Shown here piece after piece: positions 1 to 41,836 of a stretch of 41,836 nt of DNA (positions within the stretch are counted from its first letter, which is position 1; every line of letters starts with the position of its first letter). The stretch spans positions 1 through 41,836 of IMG/VR virus record IMGVR_UViG_3300024249_000004; one strand, written 5' to 3'. The notes below the pieces were generated by a model that made no database searches, was not told the origin of the DNA, and saw only the letters and a program-made list of their open reading frames with translations. The stretch comes from a virus. Taxonomy: Duplodnaviria > Caudoviricetes. Both the position numbers and the translations under genes were made by a program.

Positions 1-127
1 CGGACGACGTTTTGATCGCGCTGTTCAAGAACGGCACGGTGATCAACGAGGACAAGAGCGCCAAGGCCGGCCGGCCAATTCACGACGACCGCGAAATCTG
101 CGAAATCCGCGTGCCCGGCTCGCGTGA
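1..127. repeat. Terminal direct repeat, copy 1 (assembly overlap indicating a circular or circularly permuted genome)
   Basis: 1-127 is identical to 41710-41836. 127 is a common assembler k-mer size and the repeat lies inside a gene. Confidence 0.95.
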
Positions 128-707
128 CGTGAAAATCGTTCCCGCTCACGAGCTTTGCACGGAGAAGATACGAGACCCATACACCGGCGAGGAACGCTCG
201 ATCACCTACGCCGAGCGGTTCTCGCGGCAGTATGCGCAATTCAAGGCGCATGCCGACCAGACCCGCACCGGCACGCCGCTTGATTACGTGCCTTTCCTCA
301 CTGAGGCCAAGCGCGTCGAGCTTCGCGGCTTCAACATCTACACCGTCGAGGCGCTGGCCCATGTCGACGGCCAGGAGCTGAAGAACCTCGGGCCGTACGG
401 CCGTGATTATAAGAACCAGGCCGAAGCCTATATGGAGAACGCCAAGCGCGGCGCCCCGGCGATCGAGGCGCAAGCGGAGCTTGACGCGCTGCGGGCGCGC
501 AACATGGCGCTCGAAGAGGACAACGCCGCGCTCCAGCGCAAGGCGCAGGCCGAGGCGAAGGACGGCAACTTCGAGAGCATGAGCATCGAGCAGTTGCGTG
601 ACTACATTACGACGCATTCCGGCCACGCGCCGCACGGGTCGCTGTCGCTGAAAGTACTGCAGCGCATGGCGAAGGAAATACCCGCGCACCAACCCGAGGC
701 GGCCTGA
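12..707 (+). CDS. Late-module hypothetical protein; 3' part of a gene spanning the contig junction (true start ATG 41688)
   Basis: The frame continues from 41688 (MPQLIRNPDDVLIALFKNG...) across the overlap. It lies between the capsid/HNH region and the adaptor gene and has a C-terminal coiled coil. Confidence 0.85.
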   Translation: MIALFKNGTVINEDKSAKAGRPIHDDREICEIRVPGSRDVKIVPAHELCTEKIRDPYTGEERSITYAERFSRQYAQFKAHADQTRTGTPLDYVPFLTEAKRVELRGFNIYTVEALAHVDGQELKNLGPYGRDYKNQAEAYMENAKRGAPAIEAQAELDALRARNMALEEDNAALQRKAQAEAKDGNFESMSIEQLRDYITTHSGHAPHGSLSLKVLQRMAKEIPAHQPEAA

Positions 708-710
708 CCG

Positions 711-1424
711 ATGTCGCTGCTCAGCGTCGTGCAAGATGTTTGTCAGGTGGTCGGCGTCGAGCGCGTGCCGACCGTGTTCGGCAACATCAGTAACCAGCGC
801 ACGCAGCAGGAGCTACTGACGCACGCCAACGAATGCGCGCAGCGGCTCGCCCGCGACACCCACGACTGGTCGGCGCTGATCAAGACCGCGACCGTGACTG
901 GCGACGGCGTCGCCGAGAGCTTTGCCTTGCCCTACGACTTCCTGCGGCTGCTGCTTGACAGTAACGTTTGGACCTCGCGTTCGAGCTTCATCCCGCTCGT
1001 GTACGTCAACAGCTACGACGAATGGCTGCGGCGCAAGGCCTCCGGCTTCTGGGACAGCCGCGGCGCCTACATCCTGATCGGGGGCCGCATCTACATCAAT
1101 CCGATCCTGGCGGCGGGCGCCACCGCGACCTTCGCGTACCTGTCCAATCAGATCATCAACGTCGCCGCCACCGGCCTGACCGATACGCAATTCACTGCCG
1201 ACGATGACACCTGCAGGCTCGATGAGCGGCTGCTCAAGCTGATGCTGATCTGGGTCTGGAAGGAGGCCAAGGGCTCGCCCTACGCCGAGGCGATGGGGAC
1301 CTATTCCGACGCGCTCTGGTCGGTCGCCGGCCGCGACCAGCCGGCGCCGATATTGATTGGCGGCAGGCCGATATCCGACGCGGTCATATCGACCTCGTAT
1401 CCCTGGCCGTTGCCCTCGCCATGA
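711..1424 (+). CDS. Putative head-tail adaptor / tail tubular protein A-like
   Basis: 237 aa, MSLLSVVQDVC start, ALPYDFLRL motif. Position immediately before the nozzle-like gene is typical of podoviruses. Confidence 0.65.
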   Translation: MSLLSVVQDVCQVVGVERVPTVFGNISNQRTQQELLTHANECAQRLARDTHDWSALIKTATVTGDGVAESFALPYDFLRLLLDSNVWTSRSSFIPLVYVNSYDEWLRRKASGFWDSRGAYILIGGRIYINPILAAGATATFAYLSNQIINVAATGLTDTQFTADDDTCRLDERLLKLMLIWVWKEAKGSPYAEAMGTYSDALWSVAGRDQPAPILIGGRPISDAVISTSYPWPLPSP

Positions 1425-3118
1425 CCGCATACGCCGCCTTCCGCCGCCAGCCGGTCCAGCAGGGCTACGCTAATGTCTTGCAAACAGTGACGCTGCCGGC
1501 GCCGACGCGCGGGCTGGTGCAGAACGAAAACCAAGCCTTCATGACGCCGGGCGGGGCGCTGGTGCAGGACAACTGGGTATCGACGCTGCGGGGAGTAAAA
1601 CTTCGTGGCGGCACGCGCGTATGGTGCGACCTGCACGGCCTCGACGCCTGGGACGAGGGCGAGTGGGATATCAGCCAATGGGACGCGCCGGTGCCGCCGG
1701 TCACCTCGCCGCTGCGGTATCCGATCGTGTCGGCCTTCGAGTACGTCTCCGGCGATAATATCCATCAGATGTTTGCCGGCCAGCCGGCTACCCTCTGGAA
1801 CGTCTCGTCGCAGTTGCCGACCGTTGCCAAAAGCGGCCAGAGCAGCGGCAACTACGCGGCAACGCAACTAACAAACATGAGCGGCAATCATCTTATTGCC
1901 GTCAACGACGCCGGCGACGCGCCGCTGCATTACGATGGCACGACCTGGACTGCGTTCGACGCCGATCAGATCACCGGCCCCGCCGGCAGCGACGTCGCGC
2001 ATGGCCGTAACCTGACGTACGTCTGGAAGTACCGCAATCGATTGTTCTTCATCGAGGGCGGCACGATGAATGCCTATTACCTCGGTATTGACTCATATCA
2101 GGGCGCGCTCGGGCTGATCCCGCTCGGCGGCAGCGCGCCGCGGGGCGGCAGCCTGCTGTTCGGCGCGACATGGTCCGGCGACACCGGCTCGGGCACCGAC
2201 GACAAGTGCGTGTTTGTCACCACTGAAGGTGACCTGATCATCTTTTCCGGCAACAACCCCGGCGATCCGACCGGCTGGCAGCAGCAGGGCGTCTACTCGA
2301 TCGGCCGGCCGATGGGCATGAACGCGCACATGCCGATCGGCGGCGATGTTTTGATTATGACGGTGGACGGCATCGTGCCATTGGGCACGGCCATCACTAA
2401 AGACGCCGGCACGCTGGACTTGGCGCTGATCACCAACCCGATCCGATCAATGTGGCGGCAGGAAGTGGCGCTGAAATCCAACCTGCCCTGGACGATGAAA
2501 CGCTGGGACGATTACGGCGCCATCTTCGTTACTTGGCCGGGCGGCCTGGAGGGGCAGCGTTACTGCGCGGTGATGAACAACGCCACCGCCGCATGGTGCC
2601 GGTTCGTTGGTTATGACGCGCGTTGCTTCGTCAAGATGCGTGACCGGCTGTTCTTTGGCACCTCGGACGGGCGCATCATGCAATGCGAGATCGGCGGCAC
2701 CGATAACGGTATGCCCTATGTGGCGACCCTGGTCGGCGGCTGGGAAACGTTCCAGGCGCCATCGGCGCAAAATATCTGGCACCAGTCCCGCGCGATCTTC
2801 AGCGCGCAGGCGATGCAGCCGTTCATCCCGCAGTTGAATGCCGCGATCGACTACGTGGTGACGGTGCCGCCGCCGCCTCCCGCCGGCCCCGACCCGGGTA
2901 TTCGCGAGGTCTGGGACGAGACGCTCTGGGACGCTGGGCGCTGGGACCAGCCGACGCCGTTCGGCGCGCCGGTGCGCAACACGCACTGGATGTCGATCGG
3001 CAAGACCGGATTTTCCCACGCCCCGGTCACGCAAGTAACAATCGCGCAACAATCACTGCCGCAGGTCGAACTGCTCGCGATCGGCGCGACCTTCGGGCGC
3101 GCCGGCATCAACGTATAG
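1421..3118 (+). CDS. Putative tail nozzle / packaged-DNA stabilisation protein (P22 gp10 / T7 gp12-like position)
   Basis: 565 aa, beta-rich, propeller-like segments (YVWKYRNRLFF, VFVTTEGDLIIFSG). ATGA overlap with the adaptor gene. Confidence 0.7.
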   Translation: MTAYAAFRRQPVQQGYANVLQTVTLPAPTRGLVQNENQAFMTPGGALVQDNWVSTLRGVKLRGGTRVWCDLHGLDAWDEGEWDISQWDAPVPPVTSPLRYPIVSAFEYVSGDNIHQMFAGQPATLWNVSSQLPTVAKSGQSSGNYAATQLTNMSGNHLIAVNDAGDAPLHYDGTTWTAFDADQITGPAGSDVAHGRNLTYVWKYRNRLFFIEGGTMNAYYLGIDSYQGALGLIPLGGSAPRGGSLLFGATWSGDTGSGTDDKCVFVTTEGDLIIFSGNNPGDPTGWQQQGVYSIGRPMGMNAHMPIGGDVLIMTVDGIVPLGTAITKDAGTLDLALITNPIRSMWRQEVALKSNLPWTMKRWDDYGAIFVTWPGGLEGQRYCAVMNNATAAWCRFVGYDARCFVKMRDRLFFGTSDGRIMQCEIGGTDNGMPYVATLVGGWETFQAPSAQNIWHQSRAIFSAQAMQPFIPQLNAAIDYVVTVPPPPPAGPDPGIREVWDETLWDAGRWDQPTPFGAPVRNTHWMSIGKTGFSHAPVTQVTIAQQSLPQVELLAIGATFGRAGINV

Positions 3119-3129
3119 GAGCCGCCATC

Positions 3130-4488
3130 ATGTCGTTGCAAAGCCGCGAGGATATCATCCGCGAATTGATGCGGCAGTACTACGGCGGCGACCCCAACGC
3201 GCAGTTCGGCCCGGGCGATGGCGGCGGCGCGCCGGGCGGCGCGCCTGCGGGCACGTCCGCAGGCGGCGGCATGACTTTCGGGGGGTTCGACACCAGCTTG
3301 ACCGGCGACGCCTATACCGGCGGCTACGGCAATCTGGGGGGCGGCCCGTACTCCGGCGTGAACTCGCCATCTGACCTGGGGGCGCCGAACACCGGCTTCG
3401 CGCCGGGCGCGCCCGGCACGACAGGCGCGCCGACCGGCTCCGGCTTTACCGGCACATCCGCGCCAGGAGGCAGCGTCCCAGGCGGCGGCGCGCCGGTCGG
3501 GTCCGGCACATCCGCGCCGGGAGGCAGCGTCCCCGGCGGCGGCGCGCCGATCGGGTCCAATCAGAGCATGGAGGATATTCTCAACGATATCGACGCGCGC
3601 GGGGGGCTCGTCGGCGGCGTCCAGGCGATGACGGGCAATCCTAATGCCTCGCCGGTCAACGACGCTACCGTGTTCGGTGATCCGGTGGGCACGGCCGCCA
3701 CCAATGCCGCCATCGGCCTCGGCTCGACCACCTACGGCGCCAATGCGCCGGCGGCGCCGGGGGCCATCAACACCGAAGCCCTCACTGGCGCGCCGCCGGT
3801 TGGCGATATGCCGGGCAACTACCAGGGCGTCGACTTTACCTCGCCCAGCAACTATGGCGTTGTCTCCGCCAACAACATGGGCGACTTCCCTGGCCTCGGC
3901 TTTAGTTCGCCGTCGCCGTCGCCCGAAGGCGTGCCCGGCACCCAGGGCGGCATGCTGACGGGCAGCGTGCTGTCCGGGTTCGAAAACGCGCCGTCGCAGG
4001 GGTTTCCCGCCTCCGGCGTTCCCGGGATGGGCATGAGCGTCAACACCGGGTCAAAGGGCGATCGATCCGACCTGAACTTGGATGCCCTGCCCGAGGATAT
4101 CGCCAACGCCTACGCGATGGTCGACGCCCCCGTCGACAGCTACGGCTTCTCCTTCGATGACGCCCCCGAGGGCGACAGCGCCCCCGCGGGTGGCGGCTAT
4201 AGCGAGGGCGGCTACAGCGAGGCCTCGGGCGGCGGCCAGGGCCCGAGCGGCGGCAACACTGGCGACAGCGCCCCCGGCGGCGGCGGCCTCAGCGACGACG
4301 GCAACAGCGAAGCCTCGAGCGGCGGCCAGGGCCCGAGCGGCGGTGACAGCGCCCCCGGCGGCGGAGGTCCCGACGGCGACGGCCCTGGCGGCGGAGGTCC
4401 GAGCGGCGGCGACGCCACCGGCGACAGTGAGGGCGCGGGCGAAGGCGACGGTGGCGGCGGCGATGATGACGATGATGACGATGAATAA
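3130..4488 (+). CDS. Gly/Pro/Ser-rich low-complexity repeat protein with poly-Asp C-terminus
   Basis: RBS AGGAG upstream and GC3-rich codons. Internal repeats GTSAPGGSVPGGGAPxGS x2, SEASxGGQGPSGG x2, GDSAPxGGG x3. Confidence 0.8.
   Translation: MSLQSREDIIRELMRQYYGGDPNAQFGPGDGGGAPGGAPAGTSAGGGMTFGGFDTSLTGDAYTGGYGNLGGGPYSGVNSPSDLGAPNTGFAPGAPGTTGAPTGSGFTGTSAPGGSVPGGGAPVGSGTSAPGGSVPGGGAPIGSNQSMEDILNDIDARGGLVGGVQAMTGNPNASPVNDATVFGDPVGTAATNAAIGLGSTTYGANAPAAPGAINTEALTGAPPVGDMPGNYQGVDFTSPSNYGVVSANNMGDFPGLGFSSPSPSPEGVPGTQGGMLTGSVLSGFENAPSQGFPASGVPGMGMSVNTGSKGDRSDLNLDALPEDIANAYAMVDAPVDSYGFSFDDAPEGDSAPAGGGYSEGGYSEASGGGQGPSGGNTGDSAPGGGGLSDDGNSEASSGGQGPSGGDSAPGGGGPDGDGPGGGGPSGGDATGDSEGAGEGDGGGGDDDDDDDE
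3451..3558 (+). repeat. 54-bp tandem duplication (2 copies) inside the Gly-rich gene
   Basis: 3451-3504 vs 3505-3558 are near identical and encode an 18-aa repeat. Confidence 0.9.
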
Positions 4489-5143
4489 CCCCACGCTCGT
4501 CAGCAGCCACGCCCAGCTTGATTTGTGGCCGCCGCCGCGCCCGCCAGCGAGGGCGGCGCCGGCGCCGGCATCGAGCGCCGTGTTCGTGGTCGACAACGTG
4601 CTGCGCGAGCCCAAGCGCGCGGCGCTGTTCGCGTTCCTGCAAGAACCCGGCTGGAAGTTTGGCTGGAAGAGTTCGCGCAAGCGCGATTTGTTCAGCTTCT
4701 GGCACAAGCATTTCGCCGGCCACCGCAACGCCAGCAACGAGGAACCCTACGCCTGCGCCGATGAGCTACTCAGGAACGCGCCGCTGGTGTTCGAGCTTTG
4801 GCTGAGCCTCTCGCAGAGCGTATTCCGCGGCCACACCCTGATGCGCGCCTACGCCAACGCCCACGCCTATGGCGGCGACGGCACCCTCCATACTGACTCC
4901 AAGAAGCCCAACGCCCGCACCGCGGTGTACTACCCGCATGCGGCTTGGTCGCCAGACTGGGGCGGCGAGACGGTGATCTTCAACGAAGATAAAACCGATA
5001 TTATTACTTCGATCTATCCGAAACCTAATCGTCTGGTGTCATTCCCGGGCTGCACGCCGCACGTTGCCCGCGGCGTGTCGCGCTCGTGTCCGGAGCTTCG
5101 CATCGTCCTCGCCTTCAAGACGATCAAGGAGGCGAACGAATGA
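4481..5143 (+). CDS. 2OG-Fe(II) oxygenase, prolyl-hydroxylase-like (2OG-FeII_Oxy_3 type)
   Basis: HxD (LHTDS), W..DWGGET, PKPNRLVSF, distal His (PHVARG) and 2OG-binding Arg (RIVLAFK). Start reassigned to ATG 4481, overlapping the upstream stop. Confidence 0.9.
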   Translation: MNNPTLVSSHAQLDLWPPPRPPARAAPAPASSAVFVVDNVLREPKRAALFAFLQEPGWKFGWKSSRKRDLFSFWHKHFAGHRNASNEEPYACADELLRNAPLVFELWLSLSQSVFRGHTLMRAYANAHAYGGDGTLHTDSKKPNARTAVYYPHAAWSPDWGGETVIFNEDKTDIITSIYPKPNRLVSFPGCTPHVARGVSRSCPELRIVLAFKTIKEANE

Positions 5144-5604
5144 TCCGGCCAGAGCACCAGGACTTTCTGCTCAACCGCCTCGGCGCGCTCCGGGCCAAGC
5201 ACAGCGGCCGCTCGCTGTACGATCACCTGCGCGGTACCCACACCCTGCTCAAGCTCTGGGGCAACAGCGACACGATCTGCAACGCCGGGCTGTTCCATAG
5301 CATCTACGGCACCAACAAGTTCCGCCGGAAATGCTGGCCGCTGGACGACCGCGGCACGATCGCCGGGCTGATCGGCATCCTGTCGGAAGAGCTGGTCTAC
5401 CGCTTCTGCACGTCCGACCGGCCGCGGGTATTCGTCCCCGAGGACCCGAGCAAAGACAACGCCATCTGGAGGTCACTGCGCGAAATCGAAATGGCGAACC
5501 TGATCGAGCAGAACTCGCGCTCGCGCTGGCTGCCGATCATGGCGGCGGTCGGCGTCAGCAAGGGGGCGCGCGAGAGCCTGGAGCAGACGCTATGCACTAC
5601 CTGA
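5140..5604 (+). CDS. HD-like small protein (DUF6817-like)
   Basis: HSGRSLYDHLRGT...LWG...CNAGLFHSIYGT and ExANLIEQ motifs. ATGA overlap with the oxygenase. Confidence 0.75.
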   Translation: MIRPEHQDFLLNRLGALRAKHSGRSLYDHLRGTHTLLKLWGNSDTICNAGLFHSIYGTNKFRRKCWPLDDRGTIAGLIGILSEELVYRFCTSDRPRVFVPEDPSKDNAIWRSLREIEMANLIEQNSRSRWLPIMAAVGVSKGARESLEQTLCTT

Positions 5605-6053
5605 TCGGGCATAACGATGTGGTCGCGAGGTTCGTGGCGGCGCACATCCCGCACTGTGAGCGCGGCTTCGGCGATAAAATAATGACGCTCGGTGTGGTTG
5701 ACGGCGGCCGGCTGATCGGCGGGCTGGTGTATCACAACTATGACCCCGAGGCATCGACCATCGAGATTTCCGGCGCCGCCATCGATCCGCGCTGGCTAAC
5801 GCGCACGACGCTGCGGCTGATGCACGTTTACCCGTTCGTTGATGCGCGATGCCAGATGGTCGTAATGCGCGTGTCGGCAGACAACGCGCGGCTGTTACGT
5901 CAGCTAAAGGCGCTTGGGTACAAGCGCGTCACCGTGGAACGATTATTTGGCCGCGACCGCGACGGCGTCGTGGCGACGCTTACCGATGACGTCTGGAAAA
6001 CTCGGCGCATCCATCAGCGCGTGGGCCTGATGCAACACCAAGAGGCAGCCTGA
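5592..6053 (+). CDS. GNAT-family N-acetyltransferase-like protein
   Basis: MHYLIGH start; LGVVDGGRLIGGLVYHNY, VSADNARLLRQLKALGY (GNAT C-terminal N....LG[FY] motif). Precedes the ejection proteins. Confidence 0.75.
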   Translation: MHYLIGHNDVVARFVAAHIPHCERGFGDKIMTLGVVDGGRLIGGLVYHNYDPEASTIEISGAAIDPRWLTRTTLRLMHVYPFVDARCQMVVMRVSADNARLLRQLKALGYKRVTVERLFGRDRDGVVATLTDDVWKTRRIHQRVGLMQHQEAA

Positions 6054-6370
6054 TGGCGTACGGCAACACTCCCGGCAATGGGCGCGACGCGATCACACAG
6101 GCACTGATGCGGATTGCCTCCCCGCCGCCGCAGGCGCCGCCGCTATCGGCAATGCCACAGCCGGCTATGCCGGCGCTCGGCGCGCCGCCAGCCGCCGCAA
6201 CGCCGCCGCCCGGCATGCCGGGCATGGCTGGCACGCCAGCCATGGCCGGCGCGCCAGCTATGGGCGGCATGACGCCACAAGCCGGGCCGATGAGCGGCGG
6301 CGGCTTCCCGGCGCCGATGGGACCGCCGCGGTTGCCAAATCCGCCGATGCCTGGGCAACCGCAGTACTGA
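6053..6370 (+). CDS. Pro/Gly/Met-rich small hypothetical protein
   Basis: TGATG coupling with the upstream gene. N-terminal RDAITQALM resembles REDIIRELM of the 3130 protein. Confidence 0.7.
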   Translation: MAYGNTPGNGRDAITQALMRIASPPPQAPPLSAMPQPAMPALGAPPAAATPPPGMPGMAGTPAMAGAPAMGGMTPQAGPMSGGGFPAPMGPPRLPNPPMPGQPQY

Positions 6371-6389
6371 TGAAAAAGGAGTACGTGTC

Positions 6390-7862
6390 ATAGGCAAGCC
6401 GACCGCCCCCGATCCGCCGAACCCATACGCGACGGCCGCCGCCGCCACCGGGACCAATGTCTCGACCGCGATCGCCAACGCCAATCTGAGCAACGTCAAT
6501 CAGGTAACGCCGCAGGGAAACATAACCTACGACCAGACCGGGAACTACAACTTCACCGACCCGACGACGCAGCAGACCTTCGACATCCCGAAGTTCACCG
6601 TCACCCAGTCGCTGTCGCCGATCGGGCAGCAGACGCTGGACCAGAGCAATCAGGCGAAACTAAACCTCGCGAGCCTCGGCAACATGTCGAGCGCGCAGTT
6701 GCAGCAACTGCTCGGCAGCGGCATCAATCTGTCGAACCTGCCGGCCGGCGGCGACCCGAACCAACTTGCGAGCAACGGCCAAAACTCGCCGACTTCGTAT
6801 CTCCTCGACTGGGACCCGAACTATCAGCAGCAACGCACCTTCGGCGACGCCGGCGCCCTCACCCGCGACTATGAAACCTCGCAAGGCACGCAGCAGCGCG
6901 CCAACGTCGAGAATGCGCTGTTCCAACGCATGCAGCCGCAGAACGATCGCGACCGCGCCAATCTAGAGTCCCGGCTGGCTGATCAGGGTATCAAGTACGG
7001 CTCGCCAGCGTTCCAGGCCGCGATGGACAACTACAACCGCGGCATCAATGATCAGCGGCTCGGAATTACGGCGCAAGGCGGCCAGGAGCAGAAACTACAG
7101 GATGACCTCGCGGCACAGCGCGCCGGCTTCCAGAACTCGGCCCAGCAGCAGGCCTATCAGCAGGCGCTCGGCCGCGGCAACTACGCCAACACCGCGCAGA
7201 CCAACGCCTTCCAGCAGGCAGCCTCGCGGGCGCAACTCTGGAACGCCGCCGCCGCGCAGCGGCAGTCGCAGGCCGAGACGCTGTTCAATGCGCAGCAGAC
7301 CGCCCGCGCGCAGGCGCTGTCCGAGCAGTATTCGCTGCGCAATCAACCGATCAATGAGATTACTGCGCTGCTAAGCCAGTCGCAGGTGTCGAACCCGACC
7401 GCGACCAACGTTGCACAGAACAAGATACCGACGACTGACGTAGCCGGACTGATAAACAATAACTTCAGTCAGTCGCTCGACGCCTACAAGCAACAAAGCA
7501 CGAATTACAACCAAATTGTCGGCGGGCTGTTCTCGGCGATCGGCAGCATCGGCGGCGCCGCCGCCTACGGCGCCACCAAGTCGGACGTGCGCTCGAAAGA
7601 GAACATCCACAAGGTCGGCTCGGTGTTCGCGGCCGCGCCGCAGAAACTAGCCGAGCCTGAGAGCAAAGCCGAGGACCGCGGCGAGACTTCAGAACTGCCG
7701 ATCTACACGTACAGTTACAAAGACGATCCGGCCTCGATCCGGCACCTCGGCCCGATGGCGCAGGACGTCGAAAAGATCGACCCCAACGCCGTCCTGCACG
7801 ACCGGCAAGGCACCAAATACATCGATAACCGCCGCATGGGCGGCCTACTGAGGGCGGCGTGA
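6390..7862 (+). CDS. Putative DNA ejection / internal virion protein with C-terminal peptidase S74-like domain; probable ATA start
   Basis: Frame open from ATA 6390 (GKPTAPDPPNPYATAAAATGTNVSTAIANANLSNVNQVTPQG...) to 7862. AAGGAG 8 nt upstream. Gln/Asn-rich helical body; SDVRSKENI...GPMAQDVEKIDP. Confidence 0.8.
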   Translation: MGKPTAPDPPNPYATAAAATGTNVSTAIANANLSNVNQVTPQGNITYDQTGNYNFTDPTTQQTFDIPKFTVTQSLSPIGQQTLDQSNQAKLNLASLGNMSSAQLQQLLGSGINLSNLPAGGDPNQLASNGQNSPTSYLLDWDPNYQQQRTFGDAGALTRDYETSQGTQQRANVENALFQRMQPQNDRDRANLESRLADQGIKYGSPAFQAAMDNYNRGINDQRLGITAQGGQEQKLQDDLAAQRAGFQNSAQQQAYQQALGRGNYANTAQTNAFQQAASRAQLWNAAAAQRQSQAETLFNAQQTARAQALSEQYSLRNQPINEITALLSQSQVSNPTATNVAQNKIPTTDVAGLINNNFSQSLDAYKQQSTNYNQIVGGLFSAIGSIGGAAAYGATKSDVRSKENIHKVGSVFAAAPQKLAEPESKAEDRGETSELPIYTYSYKDDPASIRHLGPMAQDVEKIDPNAVLHDRQGTKYIDNRRMGGLLRAA

Positions 7863-7863
7863 C

Positions 7864-9480
7864 ATGGGGCTCTATGACTTCCTCGCCGACGCGCCTGAGG
7901 GCTCGGACCAGAGCTATGACGCGCTACAGATGCGGCGGAAGATCGCAACTGAATTAGCCGCGCAGAAGCGCCCCTACGCGAGCAACATCGGCGAAGGCAT
8001 CGCCTCAATGGGCGATAGCTTCGCAACCGCGATGAACCTGATCGCGCTCGACCGGCAAGCGAAGGCGTTCGCCGCTGACCAATCCAAGGCCGTCGCCGGC
8101 ATGGGCGGGCTGCCGCCGCCGGGAGCACCGCCGCCGGCCTCTGCCGCGCCGTCCCCCGCGCCGTCCCCCGCGCCGTCACCCGAGCCGCCCGCGTCGCCGC
8201 CAATCGCGCCGGCGCCGATCACGCCGCAGGGCGACGCGCCGATGTCACAGTCGGCGATCGATGCCGGCGCCACCCAGGACGAGGTCAATGCCGCGCGGAT
8301 GAAAGTAGCGTCGGCGCTGACCAACCAAGGCTTACTGTCGCGCGATACGATCGGCGGGCAGCAGCCGCAGCCGTTGATGGCGCCGCCCGCAAACGAACGG
8401 CTGGTGGCGAGGCCGCCGGCCGACCGGGGCACGCCGCCGGTGACGACCGATATTCCGAAGGCGCCGGCGGCGGGTACGTTACCCTCACAAGAACCGATCC
8501 CGCCCAACCAGCCGCCGCGCGTGCTCAAGCCGCTGCCGTCCGCGCCGCCGATCGTGCCGTACTCGCCGGAGCAGCAACAAGCGTTCGCCGTTATGACCAA
8601 CCCGCGCTTCAAGGGGTCGCCGGCCGAGGCGGCGGCGAAGGAAGTGTTTGCCAACTGGGAGAAGCGGCGCACCCTGTTGCAGGAACAAGCCACCAATCAA
8701 TACAACTTTGACCGCGAGCAAAACGCCAACGCCGAAGAAGGCAACCGCAAGGATTACTTCGGCAATCCGACCGCACGCATCAATCTCCAAAAGACCGCCG
8801 CGGAAATCCGCGCCCAGGAACAGGACATCGAGCAGAAGCAGAACGCCTTCGACAAGGTCGAGGTCGGCGGGCGCACCTATCAGCGCCCGAAGGGCGCCGC
8901 GCCTGACGTACCGTTTACCGAGGTGCCGGGCACCGGCGGGCCGCAACTAACTGAGAAGCAAGGGTCGATCGTGCGCTCGTTCGAGCGCGGCCTTCGCGCC
9001 AGCGAATACCTGGGCGACGCCAAGGAGCTTGCCGGCTTTACCGGCGGCCTGAACGCCGCCGCAGGCTACGGCGGCGCCGCCGGGCGGGCGGTGCAATCCG
9101 ACGTCTACAAGAACAAAGTAGACGCCATGAACTCGTGGGCCGAGGCCTTCCTGCGCGACGAGAGCGGGGCGCTGATCGGCGGCCAGGAGAAACTCGACAA
9201 GATCAGAACCTTCTTCCCCACGCCCGGCGACGGGCCTCAGCAGATCGCGCTCAAAGCGCAACTGCGCGCGGTGCAGGAGAAGAGCGTCTACGACAGCATG
9301 GGCACGGCGAAGCCGCACCTCGACGCCATCATTGACGACCGCAAGGCGCGTGCGGCGCCCGGTGTTGCCGAGAATAGCTGGCGCTTCAGCGCCTCCACCG
9401 GCCGCGCCCAGATCATGCACAACGGTCACTGGGAGGACCCGGTGCCCGGTGAGAAACCCCCCGCCAGGACCGCAAACTAA
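7864..9480 (+). CDS. Putative ejection / internal virion protein
   Basis: 538 aa, Pro-rich linker, LRDESGALIG...FFPTPGDGPQQIALK motif, syntenic with ejection proteins. Confidence 0.65.
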   Translation: MGLYDFLADAPEGSDQSYDALQMRRKIATELAAQKRPYASNIGEGIASMGDSFATAMNLIALDRQAKAFAADQSKAVAGMGGLPPPGAPPPASAAPSPAPSPAPSPEPPASPPIAPAPITPQGDAPMSQSAIDAGATQDEVNAARMKVASALTNQGLLSRDTIGGQQPQPLMAPPANERLVARPPADRGTPPVTTDIPKAPAAGTLPSQEPIPPNQPPRVLKPLPSAPPIVPYSPEQQQAFAVMTNPRFKGSPAEAAAKEVFANWEKRRTLLQEQATNQYNFDREQNANAEEGNRKDYFGNPTARINLQKTAAEIRAQEQDIEQKQNAFDKVEVGGRTYQRPKGAAPDVPFTEVPGTGGPQLTEKQGSIVRSFERGLRASEYLGDAKELAGFTGGLNAAAGYGGAAGRAVQSDVYKNKVDAMNSWAEAFLRDESGALIGGQEKLDKIRTFFPTPGDGPQQIALKAQLRAVQEKSVYDSMGTAKPHLDAIIDDRKARAAPGVAENSWRFSASTGRAQIMHNGHWEDPVPGEKPPARTAN

Positions 9481-11700
9481 ATGGCTGACGATTGGGTTAT
9501 CGTGCCGCCGGCATCGCCGGCACCGACCGCGGCCGCGGCGAGCGTGGCGCCGTCCGACTGGACGGTCGTACCCCCGGGCGGCGACGCCAACACGCCAGTT
9601 ACGGGTGACAAATATCAACAGGCTGCCGCCGCAGAACTGGCGGCGTTGGATAAAACCAATTCGGCGCCCTCGACCGGCTACGGCGCCCGCGCCATGCGCG
9701 GCGCCACCCTGGGGTGGAACGATGAGCTACGCGCCGCAATCTCGACGCCGCTCGAAATGTATCGCCACGGCGTCGCCAGCCCAATCGAAGGCTATCGTTA
9801 CGCCAAAGCGGTCGAGGACGCGCTCGGCCGCCGCACCGATGAGAACACCGCCGGCGTCGGCGGCACCCTGGCAGAAATAGGCGGCGGGCTGGTTACCGGC
9901 GCCGGGGCCTTTGGCGGCGCCGCGCGCCCCACTGTCGCGACAGTCAGGCAGGCGCTGCCGCGGGTCATGGGCACCGGCGCGGCGCTGGGCGGCGTTGCCG
10001 GCGCCGGCAATGCCCAAACCCTCGCGGATGTGCCTACGGAGGCCGGCAAGGGTGCCGCAATGGGCGCGATCCTGTCGGGCGCGCTGGGCGTGCCGGGCGC
10101 CACCGGGCCGGGGCGCATCCCCTTCACCCACGCGGCGGTGCCCGAGACGATGGTCAATGTCGGGCGCCGCGCCGTGCAGGGCGGCATCGTCGGCGGCACG
10201 CTCAATGCCGCCCGCAGTGACACCCCCGACGACATCCCCGGCAACTTTGCGGCGGGCGCGGCCGGCGGCGCGATCCTCGGTGGCGCCCTGCCGCTGGTCG
10301 GGCCGGTCGTGTCGCAAACGGCCCGCACCCTGCAAATGCCGCGGCTGCGCGATCCTGAAGTCATCGCCACCCGCGAGCTTGCCGACGTGACGCGCCGCGC
10401 TCGCATGTCGCCGCAGGAGGCAGCCGACGAGGTGGCCCGCGCCCACGCCGCCGGCCAGGGCGAGTACACGCTCGCGGATGCGCTGGGGATCGAAGGCCAG
10501 CGCAAGCTCGCCGCCATGCGCAAGACCCCGGGCAGCCAGCGCGACATCATCACGGACTACCTGACACAGCGTAATCTCGACATGCGCCCCAATGTCGGCG
10601 CCCGCGTCGGCGAGGCGCTGGGTGCCCCGCAATCGGCGCTGCAGGCCGAGGAGGCCTTGCTGGGTCAGGCGCAGGCCCAGGCCGCGCCGCTCTACCGGCA
10701 GGCCATGCAAGTGCCGGTCACGAGCCCGCAGCTTCGTGAAATGCTCGACCTGCCCGTCATGCGCGCCGGGCTCAGAGCCGGCCTGGAGCAGCAGGAAATG
10801 AGCACGGCGGGCACTGCCCGGCCGTTCCTGCCGATCCACGCCGCCGTGGTCGGCTACGACAATGCCGGCATGCCGATCATCCGAGGCGTGCCCAACATGA
10901 CCACCCTGCACACCGCCAAGGTCGGCCTCGATAACATGATCGACAGCGCGGTTAACCCGGCGACCGGGCGGCCCAACATCCAGGGCCGCGCGCTGATGGC
11001 GCTGCGGAGCAACTTCCTCAACCAGATCGACCAGATGAACCCGGCCTATGCCGCGGCCCGGCGCGCCTATGCCGGGCCGATGCAGGTTCGCGACGCCGTC
11101 GACACTGGCGTGGACATGGCGCGCCGGGGCCGCCCCGGCGACACCGTGCCGGCGTTCCAGGCCATGCCGCAGGCCCAGCAGCAGGGCGCCCGCATCGGCT
11201 ACGCCGACGCCATCCGCGACCCGCTGGAGCGCGGCGGCAACTATCCAAACATCCTGAAGCAGAAATCACAAAAGGGCGTCGACGAGCTTAACGCGCTCTC
11301 CCTGCATCACGGCCCCTATCAGCCCGGCCGCGCCGATCCGCTGCGCGAGTATTTGAACCGCGTCGAGACCATGGGCGAAACCTCGAAGGCGGCGCTGGGT
11401 GGCTCGCCCACCGCCGAGAACCTCGCCGACATGGCGGACACGGCCGGCACCATGCAGGCGCTCGGCCTCGCCGGGCACGCCGTCACCGGCAATCTGCCGG
11501 CCGCCATTCGCAGCGGCCTCGGCCTCGCGCAGGCGATCGGCCGCGGCGAGAACGAGGCGCAGCGCGTCGCCATAACGCGCATGCTGCTCGCCAACGACCC
11601 GGGCGCGGCGCGGGCCGTGGCGGCGCGGATCAACGCTCACAATGCGCGCTACAACGCGCCGCCGCCGGCGCGGCCGTGGTCGCAGTTCTTTCAGCCATAG
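9481..11700 (+). CDS. Putative large ejection / internal virion protein
   Basis: 739 aa with Gly/Ala-rich hydrophobic segments (GATLGWNDEL, GAALGGVAGAG). Directly abuts the previous gene. Confidence 0.7.
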   Translation: MADDWVIVPPASPAPTAAAASVAPSDWTVVPPGGDANTPVTGDKYQQAAAAELAALDKTNSAPSTGYGARAMRGATLGWNDELRAAISTPLEMYRHGVASPIEGYRYAKAVEDALGRRTDENTAGVGGTLAEIGGGLVTGAGAFGGAARPTVATVRQALPRVMGTGAALGGVAGAGNAQTLADVPTEAGKGAAMGAILSGALGVPGATGPGRIPFTHAAVPETMVNVGRRAVQGGIVGGTLNAARSDTPDDIPGNFAAGAAGGAILGGALPLVGPVVSQTARTLQMPRLRDPEVIATRELADVTRRARMSPQEAADEVARAHAAGQGEYTLADALGIEGQRKLAAMRKTPGSQRDIITDYLTQRNLDMRPNVGARVGEALGAPQSALQAEEALLGQAQAQAAPLYRQAMQVPVTSPQLREMLDLPVMRAGLRAGLEQQEMSTAGTARPFLPIHAAVVGYDNAGMPIIRGVPNMTTLHTAKVGLDNMIDSAVNPATGRPNIQGRALMALRSNFLNQIDQMNPAYAAARRAYAGPMQVRDAVDTGVDMARRGRPGDTVPAFQAMPQAQQQGARIGYADAIRDPLERGGNYPNILKQKSQKGVDELNALSLHHGPYQPGRADPLREYLNRVETMGETSKAALGGSPTAENLADMADTAGTMQALGLAGHAVTGNLPAAIRSGLGLAQAIGRGENEAQRVAITRMLLANDPGAARAVAARINAHNARYNAPPPARPWSQFFQP

Positions 11701-11714
11701 AAGGGATCACTACT

Positions 11715-12884
11715 ATGCCAAGAGACGGCAGTGGCGTGTACAGCACGCCCCCAGGCACCCACGGCACGCCGAACACGACCATTCTAAGCGCCGCCTACAA
11801 CAACAACGTCGACGACGTCGCGGTCGATCTTAATACGCCGCGGCCGATCGTGGCTGGCGGCACCGGGGCGACTACTGCGGCCGGCGCCATGGCGGCCCTC
11901 GGCGGCGTGCTCAAAGCCGGCGACAGCATGACCGGGGCACTGCAAATCAACCCGGCGCATGCGCTGCCTGGACAGTGGCCACTGCACGTCTACGGCTCCA
12001 ATACAGCGTCGCAATCGTTCGGCGTGCTTATTGATGCCGGCATCAACGCCACCGATCAGGCGCTCCTCGTGCGCGATAACACCGGCACCAAAAGCTATTT
12101 CTACGTCACCGGAAGCGGCGTGGTTACCCTGCCGCAGAGCAGCGCCCCGAACCTTTTGATTAACACCACCGGATCGCGCGGCTCCAACGCCAAGGTCTGC
12201 CTGCGCTACGACAACAGCGCCGTGAGCGCGCTCGAAATAAGCACCAGCGGCACAGCCGATGCCGGTGGTTCTATTCTGTCGTTCATGAATAGCCGCGACG
12301 AGCAGTGGAGCTATAGCTGGGCGGGTGGCACGCAAACGCAGATAAACGTAAACGGTAAGTTTAACTATACGGGCACCCTTAACTGCGCCAGCCTGACGGC
12401 GACCGGCGGCGGAAACAGCGTTATCTCCGTTCCCAACGGCGCCATCACGGTGGCCGGCATCATCCTCACAACCAACACCGCCCTCAAGCCCGGCGGCGGG
12501 ACGTGGGCTGATAGTTCTGACGCGCGCACAAAAACCGTGCTCGGCGACTATCAGCACGGGCTGGCCGAGATCACGCAGCTCAATCCGGTTCGCTACCAAT
12601 TCAAAGGCAACGACGGCAAACCTGCCGCGGGCGCCAAGCCCGGCGACGCGCCGGTCACCTCTCCGCACGGCGCGGTAGTCGATCAGGAGTTCATCGGTCT
12701 GGTGGCGCAGGAGGTCGAACCCGTCATGCCGGAAATGGTAAGCCAGCACGACGGCTACATCGACGGCGAGCCCGTGACCGACATGCGTGAACTCGACACG
12801 ACGCCGCTGATCTTTGCGCTCGTCAACGCGGTGAAAACGCTCGCGGCGCGCATCGAAGCGTTAGAGGGGACAGCGCGGCGATGA
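11715..12884 (+). CDS. Tail fibre / spike with C-terminal intramolecular chaperone (peptidase S74)
   Basis: MPRDGSGVYSTPPGT N-terminal anchor, RPIVAGGTGATT, GDSMTGAL, and SSDARTK...LNPVRYQFK...GLVAQEVE...LVNAVKTLAARIEALE. Confidence 0.85.
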   Translation: MPRDGSGVYSTPPGTHGTPNTTILSAAYNNNVDDVAVDLNTPRPIVAGGTGATTAAGAMAALGGVLKAGDSMTGALQINPAHALPGQWPLHVYGSNTASQSFGVLIDAGINATDQALLVRDNTGTKSYFYVTGSGVVTLPQSSAPNLLINTTGSRGSNAKVCLRYDNSAVSALEISTSGTADAGGSILSFMNSRDEQWSYSWAGGTQTQINVNGKFNYTGTLNCASLTATGGGNSVISVPNGAITVAGIILTTNTALKPGGGTWADSSDARTKTVLGDYQHGLAEITQLNPVRYQFKGNDGKPAAGAKPGDAPVTSPHGAVVDQEFIGLVAQEVEPVMPEMVSQHDGYIDGEPVTDMRELDTTPLIFALVNAVKTLAARIEALEGTARR

Positions 12885-13060
12885 CCGTCGCCGGGGTGAA
12901 GGAGACGATCGAGGCGCTGCGGGGGACGCCGTTCCTGTTGGCGATCGTCATCCTCAATGCGCTCGTCATCGTCTCCATGGCGCTGACCTTGTATTACGTA
13001 GCCAACGCGATCGAGCGCCGCGACGCGCTGATCCGGACCTGCCTGGAGCGCACCACATGA
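12881..13060 (+). CDS. Small single-TM membrane protein (lysis cassette); not in the ORF track
   Basis: MTVAGVKETIEALRGTPFLLAIVILNALVIVSMALTLYYVANAIERRDALIRTCLERTT (59 aa), ATGA overlaps on both sides. Confidence 0.75.
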   Translation: MTVAGVKETIEALRGTPFLLAIVILNALVIVSMALTLYYVANAIERRDALIRTCLERTT

Positions 13061-13260
13061 TCCAATTGCTTATCTATCTGGCAATCTTCGTCATCGTCGC
13101 CGCGCTGATCTATTGGATTTTGCAGCAGTTCCCGCTGCCGCCGCCGATCGACAAGCTGGTGATCGTCATCTTCGTGGTAGTCTGCGTCATTGTCCTGGTC
13201 AGCATCCTGCTGCAGGTTGGCGGCGGCGGCGGGCCGTTGCGAATGCCGAGGTTGCAATGA
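13057..13260 (+). CDS. Two-TM small membrane protein, holin candidate
   Basis: 67 aa with two hydrophobic helices, directly upstream of and overlapping the endolysin start. Confidence 0.7.
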   Translation: MIQLLIYLAIFVIVAALIYWILQQFPLPPPIDKLVIVIFVVVCVIVLVSILLQVGGGGGPLRMPRLQ

Positions 13261-14354
13261 CGGTAATTTGCCTGTCAGCCGGGCACTCAGCCAAGTGCCC
13301 CGGCGCCGCCGACATCATCGATGAGTTCAACGAAAACAAGATGGTCGTGCGCGCGGTCGCCGCCAAACTCAAGGCGAGGGCGGGCTGCAAGTGCTACTCG
13401 TTCGTCGACATGACGTCACGCGACCAGAATACGAACTTGAATACCATCGTCGACTGGCACAACAGCATAGCTCGCGATCTGGATGTCTCCATCCATTTCA
13501 ATTGCAGCGACCAGCATACGGCTAATCCCCTCGGCACCGAGGTGCTCTACGTCACGCAAAACGACTTGGCCGGCAGATTGTCCGCAGCCATTGCCGGCAG
13601 CAGCGGTCTGATCGATCGTGGCCCGAAGCTGCGAAATGATCTGTTTTTTCTGAACAACACGGAAATGCCGGCGGTTCTGATCGAGGTCTGTTTCGTCGAC
13701 AGCGAGGCCGACTGCGAACTCTACGCCGCGCATTTCAACTCCATCTGCGAAGCCATCGCCGGGGTACTCTCAAACGGCCAAGGCAATGCGACAGCATCCT
13801 TGCTGGACATCACCGGCAAAGTGTCGAGCTTCGGCGGCCCCCTCGACACCGGCGTGGCGCCGGACGAAGGCCTCGCCTTCATCCATGAAATAAGCGACCA
13901 GCCGGCCCTGTTCCTGCCGGCGCAGCCGGCCGGCACCACCGGCCTCGCGCGCCGGCTCGACCCGGCAGTTGACTACGTCGCCTGCCGCTGGGATTACGAC
14001 GTCACGCCGCGGGACATGCTGCTGCGGGAAAAGGCCTGGGTCGGATACCCGGACGGGCGCGGCTACCGGGCCTACCCGGCGGACTGGGGACCACATGTCG
14101 ACACCAACCGCATCGCCGACATTTCCCCTGGACTTATGCACCGGCTCGGGATGGTGACCGACGACATCGTGCGAGTGATCTTCCCTTTCCCCAAGGACTT
14201 CACCGAGCAGCCGCCGCCGCCGATGCGGCCGCCGATGCGGCCGCCGCTGCCGCCGCGCGTCTACGTCAACATCGAGACCACGCCCGGCATCAACGTCGGG
14301 ATCAGCATCAACGGCGAACCCATACTGTTCGATCTCGATGATGACGAGGATTGA
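13257..14354 (+). CDS. Endolysin: N-acetylmuramoyl-L-alanine amidase (Amidase_3) plus a second C-terminal domain
   Basis: Zn and catalytic motifs LSAGH, IDE, VSIHFN, AVLIEVCFVDS. Start reassigned to ATG 13257. Confidence 0.85.
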   Translation: MTVICLSAGHSAKCPGAADIIDEFNENKMVVRAVAAKLKARAGCKCYSFVDMTSRDQNTNLNTIVDWHNSIARDLDVSIHFNCSDQHTANPLGTEVLYVTQNDLAGRLSAAIAGSSGLIDRGPKLRNDLFFLNNTEMPAVLIEVCFVDSEADCELYAAHFNSICEAIAGVLSNGQGNATASLLDITGKVSSFGGPLDTGVAPDEGLAFIHEISDQPALFLPAQPAGTTGLARRLDPAVDYVACRWDYDVTPRDMLLREKAWVGYPDGRGYRAYPADWGPHVDTNRIADISPGLMHRLGMVTDDIVRVIFPFPKDFTEQPPPPMRPPMRPPLPPRVYVNIETTPGINVGISINGEPILFDLDDDED

Positions 14355-14434
14355 CATAGCTGCGCAAATCACGGCTTGCTCCCAATGCCGTGCGTAACGG
14401 TGCGTTCGTTAGTAGTGTCTGTAGTGTTCAGCGT

Positions 14435-14479
14435 ACGCCCCGGCCGTGGGTCCCCCCTCCGGCCGGGGCGTTTCGCTAT
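14435..14479 (+). terminator. Strong hairpin, probable terminator of the late/lysis operon
   Basis: ACGCCCCGGCCG-13 nt-CGGCCGGGGCGT followed by TTCGCTATT (weak U tract). Confidence 0.55.
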
Positions 14480-14731
14480 TCGAGCCGCGAGCAAAACAGC
14501 ATCAATCCGACGACGGCCGCACCCTGGGCGGCGGCAGCGGCGCCGCCGGCATAACCGCAAGCCGCGATAGCGCCCGCGCCTAGGACGAGAAGCACCGAAA
14601 ACCGCAGCATGGATACGCTTCCGTGCTAAGCTGCAGAACGCACCGACGCGCCCGAGAAAGGGGTCCATCTCGGGCGCGCCTATGGCCGGCGGCATAGCGT
14701 GGGCAGCACGCGCCGCCGGTCAATTACGTTA

Positions 14732-15361
14732 CTAAACTCGCGAACGGCGACGCCGTTGCAGAGCCCAAACCCCTATACAAGCCGATAAAATACCGGACAA
14801 GCCGGCGCCCAGGGCAGGGGCTGGAACCGCCGCAGCCGCAACGTCGACCCGGTAATGCTCGAAGTCGGTAATGGTGCCGCCGACGTCGACCAGCGCGAAC
14901 CTGTTGATGGTTTCGCCGTTGATGGCGCTCAGAGTGAAGCCGCTCTGCGCATTAAGGTCGAGCAGCCCGAGATCGAAGGTGAACAGCTTGGTCGTGCCGT
15001 TCGGCTCGTTCGCGGTCACGAACGCCGTCACGTCGCCGGTCCCCTTCAAACTGAAGACATCGGTCAGGGTCGGGATCACCACGCCCGCGAGGCTGAACAC
15101 CTGAATTTGCAGGTTGTTAGTACCGGTAATCTTGATGTCGTTGCCATTGGCCGCCGCCGTGAACAGCGGATTGCCGGACAGGTCGGTGAAATCGACAACA
15201 CCGGTATGCTGGCCATTGAACGAGCCGAGGGCGAGCGAGCCGATCAGGCTGTTAAAGATCACATTATCGCCGGTGCCGGAAAGATGCGTGTCGAGGACGA
15301 TATCGGCATAGGCCGGAGCCGAGAACAGAAGTAACGCAGATGCTAACAGTAACTTATGCAT
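14732..15361 (-). CDS. Secreted protein with PEP-CTERM/VPxP-CTERM-like sorting signal
   Basis: Sec signal peptide MHKLLLASALLLFSAPAYA. C-terminal VPAPALGAGL, TM helix and RRRRSRV basic tail. Confidence 0.85.
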   Translation of the reverse strand: MHKLLLASALLLFSAPAYADIVLDTHLSGTGDNVIFNSLIGSLALGSFNGQHTGVVDFTDLSGNPLFTAAANGNDIKITGTNNLQIQVFSLAGVVIPTLTDVFSLKGTGDVTAFVTANEPNGTTKLFTFDLGLLDLNAQSGFTLSAINGETINRFALVDVGGTITDFEHYRVDVAAAAVPAPALGAGLSGILSACIGVWALQRRRRSRV

Positions 15362-15391
15362 AGCTTGTCGCCTTTCTGGGTTGTGCAGCGC

Positions 15392-15715
15392 CTAGTGAAC
15401 CGGTCCGGTCGTCTCGGGAATAGTATCGCCGTAACGCGCAATTTCCTTCAGCATCATTCCAAGCAGCCTGGATACCGTCGCATCGTCCAGATTGCCGGCC
15501 ACGACCGGGCCAACGATACTGTCCAAAACGAAATGCGCGCCAGCGAAGAACGCCCCGCGGGCCAGATTGGTCGTGTACGCGCTGGTTTCCGTAGGTTTGT
15601 GACATAGCATGCTCACGAAGAAACCTGCTTCCAGCACCCGGCTTTCCGCCATCAGGTCACGCACGCGCTCTGTCACCTCTTGCTCGGTCATCATGGCCGG
15701 ACCCCTTCTCGCCAT
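15392..15715 (-). CDS. Hypothetical protein
   Basis: Coupled (TGATG) to the upstream ORF; contains a RGAFFAGA motif. Alternative start at 15693. Confidence 0.7.
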   Translation of the reverse strand: MARRGPAMMTEQEVTERVRDLMAESRVLEAGFFVSMLCHKPTETSAYTTNLARGAFFAGAHFVLDSIVGPVVAGNLDDATVSRLLGMMLKEIARYGDTIPETTGPVH

Positions 15716-15924
15716 CAGCGCGTGAGTAGAAAGCTCAAGAGCAACTGCACCCGCGTCTCGATCATCGACAAATCCGACATATGCCGCAGCAGCACGCCCC
15801 GGTGAAGCGGATCGAGCGCCATTTCATTGAGCCGGCGGAAGATTTCATTGGATACGCGCAGGCTCTTAGCGATGGCCTCGGCGTCGGTTATTTCGTCCAG
15901 CGGCGCCGCCGCAACGTCGTCCAT
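15715..15924 (-). CDS. Hypothetical protein
   Basis: Strong RBS (GGAGGAG), 69 aa, helical composition. Confidence 0.7.
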   Translation of the reverse strand: MDDVAAAPLDEITDAEAIAKSLRVSNEIFRRLNEMALDPLHRGVLLRHMSDLSMIETRVQLLLSFLLTR

Positions 15925-16010
15925 AGCGTCTCCTCCAGGCAGGCGTAGATCAGCACGGCGAGGGCGACCGTCTCGATCGCCGCCACCACTTCGATCAGCG
16001 AAAGCATCAT
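15888..16010 (-). CDS. Possible 40-aa membrane peptide
   Basis: MMLSLIEVVAAIETVALAVLIYACLEETLWTTLRRRRWTK with TAAGG upstream. Overlaps the next gene by 37 bp. Confidence 0.35.
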   Translation of the reverse strand: MMLSLIEVVAAIETVALAVLIYACLEETLWTTLRRRRWTK

Positions 16011-16105
16011 GGCACGGAACCTTATTTCACAATTGCTGTAATATCCAGCGATAGTGCAAATTCCGCCGCAGCAAAACCGGTTCCCCACAACGCGGTAAAC
16101 CAAAT

Positions 16106-16354
16106 ATGAAAGCCTACGCAATGAATTCCGTAGCCGACATAGTGGACGCCCTCGGCGGCACTTCGATGACCGCGGGGCTCCTGCATGTCAGTCCGCAGGC
16201 AGTCAGCAACTGGCGGGCGCGCAATGCATTTCCCGCCCATACCTACGTGCAACTGCACGCCCGCCTCGCGCTTCTCAACCTGACGGCGCCGGACAAGCTG
16301 TGGAAGATGCACCCGCAGCAGTGGCGGCGGAAGCCGCCGGGGCAGGGTCAGTAA
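16106..16354 (+). CDS. Cro-like HTH DNA-binding protein
   Basis: IVDALGGTSMTAGLLHVSPQAVSNWRARNAFP is a typical Cro/YdaS-like HTH. Start 16106 or 16121. Confidence 0.85.
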   Translation: MKAYAMNSVADIVDALGGTSMTAGLLHVSPQAVSNWRARNAFPAHTYVQLHARLALLNLTAPDKLWKMHPQQWRRKPPGQGQ

Positions 16355-17735
16355 CCTGCCGCGAGCGCAGATAGGCCTCGAAGGCCTCCTGCGCCCGCAT
16401 CTTGAAATGCACGCGGTTGATCTTGACGGTGTCGATCGTATCGAGCGCCCGGCACACCCGCACCACCACCGGCTCGGTCTGCCCGGAGCGATGCAACCGC
16501 GCGATCGTCTGTTCCCAATACTCGGGCGACCAAGTCGGCCCGATCCACGCCATGTCGCTGCCGCCGGGCTGGAGGTTCAAACCATGGCCGCCGCTCGCCG
16601 GGTGCACGGCCAGGAACGGCAGCCGGCGCCCGTTCCAGTCCTCGATCGCCTGCCGCGAGGCCTTGTCGGTGACGCCGTCGCCCAGATAGGGAACATCCTC
16701 GCCGAGCAACTCTCGTATCATCTTCAGGTCCTGGATAAATTCATAGATCAGGATCGTCGGCCGGCCGCCGGCATCGGTGATGATATCCGACAGCCAGTCG
16801 CGCTTGCCATCGTGCAAACGCAGCGCCTCGGGGGCGGCATCGTAGACAAAGCCGTTTGCCATCTGCGCCAGCTTGCCGACCGCAACCGCGGCATTCGCCG
16901 CCGTAATGATCCGGTCGGCGCCGAGTTGGATGCCAAGCTTGGTTTCCATCTCGTTATAGAGTTCGCGGGCACGGGGAGGCAGCGTCACGTTGTCGAAGAT
17001 GATATTCAGCGCCGGGAAGTACGGCATCTCGCCCTCGGCAAGCGTCACCGTCAGCGGCGCGATGTCGGCATTGAGCTTATCCAGCGAATGCTCAAACGGC
17101 GCCCAGGAGCGGCCGTTGTAATCGGTCGGATAGAAGTACTGCTTCTGCCACGCATAGAAGGACTTGCCCCAAAGCTTCGAGCGCGTGATCACCTTCGCCG
17201 GCATGAACATGTCCTCGGCAGAGGATGGCCGCAGCGTCCCCGTCAGGCCCCAGATCAGCTTCCAGCGTTGTGATTGCCGGCACAACGCCTGGACGCGCTT
17301 GCCGGTCGGATTGCGCAGCCGGGATATCTCGTCGAACACCAAGAGGTCGAACAGCGGATGATCGTCCGGCATGCCGGCAAGCTGCTCCAGCAGCCACTGT
17401 ATCAGGTCAATACCGATAATCGTGAGGTCGCGCTCGGGCGCGCCCTTAAGCAGCTTAAGCCGCTTGGCGGCGCCGCCGTCGAGCACGGCGTAGCGCAAAC
17501 CGGAAAGATGCGCCCATTCCGCGATCTCTTCCGGCCACACATGCGTCGCCACCCGCTTCGGCGCGATCACCAGCGCATGGCGGGCAACACCGTCGCGTAA
17601 TAGTTCGAAAATAGCCGTCAGCGCCGCCGCAGTCTTGCCGCTGCCGGGACGCGCGACGCAGAGCGCCTCGTCACGACAGTACAGATGCGTCGCAATGCGC
17701 TGCTGATAGGGCCTCAAGTCCTTGGACTGTCTCAT
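16275..17735 (-). CDS. SNF2-family (SF2) helicase
   Basis: LRPYQ, PGSGKT, DEIS, GLTGT, HPASGGHGLNLQ, QTIARLHRSGQ. Start reassigned to MRQSKDLRPYQ. Confidence 0.92.
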   Translation of the reverse strand: MRQSKDLRPYQQRIATHLYCRDEALCVARPGSGKTAAALTAIFELLRDGVARHALVIAPKRVATHVWPEEIAEWAHLSGLRYAVLDGGAAKRLKLLKGAPERDLTIIGIDLIQWLLEQLAGMPDDHPLFDLLVFDEISRLRNPTGKRVQALCRQSQRWKLIWGLTGTLRPSSAEDMFMPAKVITRSKLWGKSFYAWQKQYFYPTDYNGRSWAPFEHSLDKLNADIAPLTVTLAEGEMPYFPALNIIFDNVTLPPRARELYNEMETKLGIQLGADRIITAANAAVAVGKLAQMANGFVYDAAPEALRLHDGKRDWLSDIITDAGGRPTILIYEFIQDLKMIRELLGEDVPYLGDGVTDKASRQAIEDWNGRRLPFLAVHPASGGHGLNLQPGGSDMAWIGPTWSPEYWEQTIARLHRSGQTEPVVVRVCRALDTIDTVKINRVHFKMRAQEAFEAYLRSRQVTDPAPAASAATAAGASSTACPAPSG

Positions 17736-19881
17736 AGGCAGATTTGTCCTTCGTGTAATATGCGGCGACCGTTTCTTCGCTGGCCAGCGGCAGGCCGTGC
17801 GACCAGGGAAATCCGCCGCACATAAACTTGCGTAATTCGTTGCGTATCCAGAGCGCGTCGCCCTCGGGCGCCTCGAGGAGTATCTCGTCATGGGTATGCA
17901 AACGCACGTCATAGCCGGCCTTGACCAGCCGCACGAGCGTGCCGCGCAGGAAGTCCGCGGCAGTCGCCTGCACGATGTTCTCAACGAACATCCCGCGCCA
18001 TAATTTGATACGGCCATACCCGCGCGCGCAGCGCAGATGCGTCGAATAGCCGACGACGCGATCCTCGTCGTCGAGGTCGGGAACGTTCTCGTACTTAATC
18101 TGGCGATAGGTCAGCACCCGCCCGGACGGCAGCGTGCAAATCAGTGAGCCGCCGAAGTAACGCGGCAGGTAACAATAGGTCACGCGACCGGCCGAGCACT
18201 CCGTGCCGGGATTGCGCATCGCCGCAATCACCGCGCTGTAAACCTCGTCCCAGAACGCGACGCACCACTGATTGTTCTCACGCCAGCGCGCCACGATTGG
18301 GGCCGCCTCCTCGATCGACAGATGCATGTTGTAGGCCGTCGCCATGCTGCGCAGCGCATTGGCGCCGCCACCGAACCCGAGCGCCAGCTCGGCGACCTTG
18401 CCGCGCTGCCGGATCGGCGGCGTCACCTCTGAAATATTAATACCAGACAAGGCCGCGGCGGCGCGGGTGTACAAGTCCGGCTTACTCGGGTCGGCATCGA
18501 CCTCGCGGAAGACATCCAGCCGCGTCTCGTCTCCGGCCAGCCAAGGCAATATGCGCGCCTCAATCTGCGACCAATCCGACCAGACAAAAAGATTGCCCGT
18601 CGCCGGGATAAAGGCCGGCCGGATCAGCAAGGAAAGCTTGCGCGACACCGGGGCGCCGTCGCCGAGGGCGGCCATCGTCGAATAGTCCGCCCCCACCAGC
18701 AGCGCCTCGATCGCCTGATGCTCGTACGGCAGCGTGTCGCGGGCCAGATTATGCACCTGCGCGCCACGACTAGAGGCGCGGCCAGTCTGGCCGGCGCCGC
18801 CGAACACGTACTGACCGAACAACACATCGTCGATCACCTGCTGCTCGATGCGGAGGAATTTTTGTGGTGTTTTCGAGCCGCCATAGAGCCTGATCTCCAG
18901 CAGCCGCAGCGCATCTCTCAATGCCGGCGCGGGCGCGGGCTCGCGCTCCAGGGCGGCCGTCACATCCACGATTAGCTGCCTGACTTGCTTGCGGGTCAGG
19001 TGATGCTTGGCCGGACGCGTCACGTTGCCGTCGTCGTCGACCTCTTCCGGCCACTTGATCAGCGTATCGCTGACGATATCCGCCGGCAGCACGCGCAGCA
19101 GCCACTGCACCATGTTGGCGACCTCGTCGACCGAGGCGACGGCGGCGGACGTGATCTTGTAAAGCTCCTCCGCGCTGCGCGCCCGATCCTCACGGGCCAG
19201 GGCCGCCGCCTGCCGCACCATCCTAAGGTCGACCCTGGCGCCGCGCTCGTTGATGTGCTCCATCGCGAAATACTCTTCCCATTCCCGCGCCGGCAATTGC
19301 AGCGTGCGGCGGAAGAGGTCGCGCAGCGCCGCAACATCGGCGCAGGCGTAATCGAGGAAGTGCTGCCACTCCTCTTGGTGCCGGCAGGGATCGCCATCAG
19401 AGCCAGGGAGGCAGAACAACTTGATCAGGTCACGGCCGCTGGTCAGCTTGACGGCGCCGTGCGCGAGGCGAGAGGCCTGAGCAAGGTCAGGAGGCAGCCC
19501 CGCCGCGGTCGCCTGCGCCATCACATCGATAATGTGCGCGGGCCGCATCTCGGGAAAATCTAGCGTGCTGTAGTTCCAGATCGCGCGGTCAAAGCCGGCA
19601 TTCCAGGCCGCCCATATCGCCTCGCCGGCCATCACGCGGTCATGGTGCCGTTTCACGGCGTCGGGCGCGCCTGCCCAGGATAAGGGCCCGCTCTTGAAGT
19701 CATATACCGCGACCGCCTCGGCCTCGGCATCCGGGCCACCAATGGCATAAGAGAGCACGATCGCCTCGGCCTCGGTGGCGTAGCGATAGGCGCCCACTTG
19801 ACGCAGGTCCAGCGTGGACGAGCGCGTCTCGAAGTCCAGATAGCCTACCGCGTCAACCTCAAAGGCCGGCTGATAAGCCAT
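17671..19881 (-). CDS. DNA polymerase family A with 3'-5' exonuclease
   Basis: DFETRS exo I, WNAGFDR, TGRASS, motif A SDWSQIEAR, motif B RQRGKVAELALGFG, ENIVQA, motif C HTHDE. Confidence 0.95.
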   Translation of the reverse strand: MAYQPAFEVDAVGYLDFETRSSTLDLRQVGAYRYATEAEAIVLSYAIGGPDAEAEAVAVYDFKSGPLSWAGAPDAVKRHHDRVMAGEAIWAAWNAGFDRAIWNYSTLDFPEMRPAHIIDVMAQATAAGLPPDLAQASRLAHGAVKLTSGRDLIKLFCLPGSDGDPCRHQEEWQHFLDYACADVAALRDLFRRTLQLPAREWEEYFAMEHINERGARVDLRMVRQAAALAREDRARSAEELYKITSAAVASVDEVANMVQWLLRVLPADIVSDTLIKWPEEVDDDGNVTRPAKHHLTRKQVRQLIVDVTAALEREPAPAPALRDALRLLEIRLYGGSKTPQKFLRIEQQVIDDVLFGQYVFGGAGQTGRASSRGAQVHNLARDTLPYEHQAIEALLVGADYSTMAALGDGAPVSRKLSLLIRPAFIPATGNLFVWSDWSQIEARILPWLAGDETRLDVFREVDADPSKPDLYTRAAAALSGINISEVTPPIRQRGKVAELALGFGGGANALRSMATAYNMHLSIEEAAPIVARWRENNQWCVAFWDEVYSAVIAAMRNPGTECSAGRVTYCYLPRYFGGSLICTLPSGRVLTYRQIKYENVPDLDDEDRVVGYSTHLRCARGYGRIKLWRGMFVENIVQATAADFLRGTLVRLVKAGYDVRLHTHDEILLEAPEGDALWIRNELRKFMCGGFPWSHGLPLASEETVAAYYTKDKSAYETVQGLEALSAAHCDASVLS

Positions 19882-19911
19882 CTGGACCGCCCCCTCTTTT
19901 TCTATTCGGTC

Positions 19912-20739
19912 TTACCGCGTCACCGGCCGGCGGCGCTGGCCGGTGTGCAGCGGCACGGCGGCGGCCGCCGCAACCGCCGCCTTGGCGGCAATTTCCTGCA
20001 TCGCCTTCGCGGCAATCTCCTCCACCGGCTTAGCCGCGGCCGGCGCAGCCGGCTGCGCGATCTCGGCCCGGCGGCGCCGCACGACAGCGGCAACCTCGGC
20101 AGCCGGCGTAGCCGGCTGCGCGGCCGGCGGCGCGGCGATCTCGGGGGCGCCCTCCAGTCGGCCGTGCATGTCGGCCCAGGCCACAACAACCAGTATCGGC
20201 TCGACCACCTGTCCCCACTTGGAGTGGGGGTAACTGTCACTGCGCAACTCAAGTACCGGGCAGGGGTGGTGCGGATCGCGCGCAAGCTGCTTATAAATCT
20301 CGTCCATCAGCTTCAGAGAAGCTTTGATGCCGCCGTAGCTCGATGCCTTGTACATCACTTCGGTGCCGGCATCCTCGCCGTCGAGGCACTTCAACTCCAT
20401 GTTCCTTTGCTCTTTAAATTCGGTGCCGTCGATCGGCGCCGGCTTGGGCGGGCGCGGCACGTTCACCGGCGTCATGACCTCGCCGGCGAGTTTATTCTTG
20501 GAGCCGTCGTCAACCCAACAGGTCCAGCCGTGCTCGAGCGACATCACGTTGACAATCCAGCGCGAGCCCTCCTGCACCTCGATGTTTTCCTGGCCGAACA
20601 CCCATTCCTTTGACTTCATCAGCCGCAGCAGCGGCTTGCCGCTGTAGCCGGTGGTCGAGCCGGCGCGCGAGTCGGCAATGCCGTTCATCAGCGACTTGAC
20701 GAAATCGCTCGGCAGTACGTCTGGTAAGTTGGTGGTCAT
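19912..20739 (-). CDS. Putative ssDNA-binding / replication accessory protein
   Basis: Located between the DUF2800-like nuclease and the polymerase, as SSB-like genes are in such modules. Beta-rich core with an Ala/Pro tail. Function from synteny only. Confidence 0.6.
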   Translation of the reverse strand: MTTNLPDVLPSDFVKSLMNGIADSRAGSTTGYSGKPLLRLMKSKEWVFGQENIEVQEGSRWIVNVMSLEHGWTCWVDDGSKNKLAGEVMTPVNVPRPPKPAPIDGTEFKEQRNMELKCLDGEDAGTEVMYKASSYGGIKASLKLMDEIYKQLARDPHHPCPVLELRSDSYPHSKWGQVVEPILVVVAWADMHGRLEGAPEIAAPPAAQPATPAAEVAAVVRRRRAEIAQPAAPAAAKPVEEIAAKAMQEIAAKAAVAAAAAVPLHTGQRRRPVTR

Positions 20740-22034
20740 TTCAGTGTCTCCGGTTTGTTAGTTGTGATCAGCCTGTTCAGCGCCGCGCTGAACTGCTCGG
20801 CCGACACCTGCGGCGTAACCGCCGGCGCCGGATCGTCCTCGCGCGCGACCGTCGTCTCGGTCGACGGCGGCACCACGCGCAATTCGTCTGGAATTTTCGT
20901 GCCGAGCTTGCGAGCGATCGCCTCGGCGCTGGCGAAGGTAAGCAGTTTCTTCTGCCAGATTTCATCAATTTTGTAGCCGAGATTATACAGCGTCTTGGCC
21001 ACGACACTGTCGTCGATCCACTGCCGTTGCTTTACTTTCGGCTTAAGCCGCCAGCCGGGAACGACGCCGCCGGCCGTGAGATAGGCGTGTAGCTGCGCGT
21101 CGATCTCCGCTTTGTATAGATACGCCTGATCCGCGAGCGTCTTGGCAGCCGATAGGAACACACCATAATCAGTGGGCTCATCGGCCGGCGCCAGAACATC
21201 GCGCTGCTCGGGAATACGCGGGCCGAGCGCCGTAAAATCGAGCAGCGGCCCGGTCCACAGCGGGCAGCTAACCTTGCAGGGCGCGAAGCGGCAGTGCTCG
21301 CCGCGCGAGCGCGGCGCATCCGGCCGCAGCGCCAGCTTAACCGCGGCTTCCACGTCCTCCTGGAATTGCTTCAGCTCGTCACGGTCGACCGTGACATCTG
21401 TCAGCGGCTCGGCGCCGGCCGGCTGGACGATCGCCAGCACCAGCTCGCGGCTCTTGGCGTAGTATTTCGGGAAAGTAGAAAACGCCGCCGCGGCGTAGAA
21501 CAGCAATTGCGAATTGACCAGTTCACCGGCTTCGTCCTTCGTTACCGCCCGCACGCCGATGCCGGCACCGAATTTCCAGTCGACGTGCAAAACCTTATTT
21601 GAATTTTGTAAGATCACATCGACGGTGCCGTAGCCGCCAGCGACACCAGGGAATGTTACTTTCTGCTCGACGCCAACGACACGATAATCTTCGACCGGGA
21701 ACGGGGCGCTATGCCTTTGCTCCAGCCGCTCCAGCGCGGTCAGCGCCGGAATAATCCGGGTGTCGCAATCATCTTGGGATAATTCACGGTCATGGAAACG
21801 CTTGCCAACCAGCGCGTGGGCAAACCGCCGCAAGTCGCCGTGGGTCATATGCGGCTTGGCCTTGGCGCGCCGCATGATCAGCGCCATTACTTCATGCAGG
21901 GCAGTGCCCTGCTCGGCATATTCGGAGGTGATTTCGGCGGCGGGCGGCAGCGCCGCGATGGCTTTATGCGAGCCGGGGCAATTAAGCAGGCGGCCAGCCG
22001 TTGAGCCGCCGATCAATGTGCTGTGGACAGACAC
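20736..22034 (-). CDS. DUF2800 / Cas4-like PD-(D/E)XK exonuclease
   Basis: HS..GGSTAGRLLNCPGS, AEQGTALHE, GTVDV...VDWKFGAG, QLLFYA, GEHCRFAPCKVSCP. GTG start with RBS. Confidence 0.85.
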   Translation of the reverse strand: MSVHSTLIGGSTAGRLLNCPGSHKAIAALPPAAEITSEYAEQGTALHEVMALIMRRAKAKPHMTHGDLRRFAHALVGKRFHDRELSQDDCDTRIIPALTALERLEQRHSAPFPVEDYRVVGVEQKVTFPGVAGGYGTVDVILQNSNKVLHVDWKFGAGIGVRAVTKDEAGELVNSQLLFYAAAAFSTFPKYYAKSRELVLAIVQPAGAEPLTDVTVDRDELKQFQEDVEAAVKLALRPDAPRSRGEHCRFAPCKVSCPLWTGPLLDFTALGPRIPEQRDVLAPADEPTDYGVFLSAAKTLADQAYLYKAEIDAQLHAYLTAGGVVPGWRLKPKVKQRQWIDDSVVAKTLYNLGYKIDEIWQKKLLTFASAEAIARKLGTKIPDELRVVPPSTETTVAREDDPAPAVTPQVSAEQFSAALNRLITTNKPETLK

Positions 22035-22105
22035 TCTTTCCTTGCTCCTCTTCCCTGTACATCTTCAACTTCACTTATCTGCCGACAGGCTACACGGGGC
22101 GTTTC

Positions 22106-22408
22106 ATGCCAGTCAAGCGCAATCCACGCGAATGCACGATCGAGGAAGAACTCGTGCGCAGGGTCGCGGCAGAAGGCGGCATCGCGCTGAAAGTCGTCAC
22201 GCCGGGGCGGCGTGGTTTCGTCGATCGTCTGGTGCTGATGCCGGGCGGCAAAGCGATCATGGCCGAGTGCAAGCGCCCGCGCGGCGGCCGGCTGTCGCTG
22301 CACCAGATCGTGTATCACCGGCGGATCGAGGCGCTAGGGGTGGTACTGGCGCTGATAAAAAATTCAGAAGATATTGACGCCCTGCTCGGCCGGAAATCCG
22401 GCGAGTAA
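22106..22408 (+). CDS. VRR-NUC domain nuclease
   Basis: E..IE..L, PGRRGFVDRLVLMPGG, AECKRPRGGRLSLHQ. Confidence 0.88.
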   Translation: MPVKRNPRECTIEEELVRRVAAEGGIALKVVTPGRRGFVDRLVLMPGGKAIMAECKRPRGGRLSLHQIVYHRRIEALGVVLALIKNSEDIDALLGRKSGE

Positions 22409-22446
22409 AGAGGGGTCGCAGCGGGGCTGAAGGCCGCTGCAACCCC
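22406..22446 (-). terminator. Hairpin that folds best on the minus strand, followed by TCTTT
   Basis: Minus strand GGGGTTGCAGCGG-9 nt-CCGCTGCGACCCC-TCTTTA. The C/A mismatch on + is a G.U pair on -. Confidence 0.5.
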
Positions 22447-22482
22447 GATCTGAACCCTTTACACCCAAGGAGATCAGACCAA

Positions 22483-25077
22483 ATGTCTGACAGCCTGAAA
22501 CCTAAGGCTATCCACGCGCGCCGGCAAGTCTGGCTGAACATCAAAGCCAACGGCTACGATGTCATCCCGTTAAAGAGCGGCAAGGACAGTCCGTTCCGAA
22601 ACTGGCCAAATATCCCAAACGACCCGGCGGACATCGCGACCTGGAACGGTCGCGCCGCCGCCATCCGTACCTACGGCACCGAACTATTCATCATCGATAA
22701 CGACACCACGGCGGGCGCCGCGCGGGCGGCAGTGATGGCAGTGATCGGGGAGAAGTATCCGGCCTTCCTCGACCAGTGCCTTCACCGTCACTCCGGCGCG
22801 GTCAAGATCGCACTGATCGGCCGCACCACCCGCACCGCACACCGTTTGCTGCGCACCCGCAGTTGGTATCCAACTTTGGCAGATGTGCCGGCCGAGGGCG
22901 ACGACGAGGAAACGCTCGCGCGCAAGAAGTCCCTCAAGAACATGACCGAGTTCTTCACCGGCAATCTGCGCAAATACCTCGGCGTGTGGGGCATGCACAG
23001 CCCGGGCCGGGAGTACGGCTACGATGGCGAACGCACCATCCTCAACACCCGGCTCGACGCCCTGCCGATCTTCCCCGCCGAGGACATCGAGGCGCTGCGC
23101 GACGCCCTGGACGAGGCCTACGAGCACCTCGGCTTCTTCCCGGCCTCGCTGGTGCGCCCCGACAGTATCAAAGAGCGCGTGCTCTACGATCTGGAGCCGG
23201 AGCAGGTGTTCGAGCTATCGGACGGCGTCACCAAACTGACGCTGGCGCAACTGGACGAGGAACTGCGCAAGGGTCGCAATATCCGGGAAGAAGGCTACGC
23301 CCGGATATGGGATAAGACCTCGGGCTCGCCCGATCGCGTTAAAGTCAACCTCAGTCGAGAGGGGCTGTCGCTCTGGGACACCCGCACCGAGGTCCGGCAC
23401 CGGTTTCGGGACGAGGTGCTGCGCCGGGGCGGATTCGATGAGGCCAAGATAGCGGCGCGGCTGACCGAACTCGGAGTGATGCCGCCGCCGGAAACAGGAC
23501 AACAAGTCCCGCCGGCTTCCTGTCCTCCGGATCAAAACGAGGACAAAAACGCCCAAAATGGGCGGGACGACCAAAGCAGGAACGAGGAACCCGAGCCTGC
23601 GGCTACGCCGCAGGCGGAACCGGACGGAGCGACCGGGGCGCCGCCTCGACCGACGCGCGACGCCCCGATCGGCAGGATGGTGCAGTGGCTGATCGCGACG
23701 CACGCCTACTGCGCGCCGACCGGGACGGTGGTCGAGCTATACGAGCCGAGCGACGCCTGCCACATCACCATGGAAGCCTTCAGGCAGGCGTACATGGACT
23801 GGAGCGCGCTCGATCGCTCGCCCGAGCGCGCCCCCAAGCTGCAATACGCGACCAAGATGTGGAGCCACCAGCCCGAGCGGCACCGGATCAGGGGGGTGCG
23901 GATGCACCCGGGCGCGGCATTTCCGCTGTTCTGCGAGGAAGGGCACACCTACAAAAACACCTATCGGCCGCCGCGGCACAGCGGCGACGGCAACTTGGAA
24001 ATGTGGTGGGCGTTCATCACCCACCTGATCCCCGACCCGATCGAGCGGGAATGGTTTCTCGATTGGCTGGCACACAAATTCCAGCACCCGGAAATTCCAA
24101 GCGTCGCCGTGATCATGGTCGCGGTCGATGAGGAGGGCCGGCCGGTCTACGGCGCCGGCCGCGGCATGCTGAAAGACATCCTCTCGCGGCTGTTCGGCTG
24201 GTCCTATGTCAGGCCGATAGACTTCGATGTGTTTAACGGACGATCGGCGCAGGGCGTCTATACCGACTGGGCCGCCTACGCATTGATCGTGTTCGTCTCG
24301 GAGAGCCGCGACAATGCCGAGGCGGGACGGTGGACCGAGCGGCGAGCGGTCTACGAGCGCATCAAGGAGGTGGTCGACCCGAGGCCGGTGCTGCGCACGT
24401 TTACCAGTAAAGGCCGGCCGGCATTCCAGGGCGTGGCCTACGCCTCATATCTGATTGCCTCGAACAACGGCGACGCGCTCCAGATACCGGCCGGCGATCG
24501 CCGGATATCCGCGCTGCGCAACGGGCCATCGATGACGGAGAGCATGGCGCAGGCACTGGATGCCTGGATGAACGTGCCGGGGAATATCGCCGCCCTGGCG
24601 CGCATGCTGGCCGGGCGTGATCTCTCGAAATTCGATGCCTACTCGCCGCTGCACACTGCCACCAAGGCGACCATGCAGGAGCTTGCGCTCAGCGAGATGG
24701 ACGAGTGGTTCATCGAAGTCCGCAAGCGGCTCGGACCCGACGCGCTGTTTACCAGCGAGCATCTGTTACAGGCCGCCAAGCGCGACATCGGCCCGGAAAC
24801 CGGCGTCGTCGGCTTTCAGATCACCATCAAGCGCCGGCTGCGCGCCGAGGCCATGCAGGTGCCCTCGCACTTCGCAAACCTGCGCACCCCCCGCAGCACG
24901 GTCGAGCGCGAGCACAAAATTCTGTGCTGGCGCGGATACCAGGGGCCGGTGGTCGGTAACAGCGTCGCGGCGCGGGAACTCGTGAACCTGAGCCGTGCAA
25001 TTTTGCTGGAGGATAAGGAGGCCGGCGACACCGCCGCGCTGGTGGCGCGGCTGGGTATCCACAACGTGGACAAGTAA
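22483..25077 (+). CDS. Primase-polymerase-like N-terminal domain fused to a DUF5906-like P-loop domain (primase/helicase)
   Basis: NGYDVIPL, IIDND, GMHSPGREY at the N-terminus. FLDWLAHKFQHP, GAGRG (degenerate Walker A), ASNN..AL....DRR at the C-terminus. Confidence 0.8.
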   Translation: MSDSLKPKAIHARRQVWLNIKANGYDVIPLKSGKDSPFRNWPNIPNDPADIATWNGRAAAIRTYGTELFIIDNDTTAGAARAAVMAVIGEKYPAFLDQCLHRHSGAVKIALIGRTTRTAHRLLRTRSWYPTLADVPAEGDDEETLARKKSLKNMTEFFTGNLRKYLGVWGMHSPGREYGYDGERTILNTRLDALPIFPAEDIEALRDALDEAYEHLGFFPASLVRPDSIKERVLYDLEPEQVFELSDGVTKLTLAQLDEELRKGRNIREEGYARIWDKTSGSPDRVKVNLSREGLSLWDTRTEVRHRFRDEVLRRGGFDEAKIAARLTELGVMPPPETGQQVPPASCPPDQNEDKNAQNGRDDQSRNEEPEPAATPQAEPDGATGAPPRPTRDAPIGRMVQWLIATHAYCAPTGTVVELYEPSDACHITMEAFRQAYMDWSALDRSPERAPKLQYATKMWSHQPERHRIRGVRMHPGAAFPLFCEEGHTYKNTYRPPRHSGDGNLEMWWAFITHLIPDPIEREWFLDWLAHKFQHPEIPSVAVIMVAVDEEGRPVYGAGRGMLKDILSRLFGWSYVRPIDFDVFNGRSAQGVYTDWAAYALIVFVSESRDNAEAGRWTERRAVYERIKEVVDPRPVLRTFTSKGRPAFQGVAYASYLIASNNGDALQIPAGDRRISALRNGPSMTESMAQALDAWMNVPGNIAALARMLAGRDLSKFDAYSPLHTATKATMQELALSEMDEWFIEVRKRLGPDALFTSEHLLQAAKRDIGPETGVVGFQITIKRRLRAEAMQVPSHFANLRTPRSTVEREHKILCWRGYQGPVVGNSVAARELVNLSRAILLEDKEAGDTAALVARLGIHNVDK

Positions 25078-25129
25078 AATGCGTACGGAGGCCTTGGGCG
25101 GGGCAGAGGCGATACGCGGCGGCGGTACA

Positions 25130-25240
25130 GCGGAAAACCTATGGCGGATCAATGGGTTAGCTTTTGCTGCGTATAGCGTACTGACTTTATATAATAGAGG
25201 GTATTCTCTTATATAGGTATGAGAACACCTATGGCGCGCC
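25130..25240. other. AT-rich non-coding segment with an inverted repeat; candidate replication origin or promoter
   Basis: TATATAATAGAG-GGTATT-CTCTTATATA (25188-25215), flanked by two ACCTATGGCG copies, just downstream of the primase-helicase. Confidence 0.45.
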
Positions 25241-25359
25241 ATGGCCGGCGCCGCCGCCGGCGCCGCCGCCGCGGCCGGCGAACTGAAACTGACGGTACGC
25301 CGGTCATTGTACGACGCCAGCCGCGCGCTGGCGGCATAGCTTAACCAGAGGAGGACGAC

Positions 25360-25635
25360 ATGCCTGAGAAAACGACGCCGCCGCCAAACTGGCTCAACCG
25401 AGGCGAGCTAGAGCAACTGGCCGAGCGGATACTCGTGGGGCTGGCCGGCGGCAGTGACGACGCTGATATCCCCGGCACGCCTGACAGCATGGCCGCCGTC
25501 GCGTTTTTGGATGCGGTGGCTTTTATGCGGGTGCGGGCTTTGGTGCGCGGGTGCGGCCACGAGGATTTGGAAGATATGCTTTATCGCCATTGCGCCGATG
25601 TACAGCCCCGGTATGTACGGCCCCGGTCGGTATGA
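25360..25635 (+). CDS. Hypothetical protein
   Basis: Strong RBS GAGGAGG, 91 aa. Confidence 0.7.
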   Translation: MPEKTTPPPNWLNRGELEQLAERILVGLAGGSDDADIPGTPDSMAAVAFLDAVAFMRVRALVRGCGHEDLEDMLYRHCADVQPRYVRPRSV

Positions 25636-26015
25636 AACATCACCTCGCCACGCTCGCCTGCACTGCAGCCGCCGTGGCGGCTGCCCTCGCCGCCGGCCTG
25701 CTGCTCGGGCCCTCGCCCGCGGAGCAGCCGGCTGCGCCGGCTGCGCCGCCGCCTACGGCGGCAGCCGAGGCCAAGGCCGATCGGCTGCCGCTCGTGCGAC
25801 GCTATCCCGAGGCACCGCGGCCAGCGCCGGCGCTGCCGCCGACGTTGCCCGTGGATGCGGTTTCGGTGCCGCCGGCCACTGAGGTAGCCGAACTGCTGAA
25901 TCCTGCTCCTGGACCGATCCTGGAGCCGGCGCCGGCTCGACACCAGCACACGATCTGTGACAGGTACGGCATGCATAAGGTCTGGTATGGCCGCCGCTGG
26001 CGTTGCCGGCGCTGA
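25632..26015 (+). CDS. Hypothetical signal-anchored Pro-rich protein
   Basis: ATGA overlap. Hydrophobic N-terminus, KADRLPL, and C-terminal ICDRYGMHKVWYGRRWRCRR. Confidence 0.7.
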   Translation: MKHHLATLACTAAAVAAALAAGLLLGPSPAEQPAAPAAPPPTAAAEAKADRLPLVRRYPEAPRPAPALPPTLPVDAVSVPPATEVAELLNPAPGPILEPAPARHQHTICDRYGMHKVWYGRRWRCRR

Positions 26016-26057
26016 AACGACAAATGCCGACAAGTGGCGACATCGGGAGGGTATTAT

Positions 26058-26414
26058 ATGGCAGGTAATGGAAACGGCAGCGGCGAGCTACCCGACGCGC
26101 GGCGGGCCGCGGTGATGCACGGCCTGGAGCAGTATCACGCCATGGCGGCCGATCGTGACGCGCTGGTCGACGAGATTGGCAAGCTCAAGGTCGAGCTTGC
26201 GGCGATGCGGGTCGTGGCCGACGCCCACGACAGCCTACAGACCCAGGCGGACAGCCGCGTCGCGTCGGCCTATGCCGAGCGCGACCAAGCGGTGCGGGAG
26301 CGGGCCCGCTACGAGGCCCTGCACATGGCGATCCTGGCGATGTGCCGGGAGTTCCGGGTGCCCGAGCCGGCGGCTACGCCGCAGGCTTCGGCCGAAGGCG
26401 GGGCCGCACCTTGA
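26058..26414 (+). CDS. Hypothetical coiled-coil protein
   Basis: RBS GGGAGG, heptad-like helix. Confidence 0.7.
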   Translation: MAGNGNGSGELPDARRAAVMHGLEQYHAMAADRDALVDEIGKLKVELAAMRVVADAHDSLQTQADSRVASAYAERDQAVRERARYEALHMAILAMCREFRVPEPAATPQASAEGGAAP

Positions 26415-26724
26415 CGCGCCAGAGCAGTTCCTCGGCGCCGCAGCCGGCTGCGCCGGCTGCGCCGCAGGCCTCGCACATCCCGCGCCGCATATCCGGCTCG
26501 CAGCCGTCCTGCTCGTTACCACAGGCGACGCAGAAGCCCGGGTTGTCGAGCGTGCACATTTGTCGCGTAACGGCGTCGATGATGCGCTCGGCGGTGACGC
26601 TGTGATGCCGGCGCTTCGTGGTCTGCTTCGGCTTCGGGTTCGGGCATTGCCGGCTGGCGACCTGTGACGGGCACGGCTGGGGCACGATCTGGCAGCACCA
26701 GCGGCAGGCTTGGCCTTTTTCCAT
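26374..26724 (-). CDS. Cys-rich (Zn-ribbon-like) hypothetical protein
   Basis: RBS GGAGG; DNPGFCVACG...CEPD...CEACG. Confidence 0.65.
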   Translation of the reverse strand: MEKGQACRWCCQIVPQPCPSQVASRQCPNPKPKQTTKRRHHSVTAERIIDAVTRQMCTLDNPGFCVACGNEQDGCEPDMRRGMCEACGAAGAAGCGAEELLWRVKVRPRLRPKPAA

Positions 26725-26726
26725 GG

Positions 26727-26951
26727 TTATGCCTCCCCGTTCCATTGGTGGTCGGCATCCCATTGGTGTTCGCATGCGAGGCAGATGAAGGAATTATCGT
26801 TGCCGCTGTCTATTTCCTCCTTCTCCCCGCACTCCGGGCAGAGCCTGCCGATCGAGAAGCGTGAGAGCTTGTCGAGGCGGTCGAGTTCTTCCTGGTCATT
26901 GTCGATGAGTGCTCGTAGCGCGAGGGCGTCCCAGTTTGGGCGGTAGGTCAT
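26727..26951 (-). CDS. Zn-ribbon hypothetical protein
   Basis: CPECG...CLACEHQW, RBS GGAG, ATGA coupling. Confidence 0.75.
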   Translation of the reverse strand: MTYRPNWDALALRALIDNDQEELDRLDKLSRFSIGRLCPECGEKEEIDSGNDNSFICLACEHQWDADHQWNGEA

Positions 26952-27175
26952 GTGTTTTCTCCCTGAATTTTCCGGGCACCATGGCCCTTGATGTAACGAT
27001 GCGTCGGAGGATCTTGCGTCGGCACCACGCGGGTGTTCGACACGGCGGTCCAGCGCATCGCCAGATTATTCACGTAGGATTCGGCTTCCTCGGCGGTGGC
27101 GAAGCGCAGGCCGTTGCCGCAGAACTTGCCGCTGCGGTCGGCGATTACTTCGGCGGCGAATGATGTAGGGGTCAT
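26948..27175 (-). CDS. Hypothetical protein, paralogue copy 2
   Basis: MTPTSFAAEVIADRSGKFCGNGLRFATAEEAESY..., RBS AGGAG. Confidence 0.8.
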   Translation of the reverse strand: MTPTSFAAEVIADRSGKFCGNGLRFATAEEAESYVNNLAMRWTAVSNTRVVPTQDPPTHRYIKGHGARKIQGENT

Positions 27176-27258
27176 TTTCGGTTGCTCCTGTCTTTGAGGT
27201 GGCCCCGGGGTCGCAGCCGGCGGCGCCGGCGCCGGCATCTGCCAGTTCGGGCGGTAGG

Positions 27259-27492
27259 TCACGTGTTTTCTCCTTGAATTTCCTGAGCGCCATGTCCCTT
27301 GATGTAACGATGCGTCGGGGGGTCCTGCGTCGGCGCCACGCGGGTAGCCGACACGATGGTCCAATGTCTCGCCAGATTATTCAGGTAGGCTTCGGCTTCC
27401 CCGGCAGTGCCGAAGCGCATGCCGTTGCCGCAGAACTTGAACTTGCCGCTGCGGTCGGCGATTACTTCGGCGGCGAATGATGTAGGGGTCAT
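27259..27492 (-). CDS. Hypothetical protein, paralogue copy 1
   Basis: MTPTSFAAEVIADRSGKFKFCGNGMRFGTAGEAEAY..., RBS AGGAG. Confidence 0.8.
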   Translation of the reverse strand: MTPTSFAAEVIADRSGKFKFCGNGMRFGTAGEAEAYLNNLARHWTIVSATRVAPTQDPPTHRYIKGHGAQEIQGENT

Positions 27493-27568
27493 TTTCGGTT
27501 GCTCCTGTCTTTGAGGTGGCCCCGGGGTCGCAGCCGGCGGTGCAGCCGGCGCAGCCGGCTGCGCGTTC

Positions 27569-27653
27569 TTTATCGACCGGACAGCCTGTCCAGGTCAAGC
27601 GTTATTTTTAACAAAATGTGTAGTTGACGATAGGACAGCGGGTCCAGTAGGTT
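27569..27653. promoter_or_regulatory. Divergent sigma70-like promoters, each with a GGACAG-C-xxGTCC operator in its spacer
   Basis: Rightward TTGACG (27624-29)-18-TAGGTT; leftward TTGACC (27598-93)-18-GATAAA. Operators at 27579-27593 and 27633-27647. Confidence 0.65.
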
Positions 27654-27660
27654 AGCTGCC

Positions 27661-27717
27661 GCGCAATGGAGCGTAATGGAGCGTAATGGAGCGTAATGGA
27701 GCGTAATGGAGCGTAAT
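27661..27717 (+). repeat. 10-bp tandem repeat (GCGTAATGGA), about 5.7 copies
   Basis: Read directly; the first unit is the variant GCGCAATGGA. Confidence 0.97.
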
Positions 27718-27721
27718 TCAG

Positions 27722-27943
27722 ATGCAGCAGTTGGTGATCGACCCCGAAATGGCGCCGCGCGAGTTCGCGGACGCCCTCGAAACGGCCGGCATGACCCAGG
27801 TAGAGATGGCAGATTTTCTCGGCGTCGCCGATCGCACGGTGCGGCGCTACTTGACCGGCGACGCGGTGATCCCGGCCTCGACCGCGATCCTGCTGCGGGT
27901 GATGCGGCAATGCGATTTGCGTATTTGCGTGTCGGCGGCGTAG
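27722..27943 (+). CDS. XRE-like HTH regulator
   Basis: LETAGMTQVEMADFLGVADRTVRRYLTGDAVIP. Confidence 0.85.
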   Translation: MQQLVIDPEMAPREFADALETAGMTQVEMADFLGVADRTVRRYLTGDAVIPASTAILLRVMRQCDLRICVSAA

Positions 27944-27983
27944 GTTAGGGGCTTCATTCACGGCGGGCAGCGCCGAGGGTCAA

Positions 27984-28298
27984 GTGACTAAGACACCAGT
28001 TGATATCCGTTCTTTGGCCCGCACGCATTGCGCGGCCGGCATCCGCGCGCTCGCCGGCTTCGCGCACGGCGGTGACGTGCCGATCAAGCATCGCATCGTC
28101 GCGATCGGCATGCTGCTCGATCGCGGCTACGGCCGGCCGGCGCAGCCAATGACCGGAGAGGGCGGCGAGGGCGATATCAAAGTGATAATCCGCAACATCA
28201 TCGAGTCGGTCGATCGGAGGACGGTGACGATCGATCACGACAGCGGCAACGGCGTCGATAAGTTGTCGATTAGTAACGAACCTCGAAGTAATAAATGA
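27984..28298 (+). CDS. Putative terminase small subunit
   Basis: Upstream of terL; IRSLAR...LLDRGYGRPAQ motif; GTG start with GAGGG. Confidence 0.6.
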   Translation: MTKTPVDIRSLARTHCAAGIRALAGFAHGGDVPIKHRIVAIGMLLDRGYGRPAQPMTGEGGEGDIKVIIRNIIESVDRRTVTIDHDSGNGVDKLSISNEPRSNK

Positions 28299-28465
28299 TC
28301 ATCGTCTGCCCGTATTGTGGTCGCGGCGATGTTGATGCGCGTGATATCTACGCTGCTTGGTATAAGCGCATGACGGACAAGCTGGAGCGCGGCGGCGAGG
28401 AGCACACCGAGGCGCTCGCGGAGATGCTGCGAGTACTGGGCGGCGTGCCGTGGCAACTGAAGTAA
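28295..28465 (+). CDS. 56-aa hypothetical protein with CPYCG; not in the ORF track
   Basis: ATGA overlap with terS; MIIVCPYCGRGDVDARDIYAAWYKRM...; fills the terS-terL gap. Confidence 0.55.
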   Translation: MIIVCPYCGRGDVDARDIYAAWYKRMTDKLERGGEEHTEALAEMLRVLGGVPWQLK

Positions 28466-29814
28466 TAGTGCCAGCGAACGGCTGGGTGCCGCGCCCGCAT
28501 CAGATGAAGCTCTGGCGTTATCTATACGAGGGCGGCAAGCGCGCGGTTGCGGTGTGGCATCGCCGCGCCGGCAAAGATGAGATTTGTTTGCACCATCTGT
28601 GCGTCGCCGCGATGCGGCGCGTCGGCAATTACGCTTACGCCTTGCCCGAGTACGCCCACGGGCGCAAGACCATCTGGACCGCCGTCAATCCGCACACCGG
28701 CCGCCGCCGCATTGACGAGGCATTCCCGGTGCCGTTGCGCGCGCAGGTCAATGATCAGGAGATGTTCATCCGGCTGTGCAACGGCAGCACCATTCAGATC
28801 ATCGGCTCGGATCGTTATGATAGTTCGTTAGTTGGCGGCTCGGTGGCGGGATTGGTGTTTTCCGAATACGCGCTCGCCAACCCGAGCGCGTGGGCCTATG
28901 CGCGGCCGATCCTCGAGGAAAACAATGGCTGGGTGGTGTTTGTTACGACGCCGCGCGGTCGCAATCACGCCTACAACATCTTCAAGCACGCCGAGCACGC
29001 CTCCGGGTGGTTCTGCGAGCTGCTGACTGCGCGCGACACCGACGCCATGAGCGAGGCGGAGCTGGACGCCGCGCTGAAGGAATACCGCGACCTCTACGGC
29101 GAGGCCGGCGAGGCAATGTGGCGGCAGGAATTTATGTGCGACTTCACCGCGGCGCTGCTCGGCGCGATCTTCTCGCGCGAGTGCGCCGAGCTGCGCAAGG
29201 AAGGTCGCGTGCTGGCGATCGACGCGGTGCCGGGCCTGCCGGTGCACCGCGCCTGGGACTTGGGGATGCGTGATGACACTGCCGTTATCTTCTTTCAGAC
29301 CGCCGGCTCGCAGCTTTACATCCTGGACTGCCTCTCGACCTCGGGCGCCTCGCTGGATTGGTGGCGCGATGAGATCGTGCGGGTGCACGGCGAGCGCGGC
29401 TGGCGGCACGGGACGGACTGGGTGCCGCACGACGCCAGGGTGCGCGAGCTTTCGACCGGCCGCACTCGGGTCGAGACGATGGGGGCGCTCGGCCTGCACC
29501 CGCAACTGGCGCCCGACGCCACTCGGCAGGACGGCATCAACGCGGTGCGCCGCACGCTCGGGCTCTGCGTGTTTCACCCGCGCTGCGAGGACAAGCTGCT
29601 GCCGGCGCTGGAGCAGTACCGCCGCGAGTGGGACGATGAGAAGAAATGCTTCACCGTCAATCCGCTGCATGACTGGACGAGTGATCGGGTAGACGCATTT
29701 AGGTATATGTCCCTAGCCTGGAAGCCGGCCACGGCGCGCGTCATCCCTATGCCCCGGCGCGAGGGCTGGTACATTCCGGAGCCGGCGCCGCCGCGCTCGG
29801 GCATGCGGCTGTGA
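28450..29814 (+). CDS. terL: Terminase large subunit
   Basis: PRPHQ, WHRRAGKD (Walker A), VFSEY (Walker B), TTPRGRNH, RAWDLG..D (RNase H-like), PHDA, DAFRY. Confidence 0.95.
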   Translation: MATEVIVPANGWVPRPHQMKLWRYLYEGGKRAVAVWHRRAGKDEICLHHLCVAAMRRVGNYAYALPEYAHGRKTIWTAVNPHTGRRRIDEAFPVPLRAQVNDQEMFIRLCNGSTIQIIGSDRYDSSLVGGSVAGLVFSEYALANPSAWAYARPILEENNGWVVFVTTPRGRNHAYNIFKHAEHASGWFCELLTARDTDAMSEAELDAALKEYRDLYGEAGEAMWRQEFMCDFTAALLGAIFSRECAELRKEGRVLAIDAVPGLPVHRAWDLGMRDDTAVIFFQTAGSQLYILDCLSTSGASLDWWRDEIVRVHGERGWRHGTDWVPHDARVRELSTGRTRVETMGALGLHPQLAPDATRQDGINAVRRTLGLCVFHPRCEDKLLPALEQYRREWDDEKKCFTVNPLHDWTSDRVDAFRYMSLAWKPATARVIPMPRREGWYIPEPAPPRSGMRL

Positions 29815-29959
29815 GCCGGGCGCGCATCGCTGGATCGCGCCACCATCCCGGCAGCCAGACGCACAGCGCGCAGTACGGATGGATCGGCGATGGCACGCAG
29901 CAGATGACGCGCACGCCGCATTCGCAGCAGTCGAACTCGGTTTTGCTGGGGTTGCTCAT
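29747..29959 (-). CDS. Possible Cys-rich small protein antisense in the terL-portal gap
   Basis: EFDCCECG...YCALCVWLPGWWRDP; weak RBS. Confidence 0.4.
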   Translation of the reverse strand: MSNPSKTEFDCCECGVRVICCVPSPIHPYCALCVWLPGWWRDPAMRARLTAACPSAAAPAPECTSPRAGA

Positions 29960-30225
29960 GACGATGACTTCTCACGATCGAGCTAGGATGCGCGCCGTTA
30001 TCGAGCGTTTGTATGGCCACGAGCGCGTGGATGAGGCGTGCCGGATGCTGTTGGAAGTGGCCTGGACGCTGGACTTTACCAACCGGCTGGCCGCCAAGAT
30101 TGCCCGCGACAGAAAAAAGGCCCCGGGCGGCGCCCGGAGCAAGGTGTCCGCACGCCGAGGTGGCGCGCGGGTGCGCCGCGTGCAACTATAGGATTGATTT
30201 TGTTTCGCAAAGGGGGGTGTGACGC

Positions 30226-32568
30226 ATGGCCGGGCAGCGGTCATCCGACTACCCGTCGTATTCGGCCGATCGCGATCCGCGCCCCTACGCGGCGCCCGGC
30301 CCGAGCGACGCGGACGTTTCGCACGACGCGCTGGATTATAACCCGGCGGTCGAGCCGCGCCGCTCCGGCGCGTGGCTTAATTTGCTCGAAGAAAGCGAAA
30401 AGGCGTTCGAGGACTGGAACCATCACTGTGACCTGATTGACGCGCGCTACGCCTCGCTGTCGCGGCTCTGCGCCGAGACGCGCACGCGTGAGTTTCAGTT
30501 GTTCTGGGCGAATTGCGAGGTGCTCAAGCCGGCGATCTACGCGACCGCGCCGGTGCCGGTTGTCGTTACCAAATTTAAGGATAGAAGGCCGGTTTACCAA
30601 GCCGCCAGCGAACTGCTCGAGCGCTGCTGCACGGTGGCCTTTGACGTCGGCCGCATCCAGGACGCCATGCTGCTCGTTCGCGACGACCTCGCGATGGCGG
30701 CGCGCGGCACCATCTGGGTGCGCTACGAGGGCGCCAAGGGCTCATCGCATTACGGCCACGAGCGGGTTTGCTACGATTTCAAAAATCGCCGTGACTTTCT
30801 CCACTCCGTCTCGCGCACTTGGCCGGAGGTGTGGTGGGTCGCCGCCGCCAGCTACCTGACCCGCGACGAGGCCCGCGTGCGCTTCAAGGCGTCGTCGGGT
30901 GATTGTTACCAGGACGCCGAGTATAAGGTCGACAAGGACACGCAGTCGATCGGCGGCGCCGATAATCGCGAGCGCGCCAAGTTCTGGGAAATCTGGAACA
31001 AGAACGAACGACGTGTGGTGTGGGTGGCGCAGGGCTGCGAGGACATCCTCGACGAGGACGATCCGCACCTCGAACTGCAGAACTTCTTCCCGTGTCCGCG
31101 GCCGGCCTACGGCGCCGTGCAGCGCGGCAGCCTCGTGCCTGTCCCTGACGTGCTGCAGTACAAGGACCAGCTCGACGAGATCGACATGCTTACCAGCAAG
31201 ATACACGCGCTGAGTGACGTGATCGAATGCAAGGGTTTCTATCCGGCCGGCGGCGAGATCGGCGACGCCATCAACCGCGCCGTCAGCGTCAAGACGCCGT
31301 CGACGGTGATGGTGCCAATTTCGAATTGGAGCGCCTTTGGCGGCAGCAAGGACGTGGTGATCTGGCTGCCGATCGACATGATCGCGCAAGTGGTGACGAC
31401 CTTGGTGGACCTGCGCAAACAGGTCATTGAGGATGTTTATCAGATCATGGGTCTAAGTGATATTATGCGCGGCGCCACTGACCCGAAAGAAACGCTCGGC
31501 GCCCAGCAGCTTAAGACTCAGTTCGGTTCGACGCGAGTTGAAGATAAGCAAAACGAACTCAAGCGCATTGCCCGCGATCTGGTAGCGATCACCGCCGACA
31601 TCATTACCGAGAAATTTGATCCAGTTACCATTATCGAGATGTCGCAGACGCAGTTGCCGACGCAGAAGATGCAGCAGGATCAGATCAGGCAAATCCAGCA
31701 GCAGATGGCGGCGCAGCAGAAGGCGATCGGGATGCTGTCGCAACTGCCGCAGGCGCAGCAGGCCTTGCAGCAGGATCCGGATAAAGCCGCGCAGATGCAG
31801 CAGCAACAGCAGCAGATGACTCAGTCCGGCAATAATGCTATCGCGCAGCTTAACGAAACCGCGACCTTGGAGCAGGTGCTGGAGTTTCTCAGCAGCTGCC
31901 GGGCACGCGCCTTCACGCTCGACATCGAAACCGACAGCACGATCATTGTTGACGAGAACGCCGAGAAGCAGCGCCATACCGAGTTCGTCTCGATGCTCGG
32001 GCAGTTGCTGCCGCAGCTGGCGCAGATGGTGATGACGACGCCGCAGGCCTCGGGGTTCGCTGCCTCGGTGCTGAAGTTCTCCTGCTCGGCGTTTCGCGGC
32101 GGCCGCGAGCTCGACGGCGCGATCGACGAGTTTGCCGAGCTGATGAAGCAAAAGGCCGACCAGCCGCAGGGTGATGATCCGGCGACGGCGGCGACCAAGA
32201 CGCAGTTGCAGATTGAGCAGATGAAGAACCAGCGGCAGGCGCAGAAGGATCAGGCCGACACGCAACTGAAGGCGCAGGAATTGCAGATGCGCGATCAGCA
32301 CGAGAAGATGAAAATTCAGAGTAACGAGCAACTCAAGCTGCTGGAGTTGCGCGGCCGCAACGCCGCCGACGAAGCCAAGGCGCAGCAGACCAATCAAAAG
32401 GCGATGGCCGAAGGCCAAGCCCACCGCGCCGACCTTCTTTCGACGATCGCTAAGGCGCGTGCTGACGAGCAGACCAATGCGCTGAAGCAGCGCGAGCTTG
32501 CCGCCCGCACGCAGGCGCACATGATCAAGATGGCGCAGCCGCCGGCGCCGCAGCGAGGGCCGTTCTGA
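30226..32568 (+). CDS. Portal protein
   Basis: 780 aa after terL; IMGLSDIMRG..ETLGAQQLK motif; Gln-rich insertion and long C-terminal coiled coil (P22-like barrel). Confidence 0.88.
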   Translation: MAGQRSSDYPSYSADRDPRPYAAPGPSDADVSHDALDYNPAVEPRRSGAWLNLLEESEKAFEDWNHHCDLIDARYASLSRLCAETRTREFQLFWANCEVLKPAIYATAPVPVVVTKFKDRRPVYQAASELLERCCTVAFDVGRIQDAMLLVRDDLAMAARGTIWVRYEGAKGSSHYGHERVCYDFKNRRDFLHSVSRTWPEVWWVAAASYLTRDEARVRFKASSGDCYQDAEYKVDKDTQSIGGADNRERAKFWEIWNKNERRVVWVAQGCEDILDEDDPHLELQNFFPCPRPAYGAVQRGSLVPVPDVLQYKDQLDEIDMLTSKIHALSDVIECKGFYPAGGEIGDAINRAVSVKTPSTVMVPISNWSAFGGSKDVVIWLPIDMIAQVVTTLVDLRKQVIEDVYQIMGLSDIMRGATDPKETLGAQQLKTQFGSTRVEDKQNELKRIARDLVAITADIITEKFDPVTIIEMSQTQLPTQKMQQDQIRQIQQQMAAQQKAIGMLSQLPQAQQALQQDPDKAAQMQQQQQQMTQSGNNAIAQLNETATLEQVLEFLSSCRARAFTLDIETDSTIIVDENAEKQRHTEFVSMLGQLLPQLAQMVMTTPQASGFAASVLKFSCSAFRGGRELDGAIDEFAELMKQKADQPQGDDPATAATKTQLQIEQMKNQRQAQKDQADTQLKAQELQMRDQHEKMKIQSNEQLKLLELRGRNAADEAKAQQTNQKAMAEGQAHRADLLSTIAKARADEQTNALKQRELAARTQAHMIKMAQPPAPQRGPF

Positions 32569-32747
32569 TGGCGACGCCGGTTGTGACCATCGCTTCCGGC
32601 GGTCTCCCCGTCGTCGAAACGCCGCTCGGCAAGCCCGTTTCCGAGGCGGCGAACGGGCGCGGCACGCCGGTCACCAAGGTGGTTGGCAAGCCCGGCCTGC
32701 CGGTGGTTTACGTCGTCGCCGCGGGTCCGCTTAAAGGGTCAGGCTGA
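32568..32747 (+). CDS. 59-aa putative virion protein with GxPV repeats; not in the ORF track
   Basis: MATPVVTIASGGLPVVETPLGKPVSEAANGRGTPVTKVVGKPGLPVVYV..., TGATG coupling on both sides. Confidence 0.75.
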   Translation: MATPVVTIASGGLPVVETPLGKPVSEAANGRGTPVTKVVGKPGLPVVYVVAAGPLKGSG

Positions 32748-33175
32748 TGCCAACCGCCCCTCTTACAAAGTTCAACGCCTTAATTGACGAGCTATCGCGT
32801 GGCGGCCACAACCTGCAAACCGCGGTGCTCAAGGCGGCCCTGACCCCTACGGCGCCGAGCGTTGCGGACACGGTCTGGAGCGCGGTCACCTATCCGCCGC
32901 CGGCCGCCGCCAACGGCTACACCGCCGGCGGCAATACGCTTACCACGACCAGCGCCACGACCTCGGGCGGCGTGTTTACTCTGGTGCTGGCCGACAGCGT
33001 CTTTACCGCGACGGCGGGCGGCATCGGGCCGTTTCGCTACGTCGTCGTCTACAATTCCAGCGCCGCTAACAAGCTGGTCGGGTTCGTCGACTACGGCAGC
33101 GGCGTGACGCTGCCCACCGCGGGCGATTTCACCGTCGATTTCGATCCGGTCACGGGGGCGCTTACCATTGCATGA
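32747..33175 (+). CDS. Putative virion structural (head fibre/decoration-associated) protein
   Basis: GYTAGGNTL, IGPFRYVVVYN, VDYGSGVTL; Thr/Ala-rich beta protein. Confidence 0.7.
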   Translation: MPTAPLTKFNALIDELSRGGHNLQTAVLKAALTPTAPSVADTVWSAVTYPPPAAANGYTAGGNTLTTTSATTSGGVFTLVLADSVFTATAGGIGPFRYVVVYNSSAANKLVGFVDYGSGVTLPTAGDFTVDFDPVTGALTIA

Positions 33176-33597
33176 CCACATGGGTGCCAGAGCGATGGGA
33201 CGTTGGTCAGTGGGACCAAGCCCACTGGGACGGCCAGCTTGGGCTGAACGTCACGCCGGCTGCCGTATCAATTACCGGCCAGAATGTCGCGCTGCGAGCG
33301 ACGGCGCGGCTTACGATCGCGCCGTCGGCCGCGGTCGCCGTCACCGGTCGATCTGTCCTCCTGGCGACTGCCGCGCGGCTTACGATCGCGCCGCCGGCCG
33401 CGGTCGCGGTCACCGGCCAGGATGTCGGGCTGCTGACGGCGTCGGCGCCGGCCGGCCTGACGCTGGCCGTGACGCCGCTCGGGGTCGTGCTGACGCCTGG
33501 GGAAATCGGCCTTTTCGTTTCGCATCCGGTGCCGCCGTTCGTGCCGCCTCCTGGCGTGCTGACGTTCGGGCAGCGGGTGTTTCTGCGGCGTTGGTAG
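33172..33597 (+). CDS. Putative virion protein with WDxxxWD motifs and internal 23-aa repeat
   Basis: WVPERWDVGQWDQAHWD; ARLTIAPxAAVAVTG x2 (69-bp offset); ATGA overlap. Confidence 0.7.
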   Translation: MTTWVPERWDVGQWDQAHWDGQLGLNVTPAAVSITGQNVALRATARLTIAPSAAVAVTGRSVLLATAARLTIAPPAAVAVTGQDVGLLTASAPAGLTLAVTPLGVVLTPGEIGLFVSHPVPPFVPPPGVLTFGQRVFLRRW

Positions 33598-33603
33598 GTT
33601 CCC

Positions 33604-34647
33604 ATGGCCGAGCCTGACCCGGAAGCCCTCGGCGAGCTCGCGGCGGTCGATAACCTGCCGCCGGACTTGCTGGTGCCGCCGCGGGCGCGCATTACGATCG
33701 GCGGGCCCCGCCCGGACGACGCCACAACCGACTATCGACCGGATGCGTTCGAGGCCGCCGCCGAGGTCGCCCGGCGGCGCTATCCGAACGTGCCGCTTGC
33801 GGTCATGCCTGAGGGCGCCACCGAGGGGCCGCTGCAGGCGGCTACGGCGTTCGGACGCGGCCTCGCCGCGGCGCCAGGGAACGTCGGCCGCGTCGCCGAG
33901 ACGGCGATGGGCAGGCTTGCCGACCCGGGTTTCTACGCGACGCAGCCGCCGCCGGCGGTCACGTCAGGCGGCATGCAGGCGCCGCCCTACGTGGCGCCCG
34001 GCCAGGGTTCGCTGGCAGCCCGTATTGGCGGCACGATCATCGGGGCGCCGCTCAAGGCGACGATCGACCGTGTGATGCTGCCGGGCAAGGCGATCTCCGG
34101 CGAGTTCAATCCCTTCGAGCAGGACAGCGAGTCCGCGGACTGGGCGGCCGAGACCGCCATGGGCATGATTGCCCGCGGCGTGGCGGGCGGCGCCCCGGCC
34201 GGCGCGCTCGGCGCGACCGGCGGCCGGATGGTGCAGCCGACCTTCGAGGCGCCCGGCGTCATGGGTGAGATAGCGGCGCCGGCGCCGCGTGCGCCGCGCG
34301 CCCTGACGCCGCGCAACATCAACAAGTTCACGCGCGGCGAGGCGCAGCGTGTTGCCTTCCCCGGCGTCTACCAACGCCCCGACGTGATCGCAGCGCAGGC
34401 CGCCGCGAATGTCGCGCCCGAGCATCCGGCCATGAAGGCGCTGTTTGGTGTCACCCGCGATGACCTTTACAACATCGGCCAGCAGGGGCGCCGGCCGGGC
34501 AACATGGCGCCGTCGATCGCGGCAGTAGCCGACCCCAAGGGTTCATACGCCGCCGAGGCAATCATGAATCCGCGCAACGCGCGGCGCATGGTCGATACGC
34601 TGAGTGAAGCCGGCAAATATCCGGCGCTGACCAAAAGGCATGGATAG
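33604..34647 (+). CDS. N-terminal part of a probably frameshifted late-module gene
   Basis: 347-aa ORF ending ...ACC AAA AGG CAT GGA TAG; the +1 frame continues as 34640-35446. Confidence 0.7.
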   Translation: MAEPDPEALGELAAVDNLPPDLLVPPRARITIGGPRPDDATTDYRPDAFEAAAEVARRRYPNVPLAVMPEGATEGPLQAATAFGRGLAAAPGNVGRVAETAMGRLADPGFYATQPPPAVTSGGMQAPPYVAPGQGSLAARIGGTIIGAPLKATIDRVMLPGKAISGEFNPFEQDSESADWAAETAMGMIARGVAGGAPAGALGATGGRMVQPTFEAPGVMGEIAAPAPRAPRALTPRNINKFTRGEAQRVAFPGVYQRPDVIAAQAAANVAPEHPAMKALFGVTRDDLYNIGQQGRRPGNMAPSIAAVADPKGSYAAEAIMNPRNARRMVDTLSEAGKYPALTKRHG

Positions 34648-35446
34648 TTGGTATGTGATGGACCCGGCGTATCAGCGCATGGTTCAGCTACTCGGCCCCG
34701 AGCAGGCCAAGCTCGAGTACCAGCGGTTCAATACGATCGTGCCGATGTTTTCGCCGGGCTCGGACGTACTGACGGAAATCAACCGCGGCACTGCTGCAAA
34801 TATGTTTGCAAAACAAGGCCGCTTTGCTGATTTTATGCGTTATGGCGGGGTTGCTGAAAACAAACGCGGCGCCGATTTCCCGGCTGACCTCCTTGATGTC
34901 AGTGGTCATCCGTATCACTCTACGGCGCAGGCAGGGCCGGCGTCTCGTTATCTGGAGCGTGGCGTCGTGGATATGACGCAGCCCAAGGTGCCACTTTACA
35001 TGCAGGCGTCGGGCGTGCCGGAAACCGGCTTCCAGACCACGCTGCCGGTACCAGACGCCCATTTCACGCGCGCATCGGGCATGTCTGACGTGCGGAAAAA
35101 TGCCAACCCGGGGGCCTCCATGAAGACGCCGGAGTATGCGGCTTATGGCCCTTGGTATCGTGAGAACGTGGCGAAGCCGCTCGGTATCGAGGCGGTGCCG
35201 GCGCAAGCCCGCATGTGGGGTACGTACGCCCCGCAGACTGGTGTCGATACGCCGGTCGGCGCGCCCAAGCTGGAGTTGCTGGCGCAATCGATTTGGGAGC
35301 GCGCCCAGAAGCTCGGCATCGACCCGCGCGTGTTGCGCGATCAGGTTCTAAGCGGCAACGCGCACGCCGTGCAGTTGCTTGGCACCGGCACCGCGGCCGG
35401 TCTGGCGATGGGTAGTATGGCGCGGCAGAACGAGTATCAGCAATAG
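34640..35446 (+). CDS. C-terminal part of the same gene; enzyme-like helical domain (WY..SP..N..K..DxH..QAxxW)
   Basis: No properly spaced RBS. Removing one A gives LTKGMDSWY. Confidence 0.7.
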   Translation: MDSWYVMDPAYQRMVQLLGPEQAKLEYQRFNTIVPMFSPGSDVLTEINRGTAANMFAKQGRFADFMRYGGVAENKRGADFPADLLDVSGHPYHSTAQAGPASRYLERGVVDMTQPKVPLYMQASGVPETGFQTTLPVPDAHFTRASGMSDVRKNANPGASMKTPEYAAYGPWYRENVAKPLGIEAVPAQARMWGTYAPQTGVDTPVGAPKLELLAQSIWERAQKLGIDPRVLRDQVLSGNAHAVQLLGTGTAAGLAMGSMARQNEYQQ

Positions 35447-35451
35447 AGGAG

Positions 35452-36141
35452 CTACCGTTGGCGTTTGCGGCGGTTCTTTGGGTAGGGGCGTCGATTGTTG
35501 GCTTGTTCTTTGCGGGTGACCCATCGGCAATTGTGCGGTTCGTAATTGCCGTTGTTGTCGATGCGATCGAGCGTAAGGCCGGGTGGCCGTTCCCCCATAT
35601 CAGCGAGGAAGTTGCGAAAATCCAGCCATCGTTCGCAAACCGTAATGCCGCGGCCCCCGTAATAGGAGTAGTGCCTATGATTTGGGTTATTGCACCGTTG
35701 GATCATGGCTTCCCAGGACTGGTAGGTGTCGGTCGATCCTGTATCGCGGGCATGGCCATGTTTGATTTGGCTGCGCGCGGTTTCAGAATGAAGGCAGCCG
35801 CATGATCTAGTGTGGTTTGTTCTTAACGCCGCACTGCGGGTTATTATTTCTGTTCCGCAGTCGCAGCGGCAGCGCCAGAGTACGGTTTGCTCGGTGGAGC
35901 GACCGGCTTCTTGGAGCACGGTCAGGCGATGGAAGCGTTGTCCGGTAAGATCAATCTTGGATGATAAGCATCCGCACGATTGAACGGCGCCGCTTCTTAA
36001 GCGGACGCCGTCTACTATTTTGTTGCTCCCGCAATCGCAACGGCAATGCCATGTTGTCCGACCGTTTGGTGTCCGCCCGGCTTCTGCAAGTATGGTTAGG
36101 CGGCCGAAGCGTTGTCCGGTAATATCGATTTTTAGTGTCAT
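35452..36141 (-). mobile_element. Free-standing HNH homing endonuclease gene, antisense to the late operon
   Basis: Two D[IL]TGQRF..LT..W.CRCDCG...SCGC repeats, [30 protein letters not shown]. Lower GC than its flanks. Confidence 0.92.
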
Positions 36142-36164
36142 AACTGAAGGGGTATGCTTATATC

Positions 36165-36776
36165 ATGGCACAGTCAATTCTCACAACCACGCCCAGCAAT
36201 CCCTCTCCGCCCACTAATTTTTCCTGTCTGGGCACGACGCCGCCGACCTCGCCCTCGCAGGCCGCGGTCGACGACGGCACGGCGGCCTCCGGCCTCGTGT
36301 TCGCGGCCAAGCTCGCCTCGGCCGATAACACCAACTTCCCGAGTCTCGACGCCGAGGGCAAGGGCACCGAGGTTGCCGTTACCCAAACCTACAGCGCCAG
36401 CGTCTACAATCCGGCGGGGCCGCTGGTCACGGTGAGCACCGGCCCGGTCCAGACCGCGGCGACGATCGCGGCCGGCCCGAACGCCACGCACGCCTCGAGC
36501 CTGTCGCCGGTAACCAATGCGACGCTGACGTCGATCACGCCGACCACGGCGGCGTCGGGCGCCAGCGGCACCGTCGCGCTCACGGCGGTGACCGGAACCG
36601 GCTTCAACAAGCAGAGCGTGGTTTACGCTAACGGCGTGGCGGCGCCGACCGTGTTTGTTAGTTCAACCACGCTTACCGCGACCATTCCGAAAAAGACGTC
36701 GGCGGGGACGTGGAATATCACTGTCGTCACTGGCGGTGTGGTCACGACCGCACCGCAGGTCTTTACGTTTACGTAG
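36165..36776 (+). CDS. Ig-like (IPT/TIG) domain virion decoration protein
   Basis: TLTSITPT...VTGTGF...TVFVSSTTLTATIP...AGTWNITV...FTFT. Confidence 0.8.
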   Translation: MAQSILTTTPSNPSPPTNFSCLGTTPPTSPSQAAVDDGTAASGLVFAAKLASADNTNFPSLDAEGKGTEVAVTQTYSASVYNPAGPLVTVSTGPVQTAATIAAGPNATHASSLSPVTNATLTSITPTTAASGASGTVALTAVTGTGFNKQSVVYANGVAAPTVFVSSTTLTATIPKKTSAGTWNITVVTGGVVTTAPQVFTFT

Positions 36777-36846
36777 GAGGGCAATAAAACGCGCCGTGAA
36801 GTTTTTTTGCGGCAGCTTCGTACGCTGCCGCCGCTTCCTCGGCGCT
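36769..36846 (-). pseudogene. Remnant C-terminus of an AP2-domain (HNH-AP2) endonuclease
   Basis: Translates SAEEAAAAYEAAAKKLHGAFY, the typical AP2 terminal helix. The upstream AP2 strands and HNH motif are absent. Confidence 0.65.
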
Positions 36847-36867
36847 TAGCAAAGGATTGGCGCCGCA

Positions 36868-37113
36868 ATGCGGTTCGAGCTTACCGGCGAGCCGGTTCGG
36901 CAGCGCGAAACGTCCTGCAAGACTTGCGGGTCGCTGCGCTGGTGCGACGAATGCTGGGATCATGTGCGCGGCTACAGCCCGTTCGTGATCTGGCATTGCC
37001 TGCTGTGCCGTATGCCGACGTTCTTTTACGAGCATACCGCCGCAGACGTTATGGCGCCGAAACGCTGTGACTATTGCGGCTGGGACGAGGCGACTGAGTG
37101 CATACTGATATGA
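36868..37113 (+). CDS. Cys-rich (four CxxC) hypothetical protein
   Basis: CKTC, CDEC, CLLC, CDYC; no clear RBS. Confidence 0.55.
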   Translation: MRFELTGEPVRQRETSCKTCGSLRWCDECWDHVRGYSPFVIWHCLLCRMPTFFYEHTAADVMAPKRCDYCGWDEATECILI

Positions 37114-37126
37114 AGGAGCGCGGGCG

Positions 37127-37501
37127 ATGCCCACCAATCCGTTCAAGTCGCTGAACGAGCCCGAAGACGTTTCGCTGCCGCAGCGTAATGTTGAATCCAT
37201 TAATGAGCCGACGCCGACGCCGACGCCGCCGGATATCCGGCCGGAGCTGGACTTTCTGGAGCCGGGCAGCTGTATGATCGGCGATGCCGACTTCACGCTG
37301 TTCGTTCACGGCACAAACTTCTTCCCCGGCTCGATCATTCACTTCGCTGGCCATGACGAGCCGTCTACGTTCAACGTCGACGGCACGCTCTCGACCGGCG
37401 TCAAGCCGTCGCTGTGGGCGTCGCCGGTGGTCGTGGAGGTCATGGTGCGCAACGGCTCGCTGGTCTCGGCGCCGCTGCCGTTCGAGTTTCTCGCGGCTTA
37501 A
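37127..37501 (+). CDS. Ig-like (IPT/TIG-like) protein
   Basis: RBS AAGGAG; LEPGS...TLFVHGTNF.PGSII.F...V.VRNG..SAPLPFEF. Confidence 0.75.
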   Translation: MPTNPFKSLNEPEDVSLPQRNVESINEPTPTPTPPDIRPELDFLEPGSCMIGDADFTLFVHGTNFFPGSIIHFAGHDEPSTFNVDGTLSTGVKPSLWASPVVVEVMVRNGSLVSAPLPFEFLAA

Positions 37502-37575
37502 CGCGCGTGCGTGGAACACTGCCGATGCGGTACTGGTTACCTCGCGGGCAGCGCGAAGGTAAAGGAGCCGAGGAT

Positions 37576-38112
37576 ATGTCGACCAAGCACACCGAGCATG
37601 ACCATGACGATAAGCAGCGCCGGCCGCAGCCGTCTTCTGCCGCCGACGCCGCGCGGAAATTCCACGAGCAGCAGGACGCCCAACACAAGGCCGAGCGCGA
37701 ACGTAACGAAAAGGCGCAGGGCGCCGCCAATACCCGGATCGACCGCGGCGAAATCGATGCTATGGTACGGGCCGGCTACGAGAATATCGAGCAGCCCGGC
37801 CTTGACCCTCATAACATGCCGGGCAACGTGCTGGACGTGAAGGCGGGCGAGCGGCCCGCGCATAAGTCGACGCTGGACCTAGAGGACATTACCGGCAATC
37901 CCGGGCACCGCGGCGTGACGCCTTATGCGCCGGCTACTTCGATCAACCGCGCGGTCGGCATGGACGGCGCCGTATCGATCAATGAGCCGCCGGATGTCGA
38001 GCAGCCGCAGCCGCGGGGCTCGGTCGGGGCGGAGGCAGAAGCGCAGCGGCAGCATCAGCATGCGGCGGACGAGGCACGCGAGCGGAACAAGGCGCATGCG
38101 CAGCAAAGGTAA
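37576..38112 (+). CDS. Hydrophilic hypothetical protein
   Basis: RBS AAGGAG/GAGG before ATG 37576 (MSTKHTEHD); SINEPP motif. Confidence 0.75.
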   Translation: MSTKHTEHDHDDKQRRPQPSSAADAARKFHEQQDAQHKAERERNEKAQGAANTRIDRGEIDAMVRAGYENIEQPGLDPHNMPGNVLDVKAGERPAHKSTLDLEDITGNPGHRGVTPYAPATSINRAVGMDGAVSINEPPDVEQPQPRGSVGAEAEAQRQHQHAADEARERNKAHAQQR

Positions 38113-38178
38113 GGATTAAACACTAACCGATCGCCGGGCGGGCAGCGTCCGGCGATCGGCAGGCGGCAAGGGGTCGAC

Positions 38179-38517
38179 ATGGACTTGGTGGAAGTCGCGC
38201 CAAATCGCTGGCGCATGGCGAAACCGTATAGTGTGACGCCGCCGGCGCGCTCGGCGCTGCCGTGCCCGCATGTCATTTCCGACGCGATGCCGGCGACCGA
38301 GCAGGTCGACGGGCATTTCTACGAGAGCAAAAGCGCGTTCCGCGCGGTCGGCCGCGCCCTCGGATTGACCGAGGTCGGCACCGAGAAACCCAGACTGAAA
38401 ACCAGCCGCGTCTCTGCTTCCGCAGAGACCAAGCGCGCGCGCCGTGACGCCATCGTGAAGGTCGTCGCGCAGCACCGCGCCGGGCGCCGGCCCATCATGC
38501 AAGAGGCACCGCAATGA
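38179..38517 (+). CDS. Head-module hypothetical protein
   Basis: PHVISDAM...VDGHFYESKSAFRA...EVGTE; ATGA overlap with the scaffold gene. Confidence 0.8.
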   Translation: MDLVEVAPNRWRMAKPYSVTPPARSALPCPHVISDAMPATEQVDGHFYESKSAFRAVGRALGLTEVGTEKPRLKTSRVSASAETKRARRDAIVKVVAQHRAGRRPIMQEAPQ

Positions 38518-39827
38518 GCGACGTCGGCATCGCGCCTGCCCCCGCGCCCTCTGCGCCTGCACCACAAGCGCCTGCGCCGCAGGCGCCGCCGCGGATCGCG
38601 AACGAGGTGGTGATCGACCAGAACCCGGCAAACCCGCCGGCACCCGTCGGCTCGCAGGCGCCACCGAGCCCGCAGGCGCGCGCCGAGAGCCGGCGCGAAG
38701 CGATCCAGAAGTCCTTCGCCAAGTCGCGCGAAGGCAAATCATTCCCCGAGGCGCAGGCTAAGCCCGGCCATAACCGCCCGCCCGAGCCGCTTGCTGCGGC
38801 AGTGCCGGCGCTATCACCTAAAGAAAAGACGCCGCCGCCGGCCGGCGGCATCGACCTGCGCCGGCCGCCATCGCCCAATACCGCGCTGCCACCGGCGCGC
38901 GGCGAGCACGGCCACTTCGCTCCCCGCGCCGATCGCGCGCAGCAGCCGGCGCGGCAGCAGGCGCCGCAAGGGCAGCAACTCCCGGCCGGCGATCCCTACC
39001 GCGAGCCGCTCGCGCGCATGAGCCAAGCCGCCAAAGCAAACTGGCACGCGGCGCCGGTTCACGTTCGCGCCGAGGTGCATCGGCTGCATAGAGAGTTCAG
39101 TAATTTTCATCGGCAGGCGCAGGCGGTCTACAACGCCTTCAAGCCGATCAGGCCGTACTACGATCTGGCGCAGTCGCATGGCACTACGCTCGATCGCGCG
39201 CTGAACAACTATGTCAGCATGGAGAACAAGCTGCGCGCCGACCCGATCGGCGGGCTGGATGTGCTCGTTCGCAACATGAACCTGCGCACGGCGGACGGGC
39301 AGCAGATAACGCTGGCTGATATCGCGCAGTATGTGCTCTCGCGCACGCCCGAGCAGCACGCGCAGATGCAGACGCAGAACCTGACCAGCGCGCATAATTC
39401 TCATATCAATCAGCTAACGCAGCAGATATCCCAACTCGCCGGCGTCGTGCAGCACATGCAGGCCCGGCAGCAATATCGCAACCAGTACCGTCAGATGAAA
39501 AGGGGGGTCGACCGGTTCGCCGCCACCCACCCGCGGATAGACGAGCCTGGGTTCGGCGATATCGTCGTGCAGGAATTGCGCGCCGGGCATCAACTCGATC
39601 GTGCCTACGCCCGCGCCAACCTCCTGCACCCTCCCGGTCGTAATGCTCCAGCGGCTCAGACCCGCGCTCCAGCGGCTCAGACCCGCGCCCCCGACCGATC
39701 GATTTCCGGTTCGCCAGCCGGCGCCCCGGCCACCTTTGATGTCCGCACGCCGCGCCGCGCCGGGCAGCCCCCCTCACGCCGCGACATCATCGCCCACGCC
39801 GTACGGCGGGCGAGCGGGTCGCTGTAA
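38514..39827 (+). CDS. Putative capsid scaffolding protein
   Basis: Directly upstream of the capsid gene; Pro-rich N-terminus, helical Gln-rich core, SISGSP near the C-terminus. Confidence 0.7.
   Translation: MSDVGIAPAPAPSAPAPQAPAPQAPPRIANEVVIDQNPANPPAPVGSQAPPSPQARAESRREAIQKSFAKSREGKSFPEAQAKPGHNRPPEPLAAAVPALSPKEKTPPPAGGIDLRRPPSPNTALPPARGEHGHFAPRADRAQQPARQQAPQGQQLPAGDPYREPLARMSQAAKANWHAAPVHVRAEVHRLHREFSNFHRQAQAVYNAFKPIRPYYDLAQSHGTTLDRALNNYVSMENKLRADPIGGLDVLVRNMNLRTADGQQITLADIAQYVLSRTPEQHAQMQTQNLTSAHNSHINQLTQQISQLAGVVQHMQARQQYRNQYRQMKRGVDRFAATHPRIDEPGFGDIVVQELRAGHQLDRAYARANLLHPPGRNAPAAQTRAPAAQTRAPDRSISGSPAGAPATFDVRTPRRAGQPPSRRDIIAHAVRRASGSL
39645..39688 (+). repeat. 21-bp perfect tandem duplication (APAAQTR x2)
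   Basis: GCTCCAGCGGCTCAGACCCGC twice. Confidence 0.95.
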
Positions 39828-39845
39828 TTCTGGAGCAAGACGACG

Positions 39846-40868
39846 ATGCCAAATATCACTACGAATGCTGCCTATCAGCAGATTCTCTCGATGACGCTCG
39901 AGGAGCGATCGAAAGACTACCAGGACTTGGTTAGTAACAATAACGCGCTGCTCGCGGTGCTGCGGCGTAAAGGCCTCTGGCAAACCTATCACGGGCCGCT
40001 GATCAGGCAGACGCTGCAAATCGGCAAGCAGAGTGCGCAGTGGTATTCTGGCTACGATCAGCTACTGAACCCGGCACTCGATTTATTCAATGATGCGTTC
40101 TTTTCGCCGAAGTTCGTCGTCGTGCCGATCGTTCTCAGCATGCAGGAAATTTTGAACAACCAGGGCGAAGGTCAACTGATCGACGTGCTGGACGCGTACG
40201 TCGACGCCGCCGAGCGGGCATTAGAGGATACCATGGACGCCGGCATTTACTCCGACGGCACGGCAAACGGCGGCAAACAGATCACTGGACTTGCGACCGC
40301 CGTGCCGATCGTCAACACCTCTGGCGTCTACGGCGGCATCGATCGCGCCACCGCCACGATCTGGCGGACGCAGACCTTCGACGCCAACAGCTATAACGCC
40401 GCGATCGGCACGCAGGTCAACTCGACCACTATCCGGCCGCTGCTTAACGCCATCATGACCAAGCAAAGCCGCGGACGCGATTTTGCGGACTTGCTGCTGA
40501 TGTCGCCGGAACATTACGCGGCCTATGACGCCGCGACTGTTGCGATACAACGCCAGACCAACGAAACCAGCATGGGCAAGCTAGGCTTCTCGGCGCTGGA
40601 ATATATCGGCGGCGGCAAGCGGGCAGAGATCGTGCTCGACGGCGGTATCGGCTCGAACTGCCCGGCTAACACGACGTTCGGGCTTAACACCGATAGCCTG
40701 CGGCTGCGTTATCACCCGAACAGAAACTTTGACAAACTGTTCGACGGCGACGGCCAAATGCCCATCGATAAGGATGCCATCGCGCAATTCATCGGGTGGG
40801 CCGGCGAGCTTTGCATGACCAATCCGCTCTACAACTGGCGCCTGTATGACAGTAACCCAGCCGCCTAG
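39846..40868 (+). CDS. Major capsid protein
   Basis: 340 aa; DLVSNNNALL, WYSGYDQL, IYSDGTANGGKQITGL, YGGIDRA...WR, LGFSALEY match podoviral HK97-fold capsids; follows the scaffold gene. Confidence 0.9.
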   Translation: MPNITTNAAYQQILSMTLEERSKDYQDLVSNNNALLAVLRRKGLWQTYHGPLIRQTLQIGKQSAQWYSGYDQLLNPALDLFNDAFFSPKFVVVPIVLSMQEILNNQGEGQLIDVLDAYVDAAERALEDTMDAGIYSDGTANGGKQITGLATAVPIVNTSGVYGGIDRATATIWRTQTFDANSYNAAIGTQVNSTTIRPLLNAIMTKQSRGRDFADLLLMSPEHYAAYDAATVAIQRQTNETSMGKLGFSALEYIGGGKRAEIVLDGGIGSNCPANTTFGLNTDSLRLRYHPNRNFDKLFDGDGQMPIDKDAIAQFIGWAGELCMTNPLYNWRLYDSNPAA

Positions 40869-40871
40869 CTA

Positions 40872-40921
40872 TTGCCAATGATTTCTCGGTTGTCTATCCT
40901 TATCGGATTGGCAACCGAGGG
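40872..40921 (+). promoter_or_regulatory. Promoter TTGCCA-17-TATCCT overlapping a hairpin that sequesters the HNH RBS
   Basis: -35 at 40872-77, -10 at 40895-900. Stem 40883-40899 pairs with 40905-40921 and covers GAGGG 40917-21. Confidence 0.65.
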
Positions 40922-40929
40922 TCTAGAAA

Positions 40930-41502
40930 ATGGCACCGCCCAGGACAGTTACGCTACCGACGCAAGACGAACTTAACCAGTTGCTTCGTTACGACAGACG
41001 GACGGGGCAACTTTTTTGGAAGAAACGGCCTCGTAGCATGTTTACCAGCATGGACGCGCACAAAAGCTGGAACGCGCGGTTCGCGGATCGCGAAGCATTG
41101 ACAGCCGTGAACCACGGTTATCGCCGCGGTCTGATTAATCGTAACAGCGCATACGCTCACCGTGTCATCTGGAAAATGATGACGGGCGTAGACGCGGAAG
41201 AACTCGATCATATCGACGGCGACCGGACTAACAATGCGTGGCACAACTTGCGGTTTGGCGCGCGTGAGAACCAGCGAAACTGCCAACTGCGCCATGACAA
41301 CACCTCTGGATGCGTCGGCGTAGTCAAACGTGGCGACCGTTGGATTGCGCAAATCGGCGTAAACGGCACGACTAAGCATATCGGTATCTACGCCACGCGA
41401 CAGGAGGCGGTTCACGCGCGCAAACAAGCCGAAACAGGCTTCGGCTTTCACCCTAATCACGGCCGCGAGGCCGCAACCGAGGACTCAAATCCGGCTGCGT
41501 AG
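40930..41502 (+). mobile_element. HNH-AP2 homing endonuclease gene
   Basis: LLRYDRRTGQLFW, AHRVIWKM, DHIDGDRTNNAWHNLR, NTSGCVGV, WIAQIGVNG...IG.Y....EAVHARK. Confidence 0.92.
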
Positions 41503-41531
41503 TAATAATTTCGCCCGCAGCCGGCCGCGGA

Positions 41532-41663
41532 GAGGTCGTTACTTGCCACCGCACTGCCTCGGGTAACGACCTCGAAGCAGCGTAACAACTAACAAACTAC
41601 CCTCGGCGTCTCAGACACGCGCCGGGACCACGGCCGGCCGGCGCGGAGGCTACCGCGCCGGCT
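41532..41663 (+). promoter_or_regulatory. Cluster of intergenic hairpins downstream of capsid/HNH
   Basis: GAGGTCGTTAC/GTAACGACCTC (41532-41573) and GGCCGGCGCGG/CCGCGCCGGCT (41636-41663). Confidence 0.55.
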
Positions 41664-41687
41664 GACATCTAAAACAAGGAAACGATA

Positions 41688-41836
41688 ATGCCGCAGCTAA
41701 TCAGGAACCCGGACGACGTTTTGATCGCGCTGTTCAAGAACGGCACGGTGATCAACGAGGACAAGAGCGCCAAGGCCGGCCGGCCAATTCACGACGACCG
41801 CGAAATCTGCGAAATCCGCGTGCCCGGCTCGCGTGA
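41688..41836 (+). CDS. 5' part of the junction-spanning gene (continues at 1-707)
   Basis: AAGGA RBS, ATG 41688, MPQLIRNPDDVLIALFK. Confidence 0.85.
   Translation, partial: MPQLIRNPDDVLIALFKNGTVINEDKSAKAGRPIHDDREICEIRVPGSR
41710..41836. repeat. Terminal direct repeat, copy 2
   Basis: Identical to 1-127. Confidence 0.95.

What the first reader, a model, noticed from the sequence alone, without database searches (positions are those of the whole stretch)
27961..38159. Dispersed family of hairpins with an invariant G-GGCAG-C loop at late-gene translation starts
Seen: five + strand stem-loops have unrelated stems but the same pentaloop and closing pair. They are CGGCG-GGCAG-CGCCG (27961-75, abutting the terS RBS), ATGGCCG-GGCAG-CGGTCAT (30226-44, containing the portal start codon), TTACCTCGCG-GGCAG-CGCGAAGGTAA (37538-63, running into the RBS of gene 37576), CCGATCGCCGGGCG-GGCAG-CGTCCGGCGATCGG (38127-59, before gene 38179) and GCGTG-GGCAG-CACGC in a longer stem (about 14684-14721, end of the late operon). 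A weaker candidate is at about 33561-81. The pair next to the closing pair covaries (C-G in four, U-A in one), and G.U pairs favour the + strand RNA. None has a U tract. Inference: these are binding sites of a loop-specific RNA-binding protein, acting as a translational regulon that sets virion protein stoichiometry, a boxB-like antitermination signal, or processing sites. I know of no description of this element.
Basis: partly seen in the sequence, partly recalled or inferred. Interest (0 to 1): 0.8.

Follow-up and report, generated by a model that had tools for sequence, protein, structure and literature searches.

The report
Phage late-gene hairpins with complementary RNA
An uncultured phage carries the same seven-base hairpin loop at the starts of five late (packaging and head-region) genes and, between two of its leftward genes, a conserved double hairpin that would be transcribed as the exact complement, so one phage RNA likely holds several late genes in check by base-pairing; related phages show the same layout with a different word at presumed early genes.

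Summary
The hairpins are real. 6 of 16 + strand GGGCAGC sit in stems of 5 bp or more; 500 codon-preserving shuffles never exceeded 3. Five lie at late gene starts; they are kept in close relatives and nearly absent from 40 more distant genomes.

The sixth (14684-14721) is not at a gene start. It lies between two leftward genes, in an 80-nt double hairpin identical in three alleles. On the strand those genes use, its loops read CUGCC and GGACCCCUU: complements of the GGCAG loops and of the AGGGGU ribosome sites enriched in this clade.

Eight relatives show the same layout with another word: a GUGAUG loop just before the late terminator, and CAUCAC at gene starts.

Best reading (0.5): a trans-acting, multi-target antisense RNA, c4-like in action but not a C4 member, that likely represses late translation. 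A loop-binding protein remains possible (0.22); the best candidate is largely deleted in a relative. No transcript data, and no covariation of this loop. The scan noted similar layouts on other DNA (e1-5343550, e1-5986661, e1-9791845).

The parts
27961..27975 (+). Target hairpin 1, G-GGCAG-C loop, 8 nt before the GTG of the putative terminase small subunit; abuts the SD
   Evidence: kept as a 15-nt island between diverged flanks in G001, whose downstream gene is only 65% identical
30226..30244 (+). Target hairpin 2; the stem holds the portal AUG and the loop lies in codons 3-4
   Evidence: identical in all close alleles
33561..33581 (+). Weak target hairpin 3, inside the 3' end of 33172-33597, 22 nt before 33604
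   Evidence: -4.0 kcal/mol; core kept in close alleles; ranks 24 of 51 in the pairing scan
37537..37562 (+). Target hairpin 4; its 3' arm runs into the SD of 37576
   Evidence: 5 natural alleles with different stems; the two changes inside the 7-mer keep pairing to the complement by G.U
38127..38159 (+). Target hairpin 5 (14 bp), 19 nt before 38179, which overlaps the start of the 437-aa virion gene before the capsid gene
   Evidence: intergenic run 38048-38214 identical in G001
14684..14721 (-).
   Evidence: 10 nt after the stop of 14732-15361(-)
14645..14680 (-). H2: second hairpin of the candidate RNA, loop UGGACCCCUU, complementary to AAGGGGUC-type SD regions
   Evidence: 14644-14723 identical in window, G001-type and G033 alleles
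14476..14610 (-). 44-aa hydrophobic ORF downstream of H3/H2; indicates that the - strand is transcribed across H3/H2
   Evidence: against G001, 9 synonymous and 1 conservative change over the 34 codons I read by eye from the alignment
14732..15361 (-). 209-aa gene with a signal-peptide-like N-terminus and a hydrophobic, basic C-terminal tail (CTERM-like by eye; no Pfam or NCBIfam hit), upstream of H3
   Evidence: the only H3-type hairpins behind it among 60 homolog loci are the two clade alleles
14435..14471 (.). H1: GC hairpin at the junction of the convergent late and leftward operons, likely terminator; homologous hairpins with stronger U tails in relatives
   Evidence: not called by the U-tract scan in the window
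14370..14434 (+). Late-strand 3' region before H1 (hairpin with UUGCUCC loop, then a U/G-rich stretch), positional homolog of the GUGAUG hairpin of relatives
   Evidence: targets in the window not established

Best explanation
The five late hairpins are likely docking sites for one phage-encoded antisense RNA, the H3/H2 double hairpin at 14644-14723, which would be transcribed on the - strand as part of the leftward, presumed early, operon and is predicted to repress translation of these late genes. Shown by sequence: the invariant G-GGCAG-C word in variable stems at five late starts; the position of H3/H2 between two - strand genes; their complementarity to that word and to the AGGGGU SD regions. 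Inferred steps: (1) H3/H2 accumulates early, as a 3' segment of the leftward transcript or cut out of it. (2) Its G-CUGCC-C loop contacts each GGCAG loop and extends to 8-10 contiguous pairs, up to 14 in one allele, by invading the target's 3' arm, which would explain the shared closing pair and the C-G next to it. (3) At putative terS, portal and 38179 the H2 loop would also cover the SD. (4) The complex blocks 30S loading, so packaging and head-initiation proteins stay low until late transcription outruns or neutralises the RNA. Repression rather than activation is inferred from the anti-SD loop and from the portal loop lying in codons 3-4.
For: Position: H3 lies between 14732-15361(-) and a 44-aa - strand ORF with mostly synonymous changes. 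In relatives lacking the insert, a similar gene abuts H1 directly (L249, L556/L559). Conservation: 14644-14723 is identical in three alleles and is the longest identical intergenic run against G001 apart from the record's end, where a gene wraps round; intergenic identity overall is 89%. Pairing: all ten target alleles examined give 8-14 contiguous pairs with H3 (for 33604 the best 8-pair match is off the loop). Both natural changes in the 7-mer (A to G in L006, C to U in L204) keep pairing by G.U. AGGGGU in the SD zone: 3 of 52 genes (window) and 5 of 52 (G001) vs 20 of 2180 in 40 relatives, at most 1 each. Co-occurrence: of 42 genomes, only the window and G001 have five or more GGGCAGC stems, and the H3/H2 block was found only in that clade. 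Parallel system: 8 of 42 genomes carry UGUGAUG in a convergent gap, all on the late strand, as a 6-nt loop 20-49 nt before an H1-like terminator with a U-rich late tail. These have 1,1,2,4,4,4,5,6 starts with CATCACA vs 0-1 in 30 of the other 34 (p 4e-5, not corrected for kinship; the 8 fall in several parts of a quick capsid tree). In G017 the word is the loop of variable stems (5-14 bp) with the SD in the 3' arm. In G015 the four best predicted targets are the CATCACAACGGA genes. No host-type enrichment: 1 of 73 GGGCAGC in stems in 398 kb of a Bradyrhizobium MAG.
Against: No transcript evidence. Complementarity of H3 to the targets is automatic once H3 is read on the - strand, so the case rests on strand, and that is not clean. 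H3 folds better on + (-30.6 vs -24.5 kcal/mol; H2 better on -, -29.3 vs -23.5). H1 has a weak late U tail in the window and was not called. A conserved extended -10-like TGCTAAGCT stands on + just before H2 (seen by eye). No covariation between H3 and target loops was seen: one clade, three H3 alleles, all identical. G033 changed the SD of gene 15392-15694, H2's best partner, by one base while H2 stayed fixed. Five-base loops without a YUNR U-turn are short for kissing (recalled); the passages searched in PMC6795135 gave nothing on pentaloop kissing. In the parallel system three genomes have 3 CATCACA starts without the gap word, the apparent second word in G041 is not significant (p 0.35), and G017's predicted top nine targets miss its CATCAC genes. 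Mosaic genomes give identical tracts anyway: 47 of 2230 runs are 80 nt or longer.
Confidence: 0.5

Rival explanations
1. A phage or host RNA-binding protein recognises the G-GGCAG-C pentaloop and represses or times translation of the five late genes, as T4 gp43 does at its own hairpin operator; H3 is then an orphan or read-through site.
For: Invariant loop and closing pair on variable stems (though rows were selected for having stems). Hairpins overlap initiation regions (6.9-12.7 kcal/mol to open the SD-start region). H3 folds better on +. A clade-restricted 56-aa CxxC protein (28295-28465, 98% in G001) is unexplained.
Against: H3 has no + gene behind it. The basic-tailed ORF 29811-30191 is largely deleted in G001, which keeps all hairpins. 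No RNA-binding family among 30 proteins scanned in Pfam or 57 in PHROGs. One allele changes the loop (L006). The motif is not enriched in a likely host relative. It does not explain the clade's AGGGGU enrichment or the parallel layout in relatives.
Confidence: 0.22
2. H2-H3 is made on the + strand (late read-through or its own promoter) and acts as a decoy that mimics late starts, titrating a protein or an sRNA, like CsrB or the prophage sponge AgvB.
For: On + the two loops display both late-start words (GGCAG and AAGGGGUC); the + fold is as strong (z -4.6 vs -3.95); a -10-like element precedes H2; H1's tail is weak.
Against: Needs an unseen partner. Both flanking genes are on the - strand. 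In the 8 parallel genomes the gap hairpin lies before the late terminator, where it is transcribed as the complement of the target word and not as a copy.
Confidence: 0.12
3. The hairpins are structural punctuation (mRNA stabilisers, cleavage or pause sites, or module-exchange points) with a shared loop and no trans-acting partner.
For: Sites 1, 3 and 4 border variable alleles or genes; intergenic space collects such elements anyway.
Against: The stems share no sequence for recombination. Two sites lie inside coding sequence. No sigma-70 promoter or U tract as in PeSL cassettes. GGCAG does not occur in the main text of a pentaloop survey (PMC9074901).
Confidence: 0.11
4. boxB-like antitermination signals read by an arginine-rich phage peptide.
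For: Pentaloops on variable stems; lambda and P22 N recognise boxB by a pentaloop (PMC9074901, passage).
Against: The sites are at translation starts across 10 kb, not behind a promoter. The loop ends in G and has C third, unlike the recalled GNRA-like boxB fold. The only arginine-rich candidate is dispensable.
Confidence: 0.05

Closest known systems
c4 antisense RNA of phages P1/P7 (PMC12197685, sections 2 and 7 read; Rfam C4 RF01695, accession as given in the earlier scan notes)
   Same: Phage-encoded, trans-acting, structured RNA whose complementary sequences are thought to sit in loops and block translation around a ribosome-binding site.
   Different: No Rfam match. c4 controls one antirepressor message for immunity; here five dispersed late starts, themselves hairpin loops, plus a second anti-SD loop.
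P22 sar, lambda OOP and aQ, PAK_P4as15 (PMC12197685, section 2 read)
   Same: Phage antisense RNAs that delay or lower a phage gene; aQ and as15 act on late-stage functions.
   Different: They act on one gene each and, from recall, overlap it; H3/H2 lies 13-24 kb from its predicted targets and shares only 8-14 nt with each.
Plasmid loop-loop antisense systems (ColE1 RNA I/RNA II, R1 CopA/CopT; recalled, not read here)
   Same: Initial contact between complementary hairpin loops followed by strand invasion.
   Different: Those are single cis-encoded pairs with 6-7-nt loops, often with a U-turn; here one loop would serve many unrelated stems.
T4 gp43 hairpin operator and RegA regulon (PMC3014915, passages read)
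   Same: Hairpin with a conserved loop at a translation start; one factor acting on many starts.
PeSL cassettes of T4-type phages (PMC2839356, abstract read)
   Same: Dispersed stem-loops at module borders.
   Different: PeSLs are promoter plus terminator repeats at early genes; these have no sigma-70 promoter, no U tract and unrelated stems.

Membership tests
C4 antisense RNA (P1/P7) | Match to the Rfam C4 covariance model | tested here: not met
   No family at gathering score in the window; no C4 among 6 weak matches up to E 5 in 14300-14800
C4 antisense RNA (P1/P7) | Complement of the target exposed in loops of a separate structured RNA | tested here: met
   Predicted folds and pairings; prediction only
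C4 antisense RNA (P1/P7) | Target sites around the ribosome-binding site | tested here: met
   All five within -45..+10 of a start
C4 antisense RNA (P1/P7) | Target is the antirepressor message (immunity control) | tested here: not met
   Targets are portal, putative terS and unknown late genes; no antirepressor among PHROG hits
C4 antisense RNA (P1/P7) | A discrete transcript exists and represses its target | not testable with these tools
   No RNA run listed
boxB / N antitermination | Pentaloop on a short stem | tested here: met
boxB / N antitermination | GNRA-like fold ending in A (recalled pattern) | tested here: not met
   The loop is GGCAG
boxB / N antitermination | Cognate arginine-rich peptide | tested here: not met
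   No such family hit; the basic tail of 29811-30191 is deleted in G001
boxB / N antitermination | boxA beside the hairpin, behind a promoter | not tested
   boxA was not searched; the sigma-70 scan found no promoter next to any of the five late sites
Protein-bound translational operators (T4 gp43/RegA type) | Hairpin overlapping the initiation region | tested here: met
Protein-bound translational operators (T4 gp43/RegA type) | Cognate RNA-binding protein co-occurring with the sites | tested here: inconclusive
   Six ORFs found only in the window and G001 among 27 genomes; none typed as RNA-binding
PeSL cassettes | Sigma-70-like promoter joined to a terminator stem-loop | tested here: not met
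   no U tract after any of the six

The most novel reading that the evidence does not exclude
This podophage group times its lytic cycle with a reciprocal RNA switch built into the junction of its two convergent operons. The late transcript ends in a hairpin whose loop silences early ribosome-binding sites (GUGAUG against CAUCAC in eight relatives). The window's clade has added the mirror part: an early-strand double hairpin that silences late starts by loop-loop pairing with purpose-built target hairpins. Private loop words make each lineage's regulon orthogonal.
Probability: 0.25. Interest if true: 0.8.

Novelty: new variant of a known kind. Interest (0 to 1): 0.62.

Why it matters
Known phage antisense RNAs mostly control one gene. 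A single phage RNA addressing several dispersed late genes through a shared loop word would be a protein-free way to time packaging and head assembly. The parallel early-gene system in related phages suggests such regulons arise repeatedly and could explain invariant-loop hairpin families in other uncultured phages. The prediction is sharp: a 7-base compensatory swap in a reporter decides between RNA and protein. If true, it also offers compact orthogonal riboregulator parts for GC-rich Alphaproteobacteria.

Tried and rejected
RNA data: no RNA holder was listed for 9500-19400; this is no evidence either way.

Rfam: nothing at gathering score. Only sub-threshold matches over the gap (PtaRNA1 E 0.2) and over the G015 hairpin (Hrs13 E 0.0095, 19.6 vs 52 bits); not used.

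Same or covaried GGCAG system in relatives: none in 40 genomes. G002 has a G-CUGCA-C loop at a similar place but no matching targets. G049's CUGCC hairpin has no structured targets.

Host repeat or host-typical loop: rejected on 398 kb of one MAG, one possible host relative only.

H3/H2 as a passenger UTR of the mobile upstream gene: rejected. 3 of 60 loci were flagged, two being clade alleles and one an unrelated long loop (60 of the 80 loci were examined, near-duplicates left out).

DNA-hairpin promoter of N4 type (recalled): no RNA polymerase hit, and the orientation would give antisense RNA at most sites.

ORF 29811-30191 as reader: rejected.

A viral scan with a 15-mer returned matches that were not followed up. 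A second returned 49 loci, of which only three clade records aligned to the region. The alignment had misplaced rows and was not used. The G009/G010 CCGCAAA hairpins have no convincing complementary loop (output partly cut).

Literature: searches found no paper; some searches listed only general papers. No description of this element was found in these nine searches of the open library; supplements (for example the sRNA table of PMC12197685) were not read.

Limits: gene calls are from my own script, which mis-called a few genes (two antisense calls over the helicase; the G001 portal start). The capsid tree is the quick method, with 39 of 42 genomes.
Full report
Setting. The window is a whole 41,836-base virus record, 64.6% GC, with terminase large subunit, portal, capsid, tail, endolysin, DNA polymerase, helicase and primase genes. 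Its terminase is about 55% identical to Rhizobium phage RHph_I3_18 and 52% to a Bradyrhizobium phage. One Bradyrhizobium MAG contig holds its capsid gene at 83%, so a Rhizobiales host is likely but unproven. Late genes run on + from 27984 round the record's end to 14354; leftward genes occupy 14476-15924, 17671-22034 and 26374-27492. The gene at 27984 is called terS by position only.

Observation. The six hairpins exist as described. The word GGGCAGC is not over-represented, but 6 of its 16 + strand copies have stems of 5 bp or more. It is the top loop word of the genome; 1 of 60 shuffles produced any word as good. In 500 codon-preserving shuffles the count never exceeded 3, and never more than 1 near a start. 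Five of 14 copies in + transcribed DNA lie at starts, and those are the five with stems. Across sites the stems vary on both sides, but the rows were chosen for having stems, so this is descriptive.

Relatives. Close relatives (portal and capsid 97-99% identical) keep the hairpins. At site 1, G001 keeps the 15-nt core between diverged flanks, ahead of a gene only 65% identical. Site 4 has five alleles with different stems; only two changes fall in the 7-mer. Among 42 largely complete genomes, the window and G001 have 6 such stems each. The other 40 have 0-3, and only one of them lies near a start. The family is therefore young and clade-specific. It is not a host-type loop: 1 of 73 copies has a stem in 398 kb of the MAG.

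The sixth hairpin changes the reading. It has no + gene behind it. It lies 10 nt after the stop of 14732-15361(-) and ahead of a 44-aa - strand ORF whose changes against G001 are almost all synonymous. The convergent junction is further left, at hairpin H1 (14435-14471), which has homologs with U tails in relatives. With a neighbouring hairpin H2 it forms an 80-nt block identical in three alleles, while intergenic identity to G001 is 89%. It is not a passenger of the upstream mobile gene. On the - strand its loops read CUGCC and UGGACCCCUU. The first pairs with the late sites over 8-10 contiguous bases, 14 in one allele. The second pairs with the SD regions of portal, 38179, 36165, 32747, terS alleles and the leftward gene 15392-15694 over 7-11 bases. 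AGGGGU in the SD zone occurs in 3 of 52 and 5 of 52 genes of the clade, against 20 of 2180 elsewhere. Both natural changes in the 7-mer keep pairing by G.U; this is weak, since transitions are common. In a scan of 51 starts the four strong sites rank 3-6 and the weak one 24, which is partly circular. I looked for a complementary RNA after reading earlier scan note e1-5777743, then tested the idea here.

A parallel system in relatives. An unbiased scan for intergenic loops whose complement recurs at starts recovered H3 in the window and another word in relatives. Eight of 42 genomes carry UGUGAUG in a convergent gap, always on the late strand, as a 6-nt loop 20-49 nt before an H1-like terminator. 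They have 1,1,2,4,4,4,5,6 starts with CATCACA; 30 of the other 34 have 0-1, one has 2 and three have 3 (p 4e-5, uncorrected for kinship). The word lies just before the SD of small genes on both strands outside the structural block. In G017 it is the loop of variable stems that hide the SD, the same anatomy as here. In G015 these genes are the four best predicted targets; in G017 the same calculation missed them. In both systems the lone gap hairpin stands on the side of H1 where it would be transcribed as the complement of the target word. This is the strongest argument for RNA-RNA recognition. It is an argument by analogy, not covariation of the GGCAG pair itself.

Mechanism. Most likely (0.5), the leftward transcript supplies H3/H2 early. 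The CUGCC loop contacts the GGCAG loops and invades the 3' arm, the H2 loop covers AGGGGU SDs, and translation of putative terS, portal, 33604, 37576 and 38179 is held down. The gene at 38179 overlaps the start of the next virion gene, so the effect could be passed on by coupling. A reason for such a brake: the HTH gene 27722-27943 runs into terS, and no U-tailed + terminator was found between 27565 and 30358. Release could come from excess late mRNA or from + strand read-through over H2-H3; this is speculation. Transcription, pairing and direction are all inferred.

Against this, and rivals. The strand of H3/H2 is not settled. H3 folds better on +, H2 on -. H1 was not called as a terminator, and a -10-like element precedes H2 on +. 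G033 lost one pair to H2 at its best partner. Pentaloops are short for kissing (recalled). A + strand decoy (0.12), plain structural punctuation (0.11) and boxB-like antitermination (0.05) fit less well.

Comparison and novelty. It would work like c4 of P1/P7, described in PMC12197685 (sections 2 and 7 read) as pairing through loop sequences around a ribosome-binding site. It is not a C4 member: no Rfam match and different targets. Other papers seen: PMC3014915 (passages), PMC9074901 (passages), PMC6795135 (passages), PMC2839356 (abstract). Nine searches of the open library found no description of this element; subscription papers and supplements were not seen. The scan has no note on this genome or on a look-alike of the gap. 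It has noted similar layouts in other genomes; these are unchecked and are not counted as support.

Verdict. A real, clade-specific RNA regulon at late starts with a good but untested candidate antisense reader, and an apparently undescribed sister system in related phages. New variant of a known kind; interest 0.62.

Noticed in passing
G011 15411, G015 17701, G017 30824, G021 42241, G023 32992, G028 37579, G030 about 6250, G044 (record coordinates; e.g. L167:17630-17722, - strand): Conserved late-strand hairpin with a GUGAUG loop before the junction terminator, complementary over up to 12-13 nt to CATCACAAC(G/A/T)GGAG leaders of presumed early genes; no Rfam match at gathering score. Deserves its own study.
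   Followed up: partly
window 14352-14471 (+): TTGAC...CAAATCA, a hairpin with a UUGCUCC loop, a U/G-rich stretch and H1 with a C-rich loop; the start and H1 are shared with G001, G002 and G004. The U/G stretch pairs over 13-14 nt with the start of 15715-15924(-) in the window and G001. G.U-rich, so chance is possible.
   Followed up: partly
G009 33275-37500 (L150:13260-17510) and G010 9323-13940: Another invariant-loop family: G-CCGCAAA-C on variable stems (5 of 7 and 5 of 8 copies) just before GAAAGG ribosome sites of small presumed early genes; no complementary loop found.
   Followed up: partly
window 37519-37552: A CUGCC upstream of site 4 can pair with the loop in cis (5 bp; 7 bp in L204, where this fold is the predicted minimum), a possible two-state switch.
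   Followed up: no
window 14476-14610 (-): Unannotated 44-aa hydrophobic peptide under apparent purifying selection, with a structured leader; membrane or exclusion role possible.
   Followed up: partly
window 14732-15361 (-): Signal-peptide protein with a CTERM-like tail; 87 viral loci encode relatives, so it is a widespread mobile phage gene without a Pfam or NCBIfam name.
   Followed up: partly
window 6372-6395: The gene ending at 7862 seems to start about 100 codons before 6684; the window has ATA where G001 has ATG behind a rearranged SD. Non-canonical start or damaged allele.
   Followed up: no
upstream of putative terS in G001, G003, G011, G014-G017, G021, G023: Conserved GGGAGGGGG-TA-CCCC-type palindrome over the SD of putative terS, absent from the window's allele; possible packaging or regulatory site.
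   Followed up: no
window 26948-27492 (-) and 27666-27716: Tandem duplication of a small early gene with its leader, and five copies of a 10-nt repeat before the HTH gene.
   Followed up: no
G018 10203-10421: Long junction hairpin whose loop is complementary to AGGGGACTA at three gene starts.
   Followed up: no
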